Below, one piece after another: positions 1 through 64,000 of a stretch of DNA of 64,000 nt. The notes beneath the pieces were generated by a model, which was given only the letters and a program-made list of their open reading frames with translations, did no database searches and was not told the origin of the DNA. The first letter of the stretch is position 1, and each line of letters begins with the position of its first letter. A program made the translations under genes and the position numbers. Location: positions 26,875 to 90,874 of the IMG/VR virus record IMGVR_UViG_3300046453_000093. One strand, 5' to 3'. This DNA is from a virus. Its lineage: Duplodnaviria > Heunggongvirae > Uroviricota > Caudoviricetes.

Positions 1-3
1 GAG

Positions 4-342
4 TTGAGTTTTAGAGATATACAATATTTACATACAACATCAGCTACTTTCACAAGAGGTTATCTATACATTGACAATGACGAAGCAAGGAAGCGTCTTG
101 GCTTAGAGCGTGAAGAGATTAAGGTTAATCAAATTTCAAGAGCAGAGATTGAAAAAGGTCTTAAAGGTGGAATTCCACTATTGAAGAAGATGTTGGAAAC
201 AATCAAAGAATCTGAGAATAGTGCTTTATTGCGAGAAGTCGTTAGTATTGCTAAAGAAATCAAAGTTGACAACACAACAAAATTACAACTGTTAGCAGAA
301 GCTAGTGGCATCCCAATGGAAGTTTTAATTGATATGGAATAA
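4..342 (+). CDS. hypothetical protein, 5'-truncated at window edge; C-terminus looks helix-turn-helix (LLAEASGIPMEVL)
   Basis: ORF runs off the window start. HTH-like C-terminal segment. Followed directly by a strong hairpin terminator. Confidence 0.3.
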   Translation: MSFRDIQYLHTTSATFTRGYLYIDNDEARKRLGLEREEIKVNQISRAEIEKGLKGGIPLLKKMLETIKESENSALLREVVSIAKEIKVDNTTKLQLLAEASGIPMEVLIDME

Positions 343-347
343 TAAAT

Positions 348-373
348 AAGAGGTAGTTCTACCTCTTATTTTC
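348..373 (+). terminator. rho-independent terminator
   Basis: aagaggta-gttc-tacctctt hairpin followed by a T-run. Confidence 0.7.
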
Positions 374-382
374 AATAAAAGG

Positions 383-1351
383 GTGAAGGAAATGAAAGAA
401 AAAATTTTAATTACAGGTGGAACAGGACTTATAGGTTCACATCTGATAGAATTTATCACTACTAAATTTGCTGATAAATATGAAATTATTGCTACAAAAT
501 TACCTAGAACACTACCGTATCTACCTGATGTTGTAAATTATATTGATTGTGATTTTACTGATTTATACGCTTGCATCAATCTTATCAGAGGAAATAAACC
601 TGAATACATAATACATTTAGGGGCGCAATCGTATCCAAAAATTTCTGAGTCAAATCCTTATATGACTGTAAATAGTAATATAGTTGGAAATTTAAATATT
701 TTTGAAGCAATTAGAATATCAGAGTATACTCCTAAGAAAATCATGGTTACTTGCTCGTCAGCTTCCTATGGTGATGTTAAAGGTAAATATCCTACAACTG
801 AAGACACTGCATTTAACCCATTAAGTCTTTATGCAGTTACAAAAGCTACTCAAGACCTTCTTTCATATCAATACTTTAGGAATTATGAATTACCTATTGT
901 TAGAATCAGACCATACATTATTGCAGGTGAACGTCAGGGCGAAAACAATGCTATCAATAGTTTTGCAAAGCAAATTGCAATGATTGAAAAAGATGGCAAA
1001 GGTGTCTTGAAGGTTGGCAATTTAAACACATTTCGAGACATTACTGATGTCAAAGATTTTGTAAGAGGTTTATGGAGCTTGATGTTTGATGGTGAAAATG
1101 GTGAAGCTTATAATATTTGTTCAGGCACACCAAGAAAAATGAAAGACATTTTAAATCAATTGGTTGAGTTGTCGAATGCTGACATTACAATTGAGGTTGA
1201 TGAATCAAGATTAAGACCTTCAGACATTCCTTTAGAGCATGGCTCTAATCACAAAATTAATACATTGACAGGTTGGCAACCTGAAATACCTTTTAGGGAT
1301 ACCTTAGAAAGAATTTTAAATCATTGGAGGGATAAGGTTGAATCAAATTAA
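383..1351 (+). CDS. NAD(P)-dependent sugar epimerase/dehydratase (extended SDR family), probably acting on an NDP-sugar such as GDP-heptose or GDP-mannose
   Basis: N-terminal Rossmann motif TGGTGLIGSHL. Catalytic YxxxK (YAVTK). ~320 aa, typical of Gmd/GalE-like enzymes. RBS aagggtgaagg. Confidence 0.75.
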   Translation: MKEMKEKILITGGTGLIGSHLIEFITTKFADKYEIIATKLPRTLPYLPDVVNYIDCDFTDLYACINLIRGNKPEYIIHLGAQSYPKISESNPYMTVNSNIVGNLNIFEAIRISEYTPKKIMVTCSSASYGDVKGKYPTTEDTAFNPLSLYAVTKATQDLLSYQYFRNYELPIVRIRPYIIAGERQGENNAINSFAKQIAMIEKDGKGVLKVGNLNTFRDITDVKDFVRGLWSLMFDGENGEAYNICSGTPRKMKDILNQLVELSNADITIEVDESRLRPSDIPLEHGSNHKINTLTGWQPEIPFRDTLERILNHWRDKVESN

Positions 1352-2252
1352 ATGTTACTTTCATTTCGGTGGAGAATTAAGAACAGGTGGTACAAGAATC
1401 CTAAACAACTTAAAAAAATATTCTCCTGAAAATATTACTTTTGTAGATAATCTAAACGATTGTGACTTTGCAATTATTCATTTGCAATATAAACATGATT
1501 TAGATTTTTATTTACACAACTGTAATAAACCAATAATCTTCTTAATTTCAGAACTCCAAAACTCAAAAGAATATTTCAACGAATTCTTCTCCAATCCCCT
1601 TCTAAAAATGACTTACACCTTTCACCCTCTGAGACACTTAGGATACATTGATGAAAACGACAAGAAAAACCATGTGCTTGGTGCTTGGGGTTTTGACGAA
1701 CAATTGTTTGGACAAGACAATCCTTATGAATTAGTTCAATTGGATAGACCTAACACATCAATATGTTTTGGTTTTTATGATTCCGAACGTTACAGCGAAC
1801 AGTATTTGGCAACAAAACAAACAGGTGGAAAATTAATTCATTTAGATATTAAGAAGTGGGATTTTCTAAGACAAGGATTGTTTTTTGATGAAAAACATCA
1901 TTGGTACAAAGAATGGGTTGAGAATGACGAATTAGTTGATTTATATAAATCATGTAAATTTGTTTCAGGCTTACGTTCAGGGGCAGGATTCGAAGTTCCT
2001 GTATTAGAAGGTGCATCATTAGGGCTTACTCCAATATGTTTTGACAATATCTATTACAGACAATGGTTTAATGATTTTGCTGTTTTTATTCCTGAAGAAT
2101 TTGATGTAGACATGGTAAACAATCTAGTTAATATCTATCGGAATTATGATTCATTCAAGTTGAAATTAGACCAAATTAACTATGTTCGTGACAGATTTAA
2201 ATGGGAGACAATTGCAAAAAACTTTTGGAAAGAAGTAAATGCTTCGTTATAG
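1338..2252 (+). CDS. putative divergent GT-B glycosyltransferase (GT4-like C-terminal lobe)
   Basis: C-terminal segment [39 protein letters not shown] resembles the GT4 donor-binding motif (EGFG-PVLEAMA-G-P). Overlaps the upstream gene by 14 nt. Confidence 0.4.
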
Positions 2253-2263
2253 AGGTGATTCAA

Positions 2264-2716
2264 ATGGAGTTACAGACTATTCTTGAAAAGAATGGTGGCA
2301 CTATTAACTTTTATGGTCAATGGCAACATGATGGATTTTATTGGATTGAAGCAGACAAGGGACAAATTCATATAGCAGATGATGTATTTATTGGATGGGG
2401 AACTAGAATAGTTTGCAATGAATACATTTACATAGGAAAATGCACAATCATTGCTGAAAATGTAACGATTCGAGATATGAATCATATGTTTGATGAACCT
2501 GATGAAATAAGATACATGAAACATCAACCATATTCAACAGCACCAACAATTATTGAAGATGGGGTATGGGTTGGTGCAGGGGCTAGAATCTTAAAAGGTG
2601 TTAGGGTTGGTCATGGTGCTATTGTAGGTGCAAATGCTGTCGTTACAAAGGATGTTCCACCAAATGCAATTGTTGGTGGAGTACCTGCAAAAATTATTAA
2701 ATATAGACATGAATAG
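2264..2716 (+). CDS. hexapeptide-repeat (left-handed beta-helix) sugar O-acetyltransferase, MAT/WbbJ-like
   Basis: Tandem hexapeptide repeats [46 protein letters not shown]. Start moved to the ATG at 2264, preceded by RBS agaggtga; the track ORF begins at 2201 inside the upstream gene. Confidence 0.75.
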
Positions 2717-2727
2717 GAGGTGACAGG

Positions 2728-3906
2728 ATGCTAAGAGTTTTATTGGTAACAGATAGCATCACACTCAATACAGGTTATGCTCAAACAGCAAAAATCATTG
2801 TAGATGCTTTATTAGAAGCAAAATGTGATGTGAGACAATTGGCTTGGGGTATAAATGAAGAACCTCAAGACAGCAAGATAAAATTATATCCTACTTCACC
2901 GAATGACTTTTACGGAAAAACATCTTTTCCAAATATAATTGAAGACTTTCTTCCACAAGTTGTTCTAAGTTTTGGGGACTTGTTTAATGTGAGTTGGATT
3001 GCAAATTTCCCAAACCGTTTTTTTAAATGGGTAGCTTATTTTCCGATTGATGCTGAACATATTACTGTAGCGCAAAAACACATGATACTACAAATTGACC
3101 AACCAATTGTCTATTCTAAAACTGCTTTAAATATAGTTCTAAGCGAGACAAAGCGTGAAGACTTAAAAATAATTTATCATGGAATTGATACTGAAAAGTT
3201 TCAGCCATTAAATAAAGATGAATTGAAAAGAAAGTATCGGATGGATGGAAAGTTTATTGTTGGTACTGTTGGCAGAAATAACGCACGTAAAAATTTTCCT
3301 GCTCTTATGGAAGCTTTTGCTGAGTTTTCTAAAGACAAGCCTGACGCAAAACTCTACCTTCACACGAAGCCAGTTGATGTAGGACATAATTTATATGAAT
3401 ACATCAAGAGGTATAAATTGGATAATAAAGTTTATTTTACCCAAGATATGGATGGAGTAATTGGACTTAGTGATGATGAACTAGTTGAATTATACAACTG
3501 TTTTGACATATTTGTTTCGACAACAGCAGGAGAAGGGCTTGGTCTTCCAGTTTTAGAAGCACAGGCATGTAAAGTTCCTGTGCTAGTTACGGATTATTCG
3601 GCATGTAAAGAATTTGTCCCTAAAGATTTCAGGATTAAAGTTAAAGCACATTATTTTGAACCGTTTTGGGATGTTGAACGAGCCATAATCGACCAAGAAG
3701 ATTTGGTTGACAAGTTAAACAAATTATACCACAACAAACAAGTCCTTCCAATCATTGGAGAAAAGTCTAGAAGCTTTGTTGAAGGATATGATTGGAAGTT
3801 CATTAAGCCATTGTGGTCATATTTTATCAAATTATATGCAGAACAACAGTTCGGTATTAAAGAAGAGGATACGAATAGTACTATGTCTAAATTCATTCGT
3901 ATTTAA
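2728..3906 (+). CDS. glycosyltransferase family 4 (GT-B, retaining)
   Basis: EGLGLPVLEAQACKVPVLVTD motif (E-x7-E). ~390 aa. No TM segment. RBS ggaggtga. Confidence 0.8.
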   Translation: MLRVLLVTDSITLNTGYAQTAKIIVDALLEAKCDVRQLAWGINEEPQDSKIKLYPTSPNDFYGKTSFPNIIEDFLPQVVLSFGDLFNVSWIANFPNRFFKWVAYFPIDAEHITVAQKHMILQIDQPIVYSKTALNIVLSETKREDLKIIYHGIDTEKFQPLNKDELKRKYRMDGKFIVGTVGRNNARKNFPALMEAFAEFSKDKPDAKLYLHTKPVDVGHNLYEYIKRYKLDNKVYFTQDMDGVIGLSDDELVELYNCFDIFVSTTAGEGLGLPVLEAQACKVPVLVTDYSACKEFVPKDFRIKVKAHYFEPFWDVERAIIDQEDLVDKLNKLYHNKQVLPIIGEKSRSFVEGYDWKFIKPLWSYFIKLYAEQQFGIKEEDTNSTMSKFIRI

Positions 3907-3923
3907 GGATTGAAGGTGAAAAG

Positions 3924-5021
3924 GTGACAAGTGTATTGTTTCGAGGGTCATGCTTGGGTTTCTCAGGATATGACAACACAAATTTACTGTATGTAATTGG
4001 TATGATTCAGAATGATGTAAATGTCAAGTTGATTGAACAATTGGATAACAGAGATTTCTATTTTCAATTCATTAGAAAAGATTGGGTTGAATTGTTAAAA
4101 GATGCAATGGATAAACCAATGCCTGACGAATACATATATTTTAATAGAACAACGTTAGACTGTTTTAAACAATATCCAAATGCACTAAAGACATATGTTT
4201 CAACAGTGTGGGAAACTGACCCTGCACCTGATTATTTTATTGATGCATTTAATAATATAGAAGCAAATGGAATTATTGTTCCAAGTAATTTTAATAAAAG
4301 AATGATAGATGGGAAAATAAATAAGCCTGTCCACACATTAAGAGAAGGTTTGGACTTATCACTCTATGAAAATATGAGTGAAAATAAACCTCAAGGGACT
4401 TTTAAATTTCTCAGTTTATTCCAATGGCTACCAAGAAAAGGTTATGATGTATTGCTAGAAGCATATTTTAAAGAGTTTCAAAATCATGAAGATGTTGCAC
4501 TAGTGATTAAAACATCCTCTTTAAATTATGGGGTAATTCCATCAAGTCAGATTTTGGGGAATATCGCCAATGTAAAAAGAAGGTTTGGTAAAAGTCTACC
4601 TGTATATGTACTTCCTACACACATTTCATATGACGAAATTCTTAATTTGTATAATGACTGCCATAGTTATATCTGTGCATCTAGAACAGAGGGGTATTGC
4701 AGACCATTACTAGAAGCAATGGCGAGTAACTTACCTGTAATAACTACCAATTGGGGTGGACAAACGGACTTTGTAAACAATGAGAATGGATACTTACTAG
4801 ATTACAGACTTGCAAATATTCCACAACAATGGTATTCAGGAGATTTTCAGCCACATCAAGTATGGGCTGACCCAAGTGTGGAACATCTACAACACTTAAT
4901 GAGAAGCGTATATGAAAATCGTTCTGAAGCACAAGAGAAGGCTAAAAGGGCAAAGCAGATGACTCAAGAATATGATTATAGATTGATTGCAAAAGATTTA
5001 GAACAAATCTTATTCAGTTAA
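3924..5021 (+). CDS. glycosyltransferase family 4 (GT-B)
   Basis: TEGYCRPLLEAMASNLPVITTNWGGQTDF motif. GTG start with RBS gaaggtgaaaagg. No TM segment. Confidence 0.75.
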   Translation: MTSVLFRGSCLGFSGYDNTNLLYVIGMIQNDVNVKLIEQLDNRDFYFQFIRKDWVELLKDAMDKPMPDEYIYFNRTTLDCFKQYPNALKTYVSTVWETDPAPDYFIDAFNNIEANGIIVPSNFNKRMIDGKINKPVHTLREGLDLSLYENMSENKPQGTFKFLSLFQWLPRKGYDVLLEAYFKEFQNHEDVALVIKTSSLNYGVIPSSQILGNIANVKRRFGKSLPVYVLPTHISYDEILNLYNDCHSYICASRTEGYCRPLLEAMASNLPVITTNWGGQTDFVNNENGYLLDYRLANIPQQWYSGDFQPHQVWADPSVEHLQHLMRSVYENRSEAQEKAKRAKQMTQEYDYRLIAKDLEQILFS

Positions 5022-5023
5022 TT

Positions 5024-6031
5024 TTGAAGGGTGGAGGGGAAATGGAAATATACAGAGCGAAATCACCTCTAAGGGTTTCTTTTTCAGGTGGTGGGACAGA
5101 TATAGAGCCATATTTAATAGATTATGGCGGTTGCGTTTTAAGTACCACAATTAATAAGTATTGCTATGCTACTCTTATTCCAAGAGATGATAATCAAGTG
5201 ATTATTCATTCTCATGATTTCAATCTGACAGTGAAGTATCAGCTTGACGAAAAAGACTCACTAGAAGACGACCTGAAGCTTGTAAGAGCAGTTATAAGGA
5301 GACTTGATGTAAGACAAGGGTTCGAAATTAAGATTCACAGTGACGCTCCTGTGGGTTCAGGATTAGGGTCTTCGTCCAGTTTGGTAGTTTGTCTAATTGG
5401 AGTTTTGTCAAAATGGATGAATCTATCTTTGTCGCTATATGATATTTCAAGAATGGCTTATGAGATTGAAAGAGTAGATATGAATATAAGTGGAGGTCAT
5501 CAAGACCAGTACGCAAGTGCATTTGGCGGGTTTAATTTTATAGAGTTCTTTGACAATAAAACCATTGTTAATCCATTAAGAATTAAAGAAAGCTATCTAA
5601 ATGAATTGGAATATAACCTGCTTCTATGTTTTACAGGTAAGACTAGAATGGGAGAAAGCATTATCAAAAAACAGGTTAGTAGTTATAAAGATAATGTGCA
5701 GTATCTTCATGAGTTAAAAAGTCTTACTTTAGATATGAAGAATTCCCTATTGACAGGAAATGTTCATGAATTTGGTTCGCTTTTTCACGATGCTTGGGAG
5801 AATAAAAGGAAGCTTACCAGTGGTATTTCAAATCCACATATTGATGAATTATATGAGATTGGCAGAAATGCGGGTGCTTTAGGTGGAAAGCTTTTAGGTG
5901 CAGGTGGCGGTGGCTACTTGCTTTTTTATTGTACTGACAAGCAAAAAGTTGGGAAAGCATTGCAAGATGCAGGTGGACAATTAGTAGATTTTAACTTTGA
6001 TTATAAGGGGTTAACGACATGGAAAATATAA
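5024..6031 (+). CDS. hddA: GHMP-family sugar kinase, D-glycero-D-manno-heptose 7-phosphate kinase (HddA-like)
   Basis: GHMP motif PVGSGLGSSSSLVVCLIG. N-terminal PLRVSFSGGGTD. Context between gmhA, gmhB and hddC. Alternative start at 5042 (MEIYRAK). Confidence 0.7.
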   Translation: MKGGGEMEIYRAKSPLRVSFSGGGTDIEPYLIDYGGCVLSTTINKYCYATLIPRDDNQVIIHSHDFNLTVKYQLDEKDSLEDDLKLVRAVIRRLDVRQGFEIKIHSDAPVGSGLGSSSSLVVCLIGVLSKWMNLSLSLYDISRMAYEIERVDMNISGGHQDQYASAFGGFNFIEFFDNKTIVNPLRIKESYLNELEYNLLLCFTGKTRMGESIIKKQVSSYKDNVQYLHELKSLTLDMKNSLLTGNVHEFGSLFHDAWENKRKLTSGISNPHIDELYEIGRNAGALGGKLLGAGGGGYLLFYCTDKQKVGKALQDAGGQLVDFNFDYKGLTTWKI

Positions 6032-6570
6032 TTAATGAACACTTAGAAGTTGTAGAATCAATGAAAAGTCTTGTTTCAAAGATTGACTTAATTGCTGATG
6101 TAATTATTCAAGCTTATGAAGATGGAAATAAAGTTTTGATTTTTGGTAATGGTGGAAGTGCAGTAGATTCTGAACACTTCACCACAGAATTGGTTAGTCG
6201 TTTTAAGTTTGACAGAGAAGGATTAAATGCAATCAGTCTGTCAAGTAATGTTGCTACTCTAACTGCCATTGGGAATGATTATGATTTTGATTCAGTGTAT
6301 TCTAGACAGGTAAAGGCATATGCAAATCAGGGCGATATTGTAATTGGTATTACTACAAACGGATTTTCACCAAATGTAATTAAGGGTTTAGAAAAGGCGA
6401 TTGAATTAAAATGTATTCCAGTTCTAATCACAGGAAACAAGAATATTGACAATGAGTATATTACACTAAATATTAATTCCAATAATACAGCACGTATTCA
6501 AGAAGCTTACCTACTAGCTATTCATATGATATGCGAAAAGGTAGAAAGAGTATTGTTCGGTGAGAAATAA
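6019..6570 (+). CDS. gmhA: sedoheptulose-7-phosphate isomerase (SIS domain), GmhA
   Basis: IFGNGGSAVDSEHFTTELVSRF matches the GmhA signature GNGGSA-DAQHF--EL. 183 aa. Confidence 0.85.
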   Translation: MENIINEHLEVVESMKSLVSKIDLIADVIIQAYEDGNKVLIFGNGGSAVDSEHFTTELVSRFKFDREGLNAISLSSNVATLTAIGNDYDFDSVYSRQVKAYANQGDIVIGITTNGFSPNVIKGLEKAIELKCIPVLITGNKNIDNEYITLNINSNNTARIQEAYLLAIHMICEKVERVLFGEK

Positions 6571-7072
6571 AACTGTTTTTCTAGATAGAGATGGAGTTAT
6601 TTGTGAAGATATTCACCATCTACATAAGGTAGAACAACTGGAATTGATAAATGGTACAAAAGAAGCAATTCGAGCATTGAAAGATAATGGATATCTAGTC
6701 ATTGTCATAACGAATCAGTCAGTAGTCGCAAGAGGACTTGTAGACGTATTTGGAGTCATTACAATTAATAATCACTTAAATAACATGGTTGACAACCTGA
6801 TTGACGACTTTTTGTTCTGTCCTCACTTGCCTACAGATGATTGTTTATGCAGAAAGCCGAATATTCAGCTTATCAAAAATGCAAGTCTTTATTATGATGT
6901 AGATATTTTCGAATCATATATAGTTGGTGATAAGTCAACCGATATTCAAGCAGGGTATAATGCGGGGCTAAAAACAATCGCTGTGAGAACAGGGTATGGA
7001 GAAATGCCTGAATATGCTGACTACAAAGCTGACAATCTTTTAGACGCTGTGAGGAAAATAATATGCAAATAG
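6560..7072 (+). CDS. gmhB: D-glycero-D-manno-heptose 1,7-bisphosphate phosphatase (HAD family), GmhB
   Basis: VFLDRDGVI HAD motif I. CPHLPTDDCLCRKP matches the GmhB zinc-binding CPH...C-CRKP. 170 aa. Confidence 0.85.
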   Translation: MRNKTVFLDRDGVICEDIHHLHKVEQLELINGTKEAIRALKDNGYLVIVITNQSVVARGLVDVFGVITINNHLNNMVDNLIDDFLFCPHLPTDDCLCRKPNIQLIKNASLYYDVDIFESYIVGDKSTDIQAGYNAGLKTIAVRTGYGEMPEYADYKADNLLDAVRKIICK

Positions 7073-7701
7073 CAGTAATTCTATGTGGTGGAAAAGGAAC
7101 AAGATTATTTCCTTTAACAAGGGAAATTCCTAAACCAATGTTACCAATTAAAGGCAAGTCTGTATTAGAATATCAAATTGAATTTCTTAGAAAAAATAAT
7201 GTAAAAACTATCTATCTAGCTGTTGGATATTTGAAAGAGCAGATTATTGATTATTTTAAAGATGGTTCTAATTTTGGTGTTGAAATCAAATATCTTTATG
7301 ATAATTGTGAGGGAACAGGCGGTGCGTTAAGAGGATTAAAAACGCTACTTGGTCTTAATACTCCTATTCTAGTAATGAATGGGGACACATTGTTTGATGT
7401 TGACATTCAGGATATGGTAAATCATCATAGTGAATCAATCACTATAGCAGTTGCCAATGTAGAAAACCCTGATAGATACGGTGTAGTTCAAGATGGAAAG
7501 ATTCAAGAAAAAATTAAGGTTGATAGAGGTTTGGTTTCAATAGGTTTATATATTATTGAACCTGATGTTTTCAGTCTGATTTTTGATGGATACTGCTCAT
7601 TAGAGAAAGATATTTTTCCATTGTTAAAACAAGGATTTTATCAATATGAAGGCGATTGGTATGACATGGGTACGATGGAAGTTTATGAAGAAGTGAGGTG
7701 A
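7063..7701 (+). CDS. hddC: D-glycero-D-manno-heptose 1-phosphate guanylyltransferase-like nucleotidyltransferase (HddC-like)
   Basis: N-terminal ILCGGKGTRLFPLT sugar-nucleotidyltransferase motif. ~210 aa. Context. Nucleotide specificity (GDP vs other) cannot be read from sequence. Confidence 0.7.
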   Translation: MQIAVILCGGKGTRLFPLTREIPKPMLPIKGKSVLEYQIEFLRKNNVKTIYLAVGYLKEQIIDYFKDGSNFGVEIKYLYDNCEGTGGALRGLKTLLGLNTPILVMNGDTLFDVDIQDMVNHHSESITIAVANVENPDRYGVVQDGKIQEKIKVDRGLVSIGLYIIEPDVFSLIFDGYCSLEKDIFPLLKQGFYQYEGDWYDMGTMEVYEEVR

Positions 7702-8363
7702 AATATATGGCACTAAGAGCATCTTTGAATTCAAATGTAAATGATAGAAGTAAGTGGATTGGTTCTGTTGATGGTCAAAATATTCCAATTGTCACAAGGC
7801 ACTCTGCTTCAGGTACATCTGAGACAGTTCTTATTTACATCTTTAATGATGGAAATCGTGACAGCGATTCAGAGCCAATGAATTTAGAGTATAGAAATGT
7901 CACTATTAAACCAAGAGGTAAGAGAACAAGGATTCTTACAAGCCTTGGAGAAGACATAGCACCATATGTAAATACAATTCCTATTGAAGACCCAAAATGG
8001 TATGGAAGTGGCACTAAAATATTAACAGACCCTATAGTTTTGGGTGGAACTCAAATTCGAGAAGAATTTTGGGTTAAAAGCATACAAGGAAATAACTTAA
8101 TAGTTGATAGGGGTCAAAACAATTCTACAGCTTTAACTTTACCCAATAGAATGTGGATTGAAGCTTACCCTGACCATTTATATCTTAGTTTGACAGGTAA
8201 AGATGGTACTTGGGTACAAGGTAGTCAATTACTATTGCCTGATATTTTGGAAGGTTGGACACCAATCAAGGTATATGTGAGAGTTTCGACAGGCGCATTA
8301 AAAACTCAAATGAAAATAGATTCATTTTTATCTATTAATGGTGATGAATATCCTAAGTTTTAA
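7698..8363 (+). CDS. hypothetical beta-rich protein, paralog of 8388-9152; translationally coupled to hddC (likely true start ATG at 7707, MALRAS...)
   Basis: Shares motifs with the next ORF (MAL N-terminus, YIFNDG / YVYNDG, NLEYR / NLRYE, IKPRGK / LKPKSF). Overlaps hddC stop. RBS gaggtg. Confidence 0.5.
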   Translation: MKYMALRASLNSNVNDRSKWIGSVDGQNIPIVTRHSASGTSETVLIYIFNDGNRDSDSEPMNLEYRNVTIKPRGKRTRILTSLGEDIAPYVNTIPIEDPKWYGSGTKILTDPIVLGGTQIREEFWVKSIQGNNLIVDRGQNNSTALTLPNRMWIEAYPDHLYLSLTGKDGTWVQGSQLLLPDILEGWTPIKVYVRVSTGALKTQMKIDSFLSINGDEYPKF

Positions 8364-8387
8364 AAATAATAAAGGGGGAATTACCCA

Positions 8388-9152
8388 ATGGCTTTACAAT
8401 TATTAAAAGATTTCACTGTAACAGGTGGGAGATATGTAAATTTAATCACAATGGACACACCATTGACAATTACACAAGATGGTGGGATTGACGATATTAA
8501 TACAATAGTACCAACTTATTTTTATGTGTACAACGATGGAAAAAGGCGTGACCCAATGTTTGACCCTGTAGATGGTACAGATATGAATTTAAGATACGAA
8601 CAAATTATTTTAAAACCAAAATCTTTCCAAACAGTTATTATTTCAGCAGGAGGTGGAAGTAATGGTACTTCAACTAGATTATATCTTGGTGCAGTTTCAG
8701 TTACAACTCCCGCAGTTATGAGGATAGAAATTGGTTCAGTATTAGCTTTAACTCAAGGTGTAAACACAGAAGATGTTTTAGTTATGAAAATTGGTGGAGA
8801 TGCTTACGGTTCTTATGTTGATGTAATTAGAAACTATCGAAATTCATCTACAACTCTATCAGCCTTGAATATTGTTCCAGGAAATACTGTTGATGTAAGC
8901 ACAAAACACATTTTTCTTTCAAAAACAACTGATTTTTCAGGCTCGGTTGGAGGGTCACAGTTGACTCTTAGTAATGTAACTAGTTCGATTACAGTTCCTT
9001 CAGCAAACCCTGATGTAACTCAATATCAAACTATTTATATTAAAGCTGTTCCTCAACTGCAAAAATCAGGTTCAACTCAGATTACTCGTATTCCAACCCA
9101 ACATAAAACTGATGTATATTTTGAAATCTCATATAGAGAGTTACCGAACTAA
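8388..9152 (+). CDS. hypothetical protein, paralog of 7698-8363
   Basis: Paralogy as above. RBS aaaggggg. Confidence 0.5.
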   Translation: MALQLLKDFTVTGGRYVNLITMDTPLTITQDGGIDDINTIVPTYFYVYNDGKRRDPMFDPVDGTDMNLRYEQIILKPKSFQTVIISAGGGSNGTSTRLYLGAVSVTTPAVMRIEIGSVLALTQGVNTEDVLVMKIGGDAYGSYVDVIRNYRNSSTTLSALNIVPGNTVDVSTKHIFLSKTTDFSGSVGGSQLTLSNVTSSITVPSANPDVTQYQTIYIKAVPQLQKSGSTQITRIPTQHKTDVYFEISYRELPN

Positions 9153-9165
9153 GAGGGTAGTGATT

Positions 9166-9393
9166 ATGAATATGGTAAAAAGATATATTTGGAATATATT
9201 AATCTCTATTGACCAATTGCTCAATACATTGCTCTTTGGTTCTCCTGATGAAACAATGTCCTCTCGAATGGGAAAGCATGTTGCCAAGAAAGATTGCCTA
9301 TTCTGTAACCTTGTATGCAAGTTTCTTAATCTCTTTGAAAAAGACCATTGTAAAAAGTCTATTGAAGAAGACGAAGGAGAGCCAATGAAATAA
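9166..9393 (+). CDS. small Cys/His-containing hypothetical protein (possible zinc-binding)
   Basis: Start adjusted to MNMVKRY after RBS agagggtag. Contains C-x2-C-x3-C and H-C cluster (KKDCLFCNLVCKF...DHCKK). Confidence 0.35.
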   Translation: MNMVKRYIWNILISIDQLLNTLLFGSPDETMSSRMGKHVAKKDCLFCNLVCKFLNLFEKDHCKKSIEEDEGEPMK

Positions 9394-9436
9394 ATGTTTT
9401 TAAAGAGATTAAGTATTATTTAAAGGGGGCATATAA

Positions 9437-10270
9437 ATGTCATTACAATTTATTTCTGTAAATACACCTTCCAATATCATTGCGTATATTGGAAGTGGAA
9501 TTCCAGTAATTACAAGCCATAATGTATTCACTACAATAGTAGATGATTCAGATTTTGGCATAAAAGATTTACTTATTGATAAGTCATCTCATAAATTCGA
9601 TGAAATCATGGCAGGAAAACCATATATTGATGTTTACTATGATGGTGCTAATATTCAAGGAACTCTAATGAATGTAGATTTCAATTTCCCATCAATTGCA
9701 AAAGTATCATTGTTTGGAGGAAGTTATGATTGTGAGGTAAATGGAGATTATAAGTTTGTCTTCCCTGTTTCTATTCACCCTGCTATTTCAGAAAAACGTG
9801 TGAATGTAACAATTAAAGCTGAAGGATTTCCACCTACATCTATTGAAATTGGTGGAAGTAATGAAAACGCAAATGCTATAACTTTTCTTGACGAGAATGG
9901 AGTGTACAACGTTACACCTTCAAGCACTGAAGAATTAGCTTTTTATTGGCAAAACAAACTGGTAGATTTACAATGGAGTGCTGTAGACCTCGCAACAATT
10001 ACAGGATTATTGGCTCACACTATGTTTACTCATGTCTTGCCTAATATTGAACAATTAAATTTAACTGTAGAAGAACAAAATGGCTTACAAGAACTTCAAA
10101 CAAATCTTTTACCTTTGATTTCTACCAGTCTTTCAACTATTAAGCCTGACGAAAATTCAATGGATATTCATTATGCTTCCTATCGTTACCATTTATATCA
10201 AGCAAATGAAGCTATACAAAAATACATAGAAGATAAAACTAATATTTCGAAATATTCTCCATTTGAATAA
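9437..10270 (+). CDS. hypothetical protein
   Basis: RBS aaaggggg. 277 aa. No recognisable motifs. Confidence 0.45.
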   Translation: MSLQFISVNTPSNIIAYIGSGIPVITSHNVFTTIVDDSDFGIKDLLIDKSSHKFDEIMAGKPYIDVYYDGANIQGTLMNVDFNFPSIAKVSLFGGSYDCEVNGDYKFVFPVSIHPAISEKRVNVTIKAEGFPPTSIEIGGSNENANAITFLDENGVYNVTPSSTEELAFYWQNKLVDLQWSAVDLATITGLLAHTMFTHVLPNIEQLNLTVEEQNGLQELQTNLLPLISTSLSTIKPDENSMDIHYASYRYHLYQANEAIQKYIEDKTNISKYSPFE

Positions 10271-10295
10271 TAAATAAATTATGAGGTGAATAAGG

Positions 10296-10493
10296 ATGGA
10301 AGGTTGTTTGGTACTGTGTGAACATTGCCCAATTGAGAAAACCCCAAATGGTTCTTGTTATGACATGAATGGTGTTTGGACACTAATTCAGGAAGAATGG
10401 GTTTATCAAGGGACATGGAAATGTAATCTATACAATAAAGAAATGGACATATGTGATTGTCCAATGGAAATGAATACCGAAATGGGAGACTAG
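10296..10493 (+). CDS. small Cys-rich hypothetical protein (7 Cys in 65 aa)
   Basis: Good RBS atgaggtga. Followed by hairpin aatgggaga-ctagt-tctcccatt. Confidence 0.4.
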   Translation: MEGCLVLCEHCPIEKTPNGSCYDMNGVWTLIQEEWVYQGTWKCNLYNKEMDICDCPMEMNTEMGD

Positions 10494-10544
10494 TTTCTCC
10501 CATTTCATTGACTACGAAAATAAGGGAAAGGTGGTGGATTGTGA

Positions 10545-13500
10545 TTGGAAGAATTATTACTCGAAAGACAGTTGAATAGCAAAACTTATCTAAATGAAGA
10601 TGGTACTCGTACCATGAAATATTTTGGTAGACCTATTCACTTTGATAAGAATGGCAAACTCGAAGAAATTGATGTAAATTTTCATCTAAATACCACATCC
10701 AACCCTGCATATTATTTATTTAATACAGTTAATAATAGTTTCAGAATAGGATTATCGAAAAATTTATCTATTGATAAATCTATTAAATTTTCTTTTAGAT
10801 ACGATGGTGTTGGTGACATATTCACAACCATTAAGGGTTTAGCCTTATACGATTCTGAAAAAGACGAATATACAATTTTTGAAAAACCTCAAGCGAATAC
10901 AGGTTCTATTGAAAACAATATCGCCAAATATCCAAATGTATTCAATGGAATGGATTTTGAATTTCATTCCTTAGATGACAAGTTGAAAGAATATATTTAT
11001 CTAAATGACAAGGGCAATATTCCAAATCCTACGGATTATGGATATAATCCTGAAACTACATATTTAATTGTGCTTAATGAACTAAGCACAAACTTGTTAG
11101 AACTTCAATACAATGAAGAACAGCTAGAAGTTTACAATGAAGGAATCCAAAAATTAATCTCCCCAAAAGAATGGGCAAAGGATAATGACCAAAAGGATTT
11201 AACCATTCTCAACAACTATAATGCTGACACTGGCGAATATTATTTCGGTGTTCCTTATTCAGAGATTCAGAACGCCAATTTACCTATAACAATTGACCCT
11301 ACGTGGCAGACTTCGGGAGTTCCAACAGTTCAAAACTTTGATTGTACTTATGAATTTGACTCTTTTGAAGGCGGCTATTATACCTATCCTAACCTAACCA
11401 CTTTAGGTATGTTTCCTGAGAATGGAGGTTATATCTCTCAACGGAGTATGATTAAATTTGATTTATCAGGACTTCTGGCTTCATTTAATAATGTTGTAAA
11501 AGCGTATTTTAATTTTACGTTTCAGTCAACCAATGCTTTCTATTTGTCTATATTGACTAGTTATTCTCCAAATTCTCAAAACATGTTTGAGAATATTATC
11601 CCTAATTCGACTGGATTTTTAGTAGCTAGTTCACCTGTAGATGTTACAGCAGTAGTAAAAAATTGGCTTTCTAACCCTAGTTCAAACTATGGTTTTGGTC
11701 TTGATTATTTCGGTGGCAATACCTCAAGAATTTATGGTTTAGGTAGTGGTGTCAGCACCCAACCTTATCTTAGCATTGATTACGTTTCTAGTGTTTTAGG
11801 TTTTACTGGTTTGCCAACTTCTAACTCTATCAAGTGGACATGGAATGCGTTAGCAGAAGCAGAAAAATACGTTATCTATGATAATAATAATGTCAAACTT
11901 GCTGAAATACCAAGTGGAACATTGACATGGACTGAGACAGGCTTATCGCCAAACACCTCGTATACTCGTAAAATTCGATATGTAACAGGCGGAGTCGAAC
12001 AAACTCCTGAAACAGTGGCGAGTGCTACAACTTATACGGTTTTACAGCCTGTTAGCAATTTAGTTGCTACTAATGTGACGAGCAATAGTGCGACTTGGCA
12101 ATGGGGCGACATAGTTTTTGGAAATGAACTCGCCCCTCTGTTTGACAGTGGGAGATGGTCTACTAGTTCCACTGTAACATTTAATAGCCCAACGAAGTTA
12201 ACCATTGATAATACAAGCGGGTCTTATTTTGGGTCATATGTAGAAATAACAGTAAAGTCGAACACTAACTATCTGTTAAATTTATTAAAAGGTGGCACTG
12301 GTGCAAGCACTAACGGATATGTCAGAATTACAGGTGTTGTTAATGGTGTTGTAGAAGCCACAAATATAGCTAACAATAACACTGGTGTTGCAATTCCTTT
12401 TAATAGTGGAACTTACTCTTCTTTGAGAATTTTCTTTTATGCAAATTACACTAGTGGAGGAATTTCTTTTGAGAATGTTTCTATCAAAGAAACAAACTCA
12501 GGAATCATTTCTTACGAAATACTAGATAAAAATGGTGTTTTATTGTATACGACTCCTGATGGAAACACAAAGACATGGACTGAAAACAATTTACGATATA
12601 GCTCTAATTATATCAGACAAGTTCGTGTGGCTAGAAATGGTGAGAGAAGTAGCAATGTTCAGGTGAGTGTGACTACGAGTGCTAGACCTATAAATATGTC
12701 AGCGCAAACTATTACGGTTAATCCTAGTGCGGATACCTATAATAATGGCTTTAATCCTACCATAAATTATGGAACAGCTACACAGTTTTCTGTAGGTAGA
12801 GGTGCTTCAGTATCTTATCTATATAAGGGATTTTTAAAATTCCCTATCCCGCTTTCTACTGACATTACACTAAATACCGCTACTCTAAAATTGTACAGTA
12901 CCACAGCAATTAGTACAAGTTATAATTGGTTTATAGAAAATGTGAATAGTCAATGGGACGAAACAACGTTAAACTACAATAATATGCCAGTTAGCAATAC
13001 AACAACACCGTTGTATAATGTAAGTAGGGCAATTTCCGCTAACATAGATAGTGACTTTGTTCTTGATGCCACACTGGTTAAAAATTGGATAAATAATCCT
13101 TCTTCAAATTATGGGGTATCAATAAGGCATAATGGAACTACTAATGGTAATTTTGCCCAATTTAATTCAAAAGAATCAGCTGATGCTACAAAGATACCAA
13201 GGCTTGTAATAAATTATACACCTTCTATTCCACCACTCAAGCCAACAGTCCTATCAGGGGCAGTTTTATCGTCTTCCTCCATTCGTTGGTCTTGGAGTGC
13301 AGGAGATGGCACAGCAACCGAATATCGCATTTACAATGCTGATACAGACCAATTGATTGGAACTTCTTCGACTAGTAGCTTTGATGAAAGTGGAGTTACA
13401 TTAGGCAACACATACAATCGCTATGTGGTTGCATACAACTCAGGTGGAGAGTCGCCTGTAACAAGTACAACATTGCATACTTCGCCTTTGGCTAATTTTA

Positions 13501-15188
13501 GAGGTATTCCACAAACTGCTACTTCTATTAAATGGGCTTTCGACCTGTTTACCACTGTTGACAAAGTTATTATTTATGACAATAACAATGTGAAGCTGAC
13601 TGAAGTCTTAAGTGGTACGACTGAGTGGGTTGAAACAGGGCTACTACCAAATAGTACTTACACTAGAAAAGCAAGATATGTAAAAAATGGTGTAGAAGAC
13701 AGTGTATATGTTGTTGTCTCTAATAATACCTATGCCACTTTAGTTGTCCCTCAAAGTGCAAGTGGAGTCGCTGTGAATACTAATACCATTACTTGGTCTT
13801 GGGATGATACGGTAAACCAAGGTATCACTGGATTTGAAGTACTAGATAAATTCAACAATGTAAAATACAGTGGTAGCAATACGGTTAAGTCTTGGACTTC
13901 CAAACAATTAAGATACGGAACAGATTATGAGCGATATGTGAGAAGTGTTCGTAATGGTGAAAAAAGTGGATTAGTTAAGATAACTGCTAGGACACAGGAC
14001 AGACCTGCAAATATAGATGAGATGACGACATATGAAACTTTGAATGTTAGTCAGGATGTTTATATCAATTCAAGCACTCCGACTTCATCATCATCAACAG
14101 GTGCTATAAGCTACATTGGAAAATCAGGAACTACTTTATATAGGTATTTAATTAAATTTAATACTTCAACCATTCCAATTGGACGTGAATTAAAAACCGC
14201 AAAAATTAGGATTTATGAAACCTCCTATTCAGGTACTCCATCACAAATGGGACTTTATAAAATTACACAAAGTTGGTTAGATACTGCAAATTGGAATACT
14301 CAACCATCTTGTGAAAGTATTTCGATTGCTCAAATACCATTTTCTTCGACAACTGGAAAATATTATGAAGCCAATTTACCTATCGCAAATATCCAAGATT
14401 GGGCAAATAATAATAATGGGTTATTAATCAAGTCAGACGAAGTATCGTCAGGGTATGTACAAGTAAATACTTATGAGGGATTATTCCAACCATTTTTGGA
14501 CATATCGCATGAGTCGCCAATTGCCCCATTATCACCTAGCAATTTACAAGGCTCAATCAAAACAGGCTCAAGTATTTTATGGCAGTGGAATGAAACAACT
14601 TCTATTAACGCTCAAGGCTATCGTATTTACAATGCTGACAATGACCAATTGATTGTTGAATTACCTGTCGGAATTACAAGTTATGAAGAAACTGGCAGAG
14701 TTATGGGAATAACATATAATCGCTATGTGGTTGCATATAATTCCTATGGTGAGTCTCAAGTTGTTTTGACCTCTTATTTGTTCGACCAATCACCTCCAAC
14801 TAATATTGTTGGCACACCACAATCTTCAAGTCGCATAATTTGGACATTCGAGCCTGTGAGTGGATTTACAGAATATCGTATTTATTACTTTAATTCAACG
14901 AACAATACAAATACTCTTTTCGCTAGGGTAAAATATGAAAATGGGCAATATAACACGTATTTAGAAAGTAACTTAACGACTCCAATAGGTGGTTTCGGAA
15001 ATCCTCAGTTACCACGTAACGGATTGAACCCAAATACGACAGAGACAATAAAGGTAACGACAGTTGGAGAAACATATGAAAGCAGATATTCTAACTCAGT
15101 TAGTGCAACAACTTACACGCTACCACCAATGAGAACAATCAGTGGTCAAAAACTAGGTTTGAATAATTTAAAATGGACAATTATATAG
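10545..15188 (+). CDS. giant (1547 aa) virion-associated adhesin-like protein: repeated fibronectin type III domains plus three CBM-like (DNRLRE-type) beta-sandwich modules
   Basis: Repeated FN3 pairs (EYRIYNADTDQLIG...YNRYVVAYNSGGES twice; IKWTWNALAEAEKYVIYDNNNVKL...TSYTRKIRYV twice). Three modules sharing LVKNWLSNPSSNYGFGL / LVKNWINNPSSNYGVSIRHNG / IQDWANNNNGLLIKSDE. Very S/T/N-rich. Confidence 0.6.
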   Translation: MEELLLERQLNSKTYLNEDGTRTMKYFGRPIHFDKNGKLEEIDVNFHLNTTSNPAYYLFNTVNNSFRIGLSKNLSIDKSIKFSFRYDGVGDIFTTIKGLALYDSEKDEYTIFEKPQANTGSIENNIAKYPNVFNGMDFEFHSLDDKLKEYIYLNDKGNIPNPTDYGYNPETTYLIVLNELSTNLLELQYNEEQLEVYNEGIQKLISPKEWAKDNDQKDLTILNNYNADTGEYYFGVPYSEIQNANLPITIDPTWQTSGVPTVQNFDCTYEFDSFEGGYYTYPNLTTLGMFPENGGYISQRSMIKFDLSGLLASFNNVVKAYFNFTFQSTNAFYLSILTSYSPNSQNMFENIIPNSTGFLVASSPVDVTAVVKNWLSNPSSNYGFGLDYFGGNTSRIYGLGSGVSTQPYLSIDYVSSVLGFTGLPTSNSIKWTWNALAEAEKYVIYDNNNVKLAEIPSGTLTWTETGLSPNTSYTRKIRYVTGGVEQTPETVASATTYTVLQPVSNLVATNVTSNSATWQWGDIVFGNELAPLFDSGRWSTSSTVTFNSPTKLTIDNTSGSYFGSYVEITVKSNTNYLLNLLKGGTGASTNGYVRITGVVNGVVEATNIANNNTGVAIPFNSGTYSSLRIFFYANYTSGGISFENVSIKETNSGIISYEILDKNGVLLYTTPDGNTKTWTENNLRYSSNYIRQVRVARNGERSSNVQVSVTTSARPINMSAQTITVNPSADTYNNGFNPTINYGTATQFSVGRGASVSYLYKGFLKFPIPLSTDITLNTATLKLYSTTAISTSYNWFIENVNSQWDETTLNYNNMPVSNTTTPLYNVSRAISANIDSDFVLDATLVKNWINNPSSNYGVSIRHNGTTNGNFAQFNSKESADATKIPRLVINYTPSIPPLKPTVLSGAVLSSSSIRWSWSAGDGTATEYRIYNADTDQLIGTSSTSSFDESGVTLGNTYNRYVVAYNSGGESPVTSTTLHTSPLANFRGIPQTATSIKWAFDLFTTVDKVIIYDNNNVKLTEVLSGTTEWVETGLLPNSTYTRKARYVKNGVEDSVYVVVSNNTYATLVVPQSASGVAVNTNTITWSWDDTVNQGITGFEVLDKFNNVKYSGSNTVKSWTSKQLRYGTDYERYVRSVRNGEKSGLVKITARTQDRPANIDEMTTYETLNVSQDVYINSSTPTSSSSTGAISYIGKSGTTLYRYLIKFNTSTIPIGRELKTAKIRIYETSYSGTPSQMGLYKITQSWLDTANWNTQPSCESISIAQIPFSSTTGKYYEANLPIANIQDWANNNNGLLIKSDEVSSGYVQVNTYEGLFQPFLDISHESPIAPLSPSNLQGSIKTGSSILWQWNETTSINAQGYRIYNADNDQLIVELPVGITSYEETGRVMGITYNRYVVAYNSYGESQVVLTSYLFDQSPPTNIVGTPQSSSRIIWTFEPVSGFTEYRIYYFNSTNNTNTLFARVKYENGQYNTYLESNLTTPIGGFGNPQLPRNGLNPNTTETIKVTTVGETYESRYSNSVSATTYTLPPMRTISGQKLGLNNLKWTII

Positions 15189-15207
15189 AAAGGGGGTTGA
15201 ATAGTTA

Positions 15208-17691
15208 ATGACGTATCTTAGAGGATATAAGCTTTATGAACCTCTTGACATTTTGAACCCCAATCCATCAAGTGATAGATTGATAGTTACTTTTATTGAA
15301 GGAAGTGACTATCAATCAACTGATGGTAGTATTATTTTTACAGAAACAACTGTCAATTCAACATATCTAAACGGTGGGGAAACAGAATATCGCTACTTTG
15401 TAGCTTTTGATGATGAAAATATAGGATTGCCTTCAAATATTTTTTCTATTTTAAATCTAATGCCACCTACAAATGTTACAGCATATGCAACAGAGTATGA
15501 TGAAGTACAAACAGAGTTTACAATTGCTGAATTTGCAAGTGGATACAAATACTCATTAAAAGATTTATCTACAGGAGAAATAGTCGTAAGTGATTTGTCT
15601 AGTGATGGCTCTATATTTGGATTAAAAGCTAATTCAACATATGAAATAAAATTAGCTTCAATAAATGACGATGATGAAGTTACTGAATGGAGTAATTCTA
15701 TTCAAGTGGCTACTTTAAAACTTTTTCTTTTAAGTTCAACACCATCGGACAAATACATCTCATGGCAATGGGAACACGAAAATATTGGTCTAAATGTAGT
15801 TAAATTCGAACTAATTAATAAGGATGACAATGTTGTTCTTTATTCAGGTTTAAATACAACTTATGGTCAAATTAGTCCAACAAAAATTCACAACAATGCT
15901 GTAAAAGTAACTTATGACAATGCAGTCACAAGGGAAACAAGACTAATAACATCAGCAGTTTACAACAATAATACAGATAAATTTAGTTTTGGTCAGCTAA
16001 CAACTAAAGATGATAAAAAATCTATTGCTTCTATGAAAATTGAAATTTATCGTGATTTGCTATTGAGTGCAATGTATAAAAATACATATTTTGCAGATAA
16101 TCTAAAAACATTTAGTAATAGCAATATACTTTATTCTGATTTAAAAGCATTTGGTTCATATAGATTATCGTTAATCAACTATAGACATGATGACTATAGT
16201 TTTTACCAAGATAGTATTTCGAATGGTTCATTCAAGACTTATGTGGAAATAAAAACGCATCAAACATATTCAAGAAATGTTGGATTAAAACTCTCATTAA
16301 ATAATAATATTACAGACAAATATAAAATTAACTATGATTATTTTGCAAACAATAAGTCTATACTATCAATAAAACCACTTGTGTTTAACTCGCAATCTAG
16401 AGTAATACAATCAAAATCAGTGACATATCAAGATGGGAAAATTTTAAATCAACCTAAATACAATATCTATAATAATCGCACGTCACCATTTGGGCTTAAA
16501 TTGGATTATTTCAACTTTATGCAGACACTTGTAACAAGGCAGAGACAGACAGTATTCAACCCTGCAACATCGTATGATGTTAACCATGTTGACGTTGTTT
16601 TTAACACAACGATAACCAATGTTGATTTACAAAGTCAGGTTAACAAAGTGAGAATACTATGTATTGGTGATAGTATCACAGCGGGAGCGCCAAGTTATGA
16701 CCCACAATATGGCGGGACTGTATGGATTGCTGACTTAATTACTGGAAAAACAAAGACTCGTAACGTAATAGAATCACAATACCCATATTGGCTACAAAAA
16801 AGATTAGGTATTGATGACTTTGAAATTATCAACGAAGGGTCAGGACGTAGAACCTCAACTGAAGTTGAATACCATGTAAGAAGTCAAATGGAAGCATACA
16901 AACCTGAATATGTAATTATTATGATTGGTACAAACGATATTTTTCAATCTCAAGATAGTGGAATAACAAATCTTCAGAACGTGGTAAACACAACGTTAAA
17001 TAATATCCGCAAAACAGTTGATAAAGTTAGAGAGTTTAATGGTGTTCCAATTCTAGGGACACAGTTGCCACGTAACTCAATTGTTCCCATTGAAGCTAAA
17101 AATGCTCTGAGAAATCTGAATGCGGGGATAAAAAATCTCGGTATCGAATACGGTATTGACATTATTGATTGGTACGATGAATTTGTACAAAAAGACAATA
17201 CTGGTAAAGAAAATGGAGTTTTACGCTATGATTTAACCGTAGATGATACTCACCCATCGGTTGCAGGATACAAGAAAATGGCATACACTATCAACTTAGG
17301 TATCTTCAATTCGTTTAGAGCAAGTCTAAGACTATTTGGTTCAATGTTAGGAAATGATGTTGATTATTCGACAGAAGAGTCGAAGGTTCAACCTGACCCA
17401 TATACTTTTAACTACTCTATCGTACTCCCTGAACTGAGAAGACTACAAAGATATGTGTTCTCTAAGTATATTAAAAACACAGGAAATTCATGGGGGCTAT
17501 TTGTAATACAGTTAAATGACCCTGACAATATTTGTGAAATATGGGATGCAAAAAATAAAGTATGGACAAATACTTTGATAGGACAATTAGCACCTAATCA
17601 AGTAATGGAATTCAGAATGAGATATATAATGCCATCAACAGGCACTAAAAAACAAGTGGATTTCAACATAGATTACATTGTTAAGAGATAG
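15208..17691 (+). CDS. 827-aa FN3-repeat protein with C-proximal SGNH/GDSL hydrolase (esterase/deacetylase) domain
   Basis: ILCIGDSITAG (GDS block I). IIMIGTNDI (block III). DDTHPS (catalytic D-x-x-H). N-terminal FN3-like repeats. RBS aaaggggg. Confidence 0.65.
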   Translation: MTYLRGYKLYEPLDILNPNPSSDRLIVTFIEGSDYQSTDGSIIFTETTVNSTYLNGGETEYRYFVAFDDENIGLPSNIFSILNLMPPTNVTAYATEYDEVQTEFTIAEFASGYKYSLKDLSTGEIVVSDLSSDGSIFGLKANSTYEIKLASINDDDEVTEWSNSIQVATLKLFLLSSTPSDKYISWQWEHENIGLNVVKFELINKDDNVVLYSGLNTTYGQISPTKIHNNAVKVTYDNAVTRETRLITSAVYNNNTDKFSFGQLTTKDDKKSIASMKIEIYRDLLLSAMYKNTYFADNLKTFSNSNILYSDLKAFGSYRLSLINYRHDDYSFYQDSISNGSFKTYVEIKTHQTYSRNVGLKLSLNNNITDKYKINYDYFANNKSILSIKPLVFNSQSRVIQSKSVTYQDGKILNQPKYNIYNNRTSPFGLKLDYFNFMQTLVTRQRQTVFNPATSYDVNHVDVVFNTTITNVDLQSQVNKVRILCIGDSITAGAPSYDPQYGGTVWIADLITGKTKTRNVIESQYPYWLQKRLGIDDFEIINEGSGRRTSTEVEYHVRSQMEAYKPEYVIIMIGTNDIFQSQDSGITNLQNVVNTTLNNIRKTVDKVREFNGVPILGTQLPRNSIVPIEAKNALRNLNAGIKNLGIEYGIDIIDWYDEFVQKDNTGKENGVLRYDLTVDDTHPSVAGYKKMAYTINLGIFNSFRASLRLFGSMLGNDVDYSTEESKVQPDPYTFNYSIVLPELRRLQRYVFSKYIKNTGNSWGLFVIQLNDPDNICEIWDAKNKVWTNTLIGQLAPNQVMEFRMRYIMPSTGTKKQVDFNIDYIVKR

Positions 17692-17720
17692 GGAGATTTT
17701 CTCTATCTCTATTTTTATTG
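17685..17720 (+). terminator. putative rho-independent terminator
   Basis: gagatag-ggagattttct-ctatctc hairpin followed by tatttttatt. Confidence 0.45.
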
Positions 17721-17733
17721 AGAGAAGGGGTGT

Positions 17734-18831
17734 ATGTTTGTGAGTAATGATACACAAAATCCTGTTAGATTAGAATTTGTAAGAGGAGATACATTTGAGA
17801 TAATTGATATTGGTGACTTGGGAAATGTTTATAGAAACAGTGGCAACAATATTTTACCCCTAATGATAGTTAATTCAGGCGGTAGAGATGCAGTTAACGT
17901 TAAAGCTAAATTTATCCCATATGAAAAAGAAGGTATAATTGATGATATTTCTGAAAAATGGAAACTATTAAGCTACGACACTTCAAGTGATTTTGCAGAA
18001 GAGTTGGATTTGCCTGATATTAAAAGTGGACAATTTATGACAGGATTTAAAATATATTCTGAAAACTTCAATAATATCATAACAACCTATCTTCCACCTG
18101 ATTGGGATACTATAGGTCGTTGGGAGACATATTCTTTAACCGAATCAGGGAATCAATTCAATTCCTATGTTCAGCATATTGCTGATACTGTTGATATTAC
18201 GACAGGTCGTGCTATTCCGATGCACTTTCCTGAAACAAAGAATTGTGATGTAAGTGTTCAAATTGCGACTCCAAGATATAACTTTGGAGGAATTCAGCTA
18301 AGAATGAATGCATCTACAGGTTATGGATATGCAATAATCATGTATCCTGACCCTGACACGATTCGACAAATTAATGAATATTATCGTGAGATTATTGGTG
18401 CAAGCTATGTGCCAATTGATACTTGGAATGAATCAGCAATTGGAATTGGAAAAGTGAATTACAGGGATTTAGACAACATGGCTTTTCCTAACATTTATAA
18501 TAAATTTCACTGGCTACCAAAAGGTACGGATTATCGTCTAGAGAGAGATACCTTGAGAGTTGAATTAAAAGAGAACGTCTTCAACGTTTGGGTTAACGAT
18601 GACTTTAAAGGAAAGTATATAGACCCTAACCCTATCTTAGAACAAGGTAAAGTGTCATTAATTGCGGGCAGGAGATATGATACAAGGGTTATCTTTGATA
18701 ACTTGCAATACAGAATTGAAACAAATCGTGGTGTCCTATTTGTCAAATCCGTTGTACCTGCAAACCCACTAGATTCTGTTACAAATGATAATATGTATCA
18801 TTCAAATCTATTAATTGAGTATTCAGAATAG
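17734..18831 (+). CDS. hypothetical structural protein
   Basis: RBS gagaagggg. 365 aa. No motif recognised. Confidence 0.45.
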   Translation: MFVSNDTQNPVRLEFVRGDTFEIIDIGDLGNVYRNSGNNILPLMIVNSGGRDAVNVKAKFIPYEKEGIIDDISEKWKLLSYDTSSDFAEELDLPDIKSGQFMTGFKIYSENFNNIITTYLPPDWDTIGRWETYSLTESGNQFNSYVQHIADTVDITTGRAIPMHFPETKNCDVSVQIATPRYNFGGIQLRMNASTGYGYAIIMYPDPDTIRQINEYYREIIGASYVPIDTWNESAIGIGKVNYRDLDNMAFPNIYNKFHWLPKGTDYRLERDTLRVELKENVFNVWVNDDFKGKYIDPNPILEQGKVSLIAGRRYDTRVIFDNLQYRIETNRGVLFVKSVVPANPLDSVTNDNMYHSNLLIEYSE

Positions 18832-18842
18832 GGGTGTGAAAT

Positions 18843-19742
18843 ATGCCCTTAATTGGATACGCTATCGGAAATATAGATGAACACTTTATTATTTCTGATG
18901 TATATAAGCCACAAAATTTCGAAGCGGGTTGGTATTTTATACCAAATAACTTTCCGAGTTACACCTTCATTTCAGCAGATATTGACCCAACCGTTGACGA
19001 AGTTGTAAAAGATGGAGATAAATTCATAATACAGGGTTTTGACCCTTATTTAGAAAGCATGGACTTTCCTGAAAACTACAAGCCAAAAAAGACCGAATAT
19101 GTCAAAGATAATTATTATCATTTTCCATCAGGTGTACCATTCGATTATCAGATGGGCTATTATTGGGAGATGTATGGAGATTTAGACTCTCCTTATCTAT
19201 TCATTCCTTATTTTGACCATAGTACATATGGAAGTATCGCATGGTTAGATTTTAACACACCAATAGAAAGATTCAATGCTCAGTTGACACTTGTTGAACA
19301 CTTACTTAAAGGAATTGTATTCCCATTTGTTGAAAAAGTTGTAGTTGATAAAACACTGGAATTTCCATTGATTGAAAAAATTGTTTCTTTATTAAGTTGT
19401 GATATTGAGATGGTTTCTCCAACATCAATGATTCTTAAATGGTCAGGTGAAAGAGTTCCATATATCGAGATATTAAGAAAGGAAATCAGCGATAGCAGTT
19501 TTGGTGAACCAATAGCCCAAGTAGCATTTGGAGATTTATCATATCCAATTGAAATTGACAACAACTCATTTACCTATAGTGTTCGTGGAAGCAATGGAAC
19601 AGGACAGAGTAATGTTGAGGTGACAATTGGAGTTAAAGGAAAGACAACAATTGAAACTGAAATTAATTTAGGCGACTTTGTTAAAATTTACGAAGGTAAT
19701 ATTGGTTTTGTAGATATATTTGAAACCGAAATAAGTATTTAA
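18843..19742 (+). CDS. hypothetical structural protein
   Basis: Tightly packed after the previous gene. 299 aa. Confidence 0.45.
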   Translation: MPLIGYAIGNIDEHFIISDVYKPQNFEAGWYFIPNNFPSYTFISADIDPTVDEVVKDGDKFIIQGFDPYLESMDFPENYKPKKTEYVKDNYYHFPSGVPFDYQMGYYWEMYGDLDSPYLFIPYFDHSTYGSIAWLDFNTPIERFNAQLTLVEHLLKGIVFPFVEKVVVDKTLEFPLIEKIVSLLSCDIEMVSPTSMILKWSGERVPYIEILRKEISDSSFGEPIAQVAFGDLSYPIEIDNNSFTYSVRGSNGTGQSNVEVTIGVKGKTTIETEINLGDFVKIYEGNIGFVDIFETEISI

Positions 19743-19757
19743 GGTGGGTGAAAGGCT

Positions 19758-20138
19758 ATGAGTGAAAAATATATTAAAAGTGTTGATTGGAATTGGACAC
19801 AGGGCAACTTCGGATTTCAAGTTGTCTTGTCCCTTACAGATAAAGACCATGAAACCTCAGTGGAGTTAAAAAATTACGACTTCTTTGTAAATGTTCAAAG
19901 AGGAGAGAATCCTAGAAACGTATTTCAAGCACCATGTCATATTATTGATATTGACAGTAAGCGTGTTGAATACAACGTTAGAGAAGGGGATTTATCAATT
20001 GGTGATGAATATTATTATATTGAGTTGCAAGGCATTAAAAAGAATCCTCTCAATGAGGACTTGGGCAATGTAATAAAAATATCATCACAAGAAGTAGTTA
20101 GAGTATTTGTAAGAAGTGCTAAAGAAGAAAGATTATAA
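19758..20138 (+). CDS. hypothetical protein
   Basis: RBS aaggtggg. 126 aa. Confidence 0.4.
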   Translation: MSEKYIKSVDWNWTQGNFGFQVVLSLTDKDHETSVELKNYDFFVNVQRGENPRNVFQAPCHIIDIDSKRVEYNVREGDLSIGDEYYYIELQGIKKNPLNEDLGNVIKISSQEVVRVFVRSAKEERL

Positions 20139-20156
20139 TGGGAGAGGTGATTAGGC

Positions 20157-20537
20157 ATGACTACTCCTTATTCTACGATAATTAAAAAGTTTGAAGATAA
20201 TCTTGCTGAATCTGATGTTAGTAAAATCGAATTATTTTCAAAAAGACAATTCTTAAGAAATGCCATCTCTACATACATTGGTACAATTGGCACTATTACA
20301 GCAGATAATTATGAACAAGTGGTAGTAGAAGACTTAAGTGAGATTGAATTACTGCTTTTAAGTCTTCTAATGTACGATTCATACTTTGAACAAGAGATTA
20401 TCAAGTACAATAAAGTGATAAATATATCCAATGAATTTATTAAGATTTCAGGTGCTTCTTTACGTGTTAAAACACTTAGAGATATGAAGGCTGAAAACCA
20501 AGCAAAAATAAATAACATTCTTTCAAGTTTGATTTAA
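20157..20537 (+). CDS. hypothetical protein (possible head-tail connector or tail completion component, by position only)
   Basis: RBS gggagaggtga. 126 aa. Confidence 0.35.
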   Translation: MTTPYSTIIKKFEDNLAESDVSKIELFSKRQFLRNAISTYIGTIGTITADNYEQVVVEDLSEIELLLLSLLMYDSYFEQEIIKYNKVINISNEFIKISGASLRVKTLRDMKAENQAKINNILSSLI

Positions 20538-20553
20538 AAGGTGGGCGAGAGTC

Positions 20554-20841
20554 ATGATTATTCATAGTGAAGGACGTACATACATCCTTAAAGTTAAAGA
20601 AGTATACATGAATGAAGATAAAAAATTCTGCGAAGAAATTATTGCATTGGATGAATGGGCTGAAATTGTTAGAAAAAAAGCGGTTTCCACCCTTTTTCAA
20701 ATGGAAGAAGTACTTTCAGATTTTATTGGTAAACCTGTAAGGCTTAGTGAGGATTATCCTGAAATTAAAAAACCAATATTAAATTTAAGTGGTTCAGTTA
20801 GCAGGTTGCCAATCAATATTGTCTTAGAGGAAATCAAGTAA
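20554..20841 (+). CDS. hypothetical protein
   Basis: RBS aaaggtggg. 95 aa. Confidence 0.35.
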   Translation: MIIHSEGRTYILKVKEVYMNEDKKFCEEIIALDEWAEIVRKKAVSTLFQMEEVLSDFIGKPVRLSEDYPEIKKPILNLSGSVSRLPINIVLEEIK

Positions 20842-20997
20842 AACATCGAATGATATTAGTATGACGACAAATAAAGGGTAGTTAGCAATAGTAGAAGTCA
20901 CATAATAAGTGAGAGTATTAAGCCACCCATTTTAGTCGTTTCAAAAAATAAACATCTGTTTGAAAGTGATTGATGTTTATATTGGAGGTGGGCAGAA

Positions 20998-21624
20998 ATG
21001 GACAATATGTTTGAAAATGAATTTACTGACGAATTAAAACAAGATTATTTAACATCAGCAGTTGATGGTTTTAACTTCTCAGTAGACAACTTTGGCATTG
21101 ATGTTTTAATAAATGGAATACCAAGCAAGGTTCTCTTGAAAAATAAGAAGAATGGTAATGATAAAGAGATTTCAGCCAAGATAAATGAAATTCACGTTGG
21201 TGATTTGATTGAAATGAATAGCCAAAAATGGCTAATTGTTGACTTGCCAGTTGAGAATGAGATTTATTCAAAAGCAACCTTGAGAAGATGCAATACATAT
21301 TTTCCTATAATTCAGAATAGAACAAGAGAATTAATTGGTTATGATGGTGACGAAAGACCAACTTACTCATATTCTTTTGAAACTTATAGTGAACCATGTA
21401 TTGCTTCAACTACATACCCAACAGGAAATGATAACGAGCAACTTCCACTACCTGAAGGAACTATTGACATTACAATTAAATATCAAATGGCTGACAATAT
21501 TGCAGTGAACGAGAATTTTCAGATATATAGTGAAAATTATGAAACTGTGAGCATTGACTATACGAAGGTTATTGATAGTGTAGGAGTAATGACCATTCGA
21601 GGGAGAAGAGAGGTGAGTGGTTAA
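20998..21624 (+). CDS. hypothetical protein (tail-proximal, possibly neck or tail-completion)
   Basis: RBS ttggaggtggg. 208 aa. Position upstream of the major tail protein. Confidence 0.4.
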   Translation: MDNMFENEFTDELKQDYLTSAVDGFNFSVDNFGIDVLINGIPSKVLLKNKKNGNDKEISAKINEIHVGDLIEMNSQKWLIVDLPVENEIYSKATLRRCNTYFPIIQNRTRELIGYDGDERPTYSYSFETYSEPCIASTTYPTGNDNEQLPLPEGTIDITIKYQMADNIAVNENFQIYSENYETVSIDYTKVIDSVGVMTIRGRREVSG

Positions 21625-22121
21625 TGGGAATGTATGAAAATTTGAGAGACATTGTAAAAGTTTTTCGATTTGATGAAACACTATTAAGACTACTTTTTTA
21701 TCCTGCTAAAGACTTGGCTAAGAATACGGATGACCCATTAGACCCCAATTTGCCTAACATGCTAAATAAAAATGAAGAAGTACTTTGGGAAATACGAGAC
21801 AAGAGAATATACACAACAAAAAAGGCTGACGATTTAGAAAATGACCCTATATGCAGAATTTATGTATATGCAGGTAAAAGGAAGCCAAGTATGGATTACA
21901 TAATAGCTTCACAGGAAGTTGTCGTAGACATTTTTTGTCATAATAGTTATGAAAAAGATATGCGCTCTCTTAGAATTAGTGACTGTGTAAATGATTTATT
22001 AATCTCTGAAAGAATAACAGGTTTCGGAAAAGTTGAATATGTTCAAGGATTTCCATTTGACGCTCCTAATGACTATGTTGCATTTCGTCACATCTATAAG
22101 TTTGGAAGTACAAAATTATGA
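21624..22121 (+). CDS. hypothetical protein
   Basis: Start overlaps upstream stop (ATGA-type coupling). 165 aa. Confidence 0.4.
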   Translation: MGMYENLRDIVKVFRFDETLLRLLFYPAKDLAKNTDDPLDPNLPNMLNKNEEVLWEIRDKRIYTTKKADDLENDPICRIYVYAGKRKPSMDYIIASQEVVVDIFCHNSYEKDMRSLRISDCVNDLLISERITGFGKVEYVQGFPFDAPNDYVAFRHIYKFGSTKL

Positions 22122-22840
22122 TGGACATTAAAGAGTTTTATATATTAGGACTACCAATCAACACTGAAATTGGTGAATGTAATTTTCTTAAGGTAAAAGA
22201 ATATCCTGACTATGTTGTGGATTTACAAACTATCTCACTAACTAAGTCTCACATAATTAATAAATATAATGAAATAAATAATTTGAAAAGAGACTTGGAG
22301 TTTGAAAAACTGATAAAAGAGATGGAAAAAGTAAGCCTATATACAATGGCAACATGGATTCCTGAATTAAAAGATTCATATATTAATATTTTTTCTAAAG
22401 CATTTAGAGATGAAGAAGTTCTTTTAGAAATTAATGAGAAGAACTTTGATTATTATCGAAAGCTAATTATGGAAATGAATTGGATGAAAGAGGAAAAAAT
22501 TAATCCCAATCCTGAGATTCAAAGGGCTATCGAGCGCAGTAAGAGGGTTAAATCATTAGATGGGGATAGGTTGGAATTCGCAGATATTGTATCGAGTGTA
22601 GTTGGCTACAACGGTCTAAGTTACAAAGATATTAACGAATTCACAATCTATCAATTATACATGACATTCTATCGAATTGCTCAGATAAAAAATTATGATA
22701 CCTCAACGCTATTTGCAACCGTATCAACAGACAAGGTTAAAATTGAAGGTTGGAGTAAACATATTAATTTTTATCAAGAAGACAATCACGCAATAACAAA
22801 AGAAGAATTAGACGAAAAATCTAATAGTTTATTTGGTTGA
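22118..22840 (+). CDS. hypothetical protein
   Basis: Overlapping-start coupling. 240 aa. Followed by terminator. Confidence 0.4.
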   Translation: MMDIKEFYILGLPINTEIGECNFLKVKEYPDYVVDLQTISLTKSHIINKYNEINNLKRDLEFEKLIKEMEKVSLYTMATWIPELKDSYINIFSKAFRDEEVLLEINEKNFDYYRKLIMEMNWMKEEKINPNPEIQRAIERSKRVKSLDGDRLEFADIVSSVVGYNGLSYKDINEFTIYQLYMTFYRIAQIKNYDTSTLFATVSTDKVKIEGWSKHINFYQEDNHAITKEELDEKSNSLFG

Positions 22841-22842
22841 AA

Positions 22843-22878
22843 TAAGTAGTCGTTTATCGACTACTTATTTTTATATTT
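22843..22878 (+). terminator. rho-independent terminator
   Basis: taagtagtcg-tttat-cgactactta hairpin plus T-run. Confidence 0.65.
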
Positions 22879-22912
22879 ATTTAAATTTACAAGAATAGGG
22901 AGGAATTTATTA

Positions 22913-23641
22913 ATGAAAACACTTATCGCAGATACAGCGGACGTTGTAATGAGAAGAAAATCAGATGGTAAAACTATTTTTACCGCTGAAGCACAAATCG
23001 CAGGAATCTCACAGGAAATTTCTGAGAATGAAGTACGTGGAGGTATTGGTAACAAGAAAATTAGTGTTATCCGTAGTGATAAAAATATCAATTTAACTAC
23101 TAAAATGGCATTATTTGACCTTGAATACCTTAGTATGACTCAAGGTGTTGCAGTTGAAAGTGGTACTGCTACTGTAACTAAGAAAGAAGAACTTTCAGTT
23201 GTTGGTTCAGGCACTTTAACTGTTACAGTAACAGGTACTCCTGCAAACAACAAAGTAACTCTTATCAACTCTAAAGGTGTGTCACAAGAGTTCACAGCAG
23301 TTGCTAAAGCTTGTACAGTTACAGCCCCATTTGCTACAGCAGGTGAAAAAGTAACTGCACTTTATAAAGACACTGTAACAGGTAATATTGTTAAATTGCA
23401 ATCAGATACATTCTCTGAAAACTATGAAGTTGAATACCGTACAATTGCGTACAATCCAGTAACCAACCAAGTAGTTGCAGATATCTATTTCCAATTTGAT
23501 AACTGCTTACCTTCAGGTGCGTTTGAGATTTCCCTTGAAAACGGAAATGCCTTAGCCCCTGAATTGAAGTTCCAAGCTTTAACTGCACCAAATTCTTCTG
23601 ATATTGGTCGTATTGTTGAAGTTCCAAGGGATGTAGCTTAA
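22913..23641 (+). CDS. putative major tail (tube) protein
   Basis: Consensus RBS agggagg. Flanked by terminators (high-expression unit). Position immediately upstream of chaperone pair and tape measure gene. 242 aa with T/V-rich Ig-like C-terminal region. Confidence 0.55.
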   Translation: MKTLIADTADVVMRRKSDGKTIFTAEAQIAGISQEISENEVRGGIGNKKISVIRSDKNINLTTKMALFDLEYLSMTQGVAVESGTATVTKKEELSVVGSGTLTVTVTGTPANNKVTLINSKGVSQEFTAVAKACTVTAPFATAGEKVTALYKDTVTGNIVKLQSDTFSENYEVEYRTIAYNPVTNQVVADIYFQFDNCLPSGAFEISLENGNALAPELKFQALTAPNSSDIGRIVEVPRDVA

Positions 23642-23664
23642 TTTTATTTTCACATCACGATTAG

Positions 23665-23696
23665 AGCAGGGATTATTCCCTGCTTTTTTATTTTTA
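23665..23696 (+). terminator. rho-independent terminator
   Basis: agcagggattattccctgct hairpin followed by tttttatttttat. Confidence 0.7.
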
Positions 23697-23722
23697 TATG
23701 GATAAAAGGGGAGGAATAAAAA

Positions 23723-24283
23723 ATGGCTAAAAAAGCACCAAAAAAGGCAAACTTATCTATTGCAAAGGTAAAAAAAGCTTCTAAGTTAATTGATGAAACA
23801 ATTCCGCACATTATCGAAGAAGGAGTTTATAAAGGTGAACAAATAACATTTCAACCGCAATTTGACGATTTAAAAATTGAAGAATTATTAGTTAATTTTG
23901 GAAATATAATGACTGAAGCTGATGAAAATGGCATTGAGATTTCTCAGCAAGTTGAAAACTATTTGGTTCAAATGTTAATTGTGAAATACTTTACTCATTT
24001 CAGGAAAGACATTCCGAGTGTATTACTTGGCAATGATAATTCTATTGGCATGTTAGATGCTTTAGAACATTTCCGAAAAACAGGATTGCTACTTGAATGT
24101 ATGAACAATATGTTTTCACCTGAAGAAGTACGATTGGTTTATGATAGATTGACTGATTTTTCTGCTAGAGGGTTATTAGCATTGGACTTAAACGATGAAA
24201 CAAGTAGAAAATTCTCACAACTAAAATTGAAGAATCAAGATATATATGACCAACTTGGCAAAATGAAAACAGATATTGATTGA
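23723..24283 (+). CDS. putative tail assembly chaperone (by position)
   Basis: Acidic 186-aa protein between the major tail protein and the TMP. RBS aaaggggagg. Confidence 0.4.
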   Translation: MAKKAPKKANLSIAKVKKASKLIDETIPHIIEEGVYKGEQITFQPQFDDLKIEELLVNFGNIMTEADENGIEISQQVENYLVQMLIVKYFTHFRKDIPSVLLGNDNSIGMLDALEHFRKTGLLLECMNNMFSPEEVRLVYDRLTDFSARGLLALDLNDETSRKFSQLKLKNQDIYDQLGKMKTDID

Positions 24284-24311
24284 TTTCATTGTATGAAATG
24301 GGTTGATTTAA

Positions 24312-24812
24312 TTGATTTTTAATAATTTAAAAGAATTTGAAGCATATATTAATAAATTGTTGGCTGAAACAATGAATGACGAAGTGGCAAAAAAGGTAAA
24401 AGAAGTAGAACAACGTAATGTAGAAGACGAAGTTTATCAAGGTTACGTCACCAATAACACTGGTGGTCAACCTTGGCGATATAAGAGAAGAAGAACAAAA
24501 GAAGGACTCCAAGATACAAGCAATATGGTACACAATGTAGACGTAATGAGAAATAGCGTCCAATTAACGGTTGAAAATATAACTACTGGTAGTAATGACG
24601 ATTTTCGTTTAGACACTCTGATTGAATATGGAGATGGATATGACGGAAAAGAGTATCAATACAAGGACAACAGAGATGATACAGCAGACCAATATTTAAA
24701 GCCTAGACCTTTTACCCAAGGTACGATAGATGAATTAAAAATGAATAAAGAACATGTTACTGCACTCAAGAATGGTTTGAAGGCAAGAGGGGTAGATGTT
24801 GTCAGGAAGTGA
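24312..24812 (+). CDS. hypothetical protein, possible second tail assembly chaperone (TTG start)
   Basis: Position. Separate ORF in the +1 frame relative to the upstream gene with no overlap, so no canonical -1 slippery fusion is visible. Confidence 0.3.
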   Translation: MIFNNLKEFEAYINKLLAETMNDEVAKKVKEVEQRNVEDEVYQGYVTNNTGGQPWRYKRRRTKEGLQDTSNMVHNVDVMRNSVQLTVENITTGSNDDFRLDTLIEYGDGYDGKEYQYKDNRDDTADQYLKPRPFTQGTIDELKMNKEHVTALKNGLKARGVDVVRK

Positions 24813-25010
24813 GTTATTTGAGTAAAAAGGATAAGAATATATTTCAGGACAACAGTAGTTTCATTTGAATTGGCATTCTAATATATTGGATTGCCACTTG
24901 AAATGAAAAAAACGATAAGTATAAAGGAAGAGTTTATTTTAATATTTTTAAGACAGGGAGTACCATAAATATGGCACTTCTTTTTTATTTTTAAGAAGGG
25001 GTGTGATTAA

Positions 25011-28000
25011 ATGGATAATTTACAAATATTATTAACAGGTTCACTTAACACCAAAAGTTCAGTTCCTGAGATAAATAAAGCTATTAGCATTATTGAACAG
25101 TCTAAAGATTTACAGAAAATAAAGTTAAAAGTTGATATAGACCCAACTGCTCTTGATGCCATTAAGAAAATTGCAGAATCAGTAAAAAATATACCTAAAC
25201 CAAAGATTGACATGAAGGAAGCAACAAAGTCCGCTGAAATACAAATGAAGCAGTTTAAAGAGCAAAATGTTAAATATTGGGCTGAAATTGGTGAAGGTGT
25301 AGATGGTGTAAAAAAGAAATTGGGTCATAAATATGGTGACAGTAATCTTTTAAATGTTACCCAAATAAAAGGTGAAAGCGAACAGCTAAAGTCATTTTCT
25401 GTGAACGTTGAAACTGCAACTGGAAAAATGCGACAATTCAACTATGAAAAAGCAAAAGTTCAAATGGCTAATGGTAGCGAAGAAACAAGATGGGTTGCCA
25501 CTTTAATTAGAGATTTAGATATTACTGGCAAAGAATATAAAGAAGTACTAAAACTTCAGGCAAGACTAGAATCACAACTAAAATCTAGTTTGACAAAGGG
25601 AAGTATTGATAAAAAGACACATGATAGCCTGTTAGACAATGTAAAACAAGCCAAGTCAAAACAAGAATTAGAAACTTTCCAAAATACAAATAAGGTATTG
25701 TTGGCAGAATATCAGACTGAGGAAAAAATTACAAAAGAGATTGAAAAACAAGTTCAATTATTACAAACAAAAATGAGAAACATTAATGCTGAAGGCTCTA
25801 TTCCTAAAGACAGAAGAAGTTCAATGGGTAGTGACCTCAAGAATATAAAAACGATGGAAGACCTTACTAATTTTACAAAGAAGTATGAAAATGAATTAAT
25901 AACACTTACAGCAACTGAGAAAAAGTATGCACAAGGAAAAGAAAAACTATCAAACTTAATTCTAAAATTAGGTCAAGATGGACAGATAAGCGAAGGAAGA
26001 TTGAAAAGGTTAAATAGTGCATTAAATAGTTCTGAGAATTTAGCACAAATAACTAAGTTAGAACAGGCAATTGCAAGAACAATAGCTAATAAGAAAAAAA
26101 TGGATGATATCAATTCATTTCAAAGGAAATCGAAATCAAACACTGATAGCCTAATAACAACAGCGGGTAGCCATGTAGATATATCTGCACTTAAAGCATA
26201 TCAAGATAGGGTAAACTCATTGTCTTTGCGAACTAAGGATTATCAAAATGTTCTGAAACAGCTTGGTATTGAGTATTCAGATTTAGAGAAAAAAGCCAAG
26301 AGTGCGCAAATGTCTGAAAAAATGATGTTAGATGAAGCAAAAGATAGATTGAAAACACAGTTGGAAACATTGAGAATAAAAGGGAAAATAGATGACACTC
26401 AACACAAGGCACTCACTGGAAAAGTTGATAGTGCTACAACAAGTATGCAATTAAAAACATTTGAAAATGAGAATAAGATATTGCTCGCTCAATATGATGT
26501 CAATCAAAAGAACACGAAGGAATTGCAGAAGCAAATAGACTTACAACAAACAAAAATGAGAAATATCAATGCACAAGGTTCTGTCCCTGAAAAACGTAGA
26601 ACAGAAATGGGCAATGACCTAAAAAGCATTAAGTCAATGCAAGATTTAACTAACTTTACACAAAAATACAGCAAAGAGTTAGCAACTGCAACTGTATCAG
26701 AGAAAAAATTCTCAACTGGTCAAGATGCCATGAGAAATCGTATAAAACAGTTGGGGGAAGATGGGTTAATAACTGAAAAAAGACTCAAATCCTTAAACAA
26801 TGCTGTCAATACTACAAAGAATGTAGAAGAAGTTAAAAAACTAGAAGGAATAATCGACAAGCTTGAAGCAAAAGTAAAAAAGAAACAAAAAATTGAACTT
26901 TTTCAAGCAGGTTCTAAAGTTGATATTCAAAACTTACAAAGGACATATGGGGCATATATTGATGCAAGTAAATTAAGAGATTATGATAATGCAGTAAAAG
27001 CATTGACTCCTGATACCAAAAATCTGAATCATGAAATGGCTCTCTTAATTAAAAAGTTTGCTGAACTTTCAGCTAATGCAAAAGACGCAAAGAAACTAAA
27101 AATGCCAAATCTAAATGGCTTAACACCTGAACAGCAAATGAAATCTAATTTAACAAGCCAACTGCAAAAAATGAGAGAAGCAAGTACCTTAACAGAGAAA
27201 TCGTTTATAAGATTAAATAATTCTATAAATAGTTCCCATAATATTGCAGAACTTATGAAGCTAGATGGAATCCTAAAACGTCAAGCAACTAGAAAAGAAA
27301 ACAAATTTGATGTTGGTCTATTCAAAAGACAAATGGAAACAAAGATACAAAATATGACTACCACATATGGCGATAAACATATTGACCAATCTGCACTCCA
27401 AAAATTTGAACAAAGTCTGACAAGATTAGACCCAAAATCGAGGACTCTTAAAAATGACCTTAAATTGTTAAGACAAGAAATGGCAGAATTGGAGTCGAAT
27501 ACTAGAAGAGCAAGTGGGGCTACAGAACAAGCTAACATGAGCATGGGAAAAATGTTAGCAACCGCACTTAAGAAATTCCCAGTGTGGATGTTGAGTGCCA
27601 CATTGTTCTACGCACCAATTCGTGCGTTAAGGTCTATGACTGATAGATTGATTGAAATTGATACTGCTATGACACAGATTAGACGTGTTATGGATATGCC
27701 TGATTTCAAATTCACAGAGTTGTTAGAGAGCGCAGTTAATATGAGTGATGAACTAGCAACCAAGTTAAAAGACGTACTATCCATTATGGGTGATTTTGGT
27801 CGTATGGGCTTTAATGAAAATCAACTAGTAGACATTACTAAAACTGCTCAAGTCACTCAGAACGTATCTGATTTGAACTCAACAGAAGCAGTTGACACCT
27901 TGACATCAGCAATGCTTAATTTCAACGTGTCCGCTGAGGACAGCATGACCATAATCGACAAATTGAACGAAGTGGATAACAACTATGCAATTAGTACGAA

Positions 28001-31000
28001 AGACCTAGCAGATGGAATTCGAAAAGCGGGTGCAAGTGCGAAAACTTTTGGTGTTGACCTTGACGAGTTAGTGGGATATGTTTCAGCCATCGGAAGTACC
28101 ACAAGGGAAAGTGGGGCAATCGTAGGAAATGGGTTAAAAACTATTTTCTCAAGGATTACCACTATGGATAGTGCAGAAACCGCATTGAATAACGTTGGTG
28201 TTTCAATTAAAGATATGGCAGGAAGTGTTAGACCTGTTAGTGATATTATATCAGACCTTGCAGGTAGATGGACAAGTTTAACTGACGAACAGCGTCAGAA
28301 TTTAGGGGTTACATTAGCGGGAAGACATCAGCTAACAAGATTTTTGGCGCTCATGAATAATTTCGATATTGCTATTTCTTCAACGAACACCTCTTTAAAT
28401 TCACAGGGTTCAGCTATGAAAGAGCAAGAAAAATTTGCTGACAGCTTAGAAGGACGATTAAATCGTCTAGATACCGCATGGAATAAGCTAACTTTAGCAA
28501 TGGGCGAAGCAGTTATTTCTGATGGGTTAGTTGCGGGGATAGAAGTGTTGGATGCTCTTGCTAAAAGTGTGGGTGCATTTGTAAAAACATTTGGATTCTT
28601 ACCTACTACTTTAGCTATAGTGGGTGTCGCCTTGACACTGTTTAACACTAAGATAAAAACGCTTGTGGTTAGTATGTTTTTTGGTTCTAAAGGCATGGAT
28701 ATGATGAAGCTACACGCTCTAGGAATAACAGAAGGAATGACAAGAGCAGAATACGCTACGTTGAGTCTGAAAACAGGACTTATGGCTCTTGGTGCGGTAA
28801 CAGCCGCAGGAGTAGGATTTTTTATTCTTGGTGCTATAATAGAACACTTTATTAAAAAGTCCGCTGAAGCGCAAAGACAAGCTGAAGAGATAAAGGCAAT
28901 GGAAGATGCTGAGGTCGAAGCTTTAACTAAGAATAGGGAACAAGTTGAAAAACTAATTGAACAATATAATGGTTTAACCGAAGCAAGAGGTAAATATGGA
29001 GAGAACAACACCTTAAAGCAGGAAGAAAAATATTTTGCACTACAACAAAAACTAGGCGAATTATATCCTGCCTTAATAGACCACATTGATGGTGCGGGAA
29101 GAACACATCTAAAAACAAAAGACGCAATTGAGAAAGAAAAGCAGGAAACATATGCTTTAATAGATGCCAAGAAGCTTCAAATGCAAATTGATGGAAAAGC
29201 AAAAATTGCAGAAGCAGAAACAAAAAGAAATGACTTACAGAAAAAAATTGATGATACAAAAAATGAGATAGCCAATCCTGTTAAAGTTGTTGGTTTTGGA
29301 GAAAATCAAAAAGTTGTTCAAAAAAGCCAAGAAGAACTTGATTTATTGGGAAAACAATTAAAGCTATATGAAGGTCAATGGTCAACTGCTTCACAAGCTG
29401 TCACAAACGAAACACTTAAAATAGCAGACGCTTATACAAATGTGGAAATTGACCCAAGCATACAGCAAGGTGTTGACGACTTCTTTAATTCAATTGATAC
29501 ATCTAAGATGAATTCAGGGGAATTAGAATCTTTTTCTCAACAAATTGGTGAAGCTACCAACGCACTTCAAGAAGCATATAAAAACAATGACCCTACAGCA
29601 TTCGACCAAGCTTCAGATGCTATTCGAAATATTGGTAAAAGTATGGGGCTAACAACGAGAGATATGCTTGGATTCGATTTGTCTTTTGAAGGGCTGAAAA
29701 AACAAGCAGAGATGGGTGCAAAAGCTGTTTATGCGGGTAGAGATGGCTTTGATGGTCTTGATGAAAGCGTAAGCGAAGCAGACGGAACTATGGATGAATA
29801 TTCAGGAACAATTGGTGGTGTTGCTGAGACAACCAATGGTTTAGCAGGTGGTACAAGCGCACTAGGTGGGGCAATGGGCGATTTGTTAGGTACAACTGGT
29901 GGCGTAGCTAGTGCCATGTCTGACAATGCCAATGCATCATCTATATTGTTAGGTGTTACTGAAGACCAAATTAAAGTATTGCAAAACGCTCTTGCGGTAT
30001 TCCAAGCCTTTAGTGGGCAACAAAACTTGTCTGAGCAACAAAGTATGATGTTGGCAAATGCAACTGCAACTTTATCAGCACAATTTCCACAATTTACTGG
30101 AAATTTAGCTGAGAATACTAATTTCATGTCAAAACAAATAGGCATGATGGACGCTCTAAGTGGAGTGTCAGCGGACAATACTGCTGTAATGGTTGGAAAT
30201 GAGAACAGTAAGACTAGGGCAGTAATTGAACAAACAAATCAACGTATTAATGGTTATAAAAAAGAAGCACAGGCTCTAAGTGCTTTAATGGACAGAATTG
30301 CGGCTTCTTATGATGAAGAAGGGATGTCAGGTGCAAAAACGAACGCATACCATAACGCTCAGAATAGACTTGGCGAAATAGCTGTTGAATATGCTACTGC
30401 ACAAGCAAGCTTGGTCAAACTCTATCATAGTAGTGGTGTAAAAGCGGGTGTAATCAGTACACCTAAAGATAATAAGAAAACAGGTTCAGGCAATAGTGAT
30501 TCAAAAGACGACAAAATTGAAAAAACAATTGATAAATACGAAGATAAATTACACGAACTTGACCAATCAATAAAAGCTTCTGAATCCGTTCAAAGTCGTT
30601 ACACTGAAGGTTCGACTAAATGGATAGCAGAACAAAAGAAACAAATTAAATTGCTTGGTCAAAAGAAGGCTCAAACTGAATTAGAAGAAAAAGCCTTGAG
30701 GAAACTACTTAAAACTGGCAAATTAGATAAAGACCAAAAAAAGGAAGTAAACTCTCGCCTAAAAGAATTAAGTACTACACAAACCGAATACACCACTCAA
30801 ATAAGAGAGATGGGCTTAGAGCTTGCTGATGCAAAAATTAATTATACAATTGACAAATATGAATCGTCTATAAGTAGCCTTGATGATTCTCTAGCTCAAT
30901 CTGAAGCTAAATTAAAAGGATATACCGAAGGGTCAAAAGAGTGGTCTAGTGAGATAAGTAATCAGATTGGTTTGATAAACAAAAAGAAAACAGCAAATCA

Positions 31001-33023
31001 AAATGAAATTAATGCTCTTAAACAGATATTGAAAACCGATAACCTGTCCGCTGAACAGAAAAAGGAATTAAACAAAACTATATATGCACTAACTACCACC
31101 CAAATTGAATACAATAATTCTGTTAAAGAATTGCAGAAACAACTTTCGCAAGCAAAATTAGACAAGTTGCTTGACAGTATAGCAGATTCAGCGGAAAAAG
31201 CTGATAGAGAGTTAAAGAAAATTGACGATACAATTCACATGACTGACCCAAATGATAAAGATGCAATGTTGAAGGCTCAAGAGAGCAGGATGAAAAAACT
31301 ACTGTCGATGCGGAAAGAAGCATTAGATAATATAAAAAAATTGGAAGACATGAGGGGTTCACTCGCAGGGAATTCTGAAGCACTCAAAAAAAATGCTGAA
31401 GAAATACAAGCATGGAAAGATAAATTAGCAGGAATTGATGTTGATATATTCGACCAAAAAGATGCGATAAAACAAGTTTATGAAGACATTGCTGACGCTT
31501 ATATTGATGCAATGAAAAATGCCTACGAAACCGAAAGAGATATTAAAATAAAAGAAATTGAAAAAATTCGTAAAGCAGAAGAAAAAGCGCATGAAGAAAA
31601 AATGAAAGAGTTCGAAGAACAATCGAAAGCGCTTGATGAAGAGTATAATAAAAAAATGCGTGAGATTGATGATGAAGCGTCTTCTGAGGATTACAGTAAG
31701 GGACTAGGTAAAAAACAAGAAGAATTAGCGACCCTACAGAGCAAGATTAACGCACTGTCATTGGACGATAGCCCTGAAGCTAAAAAACAACTCGCAGAAT
31801 TATTGAAACAAAAAGCTGAAAAAGAAGAAGAAATGAACGATTACATCAATGACCATAATCGTGAACAGAGAAAACAGGCAATTGAAGACGATAGAGATGC
31901 ACGACAGAAGGCAATTGATGACAACAAAGAAGCCGAAGATGAATCTTTTCAAGAGAGACAAGACGCTCTAGACGACCAAATAGAAGCCATTCAAAAAAAA
32001 TATGATGATATTCTTAACGATGAAAAAAAATGGAATACAGTAAGACAAGATATTCTCAATGGCGATATAGCGAAATATAAAGACGAACTAGATGGAATCT
32101 CAGACTATATCAAAAATAACAATAAGGAAATTGGAGAAAGTATATCTAACAATATAACCGATGCTCTTGCTGAAGCCAAAAAAGGCTTGGAAGCAATTAA
32201 AACAGGTTTTGATGACATTTCGAAACAGGCAGATGCCGAGAAAAAGAAACAGGATGATGCTGATGCAAAAAAGAGGAAAGATGAAGCTGATGCAAAAAAG
32301 AAAAAAGAAGAAGCTGAAGCCAAAAAGAAAAAAGATGCTGAAGCTAAGAAAAAGAAGGATGCTGAAGCCAAAAAGAAAAAAGATGCTGAAGCTAAGAAAA
32401 AGAAAGATGCTGAAGCGAAGAAAAAGAAAGATGCTGAAAATGATAAAGACGATAAGGATGATAAGGATGATAAGGGTAGTGGCAAATCATCAAAAAAATC
32501 TTGGGAAAGCATTGGACTAAAGAAGAAGAAATATTCAACACCTAAAGGCGGTTGGAATAAAAACAATGTAAAAGACAGAATGGCTAAACGTGGCTATGAC
32601 AACTCAGTGGCTAATCGTGCAAAACTATATAAGCACTGGGGAGGTAAAGGAACTTTTTCAGGTACAGCATCTCAAAATGCTTGGCTATTGAAGAAGATGA
32701 ACGAAAAAGGATTTAGGTCAGGTGGATATACAGGAGATTGGTTTGGTAACGATGGGAAATTAGCTATGTTACATAAAAAAGAAATTGTTTTAAATAAGGG
32801 CGATACTGAAAACTTCCTGAAAGCTATAGACATCACAAAAGATTTTGCCAATTTGTTAAAAAATATTACAATTCCTAAATTGAACGATTCTTCAAAATCT
32901 GGCAATACAGTCAACTTAAACATCAATATTGAAAATCTTCAAGGTGGCAAAAAAGGCGCAGATGATTTGATAAAAATAATCAATACTAAAATTAGGGGAA
33001 AAGGAGGTTTATTGTTGTCATGA
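25011..33023 (+). CDS. tail tape measure protein, 2670 aa (TP901-family TMP core present)
   Basis: Core region ~nt 27650-28160 (ATKLKDVLSIMGDFGRMGFNENQ...DLADGIRKAGASAKTFGVDLDELVGYVSAIGSTTRESGAIVGNGLKTIFSRI). Hydrophobic TM-like stretch ~28560-28860. Long coiled-coil N-terminal and C-terminal regions with internal duplications. Position before Dit and Tal. Confidence 0.85.
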   Translation: MDNLQILLTGSLNTKSSVPEINKAISIIEQSKDLQKIKLKVDIDPTALDAIKKIAESVKNIPKPKIDMKEATKSAEIQMKQFKEQNVKYWAEIGEGVDGVKKKLGHKYGDSNLLNVTQIKGESEQLKSFSVNVETATGKMRQFNYEKAKVQMANGSEETRWVATLIRDLDITGKEYKEVLKLQARLESQLKSSLTKGSIDKKTHDSLLDNVKQAKSKQELETFQNTNKVLLAEYQTEEKITKEIEKQVQLLQTKMRNINAEGSIPKDRRSSMGSDLKNIKTMEDLTNFTKKYENELITLTATEKKYAQGKEKLSNLILKLGQDGQISEGRLKRLNSALNSSENLAQITKLEQAIARTIANKKKMDDINSFQRKSKSNTDSLITTAGSHVDISALKAYQDRVNSLSLRTKDYQNVLKQLGIEYSDLEKKAKSAQMSEKMMLDEAKDRLKTQLETLRIKGKIDDTQHKALTGKVDSATTSMQLKTFENENKILLAQYDVNQKNTKELQKQIDLQQTKMRNINAQGSVPEKRRTEMGNDLKSIKSMQDLTNFTQKYSKELATATVSEKKFSTGQDAMRNRIKQLGEDGLITEKRLKSLNNAVNTTKNVEEVKKLEGIIDKLEAKVKKKQKIELFQAGSKVDIQNLQRTYGAYIDASKLRDYDNAVKALTPDTKNLNHEMALLIKKFAELSANAKDAKKLKMPNLNGLTPEQQMKSNLTSQLQKMREASTLTEKSFIRLNNSINSSHNIAELMKLDGILKRQATRKENKFDVGLFKRQMETKIQNMTTTYGDKHIDQSALQKFEQSLTRLDPKSRTLKNDLKLLRQEMAELESNTRRASGATEQANMSMGKMLATALKKFPVWMLSATLFYAPIRALRSMTDRLIEIDTAMTQIRRVMDMPDFKFTELLESAVNMSDELATKLKDVLSIMGDFGRMGFNENQLVDITKTAQVTQNVSDLNSTEAVDTLTSAMLNFNVSAEDSMTIIDKLNEVDNNYAISTKDLADGIRKAGASAKTFGVDLDELVGYVSAIGSTTRESGAIVGNGLKTIFSRITTMDSAETALNNVGVSIKDMAGSVRPVSDIISDLAGRWTSLTDEQRQNLGVTLAGRHQLTRFLALMNNFDIAISSTNTSLNSQGSAMKEQEKFADSLEGRLNRLDTAWNKLTLAMGEAVISDGLVAGIEVLDALAKSVGAFVKTFGFLPTTLAIVGVALTLFNTKIKTLVVSMFFGSKGMDMMKLHALGITEGMTRAEYATLSLKTGLMALGAVTAAGVGFFILGAIIEHFIKKSAEAQRQAEEIKAMEDAEVEALTKNREQVEKLIEQYNGLTEARGKYGENNTLKQEEKYFALQQKLGELYPALIDHIDGAGRTHLKTKDAIEKEKQETYALIDAKKLQMQIDGKAKIAEAETKRNDLQKKIDDTKNEIANPVKVVGFGENQKVVQKSQEELDLLGKQLKLYEGQWSTASQAVTNETLKIADAYTNVEIDPSIQQGVDDFFNSIDTSKMNSGELESFSQQIGEATNALQEAYKNNDPTAFDQASDAIRNIGKSMGLTTRDMLGFDLSFEGLKKQAEMGAKAVYAGRDGFDGLDESVSEADGTMDEYSGTIGGVAETTNGLAGGTSALGGAMGDLLGTTGGVASAMSDNANASSILLGVTEDQIKVLQNALAVFQAFSGQQNLSEQQSMMLANATATLSAQFPQFTGNLAENTNFMSKQIGMMDALSGVSADNTAVMVGNENSKTRAVIEQTNQRINGYKKEAQALSALMDRIAASYDEEGMSGAKTNAYHNAQNRLGEIAVEYATAQASLVKLYHSSGVKAGVISTPKDNKKTGSGNSDSKDDKIEKTIDKYEDKLHELDQSIKASESVQSRYTEGSTKWIAEQKKQIKLLGQKKAQTELEEKALRKLLKTGKLDKDQKKEVNSRLKELSTTQTEYTTQIREMGLELADAKINYTIDKYESSISSLDDSLAQSEAKLKGYTEGSKEWSSEISNQIGLINKKKTANQNEINALKQILKTDNLSAEQKKELNKTIYALTTTQIEYNNSVKELQKQLSQAKLDKLLDSIADSAEKADRELKKIDDTIHMTDPNDKDAMLKAQESRMKKLLSMRKEALDNIKKLEDMRGSLAGNSEALKKNAEEIQAWKDKLAGIDVDIFDQKDAIKQVYEDIADAYIDAMKNAYETERDIKIKEIEKIRKAEEKAHEEKMKEFEEQSKALDEEYNKKMREIDDEASSEDYSKGLGKKQEELATLQSKINALSLDDSPEAKKQLAELLKQKAEKEEEMNDYINDHNREQRKQAIEDDRDARQKAIDDNKEAEDESFQERQDALDDQIEAIQKKYDDILNDEKKWNTVRQDILNGDIAKYKDELDGISDYIKNNNKEIGESISNNITDALAEAKKGLEAIKTGFDDISKQADAEKKKQDDADAKKRKDEADAKKKKEEAEAKKKKDAEAKKKKDAEAKKKKDAEAKKKKDAEAKKKKDAENDKDDKDDKDDKGSGKSSKKSWESIGLKKKKYSTPKGGWNKNNVKDRMAKRGYDNSVANRAKLYKHWGGKGTFSGTASQNAWLLKKMNEKGFRSGGYTGDWFGNDGKLAMLHKKEIVLNKGDTENFLKAIDITKDFANLLKNITIPKLNDSSKSGNTVNLNINIENLQGGKKGADDLIKIINTKIRGKGGLLLS
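32254..32476 (+). repeat. in-frame tandem repeats inside TMP: ~7 copies of a 24-nt unit (gatgctgaagcYaaRaagaaaaaR = DAEAKKKK) followed by 4 copies of a 9-nt unit (gataaRgaY = DKD)
   Basis: Directly visible periodicity in nucleotide and protein sequence (KKKKDAEAKKKKDAEA...DKDDKDDKDDKG). Confidence 0.85.
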
Positions 33024-33793
33024 TAAAACAATATCTAAATTTTACTTATAATGGCATTAATTCTAGAGACATGGGATGTTCCCATGTCTCTTTAAATTCA
33101 GGTTTATATGAAGAAAATATTGGCGGAAATCGTACTATTATTGAGCAACAAAACAGTCAATCAGATAGAAGATATTACAGACGCATCTCTATTGAACCAA
33201 TAGAATTTGAGATGACTATCATGTTAAACGATAGTATTATTAATTCTCAAACCGCTACAGTAGATTCTGTGATTGTGTGGTTGATGCAAGATTACTACAA
33301 AGAGTTATATTTTGACAATGAAGTTGATAAAATATATTTTTGTATGCCAATTTCCAACCCTGTATTTCATCATGACGGAAGTGGAAAGGGATACATTGTT
33401 TTAAATATGCGTTGTTTTGATGGATACATATATTCAAGCGAAATCACAAAAGTATACGATTTATCATCGAACTATGCAATGGGTACAGAATTTTATATTT
33501 ACAATGATGGTCATGCAGATATTTATCCTTTAATGATAATAGAAGCAAAAGAACCAACAATAGAAATAAATAATAAAACAACACAAGAAAACACAAAGTT
33601 TACAGGCTTACTAGTTGGGGAGAAAATCACATTGGACAATGAAAACGAAGAAATCACAACAAGTGTTAATGGTGTTTATCGTTTTAGCAATCATAACGAT
33701 GTGTTTTTTCGACTTATACCACCAAAAAATCTTGTTAATATTCAGGGGAACTGTATCGTTACATTGAAATATAGGTATAAAAGAAAGTTTTAA
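33020..33793 (+). CDS. putative distal tail protein (Dit)
   Basis: Start overlaps TMP stop (ATGA). 257 aa. Position between TMP and Tal. Confidence 0.55.
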   Translation: MIKQYLNFTYNGINSRDMGCSHVSLNSGLYEENIGGNRTIIEQQNSQSDRRYYRRISIEPIEFEMTIMLNDSIINSQTATVDSVIVWLMQDYYKELYFDNEVDKIYFCMPISNPVFHHDGSGKGYIVLNMRCFDGYIYSSEITKVYDLSSNYAMGTEFYIYNDGHADIYPLMIIEAKEPTIEINNKTTQENTKFTGLLVGEKITLDNENEEITTSVNGVYRFSNHNDVFFRLIPPKNLVNIQGNCIVTLKYRYKRKF

Positions 33794-33808
33794 AAGGAGG
33801 TGTAAATA

Positions 33809-36763
33809 TTGTTACCTACTGTTGACTTATTATCAAAAAACCAAGAAATCAGATTGTTTGTTTGTAATAGCAGAATGGAGACAATCGGCAGGGTAAAAGA
33901 AGCAGAAATATCTTCCTTTGACATAAATGTAGGCAAATTGAATGAAGTATCATTTAGTATTCCCCTATATGTTGACAGCATAAACGATGGATTAAAAATA
34001 AATAAAAATAACAGTCTTTTAATTGATAGAACTATTTTAATGCTAGTATACGGTGAATGGAAAGAGTATTTTATGATTAATAGTCATGAAGATTCAGACG
34101 ACAATCAGTATCGGACAATTCACGCATTTTCGCTAGGAATTCAGTTAAATGACAAACTATTAAAAGGATATGTATCTAGAACTACTGCAACAACTATAGA
34201 CACTGATACTGGCGAGTCTAAAACCGAAGAGGTTGATGCGCCAATAAACATTCAACGAGCAATTACAGATGCCTTACAGAGAAACAGAGTGTGGACAGTT
34301 GGGTATATTGACCCCGCATTAAATATATTATATAGACAATTTGAATTTGATTCAGTAACTCCACTTGAGTACATATATCAAATTGGAGAAAAATTTAACG
34401 CAATTATAGAATGGGACACAATTAATCAAAAGATAAATGCCTATCATCCTGACAATTATGGCGAAGACAAGGGTTTTAAAATTACTGATGAAAAATATAT
34501 TAGTAATTTAATAAAAAAATCAAGTGACGATGATTTTTGTACAAGGTTATATTTAGAAGGAAGTGAAGGATTAACCATCAATTCCGTTCACCCAACAGGT
34601 CAAAGTTATATTGAAGATTATTCATATTTTATTAATACGAATCAAATGAGCGATAGCTTAAAACTTGCAATGATTTCATATAGTACATATGTTGATTCGA
34701 GAAGTGCTGAGTTTCCTTGGCTTTTGGCACAGCTAGAAGCGGAACAGACTGAATATAGAGCCATTAATAGCGAAATTTCAGATTTAGAGCAAAACCTAAA
34801 AGAAGCGACTGATAGGGAAGATATTTGTAAAGCAACAGGTGATTTCCTCACTTCTAAAACGACTGTTACTACATCTAGTCCTACTATCGAGAAAACATTT
34901 AAACCTGATACGGACTATATTGTGTTTACTAAGATTAGCAGTAATGAAAATGTACATACAGTTCATAATGATGTAGCTTTTACATGGGTGAAAGATGTGT
35001 GGAATGTTCTCAAATTTACTGAGAAGAGTAAGTTGTCCTTTTCGCAGTTTACGAGTTCATTTGATATTGATTATATATATATGTTTGTATCCGATGACGA
35101 CAATGAAAATGCAACAAACCAAGAATTGTTGGAAAAATATAATTCTAGTTATATAACTAGCTTAATTACACCAAAGAGAATATCTTCACTCGCAAAGAAA
35201 AGTGAGTTAGATGCAGTAAACGCTCAAATTACACAATTAAAAGAAGACATATCAATTGAAAAACATCTGTCATCCGAACAGTTGAATGAATTGGATAGAT
35301 TCATTATTGAAAAAGATTATATTGACGAAAATCTAATTGATGCTCAGAGTTTATTGGTAGAGGGTAAAAAACAACTTGAAGAAAGAAATAAGCCACAAGT
35401 TTTGTTTGATGTTGGTTTGTTTAATTTCCTGAATTGCCTTGAGGAAAAAAGGAATTGGGATAAGTTATCAGCATTTGACATTGTAAGAATCCAAAGCAAA
35501 AAGATTGATGTAGATATCAAAGCAAGAATCATCAATATAAGTATAAGTGACGATTCTATAGGGTTGACTATTGCTAATATCAAAAATGCCAAGAACGAAC
35601 AAGATAAATTTATTCAAATGTTGTATGGTGCAGTCAGCGGTTCGAAAACAATACAGAAAAAAGAGTGGACTTGGGATAAGGCAAAAGATGTTGAGATTAA
35701 ACTAAATGATTATACTAGCAGTGCTATTGACGCTACAAAACAAAGAATTGTTGCAGGAATCAATGAGAATGTTGTCCTAAGTGAGAGAGGACTAAAAATC
35801 ACTTCTACCGATAGTCCTGAAACATTTCTTGTCGCAAATCATGGTGTTATTGCAATTACTCACGACAATGGAAAAACGTGGGAAAATGCCCTGACGACTG
35901 ATGGGCTAGTTGCAGAAAAAGTAGTGGGTCATATTATAGCAGGTGACAAATTAGAAATAGGAAACAGCAGAGGTTCATTTAAGGTGACAGGGGAAGAAGT
36001 AACTATCACAGGAGGTTCACTGATAATTGAAGGGGGTCTTCCTGAAGAACAAATAGCTACAGACGCTACAGATAAATGGAATGATTCAAGTGACCTAATA
36101 AATGATTTGGTGTCTGACAGTGTAATCACACCCTACGAAAAAAATAGCCTTAAACAGAAATGGGATGCAATTGTGTTAGAGCATAATACAAATTCATCTA
36201 CGATGGATGTTTATTACGATGACCCAAACACTTTGCCATACTTTAGTGATTATAACAATAGTTTTAATTCATTATATGATTATTTATTTATAGAGAAACA
36301 GAATGATAACTATACTTTATTATCTGATGCAAATATGACAAATAAAACAATGATTGACAAGACAGTTTTTTCTAATAGGTTTAATGCTTATAATACTTCT
36401 TTAGAAGAAGTGAAAAAACAAATATCAATTAAGGCTAAAGAACTTACAGATAAATTCCAACAAGACCTACAGGAAGCAAAAAACGATATTTCCTATCATA
36501 CTGAACTCCATTCAACAGCAGGAAACCAATTCATGAATGGAGACATAAGCACAACGGTTTATGTAGTTGTCTACAAGGGCAGGGAAGACATAACAAATAC
36601 ACTTCCTACTTCTGCATTCCAGTGGAAAAAGACAGATAAAGATGGGATAGAAGATACAGTTTGGAACAATTCTCACGTAGGGGTGGGGAGTCAGATTCTA
36701 ATTGACAGAGAAGATGTCTTTAGAAAAGCGACTTTTTGGTGCGATATAGATATCGTCACATAA
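33809..36763 (+). CDS. tail tip / tail-associated protein (Tal; prophage-tail endopeptidase family N-terminal domain), 984 aa
   Basis: Size and position after Dit. RBS aaaggaggtg. Long coiled-coil middle region. Confidence 0.55.
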   Translation: MLPTVDLLSKNQEIRLFVCNSRMETIGRVKEAEISSFDINVGKLNEVSFSIPLYVDSINDGLKINKNNSLLIDRTILMLVYGEWKEYFMINSHEDSDDNQYRTIHAFSLGIQLNDKLLKGYVSRTTATTIDTDTGESKTEEVDAPINIQRAITDALQRNRVWTVGYIDPALNILYRQFEFDSVTPLEYIYQIGEKFNAIIEWDTINQKINAYHPDNYGEDKGFKITDEKYISNLIKKSSDDDFCTRLYLEGSEGLTINSVHPTGQSYIEDYSYFINTNQMSDSLKLAMISYSTYVDSRSAEFPWLLAQLEAEQTEYRAINSEISDLEQNLKEATDREDICKATGDFLTSKTTVTTSSPTIEKTFKPDTDYIVFTKISSNENVHTVHNDVAFTWVKDVWNVLKFTEKSKLSFSQFTSSFDIDYIYMFVSDDDNENATNQELLEKYNSSYITSLITPKRISSLAKKSELDAVNAQITQLKEDISIEKHLSSEQLNELDRFIIEKDYIDENLIDAQSLLVEGKKQLEERNKPQVLFDVGLFNFLNCLEEKRNWDKLSAFDIVRIQSKKIDVDIKARIINISISDDSIGLTIANIKNAKNEQDKFIQMLYGAVSGSKTIQKKEWTWDKAKDVEIKLNDYTSSAIDATKQRIVAGINENVVLSERGLKITSTDSPETFLVANHGVIAITHDNGKTWENALTTDGLVAEKVVGHIIAGDKLEIGNSRGSFKVTGEEVTITGGSLIIEGGLPEEQIATDATDKWNDSSDLINDLVSDSVITPYEKNSLKQKWDAIVLEHNTNSSTMDVYYDDPNTLPYFSDYNNSFNSLYDYLFIEKQNDNYTLLSDANMTNKTMIDKTVFSNRFNAYNTSLEEVKKQISIKAKELTDKFQQDLQEAKNDISYHTELHSTAGNQFMNGDISTTVYVVVYKGREDITNTLPTSAFQWKKTDKDGIEDTVWNNSHVGVGSQILIDREDVFRKATFWCDIDIVT

Positions 36764-36774
36764 ATAATTAATGA

Positions 36775-36808
36775 AAACACGTTAAAATTTTAGCGTGTTT
36801 TTTATTTT
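36775..36808 (+). terminator. rho-independent terminator
   Basis: aaacacgttaaaattttagcgtgttt hairpin plus tttttatttt. Confidence 0.7.
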
Positions 36809-36820
36809 GGATAAAAGGAA

Positions 36821-38962
36821 GTGTTATATATAATGAGTATTGTTAGTTCAGGACAACTCACCATTAGTGACATCAATGATGCAAAACAGTTAGTATTATA
36901 TTTGAATCCAAGTGTAAGAAATCAGATATATAATCCAAATGCGACAGGTAGTACAGCTTACAATCCTGACTTTACAGGTTCAAATTTAACTTTCACACCT
37001 GAATTATATGTAGCAGGTGGTGGAACTACGAATCTATTACCAAGTAGTGCTATTGTGTCATGTAATTGGTATGAGGGTTCACAAACCACAAATGCTATTG
37101 GTACAGGTAATACCACAGGTGCAGATGGAATTAGTAGTTATAGTATTCCAACTGGTACACCACAAACAACTTTGAAAGTATTAACTGTTAAATCCAATTT
37201 AACGAATAAGAACTCGCAAAAATTCACTTGTGTAGTAGTGTATCATGATGATGATTTAAATGCTGACATAACCATGAAGGCAGACGTTGAAGTTGTCAAA
37301 GTGACAAATGGAGTAAAGGGAGCAGATGGCACAGGTACTGATGCAGTAGTTGGCGTTCTTAGTAATGAGAATTCTACTATTCCTGCTAACTCTAGTGGTA
37401 CAGCTACAGCCCAAAATTTAGCTTTAGCAACCACCACTTTAAAAATCTTCGAAGGAACAGATGATATTACAAGTAGTTATACAGTTTCAATTGCTTTAAA
37501 CCCTAACGATACAACTAAATTTAATGTGACTACAAGTGGAACACCTGCAAATAGTGTGATTACTGTTAGCACAATGACTGATGCAACTGCAAGTGCAAGT
37601 GTAACATTTACTGCTACTAGAAGTGGATATCCAACGATTACCAAAGTATTCAATGTTTCAAAATTGAATGCAGGTACAAATGGTTCAGAAGTAACAATAA
37701 ATTGGTTGGATATACCTAGTACTTTGGCAGTAAGCAATACTGGTGCTTATGCACGTTCCACCCTAACATTTAAATCGTACTCTAAAACAGGGGCAAGTGT
37801 ACAGCAAGCATATGATGGTTTTTTGCAAGTTGATACCTCGCCTGATGGCACAACTTGGACTAACGCTGTTGCAAATACAACACAATTTTCAAGTGGTTCT
37901 TACACATATCCTGCAAGTGGTTCAATGCCAACAGGAATAAAATTTATAAGAGTAAGGTTATATTCAGCCACAGGTGGTAGTGGTCTACTAGACGAAGAAA
38001 CAATTTCAATTATCGCTGAAGGAAATGATGCGTTTTTCTGTAATATGGTTACACCTCAAGGTGATATGATTCGAAATTCTTCAGGACAATTAACAGTAAA
38101 AGCAGAACTCGTTAAGGGTTCAAGTCCAGTAACACCAACAGCAATAAAATGGTATGTCCAAGACCCCGCTGTAACTATAGCTACAAACGGTGGTGGAGGA
38201 GATACGGATGGTGGCATTGGTTGGAGATTGTTGCAGACAGTAGCTGACGCTACAACAGCCCCAACTCTAAATGGTGCAACAGCGGGTGGTACATTGACAG
38301 GCGCAACTTACTTTGTAAAGTATACTTGGTGTTCAACAAATGGAGAAACCTTACCAAGCGCACAAGCGCAATTAGCTGTTACAGCAAACTACAACTTAAA
38401 GATTACTGTTCCCGCATTCCCAACAGGTGTGTTTAAAGCCAAGGTGTATGTAGGCACAGTAACTGGAACTGTAAAGTATCAAGGAGATATCAATACAAGT
38501 GCAGGAACTTACACCATTACAGCACCAATTAATACAACAAATCCACAACCACCATCAACGAATACAGCAACTTATACTCAAACTGTTACGAACTTCGCAA
38601 CGGATACAATAACTGTTCCTGCAACTGCAATAACTAATTTTGAAGGATTTAAAGCAATTTTGACATATAACACTCTTAAATATAGTGGAATCGTTGTCTT
38701 GAAAGATATTTCTGACCCAATTCTCTGTAGAATTGATGGAGTAGAAGTGTTTAAGAACGGTGATGGAACTAATACCTATAGAGCAACATTAATACAAGGT
38801 GGAAGTGAAATAGATAGTTCAGGAACAAAATATACATACACTTGGTCTATTTGGAATAAAGATGGTACAAAAACAACATTTAATAAAACAGGTAAAACAA
38901 CTTCGGTAGATGCCACTGATATAACAAATATTGGAAATCTTCTTTGTGAGGTTTCTTTGTGA
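36821..38962 (+). CDS. tail fibre / receptor-binding protein 1 (713 aa, T/S/G-rich beta protein)
   Basis: N-terminus MSIVSSGQLTISDINDAKQL is conserved with the N-terminus of the next ORF (shared anchor domain). Extreme Thr/Ser/Gly/Asn richness. Confidence 0.55.
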   Translation: MLYIMSIVSSGQLTISDINDAKQLVLYLNPSVRNQIYNPNATGSTAYNPDFTGSNLTFTPELYVAGGGTTNLLPSSAIVSCNWYEGSQTTNAIGTGNTTGADGISSYSIPTGTPQTTLKVLTVKSNLTNKNSQKFTCVVVYHDDDLNADITMKADVEVVKVTNGVKGADGTGTDAVVGVLSNENSTIPANSSGTATAQNLALATTTLKIFEGTDDITSSYTVSIALNPNDTTKFNVTTSGTPANSVITVSTMTDATASASVTFTATRSGYPTITKVFNVSKLNAGTNGSEVTINWLDIPSTLAVSNTGAYARSTLTFKSYSKTGASVQQAYDGFLQVDTSPDGTTWTNAVANTTQFSSGSYTYPASGSMPTGIKFIRVRLYSATGGSGLLDEETISIIAEGNDAFFCNMVTPQGDMIRNSSGQLTVKAELVKGSSPVTPTAIKWYVQDPAVTIATNGGGGDTDGGIGWRLLQTVADATTAPTLNGATAGGTLTGATYFVKYTWCSTNGETLPSAQAQLAVTANYNLKITVPAFPTGVFKAKVYVGTVTGTVKYQGDINTSAGTYTITAPINTTNPQPPSTNTATYTQTVTNFATDTITVPATAITNFEGFKAILTYNTLKYSGIVVLKDISDPILCRIDGVEVFKNGDGTNTYRATLIQGGSEIDSSGTKYTYTWSIWNKDGTKTTFNKTGKTTSVDATDITNIGNLLCEVSL

Positions 38963-38974
38963 TAAATATAATAA

Positions 38975-39007
38975 AAAGAGTATTATTAATTGATACTCTT
39001 TTTATTC
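38975..39007 (+). terminator. rho-independent terminator
   Basis: aaagagtattattaattgatactcttt hairpin plus ttttatt. Confidence 0.65.
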
Positions 39008-39042
39008 TTGAATTTTAAAGGATAGAAAGGGTGAATCAATAA

Positions 39043-42000
39043 ATGACTATAGTTTCGACAGGACAAAAATCAATTTATGATATGAATGATGTCTATTCAG
39101 ACGTAGACAAACCTGCAAACCCAACTGAAGGCTCACTTTGGTTTGACACTGTTAATAAAAAACTTTATGTTTACTCGAATAATGATTGGATATTTGCAAT
39201 GGATGGAGTAGACATTGGTGGAAGAAACCTATTGAAAAACACATCAAAATTTAAAGATACGACCTATTGGAGTTTGTCACTTGGTACAGGTGTTTCAGGC
39301 ACGTTATCAGTAGTGAGTGATACTACTTATGGGAATGTCATTCAGGCTACAAAGACTACTGATGGTGGAAGTTGGTGGGTTTTTGGAATAAGCAATAGTG
39401 GATTAACGCTTGCAAACAAGAAGTTTGTTACAGGAAAAGAGTACACTCTTTCTTTTATGGTTAAAAATGCCATACCAATCACAGTCAACTTTATGGATGG
39501 AAATGGGACAAATTCTGTTATTACATCAAGTAAAGCAATTGCCATAAACCCTAGTTGGACTAAATTTGAGTGGACTTTCAAAGCGGATGGTACAGGAAAC
39601 ATACCCCAATTATATATTTCTAAAAGCGGAACTGCATTAGGTTCAGTACTAATAACAAATGTTCAATTAGAAGAGGGGAATATCCCTACTGGTTATACTA
39701 GTGCGCCTGAAGATGTAGAAACAGTGATTACGGATATTTGGGAAACACTAGGAAATATGGCTAGTGACAACATCCTCGATTGCAATGAGAGACAGGTAAT
39801 TAAAGACAAATTAACTGACATTCTAGGATATGTTATTAAAAGTGATGTTACTGCATTGCCAACAGGTGCAACTTTAGAAACTGGTGGGATTGGCGACTAT
39901 TATATTGTTAGGTCATCAGCTAATTTAGCAGGTATTTCAACAAACGATACTCTTTATAAGGCTGTGGAAACTCAGTATACAGCATTAAAAAGTTACCTAG
40001 ACGCTGTAACACCAGTTAAACCTTGGGATACAAGTACTGTAAACAAGGATTTAGTGATTGATGTTTCAGATAAAGATATCTTTAGAAAAAAATGGGTGGA
40101 TTATTATAACGCAGTAAATGACCTGTATGAATCAACTACTCAAAAGTTGAAGCAGAATGTAGACGATGTTACGGTGGGAGGAAGGAATTTCTCTCAAAAT
40201 TCTAACTTTGCATATTATACAACAAATACTACTGTAGGTTGGGATAATACAAAAAACGGTACGAATGTTCTTACTGGTTGGACAGGTTACAATGGAAGTG
40301 TACTTTCACCTTCTACTGGATACCACGCTCATGTTAACACGACCAAGTTTTCCTATCCTGTTTTGGAATTGATAGATAGGAACTCAACATTTGGAGGATT
40401 GCATAGGTGGTTAGCGTCTAGTCAAACATTACCTTCAACATCATCTTTTGCTTCTAGTTTGGTTGTGAGTAAAACTTACACCCTTAGTATGGAAGTTTAT
40501 TCTGATACAATTGGTTCAGTAATAAATACTGGCATGTATCATTATAAAAAGAGTACAGGAGTTTTAAGCTTTCACAGTTTTCAGTGGGACTTACCACCAA
40601 GTACAAAAACAAATACATGGGAGAAAAAAACGATTACATTTACGATTGACCCTGATTGGGACTTGACAAAAGACAATAGCATTTATATTTATGGAAATTA
40701 TAGTACAATGGAATGCTCTCAATGGGTTAAAAACATCATGCTTGAAGAAGGCAATAAGGCAAGTGCGTGGTCTCCATCAATCGAAGATATCAACAAATAT
40801 GCTAGTGACCAATCTCAAGCAGGTAAAGATGCTTGGTCTAAATTTAGTGGTGCAAACAACACGCTTCCATCAGGTACAGTAACTTGGGGAAATAATGTTA
40901 CAACAACAAGTGTAGAAAATGCAGTATTAAACTTCAACACGAGAAATGACAGAATTACAACAATTCCCGCCAATCCTTCAATCAATACGGATGGTAGTGC
41001 AATAGACCATACGGTTAATACAGATGGTAGTTGTGACATCTCATTTGAGTGGAATTTTACAGCTACAGGAGACTCAGGAGATATTGATGGATTCATAGTT
41101 TATGTGTTTGCAGGTGCATCAGCAAATGCATATTCTTTTGGAACAAGTTCTGCAAGCGAACAAGTATTTTATACAACCCCTGATAAAAGAGCGCTGATTA
41201 TTTATGGCATTCCTGCAAATAGATATTACACATTTGGAGTGCAGGCATATAGGATTGTGGATAAAGATATAAGTGCTACTGGTGTATTAAAATCTAGCAT
41301 TATTAAGTCAAGTGCTACAGGTGAAAATCCTTATTTGCCTTCACAAACTGTTTCTTTTGATGGAGATATAACAGGAACAATAAATGGAACAGATGCCACT
41401 ACAGTAGTAAATCAGGCAGGAAATTCTCTTCAACTTGGAAAAGACTATAATAAAGTAACATTTGATGCGAATACAGGAATGTTAATTAGAAAATACGATT
41501 CTACTGCTAAAATTGATAAAGCTAGAGTTATGCTCAATGCAACAGATGGGCTGAAGATACAGACCTCGACTAATGGAGTAGACTTTAGTGATACTCTTTA
41601 CATTGACACTAGTGGTAATGCTATCTTCACAGGCAAAGTATCAATTGGTGCAGGTACAACATTTGCGAGTGGTTACAATCCAACTTCAAAGGCTACAATT
41701 GATGATATTATAAAAGCAACAAAACCAAAATTTAGGTACATAAGGGATTGGCTGAGTGGCTCTAGTGTTAATGCAGGAAATCATTGGATTGAGATTAAAG
41801 CATCGACAGGGTTAATCAACAGGGCATCAGGTAAAGTTATAACTGCTTCATCAACAATTGCAGGTACAAATACACAGGTGACAGATGGCATAATCACAGC
41901 AGGTAACACAGACTACGTTTCGGTTGCAGGTACTTCTGCATGGGTTCAGATTGATTTAGGTGCTATATATAGCGACATTGAATTCATTCAGGTGTGGCAT

Positions 42001-43446
42001 TATCATGCTGATGGGAGAACATACAATGGGACAAAAACAGAAGTTTCTGAGGATGGGACAACTTGGATAACACTCTATGACAGTGCAGTCAGTGGAACTT
42101 ATAAAGAATTGCCAACTGGTAAATTAATTCCAGTAGATATTTCAAAAACATTAGGAAGAACTGGAACATTTATTGGTACAGATGGAATATACACTGGAAT
42201 ACTTGATGCTTCACAGGTAAAAACAGGTACACTATCTGCCATACATATCACTAGTTCGACAATGGACTTAGCAGGTGGGAAGTTTGTTATTGATGGTCTT
42301 GGAAATGCTACATTTAAAGGTGCTTTAAGTGGTGCAACTGGTACATTTAGTGGTGCTTTAAGTGGTGCAACTGGTACATTTAGTGGTTCAATTACTACAG
42401 ACAAAAATATTACTGTAGGGAATTATATTTTAATGGGCGACCAAGCAAGCGCAACAACTAAAGGTATTAAATTTGACTTAAATAGTTCTATATTAGCTGA
42501 CTTATGGGGTGCTAACTTCTTAAAGATTACAATAAAAGCTCCCTCTGTTGAAATTGCTTCAAATTCAGATGGTTCAGGAAGCATCATATGTGAAGGCAAA
42601 GATGTTTGGATTCAACCAAATATTGGAGGGTATGCATATTTCACTGCTGATTTAAATGTAGGATACAACAAGTTGATTGGTGTTGCTAACATTACAATGG
42701 CAGATAGCTCTACTATCTCTACCGAATCAGGATACATTAATATAAAAAGTAGCGCAAACGGTATTGTGTATGCTCAAGGGCTTGATTTAAGGGTAACTGC
42801 ACCAAATCAACCATCTGTTTATAGACCTGTCAGATGCGGTATTGTTTATGCAAATGGCGGTATTCAAGCAACGGTTATTGACATGGACTCTTTCGACAGT
42901 AATGCATTCACAAATATGTATTTAAGACCTAGAGGTGAGCTTAGGGTGTGCGCTCCAACTTCTACTACAGATTATAACCCTATTAGGGTAAGTGGTACAA
43001 TAACTGGCTATACACATTTTTATACACAAGTTGCTTCTACTGGCGAATTTAGAGTAGTAAAAAATAGCGAATCAACTTGGAATAGTGCGCCTAGTTATGC
43101 TCCTGTGAGAGCAAGTTCTTTTCCAACTGGTTCATCTGTAAAGTGGAAAACAAACATCGAAAGATTAGAAGTAGATGAAGCATTATATATGCTAAAAACA
43201 ACACCTGTTTATACCTACCATTTACAAACAAACGTTGATTCAGGAATTTATGATAAACCGAAAGTAGGTATGTTGGCAGAAGCAGTTCCACAAAGACTAA
43301 GAGATGAAGATGGTGTTGACCCATATTCTATTACAGCAACACTGTGGAAAGTTGTACAAGAACAACAGTCACAAATTGAGTCTTTACAACAAAGTTTATC
43401 AGATTTAGAAATGATGTTAGGTGTAGACGTTACACCTAACAATTAA
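39043..43446 (+). CDS. tail fibre / tailspike 2 (1467 aa) with discoidin-like carbohydrate-binding module and C-terminal S74-type intramolecular chaperone (autoproteolytic) domain
   Basis: N-terminus MTIVSTGQKSIYDMNDVYSD paralogous to fibre 1. Segment WVQIDLGAIYSDIEFIQVWHYHADGRTYNGTKTEVSEDGTTW is F5/8-type-C-like. Direct 33-nt repeat ggtgctttaagtggtgcaactggtacatttagt x2 at 42313-42378. C-terminal ...VKWKTNIERLEVDEALYMLKTTPVYTYHL...GMLAEAV... is typical of endosialidase-type chaperone domains. Confidence 0.65.
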   Translation: MTIVSTGQKSIYDMNDVYSDVDKPANPTEGSLWFDTVNKKLYVYSNNDWIFAMDGVDIGGRNLLKNTSKFKDTTYWSLSLGTGVSGTLSVVSDTTYGNVIQATKTTDGGSWWVFGISNSGLTLANKKFVTGKEYTLSFMVKNAIPITVNFMDGNGTNSVITSSKAIAINPSWTKFEWTFKADGTGNIPQLYISKSGTALGSVLITNVQLEEGNIPTGYTSAPEDVETVITDIWETLGNMASDNILDCNERQVIKDKLTDILGYVIKSDVTALPTGATLETGGIGDYYIVRSSANLAGISTNDTLYKAVETQYTALKSYLDAVTPVKPWDTSTVNKDLVIDVSDKDIFRKKWVDYYNAVNDLYESTTQKLKQNVDDVTVGGRNFSQNSNFAYYTTNTTVGWDNTKNGTNVLTGWTGYNGSVLSPSTGYHAHVNTTKFSYPVLELIDRNSTFGGLHRWLASSQTLPSTSSFASSLVVSKTYTLSMEVYSDTIGSVINTGMYHYKKSTGVLSFHSFQWDLPPSTKTNTWEKKTITFTIDPDWDLTKDNSIYIYGNYSTMECSQWVKNIMLEEGNKASAWSPSIEDINKYASDQSQAGKDAWSKFSGANNTLPSGTVTWGNNVTTTSVENAVLNFNTRNDRITTIPANPSINTDGSAIDHTVNTDGSCDISFEWNFTATGDSGDIDGFIVYVFAGASANAYSFGTSSASEQVFYTTPDKRALIIYGIPANRYYTFGVQAYRIVDKDISATGVLKSSIIKSSATGENPYLPSQTVSFDGDITGTINGTDATTVVNQAGNSLQLGKDYNKVTFDANTGMLIRKYDSTAKIDKARVMLNATDGLKIQTSTNGVDFSDTLYIDTSGNAIFTGKVSIGAGTTFASGYNPTSKATIDDIIKATKPKFRYIRDWLSGSSVNAGNHWIEIKASTGLINRASGKVITASSTIAGTNTQVTDGIITAGNTDYVSVAGTSAWVQIDLGAIYSDIEFIQVWHYHADGRTYNGTKTEVSEDGTTWITLYDSAVSGTYKELPTGKLIPVDISKTLGRTGTFIGTDGIYTGILDASQVKTGTLSAIHITSSTMDLAGGKFVIDGLGNATFKGALSGATGTFSGALSGATGTFSGSITTDKNITVGNYILMGDQASATTKGIKFDLNSSILADLWGANFLKITIKAPSVEIASNSDGSGSIICEGKDVWIQPNIGGYAYFTADLNVGYNKLIGVANITMADSSTISTESGYINIKSSANGIVYAQGLDLRVTAPNQPSVYRPVRCGIVYANGGIQATVIDMDSFDSNAFTNMYLRPRGELRVCAPTSTTDYNPIRVSGTITGYTHFYTQVASTGEFRVVKNSESTWNSAPSYAPVRASSFPTGSSVKWKTNIERLEVDEALYMLKTTPVYTYHLQTNVDSGIYDKPKVGMLAEAVPQRLRDEDGVDPYSITATLWKVVQEQQSQIESLQQSLSDLEMMLGVDVTPNN

Positions 43447-43483
43447 TACTTAATAATTAATTGGATGAAAAGGGGAATATATA

Positions 43484-43639
43484 ATGAATATTAAAGATGT
43501 TAATAAGGTAATTGATAAATACGAGCAAATGCTTTCTCAAGCAAATAGACAACTGGTTCTATTGAGCGTTATGGTTGATGAACAACAGGAAGAAATTCAA
43601 CAACTTACAAGCAAAATCCACGAGTTAGAGTCTAAGTGA
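43484..43639 (+). CDS. small coiled-coil protein (51 aa), XkdX-like by position; not in the ORF track (<60 aa)
   Basis: Strong RBS aaaagggg 8 nt upstream of ATG. Located between tail fibres and endolysin, as for PBSX xkdX. Confidence 0.4.
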   Translation: MNIKDVNKVIDKYEQMLSQANRQLVLLSVMVDEQQEEIQQLTSKIHELESK

Positions 43640-43718
43640 TAAATATAATAGCCTTGTTGAAAAGCAATTAAATAGCAGGGCTATTATTATTATAAAAAAT
43701 TTTTAGGGGGAATTTAAT

Positions 43719-44453
43719 ATGTTAACTTATCAAAAACGCAATTTGGAGAACATTGACAAGCTTGCTGACCACACTAAAGCTATTGCTTTAAAGTGGCATG
43801 AGTATCTAGTGCAAAATAAAATTGATATTCTGATTTATAGCACTATTAGAACAAAGGCACAACAAGAAGAAAATGTCAGAAAAGGTGTATCTCAAACAAT
43901 GAAATCCTATCACATTGTAGGTCAAGCATTGGATTTCGTAAGAATCCAAAATGGTGACGAGGATTGGGATGGATACAATAAGCCTGATATTAAAAAAGCA
44001 ATTGCAGAAGCAAAAAGACTTGGATTTGAATGGGGAGGGGATTGGAAATCATTTGTTGACAAACCGCACCTACAATTTAATTTTAATGGGTATGGTACTG
44101 ACACATTTGGAAAATACAAAGAGCCTAAGCCAGTTGAGAAGCCAAAAGTAGAATTAAAACCTGCTGAGAAGCCAGTTGAAAAGCCAAAGGTGGAGAAGCC
44201 AAAAGTTAAAGCAGACACTAAAAAAGACAAGCTTGAATACAAACGTATACTGAAAAATGGCTGTGAAGGTCAAGATGTAAAAAATCTTCAGAATGCGTTA
44301 AACAAGTTAAACTTTAAATGTGGAGTTGCTGATGGTAAGTTTTTAGACAAGACAGAAGATGCTGTAATCAGGTTCCAAAAAGTATATCTTCCAAGTGAAG
44401 TTGATGGAATGGTTGGTAATCACTTTATTGATGCAATTAACAAAAAACTTTAA
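43719..44453 (+). CDS. endolysin: N-terminal peptidase M15 (L-alanyl-D-glutamate peptidase, VanY/CwlK-like) + Lys/Pro/Glu-rich linker + C-terminal PG_binding_1 domain
   Basis: SYHIVGQALDF (SxHxxGxAxD). DKPH (DxxH zinc ligands). Linker KPVEKPKVELKPAEKPVEKPKVEKPKV. C-terminal GCEGQDVKNLQNALNKLNF...DGKFLDKTEDAVIRFQ...DGMVG. Confidence 0.85.
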   Translation: MLTYQKRNLENIDKLADHTKAIALKWHEYLVQNKIDILIYSTIRTKAQQEENVRKGVSQTMKSYHIVGQALDFVRIQNGDEDWDGYNKPDIKKAIAEAKRLGFEWGGDWKSFVDKPHLQFNFNGYGTDTFGKYKEPKPVEKPKVELKPAEKPVEKPKVEKPKVKADTKKDKLEYKRILKNGCEGQDVKNLQNALNKLNFKCGVADGKFLDKTEDAVIRFQKVYLPSEVDGMVGNHFIDAINKKL

Positions 44454-44471
44454 GACTTGATGTTAAAAGTA

Positions 44472-44512
44472 GTGCCTAATCTAAGGTGCTACTTTTATTT
44501 ATTTTTATGAAA
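44472..44512 (+). terminator. putative terminator after endolysin
   Basis: agtagtgcc-taatctaa-ggtgctact (with G-U pairs) followed by tttatttattttt. Confidence 0.45.
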
Positions 44513-44567
44513 AAGAGAGAGGTGAGTATGGTAAAAAATTCAAGCACTTGAAGGAGTATGTTTCGCA

Positions 44568-45056
44568 ATGGAGAAAGAAAGGGTTAAGAGAAACAGTTGT
44601 TTTAATTGTGATGATTGCGAATTGCAAGGTGTTTGCAATTCAGTAGCGAGTTCCAATTGCATTTTTGAAATTGGTTGCAAAATGAAGAAAAGTGCATCGT
44701 GTTTCCCAATTCAGATATTCTTAGGAGTTATTGCAACCTTGTTTGGAATAGTACTCTTACTACCATATCATACATTTAAATCACACGCATATCTTACAAT
44801 GTTACAAATCGCTAATGAAAATATTTGGGGGATGACATGCTTAATGGTTGGGTTGTTTCAGCTATATGTCATACTGACTTCAAAAAGTAAGATTTTCATG
44901 GTAATTAGTCTATCATTACAAGCGTTTGTTTGGTCTTTTGTTGGGACTATGTTGTTGGTTAATGATTTAATCTTGGGTAACACAATAAATACTGGATTTA
45001 CCACGTATATGACAATTGCAGGACTAGCACTTTATACATCCTATAGATTAAGGTGA
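44568..45056 (+). CDS. membrane protein with Cys-rich N-terminus (7 Cys in first 38 aa) and ~4 TM helices, inside the lysis cassette
   Basis: RBS gaaggag. CFNCDDCELQGVCNSVASSNCIFEIGC followed by hydrophobic segments IFLGVIATLFGIVLLL, GMTCLMVGLFQLYVIL, FMVISLSLQAFVWSFVGTMLLV and YMTIAGLALY. Confidence 0.5.
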   Translation: MEKERVKRNSCFNCDDCELQGVCNSVASSNCIFEIGCKMKKSASCFPIQIFLGVIATLFGIVLLLPYHTFKSHAYLTMLQIANENIWGMTCLMVGLFQLYVILTSKSKIFMVISLSLQAFVWSFVGTMLLVNDLILGNTINTGFTTYMTIAGLALYTSYRLR

Positions 45057-45060
45057 TGAC

Positions 45061-45450
45061 ATGAAAAATATAGAGACATGGATTCCTGTTGTTGTAGCAT
45101 TTGTAACTGGTCTTACACCATTTTTTATTGCAAGAAGTACCAATAAAAAAGACCTTACTGTAAATGACAGGCAATTGCTTTCAGAGGATGAAAGACAGTT
45201 TAGAGCAGATTTAAAGGGAATTATTGGTTCTTACAAGCAGGAATTAGAAGACACAAGAAATGAATTAAAACAGTCAAGGGAAGAAATAAAAGAATTAAGG
45301 GAAGAAATAGCAAAATTACATAAAATCAATCTTGTTCTAACCTTGGAAAATCAAAAATTAGTATTAAGAGTTGAAGAATTCAGCGTGTTCTTAAAGAAGC
45401 TAAAAAACAATGAGGAAATTGATGAAAAGGAGTTTGATTTAGATGATTAA
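45061..45450 (+). CDS. BhlA/XhlA-like holin-associated membrane protein (N-terminal TM + long coiled coil)
   Basis: TM IETWIPVVVAFVTGLTPFFIA followed by a charged coiled coil. Position adjacent to the holin, as in SPbeta bhlA-bhlB. Confidence 0.5.
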   Translation: MKNIETWIPVVVAFVTGLTPFFIARSTNKKDLTVNDRQLLSEDERQFRADLKGIIGSYKQELEDTRNELKQSREEIKELREEIAKLHKINLVLTLENQKLVLRVEEFSVFLKKLKNNEEIDEKEFDLDD

Positions 45451-45709
45451 TTGGAAAGTGCGTTTTCGCAATAAGAAGTGGGTTGTAGGCTTTATTTCTC
45501 AATTATTAATTGTTGCTCAAATGGTTACAGTTGGATTAAATCAGTCAGGTGCAATTGATTTTGTTTGGTCTGACCAAATAAATATTTGGGTACTAGGATT
45601 TATGAATACTGTATTGGTAATGCTTGGTATGTTGGGAATTGTGCAAGACCCAACAACTAAAGGTTATTCAGATAGCGATAATGCCTTAGACTACAAAGAA
45701 CCAAAATAA
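45443..45709 (+). CDS. holin (88 aa, two TM; phi-LC3/BhlB-like)
   Basis: Two TM helices. C-terminal DPTTKGYSDSDNALDY motif characteristic of phi-LC3-family holins. Overlaps upstream gene. Confidence 0.7.
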   Translation: MINWKVRFRNKKWVVGFISQLLIVAQMVTVGLNQSGAIDFVWSDQINIWVLGFMNTVLVMLGMLGIVQDPTTKGYSDSDNALDYKEPK

Positions 45710-45717
45710 AGGATAAA

Positions 45718-45753
45718 ATTAGACCACTCAGAAATGGGTGGTCTAATTTTTTG
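45718..45753. terminator. bidirectional rho-independent terminator at the convergent late/early junction
   Basis: attagaccactc-agaaat-gggtggtctaat with T-runs on both sides. Confidence 0.75.
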
Positions 45754-45767
45754 TTTATTGATTGTAT

Positions 45768-45977
45768 TTATCCGATGAATTCAAAGACATTAACTTTACG
45801 GTTGTTCTCAATAGTTTTGCCATTAATCTTTATAACTCCTTTTCTGATTAGTTGACCCACAGATGAAAAAAGATAATCGGAATTATTAAAAACAGTTATT
45901 AATTGAGAATAGGTGGCTCTGTGAACATTTTTTAGAAAAAATTGAACTAAATCTCGATATATTTCAAAGGTCATCAT
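45768..45977 (-). CDS. small (69 aa) putative winged-helix DNA-binding protein
   Basis: RBS agcgaggtga. Helix-turn-helix-like TYSQLITVFNNSDYLFSSVGQLIRKGVIKINGK. Own extended -10 promoter and operator-like palindromes upstream. Confidence 0.4.
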   Translation of the reverse strand: MMTFEIYRDLVQFFLKNVHRATYSQLITVFNNSDYLFSSVGQLIRKGVIKINGKTIENNRKVNVFEFIG

Positions 45978-46027
45978 TAATCACCTCGCTTTAGATTTCT
46001 CCTCATATATTGCACATTTCGCTAAAT

Positions 46028-46097
46028 ATTATACATTATTACGTAAAAAATGACATTATGCTTATAAACTGCGTAAAATGTCATTTTTACGCAGTTT
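46028..46097 (-). promoter_or_regulatory. extended -10 promoter (TGTATAAT) with upstream palindromic operator array
   Basis: Perfect 13-bp inverted repeat aaactgcgtaaaa-tgtca-ttttacgcagttt (46066-46097) plus a third half-site acgtaaaaaatgaca (46041-46056). TGTATAAT at 46035-46028 on minus. Confidence 0.45.
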
Positions 46098-46230
46098 ATA
46101 ATAGCTTTTATGTTTATCTTTCCTTTTTTGAAATTCTCCATAAAATCAACGATACTGATAGCAACACAGGTATCAGTATAATTAAATCATCTATTGAACT
46201 GTAAAAATCCTTCATGAACAGTACATCTCC

Positions 46231-46262
46231 TCAAATAAAAAAGAACGCTATAATTAGCGTTC
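46231..46262 (-). terminator. rho-independent terminator of the SPFH operon
   Basis: gaacgcta-taat-tagcgttc hairpin followed by ttttttatttg on minus strand. Confidence 0.7.
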
Positions 46263-46284
46263 CAAAAATATCATTTTTTATTAC

Positions 46285-47283
46285 TTACTTCAATAAGGAT
46301 TCAGGTAAATCTAGAATACTTCCATTTCCACCCATAACAGCAGGTAGCTTTACTTGTGGCAGTACTTTAATTAATTCAGCCTGATTGTCCAATTCTTTTA
46401 GGCGAATTGTTTCATTAATAATGCTTCTACGCTTCTCAACAGCCTTTGCTTCTTGCTCTGCAACTTTTACATCGTTTTGCGCCTTTTCCAAATTCTTTTG
46501 GTTGTCGATTGCTTGCGCTTCTTTTGCTTGAATAGCATTAAATGATTTATTGATTGCTTCTTGAACTTTAGGGTCAACATATTCTAAATCGCCAACATAT
46601 CCAATATTTTGTAATGTGATACCAAAATCGTTAAAATATGGTGTGGCAACCTTTCGTACATGTTCAATTACTTCTGCTTTATGAGAACGAATTTCCTCCA
46701 TTGACATACTTCCATATTCTTCTAAAAGAATTGTGCCTAACTTATTACGTACTTCTGTGTCCATAATGTTAGCCAAATTGCTACCACGATATTGATACAG
46801 ATATTTGGCTGTATTGAATTCCTCAACTTTTGCAGTTGCAGTCAATCCGATTTTAAATTTAATGGAGTCCTTTGATTCTCCAATAAACCCACTCGCTTTA
46901 CCATCTGAAGAACGAGTTGCATCGTTGAACCATTGGCGATTTACTGGTGTTCTATCGACCAAAGGAACTCTTACTGTATCAACATACTTCCCTTGCCAAC
47001 TATGTCTTCCAGTTTGAACCCACTTTCTAGGTATTTGAATCCTTTTGGTTGCAACCTGCATCTCTTCTAAGTATTTTACACTTTCGAATTTTGCTTGTTC
47101 AGAAGTCTTTCCTTCTAATGGAATAACGAATGCAGTCTGATTGGCATCTACATTAACAAATTTTGGTTTGTTGTAAGGCTTTACGCATCCTGATAATGTA
47201 GTGACTCCTATTGCTAAAATGATTGGTAAAATAATTTTCTTTTTCATTGATTCAATTTCCCCTTTTTTGATTTTATTTATCAT
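46285..47283 (-). CDS. SPFH (band 7 / flotillin-stomatin-like) domain lipoprotein
   Basis: Lipoprotein signal KKKIILPIILAIGVTTLSGC. C-terminal coiled-coil segment QAIDNQKNLEKAQNDVKVAEQEAKAVEKRRS typical of SPFH proteins. Confidence 0.6.
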   Translation of the reverse strand: MINKIKKGEIESMKKKIILPIILAIGVTTLSGCVKPYNKPKFVNVDANQTAFVIPLEGKTSEQAKFESVKYLEEMQVATKRIQIPRKWVQTGRHSWQGKYVDTVRVPLVDRTPVNRQWFNDATRSSDGKASGFIGESKDSIKFKIGLTATAKVEEFNTAKYLYQYRGSNLANIMDTEVRNKLGTILLEEYGSMSMEEIRSHKAEVIEHVRKVATPYFNDFGITLQNIGYVGDLEYVDPKVQEAINKSFNAIQAKEAQAIDNQKNLEKAQNDVKVAEQEAKAVEKRRSIINETIRLKELDNQAELIKVLPQVKLPAVMGGNGSILDLPESLLK

Positions 47284-47529
47284 TTATTTTTTGTTAAATA
47301 CATTTCTAATATCTTTTTGTAATACCAATGCCACAATAACTACTTCACAAATCCAAACATATGGTTTAAGATTCTCGTATATTGTCAACATGGCGTTTGA
47401 TTCATATGAATCATTTAATTGTTGGACTGCCAAATTTGAACTAACAACTGGTTCAAACGCTGAAATAATTACGTTCAAGATAGAAAGTATAATAGCGGTA
47501 ATTAATGCCTTAATTATCAATCGCTTCAC
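47284..47529 (-). CDS. small 2-TM membrane protein, NfeD-like partner of the SPFH protein
   Basis: Two hydrophobic helices (IKALITAIILSILNVIISAF; YVWICEVVIVALVL). Directly abuts the SPFH gene. Overlaps upstream gene by 4 nt. Confidence 0.45.
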   Translation of the reverse strand: MKRLIIKALITAIILSILNVIISAFEPVVSSNLAVQQLNDSYESNAMLTIYENLKPYVWICEVVIVALVLQKDIRNVFNKK

Positions 47530-47843
47530 TCTGTCACCTCCACTACATTTTTAAACACCTTTTCAAATGCTTCCAATCCTCTCTGATTAAGTAGGCTCTT
47601 GTGAAAAACAACATTCTTACCATAAATTTCATTGTAGTGATGCCCCATTGGTTGGTGTTCATTATAATAGGTCAAATTGTTTTCGTCTTTCATAATTTCA
47701 AAAGATTCAATGTCATCATACCTACTTTTAACAGCAAATTTGTGAGTATCATTTGCAAAAATCGCCATGCTACAGACATCTACCATTCTTTTTGAAGGTA
47801 ATCCATACATCAGTTCTAATGCCAATTCTCTTGCATCTTCCAA
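47526..47843 (-). CDS. hypothetical protein, first gene of the SPFH operon
   Basis: 105 aa. RBS aagagaggtga. Follows the sigma-A-like promoter. Confidence 0.4.
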   Translation of the reverse strand: MEDARELALELMYGLPSKRMVDVCSMAIFANDTHKFAVKSRYDDIESFEIMKDENNLTYYNEHQPMGHHYNEIYGKNVVFHKSLLNQRGLEAFEKVFKNVVEVTE

Positions 47844-47888
47844 GAAATATTCACCTCTCTTTTTTCTTAATCTCTTATCTACTTTCTT

Positions 47889-47917
47889 AGTATATCATTA
47901 TATTTATCACTTGTCTA
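47889..47917 (-). promoter_or_regulatory. sigma-A-type promoter TAGACA-N17-TATACT for the SPFH operon
   Basis: -35 at 47917-47912 and -10 at 47894-47889 (minus strand), spacer 17 nt. Confidence 0.5.
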
Positions 47918-47943
47918 CTAATATAGGAAACTTTTTCAAAAAA

Positions 47944-47969
47944 AAGAATGGTCTATACCGACCATTCTT
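47944..47969. terminator. hairpin terminator (functions for the minus-strand rusA-like gene)
   Basis: aagaatggtc-tatacc-gaccattctt perfect 10-bp stem with tttttttt on the minus strand. Confidence 0.7.
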
Positions 47970-47980
47970 AATCTTCTAAG

Positions 47981-48565
47981 CTATTTGGATTTCTTTTCTG
48001 TGTATTGATTGCACAGCATATTTCCAATTTCCTCTTGTATTCTACCTTCTTTTGCCTTGTTTAAAATACTACATTTACCTTTTTGATACCTTTTGCATGT
48101 CTGACAATTGTCTATAAATTCATCAAACTCTTGGTCGTTGTCAAAAATACCAATATATTCCACAGGTGAAAGCATTACTTCAATCCTTGGATTTTTAGTA
48201 TCATAGAGTATTCTTTGAGTTCTAATTAACACTCTAGAGTCATTGTCATAACATATCTTCTCTAAGCTGTCGCACAACAATTTGTATAAGTTATTGTCGT
48301 CACGACCTTTTTTATTGAAGTATATTATTGTATCAAGATATATGTACCCTGTTTCTGTCCACTCATAATCCCATTCCTGTTTTTTCATTTGTCTCATGGC
48401 TTGTTTTTGAATCAGTTTTTTACACATTGTTCCTTCATCAGTCAAAATTCTTTTTCCAGTTGGTATGTATCGTTTCAAATCTTTATTGTATGAGACTTGG
48501 TTTTGGTATAATTGATTTATACTTGTTGGCAAAGGAAGGGTTAGATGCACTTGCATTTTCTTCAT
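47981..48565 (-). CDS. rusA: RusA-like Holliday junction resolvase with C-terminal Cys-containing extension
   Basis: LTLPLPTSINQLY (RusA LP-P-S-N--Y). Later D/N/K/D acidic catalytic pattern (GRDDNNLYKLLCDSLEK). C-terminal C-x2-C. Confidence 0.65.
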   Translation of the reverse strand: MKKMQVHLTLPLPTSINQLYQNQVSYNKDLKRYIPTGKRILTDEGTMCKKLIQKQAMRQMKKQEWDYEWTETGYIYLDTIIYFNKKGRDDNNLYKLLCDSLEKICYDNDSRVLIRTQRILYDTKNPRIEVMLSPVEYIGIFDNDQEFDEFIDNCQTCKRYQKGKCSILNKAKEGRIQEEIGNMLCNQYTEKKSK

Positions 48566-48588
48566 GCACTCACCCTCAATTTATAATT

Positions 48589-49308
48589 TTATTTATCATT
48601 AACAATGGAACTTATTTCATGAATCGTAGAACGTAAATCTTTATTGTTCTTTATCGTGTAATCATAGTCTATCATGTTATTAATCTCTATATCGTATGTT
48701 GTTAGTCGTGATTCAACTGACTCTAGACTATCCCCTCTATTAATCATTCTTTCTCTTGCTGTATCTTTGTCTGTAAATATAAAGATACTAACTAGATTAG
48801 GATATATATTTTTTAATTGTTTCATACCATTATAATCAACTATAATGTAAGTATTAGATTTCGATAGTTTACTATTGATTTCAGCCTTAGTAACTCCATA
48901 AGATGCCCTACCATAATATGTTGTTTTTTCTGCAAGTTCTCCATTTATATCCAATTTGTCAAAGTCTTCTTGATTGATATAGTAATAGTCAACTCCATCA
49001 ACTTCGCCTTCTCGCATTGGTCTAGTGGTCACTGAAACTATTTCTTTATCCTCACCCATTATAGTACGCATGATACTGGTTTTCCCCGCCCCACTATGAC
49101 CACTAATTGCATAAAGCTTATTGGTATAACGTGAGTATGGGGGTAGAAAGTGCGGTATTCCGTCCTTGTCCCACATAGCTGTCCAATTCGTCATTTCACT
49201 ATTGTCAGGTGGAATAAGAATTTCTCTAATGCCACACATATTAATCCATTTCCAACCATGATTCTTTACAGCTATTTCAGCGTCTAATAATCTATTCACT
49301 TTCTTCAA
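48589..49308 (-). CDS. guanylate kinase-like nucleoside monophosphate kinase with ~70-aa N-terminal extension
   Basis: P-loop SGHSGAGKTS. Guanylate kinase signature SVTTRPMREGEVDGVDYYYI. Motifs YGRASYG, IIVDYNGM and TARERMINRGD. Confidence 0.75.
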   Translation of the reverse strand: MKKVNRLLDAEIAVKNHGWKWINMCGIREILIPPDNSEMTNWTAMWDKDGIPHFLPPYSRYTNKLYAISGHSGAGKTSIMRTIMGEDKEIVSVTTRPMREGEVDGVDYYYINQEDFDKLDINGELAEKTTYYGRASYGVTKAEINSKLSKSNTYIIVDYNGMKQLKNIYPNLVSIFIFTDKDTARERMINRGDSLESVESRLTTYDIEINNMIDYDYTIKNNKDLRSTIHEISSIVNDK

Positions 49309-49320
49309 CTCCTTTATTGA

Positions 49321-49623
49321 TTAGTACTCTGTCGAAGAGATGATGCAAGGCTCAGTTATTTTCTCGTTTTTAATAACCCATTCAAAAGTCCTCAACACCC
49401 ATGTATCTCCATAATATTCTAATTTAGTTTGTGGTAATGATAATTCATCTTCAGGTAGGTCATCAGTACTTATGTACATTGTATCGCTAAGACTTACTTC
49501 ACCTTCGAAGTCTTCTTCGATTATGGTCATATCTATACCTGTTAGTTCATGATAATAGTCCTTTACTTGCTCCTCAGTTTCGGCACAAGCCCAATCACAT
49601 TCATTCATCTTAAATACTTTCAT
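49321..49623 (-). CDS. hypothetical acidic protein
   Basis: 100 aa. RBS aaaggagtg. Confidence 0.4.
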   Translation of the reverse strand: MKVFKMNECDWACAETEEQVKDYYHELTGIDMTIIEEDFEGEVSLSDTMYISTDDLPEDELSLPQTKLEYYGDTWVLRTFEWVIKNEKITEPCIISSTEY

Positions 49624-49640
49624 TTCCTCAACACTCCTTT

Positions 49641-50264
49641 TTATAATGATTTGTTGTTTGAAATATATTCACGATATTCATCCATCAAATCGTAGAAATT
49701 TACTAAGAAATCATATTTTGATTCCCCTGCATTGTATCCACGACTAAGGTTCACATCAATATCAACTGTTTCAATGTCTAATGTAAAATCATTTCTTTTC
49801 ATCAGTTGGTTAATTTCATGCACTAGAATTGTATTGTCAATTAGTTTGACTAGATGGTAATCATGTTCTGTTGGTTGAGGAAGACCAAAAGCATCCCACA
49901 TGACTGACATAATCTTATCCTCTGCCAGTTTGTAATCAAACAAATACTGTTTTAATGGTCTAGCCACATCATTTACAATTGATTCAGAAGCGTCATGTAA
50001 TAGACAATATAACTGTTGCAACACTGTCCATCCTAATTTTCTCGCAATCCTAGCACATAGAATAGAGTGTTCGCCAACACAGTAAAATCTTTCTGAATGA
50101 CCTGTGAATCGTGCTAAATTTGATAAGGAGTGTGCAACATCTATAATGTTTACATCTTCTTTTCTAGGGTCTATTGGATAAAATCTACCACCTGTATACA
50201 CCTGAATCCAATCTCCCACTCGTTCTTGTTGATAAGTTGCCAAATTATTTCTCCTTCTTTCCAT
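49641..50264 (-). CDS. HD-domain phosphohydrolase (YfbR-like 5'-deoxynucleotidase family)
   Basis: HD motif GEHSILCARIA...LLHDASESIVNDV (H...HD...D). Confidence 0.6.
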   Translation of the reverse strand: MERRRNNLATYQQERVGDWIQVYTGGRFYPIDPRKEDVNIIDVAHSLSNLARFTGHSERFYCVGEHSILCARIARKLGWTVLQQLYCLLHDASESIVNDVARPLKQYLFDYKLAEDKIMSVMWDAFGLPQPTEHDYHLVKLIDNTILVHEINQLMKRNDFTLDIETVDIDVNLSRGYNAGESKYDFLVNFYDLMDEYREYISNNKSL

Positions 50265-50430
50265 CTATTTTTGATAAAAATTTTGCATGTTCAAACCATT
50301 CGTTTAGCTTATTGATTAAATCTCTTGCTCTGTCAGTGTCTAGTTTGCCTTGTGCGATTTTTAAGTCAATCATATCTCTATAAGACATTAATTGTTTATA
50401 GTAGTCATTTAAGCCCATCATATTCACCAC
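50245..50430 (-). CDS. hypothetical small protein
   Basis: 61 aa, in a tightly packed early-gene array. Confidence 0.3.
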   Translation of the reverse strand: MVNMMGLNDYYKQLMSYRDMIDLKIAQGKLDTDRARDLINKLNEWFEHAKFLSKIDGKKEK

Positions 50431-50432
50431 CT

Positions 50433-50648
50433 TTAAGGTAGGAATTCCACATCGTCAAGTACAAGATTTAATTCTAAGCCATAAATATCTTCATAAAGAA
50501 TTTCTAGACTTCTTCTTATGTATAATGACCAAGATTCTTGTATCGTCCAATAATTCCCTACCCTATCATCATATACTACACCATCTAATAACTCCCACAA
50601 CTCAAATGAGTGATTATATTTCTCATTCAGGTAGGTCATTTGCTCCAA
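50433..50648 (-). CDS. hypothetical small protein
   Basis: 71 aa. Confidence 0.3.
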   Translation of the reverse strand: MEQMTYLNEKYNHSFELWELLDGVVYDDRVGNYWTIQESWSLYIRRSLEILYEDIYGLELNLVLDDVEFLP

Positions 50649-50808
50649 TTATTGTTAAGTAAAAATTCTCTCCACCAATGAGGTTTTTCATTTTTTCTTC
50701 TGCCAATCTTCTTGCTTCAGGTTCGTCTTCACAGCGCATACAAAACTCACCACAGCATAAGACATATCCTTTTTCTATCTTTATCCATTCAAAATTATAT
50801 TCAGTCAT
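50623..50808 (-). CDS. hypothetical small Cys-containing protein
   Basis: 61 aa, C-x2-C...C-x2-C. Confidence 0.3.
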   Translation of the reverse strand: MTEYNFEWIKIEKGYVLCCGEFCMRCEDEPEARRLAEEKMKNLIGGENFYLTIIGANDLPE

Positions 50809-51106
50809 GCTGATTCACCTTCTTTAAATACTGAACCATTTTCAGTAAAGTATTTGCTAATTCTTCAGTTTGCATTATCGTTAGAAAGATTGACGAACCT
50901 TCGCCTAGATGATAAACATCACTGCAATCATCAGTTATTTCCAAACAAATAGGGGTAGTATCGTCCTGTTCTGCTGTCTCTCTTAGTGTAGCACTATTAC
51001 TAAATACTTTTACATAATTGTCACCCATATTTTCTTTCTGATAATTGTAGATATATTGGTCTTCAAATTTTACATCAATCATTTGCATTTTCCACCTTTC
51101 TTTCAA
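50801..51106 (-). CDS. hypothetical protein
   Basis: 101 aa. Confidence 0.35.
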   Translation of the reverse strand: MKERWKMQMIDVKFEDQYIYNYQKENMGDNYVKVFSNSATLRETAEQDDTTPICLEITDDCSDVYHLGEGSSIFLTIMQTEELANTLLKMVQYLKKVNQHD

Positions 51107-52397
51107 CTAGTTTGCAAGTTTGTAAAAATGCTTCTTGTATGTCATCTCGCTGTTTCCATTCTTCATTTTCGTCCATATACCATTTACCATCTTCTGATGT
51201 GCCAGTAATATTAATCACATCTCCAACGTACAGATGGGGAATACCATCCTTGTCATAATACTTCTTTTTCTTAACTTTCAATTTTATAATGTCTCCTGTT
51301 TTCAAGTTGTACAAGGATAAAATTGGAGTATACTTATCATTAATATCAATGATGGCAAAAGTATTTTCATCCTGATTAAGATATGTTGTTCTCATGAATC
51401 CATAGAATTCTTTTTCGATTTCTAATGGCTTATAAAGAGAGATTTGTTCTGCCTGTTTAAAGGTCTGTTTTAAATTTGTTTCATTTTCATGTTGTAATTG
51501 GATTCTTTTTATTTTGCTTTTTTCAACATACTTTTTATCGTATTTGATTCCTTTGCCATTCTTAAAAGAATCGTAAAGTTCAAAAATTAATTGCTTTTCT
51601 CCAAATTTTTTAAAGAAATCTAATTGGATTAGAATCTTCATCTGTCTGCTGTCTATAGCTGTCTTTTCAATGATATCAACTAACAAGTCTGTAAAGAATT
51701 TATAGTCATTATCCTTTAAATTGTATAGGCTTTCAGCCATTTGTAGATTGCAGTGTTTGACTAATTTCATTCCATAATTTATTTTATCGTTTGTTAGAGC
51801 GCAATAAGATACAGGATTTTTAAAACTGATAGGGTCAACCTGAACACCCAATCGTTTTGCTTCAAGATAAATTCCTTCGAACCTGTCAGGCTTTCCATCA
51901 AACGAGTTAAATAGTGCTGTCATGAATTCTTTTGGATGATAGACTTTTAAAAAGGCACAGATGTAAGCGATTATCGCATATGCAAATGAATGAGATTTAT
52001 TAAAGGAATATTTAGAAAACTCAAGCATGTCCTTCCAAAGCTGTTCAAATTGCTCATTCGTCCACCCTCTATCTTGGACAAGCCCTTTAATTAATTCATC
52101 ACGACATTCAGCCATAAGTTTAGGTAATTTTTTTCCAGTTGCTTTCCTAAGCTTGTCGCTGTTTCGCATCTTAGCCAATCTGCCAACTTCAATTAATTGC
52201 TCTTGGAATACAATGATTCCATATGTAGGTTTCAGGATATTCTCCAAATCAGGGTGAAGGTATTCAAATTCTTCTTCACCATGTTTTCTAGCAATATAGT
52301 TGTCTATGTATTTCATAGCACCTGGTCGATAAAGTGCATTAGCAACAGCCAAATCGTCTAGACAAGTTGGTTTCATTTTTTCAAGTGTTCTTTTCAT
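51075..52397 (-). CDS. dnaE: DNA polymerase III alpha (DnaE-type) - 3' exon / C-terminal portion
   Basis: SGMKRTLEKMKPTCLDDLAVANALYRPGAMKYIDNYIARKHGEEEF...PTYGIIVFQEQLIEV aligns to E. coli DnaE [30 protein letters not shown]...NFIDRKHGREE...PTYGIILYQEQVMQI. Confidence 0.8.
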   Translation of the reverse strand: MKRTLEKMKPTCLDDLAVANALYRPGAMKYIDNYIARKHGEEEFEYLHPDLENILKPTYGIIVFQEQLIEVGRLAKMRNSDKLRKATGKKLPKLMAECRDELIKGLVQDRGWTNEQFEQLWKDMLEFSKYSFNKSHSFAYAIIAYICAFLKVYHPKEFMTALFNSFDGKPDRFEGIYLEAKRLGVQVDPISFKNPVSYCALTNDKINYGMKLVKHCNLQMAESLYNLKDNDYKFFTDLLVDIIEKTAIDSRQMKILIQLDFFKKFGEKQLIFELYDSFKNGKGIKYDKKYVEKSKIKRIQLQHENETNLKQTFKQAEQISLYKPLEIEKEFYGFMRTTYLNQDENTFAIIDINDKYTPILSLYNLKTGDIIKLKVKKKKYYDKDGIPHLYVGDVINITGTSEDGKWYMDENEEWKQRDDIQEAFLQTCKLVERKVENAND

Positions 52398-52404
52398 ACC
52401 GCTT

Positions 52405-52799
52405 GCACATAATCCTATGTTTCCATAGGTGCTGACTATATCATCTCACCTCTAAAAATAGAGGTTTGTTCCGTATTTCGAGTGGTAGCCTATTGCCCAC
52501 CCTACTCCCTACCTCTCGGATTGGGATAGTCGATTCACATTTAGATTATATTTAACATTTGTCTAAGATTAAACACTTATTGTCATCACCTCAATATTAA
52601 TCAAGGCAATATGTTAAATATAATCATTTAGCACAGGATTACCATATCTTAAAAGACTTAGGCTTCCCTGTTAGCACGAATATTAATAAGTCATTTCCTA
52701 CTTAAAAGGACACACCTTATTCGCACACCTCTAGGCAATAGAGTTAACGAAATTTAATCGAGTAGTGTCACCACTACAAGTGAGCCATTTTACTAACTC
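52405..52799 (-). ncRNA. group I self-splicing intron (no ORF) interrupting the dnaE-type polymerase gene; boundaries approximate
   Basis: Non-coding ~390 nt between two polymerase segments that are colinear with DnaE. On minus strand, R-like element gugaaucGACUAu (~52535) and S-like element gaugauaUAGUCag (~52437) can form P7 (GACUA/UAGUC). Multiple in-frame stops. Confidence 0.7.
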
Positions 52800-54701
52800 A
52801 AATTGAAATACTCCATCTGTAAAACCTTTTTGGAATACTTCCTTATATACTTTTTCATCATCAAAGTCTATGATTGCGGGGTCTAAATATTCACGATACT
52901 TTTTCTTAATCATGTCCAATACATCATAATAAACATCAACGGTTCTTAACCCAAGAAGGTCTACTTTAACTATTCCAAGGTCTTCAGCGTCATTCATATC
53001 CATTTGGAAAACTAAGTGACCATCGTTCTCTGCAAGTGCATGGTAATAATCTAATTCATCAATAGTAATAGCTTTCCCACATGGATGTACACCGAAGCTT
53101 CTAGGTAAACCCGCCAACTTTTCAGCATACATGAATAATTGCGGATACCTCTTTTCCCATTTCTGTGTATAGCCTTCCTCTCTTGCGTCTTGGATAGTTA
53201 AGTCATTTAAGTCTTTTGTGATATTGTTCAAGATATTAAAGTCAATACCTAGCACTCTACCAACATCTTTAATTGCAGACTTGTCCCAAATGTAGCCAAA
53301 TTGTCCAAGTGAAGCAAATTTCTTTTTCGTATATTTCTCCTCAATGTTTTGGACAACCTTTTCTCTGTCTTTTGTGCCGAAATCTGAATCTACATCGGGG
53401 ATTTTTAGTTCTTTTGGTGTGATGATTCCCTCTTTCAATAAATCCAATTGACCTACATCAATAAATCTTTCAAAGTATAGTCCATACTTTATAGGGTCAA
53501 TGTCAACTATATTTAAGAGGTAAGCAATAAGACATCCTCCACCACTTCCCCTTGCAATCCCACGTCTTTCAACAGAATTTACATATGAGTAAACTAATAA
53601 GAAGTATCCAATGAATCCCATATCTCTTACAGCATTGAATTCATATTCTAAACGCTCTTGATATATTTTACGTGTGTTTTTGTCCTTTTTATTTATTCCC
53701 CTCTGTTTCCAACCTGTATTACAAAGGTCTTTGAGATATTCTTCTTCGTTTTTATATTCGAATGGAATATCAACATGTGGAATTAAAGGTGCTGATAGTG
53801 GAATATGAACGTTGCATTTGTCAGCTATTAATCTTGTTGCTCTTATCGCAATCTCAGCTTCTTCTTCTGTAAGAGTGGGCTGAAGAAGTCTCATTACATC
53901 AGATTCGCTTTGTAAAAAGGCATCGAGATAAGTTTCGCCCGCTTCCCTGTTTTGTCCAATTTGAATAAATATTCCATGTAAGTCGAAATCTTCTTCTTCT
54001 GTATAGTGGCTATCTGCTGTAACAACATATTCGACATTCATTTCTTTTGCTATATCTACAATTGCCCTATTAAGCCTTCTTTGTTTAATGTCTCTATGAG
54101 ATTGAATTTCTAAGTAATAATCATCCTTGAATACTTCTTTATATTTCTTTATTACACCTTTTGCTTCAGTAATGCCCTGTTCAGTTATAATAATGTCTTC
54201 TTTGTTTCCAATTTTCCCACTAGCAAGCGTTTGTTGAACTTGTCCTGCCATACATCCTGAAAAAATAATTAAACCTTCACTATGTTGTTTTAGTAGTTCA
54301 AAGTCTACCCTTGGTTTGCTATAAAAACCCTCTAAGTAGCCTTTGGTGACTAGTTTGTTTAGGTTGAGTCTACCTTTTTCATTTTTAGCCAAAACAGTCA
54401 TATGATAATATTTATTGTCTTTGTCTTTATCAAACCTACTCTTTGGAGAAATGTATAGTTCACAACCATGTATGTACTTCACACTCTGTTTTTTGCATTC
54501 TTTATATATTTTTACACTACTAAACAATGAACCATGCTCAGTAATTGCCATTGCAGACTGATTCATTTTTTTAACTTTATTTATCATTTGTTCAGGTTTT
54601 GACATGCCATCAAGTAATGAGTATGCCGAATGACAATGTAAATTGATAAATTTGTCATCATCTGAAACTTTAATTAATCCATGTGTATTACTATTGCACA
54701 C
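52731..54701 (-). CDS. dnaE: DNA polymerase III alpha (DnaE-type) - 5' exon / N-terminal portion (PHP + palm); last ~20 codons are intron read-through
   Basis: PHP domain FINLHCHSAYSLLDG near N-terminus. ORF ends ...GVFQFE followed by intron-encoded residues (E. coli GVFQLESRGMK). Confidence 0.8.
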   Translation of the reverse strand: MCNSNTHGLIKVSDDDKFINLHCHSAYSLLDGMSKPEQMINKVKKMNQSAMAITEHGSLFSSVKIYKECKKQSVKYIHGCELYISPKSRFDKDKDNKYYHMTVLAKNEKGRLNLNKLVTKGYLEGFYSKPRVDFELLKQHSEGLIIFSGCMAGQVQQTLASGKIGNKEDIIITEQGITEAKGVIKKYKEVFKDDYYLEIQSHRDIKQRRLNRAIVDIAKEMNVEYVVTADSHYTEEEDFDLHGIFIQIGQNREAGETYLDAFLQSESDVMRLLQPTLTEEEAEIAIRATRLIADKCNVHIPLSAPLIPHVDIPFEYKNEEEYLKDLCNTGWKQRGINKKDKNTRKIYQERLEYEFNAVRDMGFIGYFLLVYSYVNSVERRGIARGSGGGCLIAYLLNIVDIDPIKYGLYFERFIDVGQLDLLKEGIITPKELKIPDVDSDFGTKDREKVVQNIEEKYTKKKFASLGQFGYIWDKSAIKDVGRVLGIDFNILNNITKDLNDLTIQDAREEGYTQKWEKRYPQLFMYAEKLAGLPRSFGVHPCGKAITIDELDYYHALAENDGHLVFQMDMNDAEDLGIVKVDLLGLRTVDVYYDVLDMIKKKYREYLDPAIIDFDDEKVYKEVFQKGFTDGVFQFELVKWLTCSGDTTRLNFVNSIA

Positions 54702-55377
54702 TTGAATCGACCCCTCCTATTCCATATTCTTCAAATAAATGTTTTTGTGGGGAATATTTTCCGAAATATTTAAACTCAGCTTCTAACCTTAACTTGATAG
54801 CTTCTTCAATAATTTTTGAAGTACCAAGGTATATTTTTTCATAATCAACCTTTATGTGTGCTTGATAATTTTTATCTCTTTTTTGATACGAAACTCCAAT
54901 AAAGCCTGTATTGCTTCTAGAGACACCTTTATTTCTAGAATTTTGCTGATTATTACAAACTCTTAAATTAGACTTTCTATTGTCTAATCTTTTTGTGTTT
55001 TCGTGGTCTACTTGGTCATTGTCGCTTGTAACATCCATAATTAATCTATGCATTCTAATGGCAGAACTATTACAAACTGCATATCCATGTTTTGACAAAT
55101 GCCATTTATGTTTATTAACCTTGTCTATATCCTCAATGTCAATTAATGCCCTAGCAATTTCCCTGTTTGCTTTATCGTACAGAACAACTTCAGCAAAATT
55201 ATCTTTAATAATTATTTCATTCTTATCAAATTTTGTTTTTGTTAATATTTGTCCGTATTGTAGCATCTGACTATAATGTTTTCCACACATGTATCTACCA
55301 TTTGTTATCTTGGACTTTGGTGTGTACATTCGTGATGTTTCATATTCACTTATTCCGCAAATATCGCAAGTTCTCAA
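54691..55377 (-). CDS. free-standing HNH homing-type endonuclease with AP2 DNA-binding domain
   Basis: HNH motif VDHENTKRLDNRKSNLRVCNNQQNSRN. AP2-like GFIGVSYQKRDKNYQAHI...YLG. N-terminal Cys cluster. Immediately upstream of the intron-containing polymerase gene. Confidence 0.75.
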   Translation of the reverse strand: MRTCDICGISEYETSRMYTPKSKITNGRYMCGKHYSQMLQYGQILTKTKFDKNEIIIKDNFAEVVLYDKANREIARALIDIEDIDKVNKHKWHLSKHGYAVCNSSAIRMHRLIMDVTSDNDQVDHENTKRLDNRKSNLRVCNNQQNSRNKGVSRSNTGFIGVSYQKRDKNYQAHIKVDYEKIYLGTSKIIEEAIKLRLEAEFKYFGKYSPQKHLFEEYGIGGVDSSVQ

Positions 55378-55451
55378 TAATCCTCACTCCTTTACTAATA
55401 ACAACTTAATACAATTGTATCACAAGTGTTAAATATAATCAATATCATTCA

Positions 55452-55489
55452 AAAATAAATCCCTGCACACTTAGTACAGAGATTTATTT
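55452..55489 (-). terminator. rho-independent terminator after the DGQHR gene
   Basis: aaataaatcYctg...cagRgatttattt 13-bp stem with T-run on minus. Confidence 0.55.
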
Positions 55490-55497
55490 CATTACTA

Positions 55498-56736
55498 CTA
55501 TTTTAAATACTCTTTTTCTTTCTTTTTATTGAATTCATCGGCTTTGTCAAGCAAATATTTGAAGACTGCCTTTTGACCTGAACTACTAGCTGAGAACATC
55601 ACATTGGTATTTTTTCCTATTCCTCTGATTCCACCATAATTAAGCCAATCTTCATTCTTGTATGTCCAATCAATTTGTCCTAATAATGTGTAAATATCAT
55701 CTTCATTCGCAAACAAACGTTCTTCTTTAGCTTGAGACACAAATTTACATATTCCAATTAGCGCATAGCTTTTTTCAATAATATACCTTCCTTTTGTGTC
55801 CATATCGTCAGGCAATGCGAATAAGATTTTTTCAAATTTAGAATTCACACTATTCTTCACTCTGTCAAAATTCTTTTTCTTCAAGAAATTCTTATCACAG
55901 ACAAGGCTTGAACTCAATAGCTCTTTAATGGAGTTGTAGATTGTCGTTAATAGGAATGTGTTTTGATTACTCTTGAATATAGATTGCTTATCGGTTTCAA
56001 CACCATAATGAATGAAATACCTGTTGGTTTCACCTATTTCCTTAGCCATCTTCGCAAATAAATCTGTTTGAGACAGACGGATATTGGCACTTTTAGACGG
56101 TCTTCTAGCCAAGTTGTTCAAGTCGAAAAATAATTGAGATTCTTGTTCTTCGTCTAAACCGTTAAAAATGATAACAGGTATAGTCATTTCTTCCAACATT
56201 TCTAGTTGTTTTTCAATATTCGTCTTTTCGCTTAAGTCACTTGTCTTCTCAATTTTTGTTTTTAATTCTTGTATTGCTTCTTTAACGCTTTCTGTTCTAT
56301 GTTGACCATCGTTTATGGACATCTTACTATTGGTGTCAATAAGGATGGTTCTTTTATCATCATCATAAATAATAGTTCCCTTGCAGGTAACAGTTATTGA
56401 GTTAAAGAATCGCATGTATGCTTCTGAATTCTCTTCGTCCCCAATACCGCTAAGTATATATTTCTTTAAAGATTTAACATTGTTTTTGCTCATGCTACGC
56501 TGTATCTTTGGAAACACTTCCAAAAATTTAGACAAGTCTTTAAATTTTAACATTGAAGAATATACTTCTTTCCCAAACTGATAGCCCTTCACTCCTGAGA
56601 TTTGAGCATACCGTTCAAAATTTAAATCAATCGTCTTTTTGTTCTTGGTTCTATAGAGTATGTCTTCCGATTTCTGTAAATCAGTTGCGAATTGCGACAT
56701 CATCATTTCTCCTTTGTTTTGCAATTTTTTCTTCAA
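55498..56736 (-). CDS. DGQHR-domain protein (DndB-like family)
   Basis: Motif INDGQHRTESV. ~400 aa. Probable true start at one of the Met triplet (MMMSQ, ~56706) to avoid overlap with the upstream RHH gene. Confidence 0.6.
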   Translation of the reverse strand: MKKKLQNKGEMMMSQFATDLQKSEDILYRTKNKKTIDLNFERYAQISGVKGYQFGKEVYSSMLKFKDLSKFLEVFPKIQRSMSKNNVKSLKKYILSGIGDEENSEAYMRFFNSITVTCKGTIIYDDDKRTILIDTNSKMSINDGQHRTESVKEAIQELKTKIEKTSDLSEKTNIEKQLEMLEEMTIPVIIFNGLDEEQESQLFFDLNNLARRPSKSANIRLSQTDLFAKMAKEIGETNRYFIHYGVETDKQSIFKSNQNTFLLTTIYNSIKELLSSSLVCDKNFLKKKNFDRVKNSVNSKFEKILFALPDDMDTKGRYIIEKSYALIGICKFVSQAKEERLFANEDDIYTLLGQIDWTYKNEDWLNYGGIRGIGKNTNVMFSASSSGQKAVFKYLLDKADEFNKKKEKEYLK

Positions 56737-56872
56737 TTGCTTCCATGATAAATTGATGTTTAGATATTTTACTTATGCTTTGCATGTTTAGCTTGTGAAC
56801 AACGTCATCAATCTCTTTGTTCTTTTCAATTTGAATCTTTAGGGGAAATCTCACAGCATCTTTAATAGTCAC
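56681..56872 (-). CDS. ribbon-helix-helix (Arc/CopG-like) small DNA-binding protein
   Basis: Beta-strand VRFPLKIQI followed by two helices (KEIDDVVHKLN; SKISKHQFIMEAIEEKIAK). RBS taggagg. GTTAC inverted repeats just upstream. Confidence 0.5.
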   Translation of the reverse strand: MTIKDAVRFPLKIQIEKNKEIDDVVHKLNMQSISKISKHQFIMEAIEEKIAKQRRNDDVAIRN

Positions 56873-56885
56873 TATTTCAACCTCC

Positions 56886-56925
56886 TAGTTACCATAGTAA
56901 CCTCTATAACTTTTGTTACCATTTG
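56886..56925 (-). promoter_or_regulatory. putative operator: GGTAAC...GTTAC-tatg-GTAAC repeats immediately upstream of the RHH gene RBS
   Basis: Inverted pentamer repeats directly visible; RHH proteins typically autoregulate via such short repeats. Confidence 0.35.
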
Positions 56926-56966
56926 TTTATTAAAATATACCATGTCTGAAAAATATATTCAATGAA

Positions 56967-56995
56967 AAAAGTGTGAACATGTATAGTTCACACTT
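56967..56995. terminator. bidirectional hairpin terminator
   Basis: aagtgtgaac-atgtatag-ttcacactt with flanking A/T runs. Confidence 0.6.
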
Positions 56996-57005
56996 TTCAA
57001 ATTCA

Positions 57006-57968
57006 TCATATGGTCATTGACAAAACTCCACCAGTATTGGCTGTCATGTTTATTAATTTAGCGCTAAAGGTGTTTAATTGTTGAAGCTTGTCTTTGCTTG
57101 AGAGTCTATCAAAATGTTCAATTTCTTTCTTCAGTGCAGAAAAATCGTTTAATAGCATCAAAAAGTCTCTCTGTACTTGTTCGCTTTTTCCTATTTCATT
57201 AGATAGCTCAGACTGAAGAATATTTATTTTTCTTTCTAATTTTTCAACTTTATCAATGTTACTATTTTGGACTGCTCTTTGAGACATTTCCAACAGACTT
57301 ACAAAGAAAGGGTTGATATTAAGCCCTACGGTTTCCATATTCCCAACTATTTCAGAAATTGTTTCTACCAAGTCAACTTCTTCCTTTGGTTTTGGATTAT
57401 CAAATTTAGTTGTCACATCTAAGTCTAAGCTGTGTTTAACATTATCAACTTCATCGAAAGGCGAAAAAAACTCTAATTCTGTAACTTCCTGACTACTTTT
57501 CAATTCTACAATTTCTTCTTCTTCAGCGTTAGCTAAATCTTTAATAGCAATTTGACCATCGTCATAAATGTACTTATCTCTTTTTTGATAGAATTTAAAA
57601 CTAATTGCTTGTTTTGTTCTATCGGTAAATATGTGAGACAATTCTTCAAACATAATTGATGTACTCTTTGATTTAAGTCTTCCGTTTTTAATTACCTTAT
57701 TTTTGGAGAAAATTTCGTAGTAAAGGTATATTAATTCTTCTTCTGCATTAGACCAATCTTTTTTATTTGCATAAGTATATGTTGGATTGTCTTCAGCCTT
57801 TTTCCAAATTTTAATTAGATTATGGAATCCAATTAAGTCATTGATAGGTATATTGCTTTTCTCAGAAAGGTCTTGAATATATTTTTCAAATTCAACCTCT
57901 TGATTACTGAAAACAGTATTCTTTAATTCTAATATTGTTTCTTCAAGTGTTAGATGTGCCATTATCAA
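57006..57968 (-). CDS. hypothetical protein (320 aa, acidic, coiled-coil C-terminus)
   Basis: RBS aaaaggggttg. No recognisable motifs. Confidence 0.45.
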   Translation of the reverse strand: MIMAHLTLEETILELKNTVFSNQEVEFEKYIQDLSEKSNIPINDLIGFHNLIKIWKKAEDNPTYTYANKKDWSNAEEELIYLYYEIFSKNKVIKNGRLKSKSTSIMFEELSHIFTDRTKQAISFKFYQKRDKYIYDDGQIAIKDLANAEEEEIVELKSSQEVTELEFFSPFDEVDNVKHSLDLDVTTKFDNPKPKEEVDLVETISEIVGNMETVGLNINPFFVSLLEMSQRAVQNSNIDKVEKLERKINILQSELSNEIGKSEQVQRDFLMLLNDFSALKKEIEHFDRLSSKDKLQQLNTFSAKLINMTANTGGVLSMTI

Positions 57969-58026
57969 TCAACCCCTTTTAACTTGATAATAGCACTTGA
58001 TGTATCTAAAAATCAAGATATATCAA

Positions 58027-58602
58027 TCAAATATCCCAACATTTAAATATGCCTTGGTTTTTTGTAGTTGTCTTTTTGCATATCTTACAAGTACATTCAT
58101 TCTCCAACTTACTGTCTCTCAAGCCCAATTTAACTTCTATATCATGTCTTCCTTTTACTGCTAAGTCATCGGCTCTCTCGTTTAGGGGGATGTCAATGTG
58201 TCCTTTGACTTTTATCCACTCTATGTAAAGTTGCCTACTAGCAACGTCTTTAAGTTCTATCCATAATTGTTTATTAGAAACAGGTTGACCCTGCGAATTT
58301 ATCCAACCGTTCATCTTCCACTTCTTATTAACCCAATCTTCTTTCATGCAATTTATGAGATATGCACTATCACTATGCACTTTAATTGGAATGTCTGTAG
58401 TTTTTATCTCTTTTAAACCATATAAAACTGAGTAGACTTCTGTTTGCTGATTGGTGGTATCAGGTTCAAAACCGCCCCAATGTTCTCTGACATGATTCTT
58501 ATATTTTAAAATGGATGCCCAACCCGCACATCTTGTTTTATTGTTGCTAGACGAGCCATCTGTCCATATTTCTATTGGTTCTTTATTTAAAATGTCAAAC
58601 AT
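58027..58602 (-). CDS. rnhA: ribonuclease HI (RNase H type 1) with short C-terminal Cys-rich tail
   Basis: IWTDGS (Asp1). TEVYSVLYGL (Glu). HSDSAY (Asp). VKGHIDIPLNERADDLA (His/Asp). C-terminal CTCKICKK. Confidence 0.75.
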   Translation of the reverse strand: MFDILNKEPIEIWTDGSSSNNKTRCAGWASILKYKNHVREHWGGFEPDTTNQQTEVYSVLYGLKEIKTTDIPIKVHSDSAYLINCMKEDWVNKKWKMNGWINSQGQPVSNKQLWIELKDVASRQLYIEWIKVKGHIDIPLNERADDLAVKGRHDIEVKLGLRDSKLENECTCKICKKTTTKNQGIFKCWDI

Positions 58603-59132
58603 TTTAGTATGACCTCATTCCAGTAGTCATAGTTGCCTATCTTTCTACTATCATATTCTATTCCTGATTCTTGCCATTGTTTAGAGCGTTTTTTGGATTC
58701 TTCAACATCGAATCCTGTATATGAATCATCGACAAACATCCATTTGTGATGATAAATTTGGGGATTGTTTTTTCTACCTTTTCTGAAAGCAACCTTGCCT
58801 GTTAGAAGGTTTACTTTGTAGCTGTCACCCACTGTGGGTTCAGGTGAAGCATTAAAGTCTTTACAGTGAATAAAGCTTACTTCCTGCTTTGCTTTATTTG
58901 TCTTTATAATTGTGTATTCAAAAGTTTCACCTATGTTTAAGTGTCTGCTTAACAATAATTCTGCTTCTAATATCATGTCGTCAATATCAGAATGCTTTAT
59001 AAGAGGAAGAACTGACGAATGTATATATGTGCATCCACCTATTCTTTTTCCTGCTTTTCTAGTCTTCATAGATTTCATACTTACCACTAAGCCATCCTGC
59101 TCCAAATTCAACCCACCCACCTTCGATTCCAT
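58587..59132 (-). CDS. hypothetical protein
   Basis: 181 aa. Overlaps downstream gene start. Confidence 0.4.
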   Translation of the reverse strand: MESKVGGLNLEQDGLVVSMKSMKTRKAGKRIGGCTYIHSSVLPLIKHSDIDDMILEAELLLSRHLNIGETFEYTIIKTNKAKQEVSFIHCKDFNASPEPTVGDSYKVNLLTGKVAFRKGRKNNPQIYHHKWMFVDDSYTGFDVEESKKRSKQWQESGIEYDSRKIGNYDYWNEVILKCLTF

Positions 59133-59250
59133 CTTTTAATAATGTTGGGCTTCCTTCTGCTACAATCTTAAATCCATATTTACGACTCAACTCTGTTAGT
59201 TCTTCTAGGAATTTTTCTGCTCTTTCTTTTTGACTCATGTTCTCACCTCA

Positions 59251-59481
59251 TTAGTCTTCTTCTTTGAAATACCAACCTGCATCTAGATGATTTGACAACC
59301 AAGTTTCATATTGTTCATGTATATAATCCTCAACTTCGTCATCAGTCATTTCTTCAAGTTCTTCTTCTGTAAGACCTAATTCTTCTAGTGTTTCAGTGTT
59401 ATCACGATTCGCACTAACATAACCTAAACCTGCATAAAATTCTACTTCTGTATCTAATGTATATTTACTCATTATTAACAT
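59251..59481 (-). CDS. hypothetical small acidic protein
   Basis: 76 aa. Confidence 0.35.
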   Translation of the reverse strand: MLIMSKYTLDTEVEFYAGLGYVSANRDNTETLEELGLTEEELEEMTDDEVEDYIHEQYETWLSNHLDAGWYFKEED

Positions 59482-59713
59482 CTCCTTTAACTAGTTGTGA
59501 TTTTCCAAAAAACAATACATCAGCTTCATAACCATCAACATCAACAGCATACATTTGACTAGGCTCACGAAATTCATTAATGTTTACAATTGTTCCTTTG
59601 GCTACTGGATTACCATTCGTATTTATAATTAATACTCTATCTCTCACTTGCAATTCCATTATAAGCACCTCAACCCTTTTTAATCGCCCATCCAATTCCA
59701 TAATGTTCTCCAT
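59465..59713 (-). CDS. hypothetical small protein
   Basis: 82 aa. Confidence 0.35.
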   Translation of the reverse strand: MENIMELDGRLKRVEVLIMELQVRDRVLIINTNGNPVAKGTIVNINEFREPSQMYAVDVDGYEADVLFFGKSQLVKGDVNNE

Positions 59714-59912
59714 TTGTTGCTAAATCTTTTATAAATGCTTTTATCCTAACTTTTACATAAGCCTTCCATAGTTTGCCTTCATACACTTCTGAATAAACGA
59801 CACTTTCTCTCATAGGAAATATTGTTCTTACCTCTATTCTATATTTACCAATTTCATTACGCTTCTCTTTCGGTGGCATATCTTTAAAAAATCTTGGTAT
59901 CATATTTATCAC
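59670..59912 (-). CDS. hypothetical small basic protein
   Basis: 80 aa. RBS ggtgataaatatg. Confidence 0.35.
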   Translation of the reverse strand: MINMIPRFFKDMPPKEKRNEIGKYRIEVRTIFPMRESVVYSEVYEGKLWKAYVKVRIKAFIKDLATNGEHYGIGWAIKKG

Positions 59913-60107
59913 CTTTTGATAAAATATTTATTATCTATGCTTCGTCACTTGCTTCTTCTAGTAATTCAATTAATGTCCAATATGAATTAGACGATATTTC
60001 TCCGCATTCATATAATCCATCTAGTTCTTTTTCAATCTTTTTCAATACATTTCTTACATTATCTCCATCCATACTCAAACCCACCTCATGTTAAGATATT
60101 TATTTTA

Positions 60108-60323
60108 TCAATAATTATATTTATTCTCTTGATATTCAATTTCATCTGTTCCATTAAATCTTCCACCAAAATAGTTCGCAAATGCTCTTTTGCATTTGAC
60201 ACAAGAATAAACATCTTTATAGGTGTAATCGCCACCGTAAGTATCACAAACTTCGTTTTCAGTTACTAGTTCTGCATCATCACAACATATTTCATCATAA
60301 TACTCGATAGTTATAGTTTCCAT
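60108..60323 (-). CDS. small Cys-rich (zinc-ribbon-like) protein
   Basis: 71 aa with CC...C...C-x2-C. Confidence 0.35.
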   Translation of the reverse strand: METITIEYYDEICCDDAELVTENEVCDTYGGDYTYKDVYSCVKCKRAFANYFGGRFNGTDEIEYQENKYNY

Positions 60324-60348
60324 ATTATCACCTCTGCAATAAAAACAT

Positions 60349-60576
60349 TCATTTTATTAAATTGTCTGCTAATTCTTCTTTACTAGCAAAGGCATCTTTT
60401 TCATCAATCTCTCCATGACAAGTTGCGTATAATATTCTTGCATTACCAAACTGTTTAAAAATAGAATCATAATCTTCTTTTTGATTTTCAACTATGATTC
60501 TTGACAAAACAGGTGCAGAATGAAGTCTATTATCCATTAGATAGTAAATTTTTTGTCCTAATTCATATTTAAACAT
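60349..60576 (-). CDS. hypothetical small protein
   Basis: 75 aa. RBS atgaggtgaaaac. Confidence 0.35.
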   Translation of the reverse strand: MFKYELGQKIYYLMDNRLHSAPVLSRIIVENQKEDYDSIFKQFGNARILYATCHGEIDEKDAFASKEELADNLIK

Positions 60577-60970
60577 GTTTTCACCTCATAAGATAATTAT
60601 TTTTATCCATGTTTTCTATCTAACATGTCGTTATAAAAATCGCAAGATAAATCACATAGTTCATCTATAATTTCTAATTGTTTATCAAAATCACTTTCAT
60701 TTTCAATATTATTTAACAAGCCTTTTACTGTTTGGATATATTTATACATATAATCACCTCAAATAAAAATATTTCATCTAATCTTCTCTATAGTTTTCTA
60801 AAATTTTCTTAAACTTTTCCCAACACTCTTTACAGGAAACCTGTTCATTTGCTCCAATAATTGCAAGCGTATCATCTTTTGTTTTCGGTTGGGGTTCAAC
60901 ACCATCATCAAATAAGTGACAACCTAAACTACAAATTCTCAACACTCTATATCAACCCTTATTAAAATAT

Positions 60971-61252
60971 TTATTTTATCAATTGCTCATTAATGAAATC
61001 ATCTACATCTGTCGTATTACATTCTGTATAATCTACTTCAACTTCTACAATTTCTGCATTATGGTAAGGGCAATCTCTCCTTAGTTTATCTCCATACATA
61101 AAAGCACGTAGATGATTTTTAACATGAGATATACTACTCCATGTTCTACCATCTTTTGTCCAAATAAAGAGTTCGCTCTCTCTTCTACCTTTAGAAAACT
61201 CTCCTGTTTCTTTATTACGAATTTTCCATAGTTTTGTTTTCAAATTTATCAC
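60971..61252 (-). CDS. hypothetical small protein
   Basis: 93 aa. RBS tatgaggtgataaatttg. Confidence 0.35.
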   Translation of the reverse strand: MINLKTKLWKIRNKETGEFSKGRRESELFIWTKDGRTWSSISHVKNHLRAFMYGDKLRRDCPYHNAEIVEVEVDYTECNTTDVDDFINEQLIK

Positions 61253-61272
61253 CTCATAAAATATTCATTTTA

Positions 61273-61491
61273 TTAAATAATCTTTCGTTCTAAAATCCTA
61301 GATTCATCTATATTTGATAGTTTCATAGATATAAATCTTTTACATCCAGTACACTCTCCATGCACTCTAGGCGAAAAGTCCCCCAACCAACTTTCATAAA
61401 TAAATACTCCACTACAATCATTTTCTCCACAAGCAATAATCACTCTGCGTTTTTTCTCGTCTTCTTCTTCATAAAACCACAAAGTTATCAC
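61273..61491 (-). CDS. small zinc-ribbon-like protein (C-x4-C...C-x2-C)
   Basis: 72 aa. Motifs CGENDC and CTGC. Confidence 0.35.
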   Translation of the reverse strand: MITLWFYEEEDEKKRRVIIACGENDCSGVFIYESWLGDFSPRVHGECTGCKRFISMKLSNIDESRILERKII

Positions 61492-61506
61492 CTCATTTTT
61501 CTTTTT

Positions 61507-61794
61507 TTAATCGAGTTTGCTTATCAGTTCTACCAACACATCGCCATGACAGGGTTTGGGCTTACAAAAACATCCTAGAGTCTTACCTTTCAACTTCTTG
61601 AGTTTCTTTAGTAGGTGTGGTTGTTCCATAATCCATTCACGATATTTTTCTATTGCTTCTTCCCTTGTGGCAACCTTATACAATGCTTTCGTTCCTTCTT
61701 CATGAGAGAAGGGGTTTCCATAGATGCTTCCACGACCTATATAGATGTCGTAGGGTTCTTTGTATTTATTTACAACTTTAGTAATCACTGTCAT
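61507..61794 (-). CDS. DUF4326-family protein
   Basis: YDIYIGRGSIYGNPF N-terminal motif. C-terminal GCFCKPKPCHGDVL (C-x-C-x5-CH-GD), characteristic of DUF4326. Confidence 0.55.
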   Translation of the reverse strand: MTVITKVVNKYKEPYDIYIGRGSIYGNPFSHEEGTKALYKVATREEAIEKYREWIMEQPHLLKKLKKLKGKTLGCFCKPKPCHGDVLVELISKLD

Positions 61795-61990
61795 ATTTTA
61801 ATGCTACATAGCTACTACATATTTTCTTACCATTATATATAACGTTAACTGACAACCCACTGCTACCCCAATCATTGTCTGATTCTATGTCTACTGATAA
61901 ATTTTGTTCTAATACATCTAATAGAATATTTGGGTCTTCATATAATAACTCTCTAAGCTTTTCTTTGAACCAATATTGTTCTTCTCCCAC
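61778..61990 (-). CDS. hypothetical small protein
   Basis: 70 aa. Confidence 0.3.
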   Translation of the reverse strand: MGEEQYWFKEKLRELLYEDPNILLDVLEQNLSVDIESDNDWGSSGLSVNVIYNGKKICSSYVALKYDSDY

Positions 61991-61999
61991 ATTCTCACC

Positions 62000-62698
62000 T
62001 CAATATTTAATAACCCTCAATTGTAATCCCTTCTCTTCTGCAATATCAATCATATGTTGAGAGCCTGTAGTGCCATCTTTTTCCATAAACACTACACATG
62101 CGTCAGAGAAATCAGCCATTTGTGCATTCCTAACATATCCACCTTGTTTTCCCAAATCCCAATCAGCAGGGAATTCAGCCCACCAATAATCTCTTTTTCT
62201 AGCATATTTAATACCAAAACTATCAGCACCTCTAGCCATACCACTTACAATTATAACTATTTTGTCACACTTGTTTTTGAGTATGGCATCGAGTTTTTTC
62301 TCTAATAAGTTATAGTCTTTGAAATCTCTAGAACCCGCAACAATAATTTTGAACATGTCTTCATGTTCCATACGGACAATTTCTTCTACAGATAATTCTC
62401 GTTTATGAATTTTTTGCATTTGTAGTTTAAATGCTATATTTTTTATATATTGAGGATAATCATCTTCTTTTAAGTAGAAACCGCTACCGCTACCATCCAA
62501 ACCTTTGCATAACTTGTAGAATCTTGTTTTAGCAACTTCTTTATTTTCTTTCATATAATTATATAAAGATTTACACAAGTTATCATAATATGAATCAGGT
62601 ATTAGTGTTTCATTTTTAAAATAATACAGATAAGAGTATACTAAATAGTTTGTTTGCAATCTATTAATCTGATTGAGAAGACTATTCTCGTAAAGCAT
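62000..62698 (-). CDS. protein with C-terminal SLOG/DUF2493-like Rossmann domain (YspA/DprA-LOG-like)
   Basis: KIVIIVSGMARGADSFGIKYA (GxARGAD motif) ... VVFMEKDGTTGSQHMIDIA. Confidence 0.45.
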   Translation of the reverse strand: MLYENSLLNQINRLQTNYLVYSYLYYFKNETLIPDSYYDNLCKSLYNYMKENKEVAKTRFYKLCKGLDGSGSGFYLKEDDYPQYIKNIAFKLQMQKIHKRELSVEEIVRMEHEDMFKIIVAGSRDFKDYNLLEKKLDAILKNKCDKIVIIVSGMARGADSFGIKYARKRDYWWAEFPADWDLGKQGGYVRNAQMADFSDACVVFMEKDGTTGSQHMIDIAEEKGLQLRVIKY

Positions 62699-63002
62699 CG
62701 TAGTCTACCGCATTTTTATTGTATTTACTGAATATGGTTATGAGAGATGAAAACATTTCGATGCTTTGATTCATCGTGTTATTAATTACCAAATCAGCTT
62801 TTACTGCCCTGAATTGGCTGTATTCAATGTTACGCTCTTCACTAAAGTAGACAATTTGAATTCGATGTGTTTTAGTGACAATGATGGACTCCTCTTTAGT
62901 CCTTAAAGTTTTTACAACGCTAGTATCTAATAAATCCATAAATACATCAGCCATTAAATTCATTCGTTCTCTATTAATTTCAAAGATTAGTATTTTTTTC
63001 AT
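62682..63002 (-). CDS. hypothetical protein
   Basis: 106 aa. Confidence 0.35.
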   Translation of the reverse strand: MKKILIFEINRERMNLMADVFMDLLDTSVVKTLRTKEESIIVTKTHRIQIVYFSEERNIEYSQFRAVKADLVINNTMNQSIEMFSSLITIFSKYNKNAVDYDALRE

Positions 63003-63184
63003 TACTTCACCTTTTTTACAAAATAGTCATCGTAAGAGTAAATCTTTTTTCCTTTTGCTCCACAGAAAATGCAGTGATACTCACCATTTTTTTCTTGTTC
63101 CATAATTGTATCTGAAACATTAAAGTCTTTCCCACAACTGTCACAGTGAAAGCAAACCATCAATATTTTATTAGTCATTTGTCA

Positions 63185-63394
63185 TCATCCTATCATAAGT
63201 TTAACACCAGTAATATATATGATAACATAATAAATCCAAATTACTATTGCCATGATTGGTAATAATACAAGAAAAATAAAGTTATAACCTCTTGCAATCA
63301 TTATTACCATTAGTATTAAGAATGTGTACATTATTAGATATACTACAAAACCAACATATCCGATAAATTGCGCTAGATTAATTATATCTATCAC
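63185..63394 (-). CDS. small hydrophobic membrane protein (2 TM)
   Basis: 69 aa, almost entirely hydrophobic. Confidence 0.35.
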   Translation of the reverse strand: MIDIINLAQFIGYVGFVVYLIMYTFLILMVIMIARGYNFIFLVLLPIMAIVIWIYYVIIYITGVKLMIG

Positions 63395-63664
63395 CTACAA
63401 TGACAATATTAATTCGCTAGTTACAATGGTGTCTTTTCCTTTGTTGATTCTATCTAATACAACATGTTGAGGATCGCCAATATCATTTGTCAATTCGCCA
63501 TCCTCTAATCTGACATAAGTAAAATAAGACCCATTCCTAGCAACAATATAGTAATCGTTTTCCATTGATTCATTGTCCTTAATAACAAATGGTGTCTGCG
63601 GTAATTTAGTAAGCTTAGTTTTTTCCTTCTTATTAATTATTACTCTTGTTTTGAATTGTTCCAT
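63395..63664 (-). CDS. hypothetical small protein
   Basis: 89 aa, abuts downstream gene. Confidence 0.35.
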   Translation of the reverse strand: MEQFKTRVIINKKEKTKLTKLPQTPFVIKDNESMENDYYIVARNGSYFTYVRLEDGELTNDIGDPQHVVLDRINKGKDTIVTSELILSL

Positions 63665-64000
63665 TGGTCATTTCCCCTTTTAATTTATTTTCATAAGATA
63701 GACAAGCCGAATGTTCTGCATTATGATATTCCTTGCAAATAGATAAGTTTATTTCCCCCATTTGAATATAGCCCACTTCTGCCATTTTAATCTTATCTAT
63801 CTGCTTCATTAAAATTCCCCTTTATTCACTTTATCTTGGCATATGTCATAGCACTTACTGCACACAGACAAATATGATTCATTGCTCCCAAGTTGAATTT
63901 GCTCACCTTTAAATGTGGGAATTCCATTAATAATTCTCATATTCATGGTAGCTGTGTTGTTGCATAGTTTACAAATAGTTTTCATCTGAACAAACTTATC

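Follow-up and report, generated by a model that had tools for sequence, protein, structure and literature searches.

Comparison of related loci at the sequence level identifies a conserved two-gene phage module, in which an SPFH lipoprotein is paired with a small two-transmembrane (2-TM) protein, the two genes lying side by side, or joined into one, in phages from many bacterial phyla. The copy described here lies on the minus strand of a 64-kb stretch of DNA (referred to hereafter as the window) from an SPbeta-like, Bacillus-type phage. SPFH proteins are universal membrane organisers, the cage structures of several of which have been solved only since 2022; phage versions have featured in genome papers since 2006, and we know of no function reported for them. 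Their function is given in the literature as unknown or unclear (PMC1524935, PMC7760394, PMC10892097, PMC13239085), and papers to 2026 still call it unclear (PMC7760394, PMC13239085). What we add is one phage SPFH branch with an obligatory small, non-NfeD partner, a pair that is predicted to face outward and whose genes occur fused, split and permuted in nature. The phage SPFH lipoproteins themselves were already annotated; it is the conserved 2-TM partner family that appears to be new.

The first-pass annotation of this DNA described three minus-strand ORFs (105 aa, 81 aa and an SPFH lipoprotein) between two hairpin terminators, and this arrangement is indeed present, with terminators that are convincing. 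A terminator-like hairpin at 47944-47969 (minus strand; AAGAATGGTC-GGTATA-GACCATTCTT followed by T8, a 10-bp stem with 4 GC pairs, RNAfold −16.5 kcal/mol) marks the end of the upstream RusA operon, 12 nt past the RusA stop at 47981, and a second at 46242-46263 (minus strand; GGAACGCTA-ATTA-TAGCGTTCT followed by T6, a 9-bp stem, −11.5 kcal/mol) closes the unit 21 nt past the stop codon. Five terminator-like sites occur in the 44-50 kb region (2.3 ± 1.5 in shuffles), and the remaining 14 kb of the minus-strand arm has essentially none. The unit ends ~600 bp from the holin gene (45443-45709), at a convergent junction with the lysis cassette on the opposite strand; its G+C content (0.31-0.36) is that of its flanks, with no compositional anomaly, and no structured RNA of any Rfam family is found anywhere in the 64-kb window.

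The TAGACA-N17-TATACT promoter proposed for the unit is likewise there as a site, a sigma-A/sigma-70-type promoter-like element at 47889-47917 (minus strand) that agrees with the consensus at 10 of 12 positions and has, as an extra, the TG of an extended −10 (TGnTATACT). Matches to the promoter consensus in this region occur at chance level (26 observed vs 28.4 ± 5.8 in shuffled sequence), so that the hexamers alone prove nothing. Support for the putative promoter comes from its intergenic position, in the 137-nt gap directly after the terminator, and from an equivalent site in the closest relative (L096), where the same TAGACA-17-TATTAT(TG) stands ahead of the 2-TM gene of the orthologous pair; strong sigma-A-like sites also precede neighbouring early genes of L096. 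The unit is probably read by host sigma-A RNA polymerase, with the pair co-transcribed with the first gene, ORF1 (47526-47843, minus strand; TTG start, AGAGAGGTGA upstream). The 105-aa product of ORF1 is soluble and acidic, has only a weak PHROG match (phrog_34883, 2.3e-5) and matches nothing in Pfam or NCBIfam. Homologues are absent from all of about 96 related loci, by which comparison ORF1 is lineage-specific; the claimed three-gene operon stands as a set of ORFs in one terminator-bounded unit, with the 105-aa ORF outside the conserved module.

The SPFH protein is encoded by ORF3 (46285-47247, minus strand; 320 aa). Its longest reading extends over 46285-47283 (332 aa); alignments of homologues and an AAAGGGG box place the true start at the ATG at 47247, giving MKKKIILPIILAIGVTTLSGC. 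Both an SPFH domain and a lipobox had been claimed for this protein, and both are confirmed: Pfam Band_7 (PF01145) matches with E = 6.5e-10 (39.8 bits vs a cut-off of 23.6), the PHROG profile phrog_200 ("lipoprotein") matches at 1.5e-19, and the N-terminus forms a lipoprotein signal peptide (47185-47247, minus strand; MKKKIILPIILAIGVTTLSG followed by Cys21, codon 47185-47187). Written as MKKK-IILPIILAIGVTT-LSG-C, this segment has the basic n-region, hydrophobic core and lipobox (LSGC, fitting the pattern [LVI][ASTVI][GAS]C) of a protein for which lipidation is predicted. Cys21 does not vary across an alignment of 52 homologues, nor does its counterpart across 36 fused ones, and of 84 family ORFs, 73 have a lipobox-like xx[GAS]C. 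ORF3 also has a conserved N-terminal segment, ETAFVIPLEG. As a lipoprotein, ORF3 would have its SPFH domain facing outward.

The AF2 model of ORF3 (pLDDT 88.4) comprises an SPFH domain and a 73-residue helix (residues 226-298, pLDDT mostly >90). Its best Foldseek matches, all at probability 1.0, are to prohibitin (8rrh), HflK/C (7vhq and 9cz2, with 7wi3 also among the best), stomatin (9oh9), erlin and QmcA (QmcA-YbbJ, 8z5g), and flotillin (9bq2) is matched at the same probability; isolated SPFH domains (4fvj, 1win) are matched with an rmsd of about 2.5 Å. Alignments with full-length cage subunits span about 290-320 columns and include the long helix. In the fold-search alignments the other SPFH families share only 11-18% identity with ORF3, and the best sequence-profile match of ORF3 to a solved structure reaches only E = 0.002. 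Taking profile matches and predicted model together, ORF3 is a full-length SPFH protein. Band_7 is its only Pfam match, and no HflK, HflC, flotillin or other curated NCBIfam model matches it (E ≤ 0.1); the comparison with flotillin-family HMMs suggested by the first-pass annotation thus returned no NCBIfam flotillin match. An identical protein carries the JGI annotation "regulator of protease activity HflC".

The 81-aa partner, ORF2 (47284-47529, minus strand), begins at a GTG that overlaps the ORF1 stop (GTGA), with GGAGGTGA upstream, and contains two hydrophobic segments. Its order is basic N-terminus, TM1, an acidic outside loop bearing A-V-Q-Q-L-N-D-S, TM2 and basic C-tail, the two TM segments and 30-residue loop fully occupying the 81 aa. 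Across the partner family the loop carries the motif A-x-x-Q-[LV]-x-[DG]-[ST] (with the Q in 38 of 39 seed sequences) and is net acidic, the N-terminus has 1.4 K+R vs 0.03 D+E, and the C-tail has 2.9 K+R. The positive-inside rule would accordingly make the partner an N-in/C-in hairpin with its conserved loop outward. A partner-family HMM, built for the window scan without the window and phage G copies, matches ORF2 alone among all window ORFs (5.8e-19), and ORF2 has no Pfam family (E ≤ 0.1), no NCBIfam match and no PHROG match (E ≤ 0.01). Its homology to gp64 of phage G became clear only via the family HMM, direct BLASTP between the two being not significant (E = 1.2). Judged by these profile comparisons, ORF2 belongs to its own unannotated, conserved 2-TM family.

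ORF2 had been taken for an NfeD-like protein, and this identity fails: there is no PF01957 match, the protein has 81 aa only and is a predicted all-helical hairpin, and the ORF2-equivalent region of a fused homologue (P0112) is also predicted to be all-helical. We reject the NfeD assignment with the OB domain absent and the protein too short for an OB fold. A holin or Imm_superinfect identity was also considered for ORF2; no Pfam or PHROG profile of these matches, and the holin of the window is a separate gene, at 45443-45709. The broader idea of a dedicated small membrane partner for the SPFH protein, on the other hand, holds up on linkage and fusion.

Of 93 related loci, at least 79 have a member of the partner family that adjoins, overlaps or is fused to the SPFH gene. 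Scanning 6952 ORFs in 94 loci with the partner HMM yielded 79 matches, 77 of which are the same-strand immediate neighbour of an SPFH gene or are fused to one, and the partner is present in three independently fetched loci as well. It lies upstream of the SPFH gene in ~46 loci and downstream in 11-12, and is fused to it in frame in at least 20. The fused proteins, among them P0112 and Bremerella P0130, run TM1, loop, TM2, basic linker, signal-like TM3, Cys, SPFH, an order whose topology is consistent only with an SPFH domain on the outside. All-against-all clustering of 2740 neighbouring ORFs recovered the partner as the only gene common across lineages, with no third conserved gene.

The pair ranges over Bacillota, Verrucomicrobiota, Lentisphaerota, Planctomycetota, Bacteroidota and Patescibacteria and their phages. 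Among 58 IMG/VR contigs that carry it, 22 are at least 100 kb and 9 at least 200 kb in length, and Bacillus phage G (497 kb) carries the module too. Its occurrence is sporadic: none of the cultured SPbeta-like phages in the collection searched has it, and its genomic position varies among relatives. Queries from three members of the window SPFH family in tblastn against 50,697 phage records recovered only phage G gp65 and one uncultured phage; starting from the distant members P0112, L052 and L059 likewise led to no more than phage G and an uncultured phage, with no bridge to cultured T4-, Vi01- or N4-like SPFH lipoproteins. At the DNA level, neither the unit nor the tape-measure gene has a megablast match in the 50,697 records. 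Cellular, non-prophage copies of the module exist, and its ancestral function would therefore not be phage-specific.

That the window is phage DNA, as the first-pass annotation held, is plain from its SPbeta-type structural and replication genes, with YonB/YonD/YonG just upstream, a split DNA polymerase III alpha, a tape-measure protein, a holin and an endolysin; SPbeta-type structural genes occupy the roughly 7 kb upstream of the window that are covered by contigs of 21.6 and 45.7 kb sharing other window genes. The 64-kb window and those 7 kb, out of a 90.9-kb record, show no integrase and no repressor. The unit sits at the end of the replication/recombination arm, next to RusA and guanylate kinase; relatives have AAA_24, YorF/YorH, RecJ, ribonucleotide reductase and Sipho_Gp157 beside the module, and Lentisphaerae phages once more have RusA. 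SPbeta-like phages are usually temperate and have prophage-expressed accessory genes, and sigma-A-type promoters also serve the early lytic genes of such phages. Because the module lies in early replication/recombination clusters and is common on contigs of at least 100 kb, a sigma-A promoter does not imply prophage expression; gene context suggests that the pair is expressed early or in the middle of infection.

Phage-encoded SPFH proteins with a lipoprotein signal are also known from other large phages, as members of phrog_200 (Vi01_108c of Salmonella phage Vi01; ORF098c, ORF064c and ORF139c of the T4-like phages 44RR, Aeh1 and RB43, respectively; RaK2-like jumbo phages; and N4-like GIB1). 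They share these features with ORF3, which matches their profile as given above, and the window SPFH family forms a branch separate from these examples in cultured T4-, Vi01- and N4-like phages. In Vi01 the SPFH lipoprotein gene is located at 74 kb, with none in the 115-157 kb part of the genome, and a 69-aa 2-TM ORF overlaps the start of Vi01_108c. The loop of this ORF is basic, implying the opposite topology, and is devoid of the A-x-x-Q-L-x-D-S motif, which makes it analogous, rather than detectably homologous, to the partner family. Next to the Vi01 SPFH lipoprotein and 2-TM ORF, one gene carries the annotation of a superinfection exclusion protein and another that of a small "endolysin" of 102 aa (PMC3220722); an Rz-like spanin gene lies about 3 kb from the SPFH lipoprotein gene. 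This neighbourhood offers a hint of an envelope-related role.

The most likely role for the pair, and one in which we place about as much belief as doubt, is that of a two-component outer-face SPFH ring guarding or partitioning the envelope of the infected cell. The SPFH lipoprotein would undergo export across the cytoplasmic membrane of the host, be lipid-anchored at the outer face and oligomerise by way of the long helix at its C-terminus, forming a ring or dome on the membrane as other full-length SPFH proteins do. Since the lipoprotein has a lipid anchor only, the partner hairpins would supply the TM "fence" and the cytoplasmic tails; the pair would then represent a split HflK-type architecture, the halves of which are re-joined in the natural fusions. 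Both ring formation and partner contact are extrapolated here from other SPFH families, of the low identity given above, and the partner is probably located at or inside the SPFH ring by analogy with SPFH-NfeD systems. From the outside, such an assembly may cover part of the infected cell's membrane or fence it off. In the form that we prefer, envelope guarding (one of several roles compatible with the data), the membrane of the phage-carrying cell would be kept intact and closed to further attack, through a block to secondary DNA entry or to premature membrane lesions, from early infection and possibly in lysogens too. A wider proposal, which we offer tentatively and think rather unlikely in its entirety, is that the pair constitutes an unrecognised two-component outer-face membrane-cage system across many phyla, carried by large phages to seal or partition the envelope as a new superinfection-exclusion/envelope-guarding class, with the fused precursor cut by signal peptidase II at the internal lipobox Cys to deliver both partners 1:1.

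Outer-face exclusion by small phage proteins has precedents. The lipoproteins Llp of T5 and Ltp of S. thermophilus phage TP-J34 exclude superinfection, and these two, together with Sp and the 2-TM protein Imm of T4, are early or prophage-expressed envelope-directed exclusion proteins acting at the outer face of the membrane. They differ from the pair in that they have no known sequence relationship with it and none is known to be an SPFH protein; for ORF2, specifically, there is no Imm_superinfect match (Pfam E ≤ 0.1). The Llp and Ltp precedents also lend themselves to a reading of the unit as a lysogenic-conversion moron that sigma-A RNA polymerase would transcribe in the resident prophage and that would protect the lysogen by superinfection exclusion or an abortive-infection-like membrane defence. 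An own promoter-like site with terminators on both sides, the SPbeta-like character of the phage (with the temperate habit usual for that group), the sporadic occurrence of the module (only phage G and one uncultured phage match in the phage collection) and its varying position would all suit a moron. Against this, no integrase or repressor accompanies it in the DNA covered (window plus 7 kb), the family lies within early replication modules and is over-represented on very large phage contigs, that of phage G included, early lytic genes would be expected to have sigma-A promoters just as well, and the unit has no compositional anomaly; nor does the suggested link to known defence systems find support, none of the three proteins having a PADLOC match (PADLOC-DB v2, E ≤ 1). 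We regard prophage-based protection as possible and rather less probable than envelope guarding in the infected cell. A part in lysis timing, with the ring corralling or delaying holin assembly, or with the 2-TM protein itself a holin- or antiholin-like hairpin tuning membrane permeabilisation, would fit the nearness of the unit to the holin gene, the resemblance of an N-in/C-in 2-TM hairpin to the class II holin layout, the holin and amidase ~6 kb from the module in a related locus (L097), and the annotations of a small endolysin and Rz-like spanin within ~3 kb of the Vi01 gene. The unit lies, however, in the early arm on the strand opposite to the lysis cassette, most relatives have replication rather than lysis neighbours, ORF2 matches no holin family in Pfam or PHROGs and the window already has a complete holin/endolysin set, and we hold this reading to be quite improbable.

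Two further readings turn on the cellular SPFH systems that the pair most resembles. HflK/C-FtsH likewise places its SPFH domains outside the cytoplasmic membrane (a topology inferred from the lipobox in the case of ORF3), uses a ring of TM helices to fence a membrane patch, and is among the top fold matches of ORF3 (7vhq, 9cz2, 7wi3). An outward SPFH ring might thus mimic HflK/C by capturing host FtsH, or a different membrane protease or channel, through its extracytoplasmic domain, and alter the turnover of membrane or regulatory proteins, for example in the lysis-lysogeny decision; the stability of lambda CII is controlled by HflK/C-FtsH, and the JGI label of the identical protein points the same way. 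Yet the window unit has one SPFH gene in place of a heteromeric pair of paralogues, it relies for anchoring on a lipid and a separate hairpin protein, and no HflK or HflC NCBIfam model matches. There is no sign of a protease client, the conserved client-like element being the phage's own 2-TM protein, and prohibitin, stomatin and erlin match equally well, so that the fold search does not single out HflK/C; such mimicry seems improbable to us, if somewhat less so than a role in lysis timing. SPFH-NfeD operons (E. coli QmcA-YbbJ, B. subtilis FloT/YuaG-YuaF, Pyrococcus PH1511-PH1510) similarly link a membrane-partner gene tightly to an SPFH gene and combine an SPFH domain with a long helix, the QmcA structure (8z5g) matching the ORF3 fold at 1e-8. 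That the unit is a canonical operon of this type taken from the host, working on the cytoplasmic face like FloT/YuaG-YuaF or QmcA-YbbJ, could be argued from the membrane-protein gene directly ahead of the SPFH gene and from the QmcA match, and is contradicted by our tests. The partner belongs to a family apart, marked by a motif of its own, has no NfeD domain and is not long enough to hold an OB fold; the SPFH protein, with no flotillin, HflK/C or other curated NCBIfam match, has a lipoprotein signal directing it to the outer face, where it is predicted to be extracytoplasmic and lipid-anchored, whereas those of SPFH-NfeD systems are cytoplasmic with a TM or hairpin anchor; and natural fusions of the window family put the partner N-terminal to the SPFH domain. 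We consider this origin very improbable indeed.

At two genes and about 1.2 kb, the module is a compact, testable unit. Should the pair act at the membrane to protect lysogens or infected cells, it would represent a new structural class of phage exclusion mechanisms and, if so, also a minimal model for SPFH rings that recruit transmembrane fences. Outside phages, the fused gene is paired in two Pirellulaceae chromosomes with a sigma-54 activator gene, and the intergenic region between them contains a GG-N10-GC element and a palindrome. This arrangement has the layout of a psp-like stress regulon and gives a hint, from gene organisation, of an envelope-related role.

The unit comprises three minus-strand ORFs bounded by terminator-like hairpins, and its anatomy is as the first-pass annotation had described it. 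The strong upstream hairpin and T-run (47969-47944, −16.5 kcal/mol) ends the RusA operon, and the downstream hairpin (46263-46242, −11.5 kcal/mol) lies 21 nt past the unit's stop codon, both on the minus strand. ORF1 (47526-47843, 105 aa) has a TTG start with AGAGAGGTGA upstream, ORF2 (47284-47529, 81 aa) begins with a GTG that shares the string GTGA with the ORF1 stop, and ORF3, which in its longest version spans 46285-47283, starts at the ATG at 47247, as judged from homologue alignment and an AAAGGGG box. The claimed private promoter corresponds to a minus-strand site, TAGACA-17-TGnTATACT, at 47917-47889 within a 137-nt gap. The site is present, but the hexamers by themselves are no evidence of a promoter, since consensus matches in this AT-rich region occur at shuffle frequency (26 versus 28.4 ± 5.8); credit comes instead from its position and from an equivalent in the closest relative (L096, SPFH protein 67% identical), where TAGACA-17-TATTAT, with TG, stands directly upstream of the orthologous pair. 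The G+C content of the unit (0.31-0.36) is the same as that of its flanks, and no Rfam family was found in the 64-kb window. A separate minus-strand ORF of 69 aa (45768-45977) with a good GAGGTGA box falls in a stretch (45768-46240) that separates the unit's terminator from the holin gene; it has no homologues in the related loci, and a 17-bp-stem palindrome (46062-46101) and overlapping promoter-like sites stand upstream of it.

ORF3 is a bona fide, divergent, full-length SPFH protein, as shown by several concordant comparisons. It matches Pfam Band_7 over the curated threshold (E = 6.5e-10) and phrog_200 "lipoprotein" (1.5e-19), with no matching model in NCBIfam, and a sequence profile of its family gives weak matches to solved SPFH structures (prohibitin, E = 0.002). 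An AF2 model built from 52 homologues (pLDDT 88.4) displays a beta-rich N-terminal part, an SPFH alpha/beta domain and a single unbroken helix (226-298), and in a Foldseek search of the PDB this model matches, each at probability 1.0, full-length subunits of all solved SPFH cages: prohibitin (8rrh, 2.6e-11), HflK/C (7vhq, 9cz2, 7wi3), stomatin (9oh9, 9z7u), erlin, QmcA-YbbJ (8z5g), flotillin (9bq2) and vault protein. Read from the ATG at 47247, the protein begins MKKKIILPIILAIGVTTLSG↓C. This is a lipoprotein signal of textbook form (lipobox LSGC), in agreement with the original reading of an SPFH lipoprotein. The named relatives closest to it come from Bacillus phage G, Paenibacillus and Shouchella, and the window carries Gram-positive-type signals; on these features, the lipoprotein would have to lie on the outer side of the cytoplasmic membrane, an orientation shared with HflK/C and unlike that of flotillins and QmcA.

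The proposed membrane partner proved to be a member of a dedicated, conserved two-TM family, but not an NfeD-like one. ORF2 has no match in Pfam, NCBIfam or PHROGs and is too short for the NfeD-defining OB fold, and we rejected both the NfeD identity and the reading of the unit as a canonical SPFH-NfeD pair. The sole close SPFH homologue in a cultured phage is gp65 of phage G (47% identity), and an 84-aa two-TM ORF (gp64) stops 2 nt ahead of it; BLASTP between ORF2 and gp64 is not significant, and the two are alike in layout and loop motif. We collected loci carrying relatives of the SPFH protein (58 from IMG/VR, 34 from genome assemblies), derived an HMM from small ORFs upstream of the SPFH genes, and searched the 6952 six-frame ORFs of at least 40 aa in 94 loci. 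The HMM matched 79 ORFs, 77 of which are immediate same-strand SPFH neighbours or the N-terminal part of an SPFH ORF; the remaining two are also on the same strand, 793 nt upstream. Rebuilt without the window and phage G copies, it found one match among the window ORFs, namely ORF2 (5.8e-19), and in three further loci fetched by another route (L095, L096 and L097) the partner is again immediately upstream (1.9e-17, 2.4e-23 and 2.8e-12).

The two genes occur in three arrangements: partner upstream of the SPFH gene, its stop often overlapping the SPFH start (about 46 loci); partner directly downstream (11-12 loci); and partner fused in frame to the SPFH N-terminus (at least 20 by HMM). In most of the 14 loci that the HMM missed, a two-TM N-terminal extension is visible, and a search with one fused homologue (P0112) recovered many additional fusions of 415-479 aa. 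In a single-sequence phmmer search of 1.84 billion representative proteins, ORF2 matched 42, all but two free-standing (40 of 42, 69-143 aa). The partner family is tied to SPFH by adjacency, permutation and fusion across phyla. Clustering of all 2740 neighbouring ORFs revealed nothing besides the partner common to different lineages, and ORF1, which has a weak phrog_34883 match, has no relative in any compared locus; of the three genes initially proposed as a unit, the conserved module therefore comprises two, with ORF1 a local passenger.

Charge distribution informs on the likely topology of the partner. Its N-terminus is basic (1.4 K+R versus 0.03 D+E per sequence), as is the tail after TM2 (2.9 K+R), while the ~33-residue loop between the helices is net acidic and bears the motif A-[VIM]-x-Q-[VLM]-x-[DGN]-[ST], whose Q is found in 38 of 39 seed sequences. 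Under the positive-inside rule, the N- and C-termini would face the cytoplasm, and the motif loop would lie outside with the SPFH domain. Fusions follow the order TM1, loop, TM2, short basic linker, a signal-peptide-like third hydrophobic helix and Cys, and this topology holds together only if the SPFH domain is outside. In the AF2 model of P0112 (helices 2-36, 42-73, 75-84 and 87-105, pLDDT about 76-88) the motif sits at the tip of the first hairpin. The Cys (column 108 of the alignment) is invariant in all 36 aligned fusions (e.g., P0128-P0135, L060-L065), with G, S or A before it. An internal Met-Lys-Lys is retained in some fusions, and the SPFH part could be separately translated from it; several have no internal Met ahead of the third hydrophobic helix, which, together with the invariance of the Cys, points to lipidation of the fusions and perhaps to internal cutting by signal peptidase II, yielding two proteins from one precursor. 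A small fused sub-branch from IMG/VR (L047, L052, L053 and L056) has lost the lipobox Cys and carries an A-x-A↓YYDK-type, signal-peptidase-I-like site ahead of the conserved N-terminal segment.

In the window, the unit comes last among the transcription units of the early/replication arm (minus strand: split DNA polymerase III alpha, HNH endonuclease, DndB-like protein, RNase H, dNMP phosphatase, guanylate kinase, RusA) and converges on the lysis cassette that closes the plus-strand arm (endolysin, 43719-44453; holin, 45443-45709). The neighbours in relatives show that the module travels in early replication/recombination regions: YorF, AAA_24, guanylate kinase and YorH in L095; RecJ and an intein-containing ribonucleotide reductase in L096; ribonucleotide reductase, ligase and Sipho_Gp157 in L097 (a Shouchella clausii assembly, with holin and amidase 6 kb off); YopX, AAA_24, YorH and DnaB in L101; and AAA_24 upstream with RusA downstream in a Lentisphaerae phage group. 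In phage G, a Cro/CI-type regulator and a sigma factor are encoded near the module. IMG/VR contigs are mostly far shorter than 100 kb; among the 58 viral contigs with the module, 22 reach at least 100 kb and 9 at least 200 kb.

The family also extends outside phages. Two Pirellulaceae chromosomes carry the fused gene in ordinary cellular surroundings, paired with a divergently oriented gene for a sigma-54 enhancer-binding protein. The intergenic region that the two genes share (L099 8816-9003, Bremerella volcania CP036289; L102 4818-5003) keeps a perfect palindrome, GTGAGACTTTTCACTA-N4-TAGTGAAAAGTCTCAC, and a -24/-12-like element, CGGTACG-N5-TGC (GG-N10-GC), about 45 nt ahead of the start codon. 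This arrangement recalls the layout of pspF-pspA. The genes around another chromosomal copy are unrelated.

SPFH/Band 7 genes are listed for the T4-like phages 44RR, Aeh1 and RB43 (PMC1524935), are described in RaK2-like jumbo phages as "poorly understood" in function (PMC7760394), and occur in an N4-like phage where, as of 2026, the reason "remains unclear" (PMC13239085). BFVD holds many viral SPFH models, giant viruses included. Our literature search returned no paper reporting a function for phage SPFH proteins and none describing the two-TM partner, and no PADLOC model matches ORF1, ORF2 or ORF3. ORF3 is a new member of an annotated but uncharacterised phage SPFH lipoprotein family. Salmonella phage Vi01, a virulent Gram-negative phage, encodes an SPFH lipoprotein with lipobox LLSGC (Vi01_108c; L098 6022-7644, 74.0-75.6 kb), whose start is overlapped by a 69-aa two-TM ORF (Vi01_109c), preceded in turn by a 102-aa ORF annotated "endolysin" and a gene annotated superinfection exclusion. 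Because Vi01_109c has a basic loop and no partner motif, we regard this arrangement as analogous, not homologous, to the window pair. What is new relative to the general SPFH-plus-partner theme is the obligatory partner in split, fused and permuted forms, together with the outward-facing topology.

These features lead us to a model in which the lipoprotein would assemble an SPFH ring on the outer side of the membrane, with partner hairpins as its transmembrane fence, a split HflK-like design rejoined in the fusions; the motif loop may touch the strongly conserved N-terminal ETAFVIPLEG segment of the SPFH protein. Such a ring might guard the envelope of the phage-carrying cell, excluding secondary DNA entry or preventing premature membrane damage. 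This role is tentative and the weakest step of our interpretation; we favour it on the basis of the outward location, early context, large-genome bias, Vi01 neighbourhood and psp-like regulation of cellular copies. Large-genome phages are assumed to have long infection cycles. Alternatives are a moron expressed from the prophage, as initially proposed, which differs from envelope guarding chiefly in its timing; a modulator of FtsH in the manner of HflK/C; and an accessory in lysis timing. The finding as a whole amounts to a cleanly testable hypothesis more than to a surprise.

The window belongs to a large SPbeta-like phage with no DNA-level match among cultured phages. A contig from another sample adds ~7 kb to the window on its upstream side and codes for YonB-, YonD- and YonG-type SPbeta proteins; no integrase or repressor was seen across the window and these ~7 kb, a span that leaves ~20 kb of the 90.9-kb source contig outside. 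A sugar-nucleotide/glycosylation cluster (383-8363, plus strand; continuing upstream in L105 7665-15636) encodes an epimerase, hexapeptide transferase, three glycosyltransferases, GHMP kinase, SIS-domain protein, HAD phosphatase and nucleotidyl transferase, and could modify host surface, virion proteins or DNA. Two very large virion-type ORFs lie on the plus strand: one (10545-15188) encodes a 1547-aa CBM96/fn3 protein and has an ORF for an 827-aa GDSL lipase/acylhydrolase-domain protein after it, and the other (25011-33023) encodes a 2670-aa tape-measure-like protein (PhageMin_Tail). The DNA polymerase III alpha-type replicase occupies two minus-strand ORFs ~330 nt apart (51075-52397 and 52731-54701, with 54691-55377), which are the N- and C-halves of phrog_405 with PHP/DNA_pol3_alpha/finger domains; just upstream of them is an HNH endonuclease gene, and the arrangement may reflect an intron, intein or split gene. 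Also inside the replication arm is a DndB-like protein (55498-56736, minus strand; PF14072, 3e-38), from a family associated with DNA-sulfur modification.

Follow-up and report, generated by a model that had tools for sequence, protein, structure and literature searches.

The window analysed here is a 64,000-nucleotide stretch of DNA from a virus of the class Caudoviricetes. On its minus strand, two consecutive open reading frames resemble the replicative DNA polymerase DnaE and are separated by about 390 nt, and a gene for an HNH endonuclease overlaps the start of the first. The locus therefore raises two questions: whether the two frames are separate polypeptides or one gene interrupted by an intron, and whether the endonuclease has anything to do with the interruption. 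The phage is described as Sundance-like with a GC content of 33%, and a 15-kb portion of the window had no megablast match among phage genomes.

Structure of the interrupted dnaE gene

The gene is divided as follows.
52796..54701, minus strand: dnaE exon 1, with a GTG start codon at 54701; its last base, U52796, is the first base of codon 636
52406..52795, minus strand: predicted group I intron, subgroup IA-like, 390 nt, without an ORF, assigned from Rfam, a homologue in phage KLEB27-3, covariation, stop codons and minimum free energy (MFE)
51075..52405, minus strand: dnaE exon 2, starting with the CA of codon 636 and including the stop codon

Exon 1 encodes the PHP and palm/thumb (DNA_pol3_alpha) domains and the initial portion of the fingers, and its ORF (52731-54701) matched the Pfam models for PHP (2e-47), DNA_pol3_alpha (2e-58) and positions 7-48 of the finger domain. 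Exon 2 (ORF 51075-52397) supplies the remaining fingers, the HhH domain and the C-terminal region, with matches to finger positions 52-164 (1e-31) and HHH_6. The domain order PHP, palm/thumb, fingers, HhH (PF02811, PF07733, PF17657 and PF14579) is complete over both exons, which confirms on the minus strand the colinearity with DnaE that the first-pass annotation had proposed. The protein also matched the PDB entries 2HNH, 2HPI and 5LEW with E values of 1e-43 to 1e-51. A Shine-Dalgarno (SD) sequence, AGGAGG, lies at 54718-54713 in front of the GTG codon, and the N-terminus MC... is conserved among relatives.

Excision of exactly 390 nt restores the reading frame and the conserved motif, giving a predicted DnaE of 1078 amino acids whose junction reads GVFQFESSGMK. 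This sequence aligned without gaps across the junction with both Brevibacillus phage Sundance (GVFQFESVGMK; 63% identity over 277 amino acids) and E. coli Pol III alpha (AVFQLESRGMK, about residues 608-618), and the earlier reading that exon 1 ends at GVFQFE and exon 2 resumes at SGMK was upheld. The same annotation had placed the interruption in a palm motif, which was wrong: the site lies in the fingers, in the conserved motif FQ(F/L)ES at about position 50 of 166 of Pfam DNA_pol3_finger. The intron is in phase 1, after the first base of codon 636, and the split codon, U followed by CA, encodes Ser.

As had been claimed, the gap of about 390 nt is ORF-less with stops in all frames; we counted 10 to 17 stops per intron frame, and the longest open stretch was 34 codons. 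An intein was ruled out because all frames contain stops. The interval originally assigned to the gap, 52405-52799, does hold the intron but takes in 4 nt and 1 nt of exon, the true limits being 52795..52406. At the 5′ splice site, exon 1 ends in ...UUUGAGU, with U52796 pairing with G52785, and the intron ends in ...UUAUGUG, with its terminal G at 52406.

Detection and fold of the intron

The Rfam family RF00028 (Intron_gpI) matched 52413-52742 on the minus strand with 51.7 bits and an E value of 3.4e-12 in a local search of 701 nt with lax filters. Model positions 1-253 were matched, so the match is full-length, but the score is only just above the gathering score of 50 bits and the default pipeline misses it. 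The covariance-model search that had been suggested as a check thus came out in favour of the intron in the local search only. Searches of the whole window with Rfam, at the gathering threshold and at E ≤ 0.001, did not detect the intron because the speed filters discard the match; this miss is an artefact and not evidence against the intron. Neither tRNA genes nor a second intron were detected in the window, the latter by searches able to miss introns of such a lineage. The MFE of the intron gave a z-score of −5.09 relative to 100 shuffles. All the core helices from P3 to P9, including the P3/P7 pseudoknot, could be drawn:
52781..52800, minus strand: P1, exon UGAGU (52800-52796) with guide GCUCA (52785-52781) and U52796•G52785 at the 5′ splice site
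52762..52777, minus strand: P2 hairpin GUAGUG-GUGA-CACUAC, from the drawn fold
52748..52752, minus strand: P3 5′ strand UUUCG, pairing with 52473-52469
52633..52671, minus strand: P4-P5-P5a, sharing 92.6% identity with Twort orf142 intron 1 over 52 nt
52544..52625, minus strand: P6a, a 15-bp stem without mismatches (52625-52611 / 52558-52544) and a structured insert of 52 nt
52527..52531, minus strand: P7 5′ strand GACUA (R element), from the Rfam match and drawn fold
52480..52526, minus strand: P7.1 (UCCC/GGGA) and P7.2 (GGGUGG/CCACUC), a subgroup IA hallmark
52469..52473, minus strand: P3 3′ strand CGGAA, from covariation and the drawn fold
52448..52465, minus strand: P8 hairpin ACCUCUA-UUUU-UAGAGGU, from Rfam, folding and the drawn fold
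52434..52438, minus strand: P7 3′ strand UAGUC (S element), from the Rfam match and drawn fold
52406..52429, minus strand: P9 hairpin CCUAUG-GAAA-CAUAGG (52429-52414), then UUAUGUG to G52406

The R and S elements that had been recognized in the gap do pair as P7 (GACUA/UAGUC), 52531-52527 with 52438-52434. P10 is weak, at 2 bp. In the homologous intron of Bacillus phage KLEB27-3, the P1 pairing GAGU/GCUC recurs, P7.1 and P7.2 align with the same elements, and compensatory changes preserve P2 (GGGGUG-GUGA-CAUCCC) and P9 (CCCAUA-GUAA-UAUGGG).

The opposite view, that no splicing takes place and that the locus is either a naturally split two-subunit polymerase or a gene broken up by degenerate intron-like sequence, can draw on GenBank, where the homologous KLEB27-3 and WH1 genes each appear as a pair of separate "DNA polymerase III alpha" CDSs, and on the ATG at 52397, near which exon 2 happens to start. 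However, no SD lies within 5-10 nt of this ATG, which thus has no suitably spaced ribosome-binding site. The interruption splits a codon of a conserved motif that only the exact 390-nt excision restores, the core helices are all intact and covarying, and DnaE is the sole replicative polymerase seen within the window. We regard the unspliced alternative as hardly credible. From its sequence, dnaE is interrupted by a group I intron lacking an ORF, predicted to be self-splicing, of the ordinary kind found in phages.

An extra domain between P3 and J3/4

The intron contains an insertion that is not in the conventional layout of P3 and P4.
52676..52743, minus strand: extra domain between P3 and J3/4, consisting of the P3.1 hairpin and the P3.2 helix
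52743-52739 / 52733-52729, minus strand: P3.1 hairpin, from covariation
52724-52718 / 52682-52676, minus strand: P3.2 helix, enclosing two small hairpins

About 75 nt (UUAAC, P3.1, GGUGU, P3.2, GC) separate P3 from UAA-P4, so that the P3 5′ strand is not directly joined to J3/4 and P4, unlike in Twort orf142-I1. Covariation was tested on P3, P3.1 and P3.2 in 12 related introns. In P3, all five pairs showed compensatory changes and 100% of cells were paired; in P3.1 and P3.2, 93% and 100% of cells were paired, respectively, with compensatory changes in 11 of 12 pairs. For the three helices together, 98% of cells were paired and 16 of 17 pairs were compensatory, a level reached by none of 500 shuffles; slid registers gave 32-47%. 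P7 never varies and is uninformative in this respect because the sequences were picked by a P7 pattern.

The Rfam model pairs the extra domain differently, taking the 3′ strand of P3.2 for P3. This P3 (intron positions 114-121 with 322-328) was ruled out, since every relative shows covariation of positions 114-120 with 72-78. Another candidate for P3, GGUGU/RYRCC, was also rejected because of its overlap with the P3′ that covariation supports. Of 11 members of the lineage, standard Rfam annotation found none, although it did detect five further group I introns in those contigs. A literature search on phage dnaE group I introns, KLEB27-3 and "P3.2" gave nothing specific and established no named subgroup with P3.1/P3.2. 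It is possible, though we hold it only tentatively, that the intron belongs to a structurally distinct, uncatalogued subgroup-IA phage lineage defined by P3.1/P3.2 and the motifs UGAAC, GGUGU and GCUAAC. If so, many phage introns in dnaE and other replication genes would be annotated as split or fragmented genes.

Related introns and insertion sites in dnaE

The dnaE gene of Bacillus phage vB_BauM_KLEB27-3 (OM634661) contains a homologous intron, with 70-72% identity in both halves, at the identical phase-1 position (GAGU/...G/CA, slashes marking the splice sites); the two DnaE proteins are about 32% identical. The introns share the Ser codon after FQxE, the P3.1/P3.2 layout and compensatory changes in P2, P8 and P9. 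They differ in that the KLEB27-3 intron is 999 nt long and carries an HNH ORF, gp165, in P6, whereas the intron in the window has the 82-nt P6a hairpin there. The place of P6a is occupied by an endonuclease ORF in relatives, and the spacing from P4 to P7 is 140 nt here versus 736-922 nt in ORF-bearing relatives. The KLEB27-3 locus is annotated merely as gp166, HNH gp165 and gp164. Rfam gave no match to this intron because of the large ORF inside it.

All eight DnaE relatives at 52-69% identity are without an intron at the codon-636 site. Related IA introns occur 2 nt downstream of this site in the loci L022, L028 and L029, and the FQxES site is used by introns in polymerases merely 25-32% identical to the DnaE of the window. 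At least three further dnaE sites are intron-occupied, including codons of the KIPDVD motif, which we take to contain catalytic aspartates. The dnaE gene of Enterocloster phage CB457P2 has two introns, each with its own I-HmuI-like HNH. A search of viral contigs with the pattern TGTGAATCGACTATCC...GATGATATAGTCAG gave 0 matches because the pattern was too strict.

The HNH-AP2 gene upstream of dnaE

Two features lie at the 5′ side of dnaE.
54691..55377, minus strand: free-standing HNH gene with a TTG start, an N-terminal CxxC...CxxH finger and an AP2-like C-terminal domain
55414..55442, minus strand: TTGATT-17-TACAAT, a site resembling a promoter, with a TG upstream of it, immediately 5′ of the HNH gene

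The HNH gene overlaps the GTG start of dnaE by 11 nt, in agreement with the previous description of a free-standing, non-intron-encoded gene overlapping the start of the polymerase, and the SD sequence of dnaE is embedded in its conserved last codons, ...EEYGIGG. Its product matched PHROG 99, "HNH endonuclease", with an E value of 2e-33, while the Pfam scores for HNH_3 (20.1 bits, threshold 24.8) and AP2 (13.2 bits, threshold 33.3) were both below threshold. Among 325 homologues, many carry PF13392 and PF00847, including many at 40-57% identity; in the alignment, H125, N137 and R139 are invariant and the motif DH..N...DNRK.NLR is conserved. A sequence search of the PDB gave no meaningful match, and a related-locus search of viral contigs with the HNH protein returned no relatives. 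The promoter-like site, a consensus match of a kind not enriched over shuffles, could drive an HNH-dnaE transcript.

The closest homologues, in L073 (57% identity), L074 (55%) and L077 (42%) and, among cultured phages, in Bacillus phage vB_BcoS-136 (46%) and Psychrobacillus phage Perkons (36%), all lie directly 5′ of dnaE; CB457P2 has a 40%-identical homologue one ORF upstream of its dnaE. The DnaE proteins of the first five genomes are 24-60% identical to that of the window, and the HNH protein is therefore more conserved than the abutting polymerase in distant phages. None of these five dnaE genes has an intron at the codon-636 site. In L073, which like L074 belongs to the Sundance clade by its DnaE, the intronless site reads TTTCAATTTGAGT/CAGTAGG (the slash marks the intron position), and the exon-1 side is identical to exon 1 of the window. 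Because its closest homologues stand beside dnaE genes with an intronless site, the HNH gene appears tied to the 5′ boundary of dnaE, and a lineage of HNH-AP2 genes appears specialized for this edge. Neither KLEB27-3 gp165 nor any of the ORFs at the other intron loci is similar to the window HNH, which is therefore not an escaped copy of them.

The first-pass annotation had suggested collaborative homing, in which the HNH would cleave the intronless FQFES site while the intron, by splitting this site, would protect its genome and be mobilized by the cut. That the intron has no ORF and shares an operon with a free-standing HNH less than 2 kb away fits this proposal, and such homing is established in two phage systems, one of them the psbA intron of cyanophage S-PM2 with F-CphI (PMC3984707). 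The proposal was not borne out, however: the nearest HNH homologues (55-57%), which occupy the same position in phages of the same DnaE clade, are found together with an intronless site that is intact, and those of L077, Perkons and vB_BcoS-136 likewise adjoin a dnaE gene without an intron at this site. Other members of the HNH family adjoin topoisomerase, nrdD and thyX genes, which fits targets close to each HNH gene's own insertion point, and the HNH used by the homologous intron of KLEB27-3 is unrelated and intron-encoded. Collaborative homing thus appears very improbable at this locus.

A less direct connection would be trans homing of the mobE type, in which the HNH nicks or cuts dnaE alleles lacking the homing endonuclease gene (HEG) near their 5′ end and repair from the HEG-positive genome, with co-conversion of up to about 2 kb, sometimes carries the intron along, so that it would persist with no endonuclease of its own. 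The layout, with a free-standing HNH just upstream and a non-autonomous intron within the target gene, is that of mobE/nrdB in T4, and the intron site, 1906 nt from the start of dnaE, lies inside the maximum co-conversion tract of 2 kb in T4 (PMC2790892). Both intron and HNH are present here and absent from Sundance, L003 and L059-L061, which is compatible with joint arrival. Yet 1906 nt comes close to the longest tract reported, and that length comes from T4, whereas the window belongs to another phage group. The HEG-positive orthologous genomes L073 and L074 have not acquired the intron, and the nearest relative of the intron is in KLEB27-3, a phage without such an upstream HNH. The first 150 nt of dnaE showed no diagnostic polymorphism between HEG-positive and HEG-negative genomes that would hint at the HNH target. 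We consider this route unlikely, although less so than collaborative homing.

Proposed model and its implications

Taken together, the best explanation is probably that the phage makes its DnaE from a gene with a spliced ORF-less IA-type intron and that the HNH-AP2 gene is a separate selfish element on the same gene. The link between the two looks coincidental or, at most, like hitch-hiking of the mobE type. Judging from the anatomy of the intron and its family membership, the guide GCUCA would pair with the exon end UGAGU, placing a U•G pair at the splice site, and an external guanosine bound at P7 (GACUA/UAGUC) would attack the 5′ splice site. The terminal G (52406) would then replace the external guanosine and the exons would be ligated as GAG-UCA-AGC, yielding a single polymerase of 1078 amino acids. 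Unspliced RNA would give only a truncated product of 656 amino acids, with a stop 21 codons into the intron.

The intron lineage is presumably mobile: in a very distant phage it occupies this very codon position of dnaE, and in others it sits at neighbouring positions. The intron in the window may have lost its own endonuclease gene from P6a or may never have acquired one. The HNH-AP2 gene is probably a free-standing HEG whose habitual site is the 5′ boundary of dnaE, where it would supply the ribosome-binding site of dnaE, and its product probably cuts or nicks HEG-less dnaE alleles near this boundary. Intron and HNH would thus be two selfish elements, each settled on the same conserved gene.

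On this reading, a single gene accounts for both "polymerase fragments", and the phage would encode a full-length DnaE replicase; the same correction of annotation would apply to KLEB27-3 and several metagenomic phages. The FQxES codons of phage dnaE are a recurrent group I intron site, and genuine introns of this lineage can escape Rfam at its default filters. The locus also offers a natural test case for collaborative homing versus trans homing versus plain coincidence.

Comparison with known systems

The intron is of the same group I type as the subgroup IA2 phage introns, such as those of T4 td, nrdB and sunY, Twort orf142 and the SPO1 polymerase gene with I-HmuI. Like these, it has P7.1 and P7.2 between P7 and P3′ and the P7 pairing GACUA/UAGUC, and its host gene is a conserved one for replication or nucleotide metabolism in a Firmicute phage. 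It differs in carrying the P3.1/P3.2 domain of about 68 nt, which Twort orf142-I1 lacks, and in having no intron ORF. The host genes differ as well: DnaE is a family C polymerase, whereas the SPO1 DNA polymerase belongs to family A.

With respect to the endonuclease, the closest precedents are two systems with a free-standing gene. In T4 mobE/nrdB, a non-autonomous intron is homed in trans via an upstream free-standing HNH (Wilson & Edgell 2009, PMC2790892). The window resembles this system in that the HNH gene lies directly upstream of a conserved gene and is embedded in the expression signals of that gene. It differs in that the HEG lies about 1.9 kb from the intron, the HNH has an AP2-like DNA-binding domain, and orthologous HEGs occur without the intron. 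The psbA intron of S-PM2 with F-CphI likewise combines an ORF-less intron with a free-standing endonuclease gene beside the same gene (PMC3984707). What defines such a system is that the endonuclease has its target where the intron is inserted, and this is disfavoured here by the HEG-positive genomes with an intronless site.

A dnaE gene interrupted by a group I intron

The window, a stretch of phage genome with a GC content of about 33%, has a plus-strand structural module followed by a replication module on the minus strand (RNase H, ParB/DndB-like protein, HNH, dnaE, and RusA). The replication module is syntenic with that of Brevibacillus phage Sundance; megablast of 15 kb of the window against the phage collection gave no match. 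The plus-strand module begins with genes for a nucleotide-sugar epimerase-like protein and three glycosyltransferase-like proteins (383–5021), which phage structural regions do not usually carry, and includes very large ORFs of 2670 aa (25011–33023) and 1547 aa (10545–15188), the latter with a weak major-tail-protein-like segment. A 412-aa ParB-like protein (55498–56736; PHROG 1033, weak) is encoded just upstream of the HNH gene, and in L073, a related locus, this replication module has a DndB-domain gene downstream of RusA.

Features of the dnaE region
52731–54701, minus: dnaE exon-1 ORF, 656 aa; Pfam PHP, DNA_pol3_alpha, and DNA_pol3_finger positions 7–48
52795..52406, minus: intron, 390 nt
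51075–52397, minus: dnaE exon-2 ORF, 440 aa; DNA_pol3_finger positions 52–164, HHH_6
54691–55377: HNH gene, 228 aa, TTG start; N-terminal CxxC...CxxH finger, HNH motif, AP2-like C-terminal domain

Both minus-strand ORFs are colinear with DnaE, and the sequence between them contains 10 to 17 stop codons per frame, with a longest open stretch of 34 codons. The first-pass annotation had attributed this split to a group I intron lacking an ORF, which was confirmed by an Rfam match, splice-site pairing, a gapless joined DnaE, and a homologous intron. In a local Rfam search (52250–52950), Intron_gpI matched 52413–52742 on the minus strand over the entire model with 51.7 bits (E = 3.4e-12; gathering score, 50). 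Whole-window Rfam searches gave no match, neither at the gathering threshold nor at E ≤ 0.001. The longer the input, the stricter the Rfam speed filters, so a routine scan can falsely produce the failure of group I models that the annotation had named as evidence against an intron.

Exon 1 ends in ...UUUGAGU, of which UGAGU (52800–52796) pairs with GCUCA (52785–52781), and the U52796•G52785 wobble pair marks the group I 5′ splice site. At its 3′ end the intron reads ...UUAUGUG, the terminal G being 52406. The range first proposed, 52405–52799, located the intron correctly and missed its ends by 4 nt and 1 nt. Joining U52796 to C52405 in silico gives GAG-UCA-AGC-GGU-AUG and a single ORF of 1078 aa (...GVFQFE-S-SGMKRT...), which aligned without gaps to the uninterrupted DnaE of Sundance (GVFQFESVGMK; 63% identity over 277 aa) and to the E. 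coli and Thermus Pol III alpha structures (AVFQLESRGMK; E about 1e-50). The insertion point, at about Pfam finger position 50, is in the fingers domain, not in the palm motif where it had been placed. Two separate polypeptides are argued against, since the exon-1 frame reads 21 codons of the intron before a stop and exon 2 lacks a usable ribosome-binding site, the nearest AGGA being 15 nt from ATG 52397.

Secondary structure and the P3.1/P3.2 domain

All helices were checked in the window sequence.

Helices of the window intron (intron numbering i; window coordinate = 52796 − i)
P1: exon −5..−1 / intron 11–15
P2: 19–24 / 29–34
P3: 44–48 / 323–327
P3.1: 53–57 / 63–67
P3.2: 72–78 / 114–120
P4: 125–130 / 158–163
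P5: 133–135 / 153–155
P5a: 140–142 / 147–149
P6: 164–165 / 258–259
P6a: 171–185 / 238–252
P7: 265–269 / 358–362
P7.1: 270–273 / 287–290
P7.2: 294–299 / 311–316
P8: 331–337 / 342–348
P9: 367–372 / 377–382
Terminal G: 390

Most of these helices appear in the centroid fold; the MFE z-score was −5.09. The presence of P7.1 and P7.2 assigns the intron to subgroup IA. P6a (52544–52625) is a perfect 15-bp AU-rich stem around a structured 52-nt insert; the endonuclease ORFs in Bacillus phage KLEB27-3 and in loci L018, L022, and L036 occupy the equivalent position, and P6a could mark a past deletion or offer an endonuclease gene a landing pad.

Between P3 and J3/4, the intron has a two-helix domain (52676–52752; intron 44–120) framed by conserved UGAAC, GGUGU, and GCUAAC motifs. 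The same architecture (P3, UGAAC, the hairpin P3.1, GGUGU, the helix P3.2, GCUAAC, P4) was common to 12 distinct introns, namely, those of the window, KLEB27-3 (L001), L013, L016, L018, L022, L025, L028, L036, L045, L046, and L054. In a rule-anchored alignment of the 12 (A1), on which pairs were counted, standard pairs filled 98% of cells and 16 of 17 pairs showed compensatory change. The observed pairing score was matched by none of 500 shuffles, and 32 to 47% of cells were paired when the 3′ partner was slid by 1 to 3 columns. The Rfam alignment uses intron 114–121, the 3′ strand of P3.2, as the 5′ strand of P3; we rejected this as incompatible with the covarying P3.2. "P3.1" is an optional pairing of group I introns (PMC3873408), and our literature search did not find this particular P3.1/P3.2 domain described.

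The ORF-less state is common in this family, as 7 of the 12 introns have no ORF; the remainder carry one in P6. When the 11 loci other than the window were scanned at the Rfam gathering threshold, none of the 11 family introns was detected, and five other group I introns were; the lineage is missed by default Rfam scans. On its minus strand, L054 has at least three group I introns inside 3 kb (309–589, 1819–2100, and 2997–3093), two detected by Rfam and one belonging to the P3.1/P3.2 family.

Related introns and insertion sites in phage dnaE

In KLEB27-3 (OM634661), the annotation splits dnaE into two CDSs that flank an "HNH endonuclease". The intervening sequence (L001 5037–6035) has about 70 to 72% identity to both halves of the window intron, interrupts dnaE at exactly the same phase-1 position (AUUGAGU|...CGUG|CACCAGG), and has compensatory changes in each of P2, P8, and P9; the two DnaE proteins share only about 32% identity. 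No intron was present at the window site in any DnaE gene of 52 to 69% identity (Sundance, L003–L006, L059–L061, L073, and L074). A P7-to-P7′ pattern matched 52 viral contigs. L022/L034, L028, and L029, with dnaE genes of about 25% identity, have related introns of subgroup IA 2 nt downstream of the window site (FQFEG|). Introns at the same site or 2 nt downstream in such distant genes indicate that the FQxES codons are a recurrent target of this intron type, and the intron distribution, which is discordant with the polymerase tree, suggests horizontal homing.

A second recurrent site is at the KIPD|VD codons, which we take to be those of the catalytic aspartates (L006 5252–6469; L073 7898–9134; L028 and L012, DnaE residues 415/436). 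The insertions in L006 and L073 contain a LAGLIDADG ORF, and that in L028 is a group I intron by Rfam (5491–5807, 84 bits). Further interruptions were found at residue 584/585 in L061 (4309–5000) and at about residue 772 (FNK|SHS) in L022/L034 (L022 about 2615–4241). Enterocloster phage CB457P2 (L064) has two dnaE introns with I-HmuI-like HNH ORFs, and its gene pieces carry the annotation "hypothetical proteins". Intron invasion of phage dnaE appears to be heavy.

The neighboring HNH-AP2 gene

The motif residues of the window HNH (VDHEN...LDNRKSNLR...QN) were invariant in the alignment with homologues. Its Pfam scores were sub-threshold (HNH_3, 20.1 bits; AP2, 13.2 bits); both domains were present in many of 325 database homologues, and PHROG 99 matched with E = 2e-33. 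The window HNH is identical to a JGI metagenome protein encoded on a 90.9-kb contig. The JGI gene call (P0001, 212 aa) starts at Met17 and so loses, within 55330–55377, the first CxxC of the zinc finger, which is conserved among homologues; a better start is TTG 55377, which follows AAAGGAG. Weak evidence was obtained for a promoter-like site just upstream. The gene is free-standing and overlaps the dnaE start, as had been noted, with the dnaE GTG 11 nt before its stop codon. It ends in ...EEYGIGGVDSSVQ and the stop, and GGAATAGGAGG, which encodes GIGG, serves as the dnaE Shine-Dalgarno sequence. The HNH gene is thus built into dnaE expression, and its loss would damage polymerase expression because its conserved C-terminal codons (...EEYGIGG) hold that Shine-Dalgarno sequence.

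Collaborative homing, in which the HNH protein would cut the intronless dnaE site, had also been proposed. It is not supported by the closest homologues, which adjoin dnaE genes without an intron at FQFES.

Homologues of the window HNH (identity to it; position; state of dnaE)
P0003 (L073): 57%; overlaps dnaE start; Sundance-clade DnaE, 51–60% to the window's, FQFES without intron
P0002 (L074): 55%; overlaps dnaE start; Sundance-clade DnaE, 55% to the window's, FQFES without intron
P0007 (L077): 42%; directly 5′ of dnaE; intact, 1063 aa
vB_BcoS-136 gp167: 46%; directly 5′ of dnaE; intact, DnaE 28% to the window's
Perkons ORF112: 36%; directly 5′ of dnaE; intact, DnaE 24% to the window's
Enterocloster CB457P2 gp67: 40%; one ORF upstream of dnaE; interrupted by two other introns, both encoding an I-HmuI-like HNH of their own

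At the intronless site of L073 (TTTCAATTTGAGT|CAGTAGG), the exon-1 side is identical to window exon 1. A collaborating enzyme would have to cut a site left intact in the genomes of its own orthologues, which is possible only if downstream polymorphisms protect HNH-bearing intronless genomes; moreover, the window HNH is not related to the one encoded in the homologous intron of KLEB27-3. In at least six phage groups that are unrelated, the HNH-AP2 lineage is found immediately 5′ of dnaE (seen in the window, L065, L066, L073, L074, and L077), and more distant family members adjoin topoisomerase, nrdD, thyX, RuvC, or other genes. From these positions, its niche is the dnaE 5′ boundary irrespective of the state of codon 636, as predicted by "intronless homing" of a free-standing endonuclease gene (PMC3984707). 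The window HNH is probably not the intron's partner.

In Sundance-clade phages, where the intron is absent, a shorter HNH-like protein (155–166 aa) without AP2 and with the zinc finger kept is encoded near the dnaE start (L004 3432–3932; L005 2812–3291; L006 2737–3204; L074 1725–2147). It has 24 to 31% identity to the N-terminal half of the window HNH, has apparently lost the last motif residue, and may be inactive.

Comparison with known systems

Candidates for follow-up are the P3.1/P3.2 domain, the Rfam blindness, the several phage dnaE intron sites, and the dnaE-5′-specific HNH-AP2 lineage. The window intron itself is of a well-known kind, that of phage group I introns in replication genes, and free-standing HNH homing endonuclease genes beside phage introns are likewise already known. 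In T4, MobE nicks the nrdB 5′ region and the ensuing gene conversion also transfers the defunct nrdB intron, with a co-conversion reach of at most about 2 kb (PMC2790892). By analogy, HNH-driven gene conversion at the dnaE 5′ end may carry the window intron along, which is 1906 nt from the dnaE start and thus within this reach but at its edge. The intron Twort orf142-I1 has 92.6% identity to the window intron in the P4–P5 region but lacks P3.1/P3.2.
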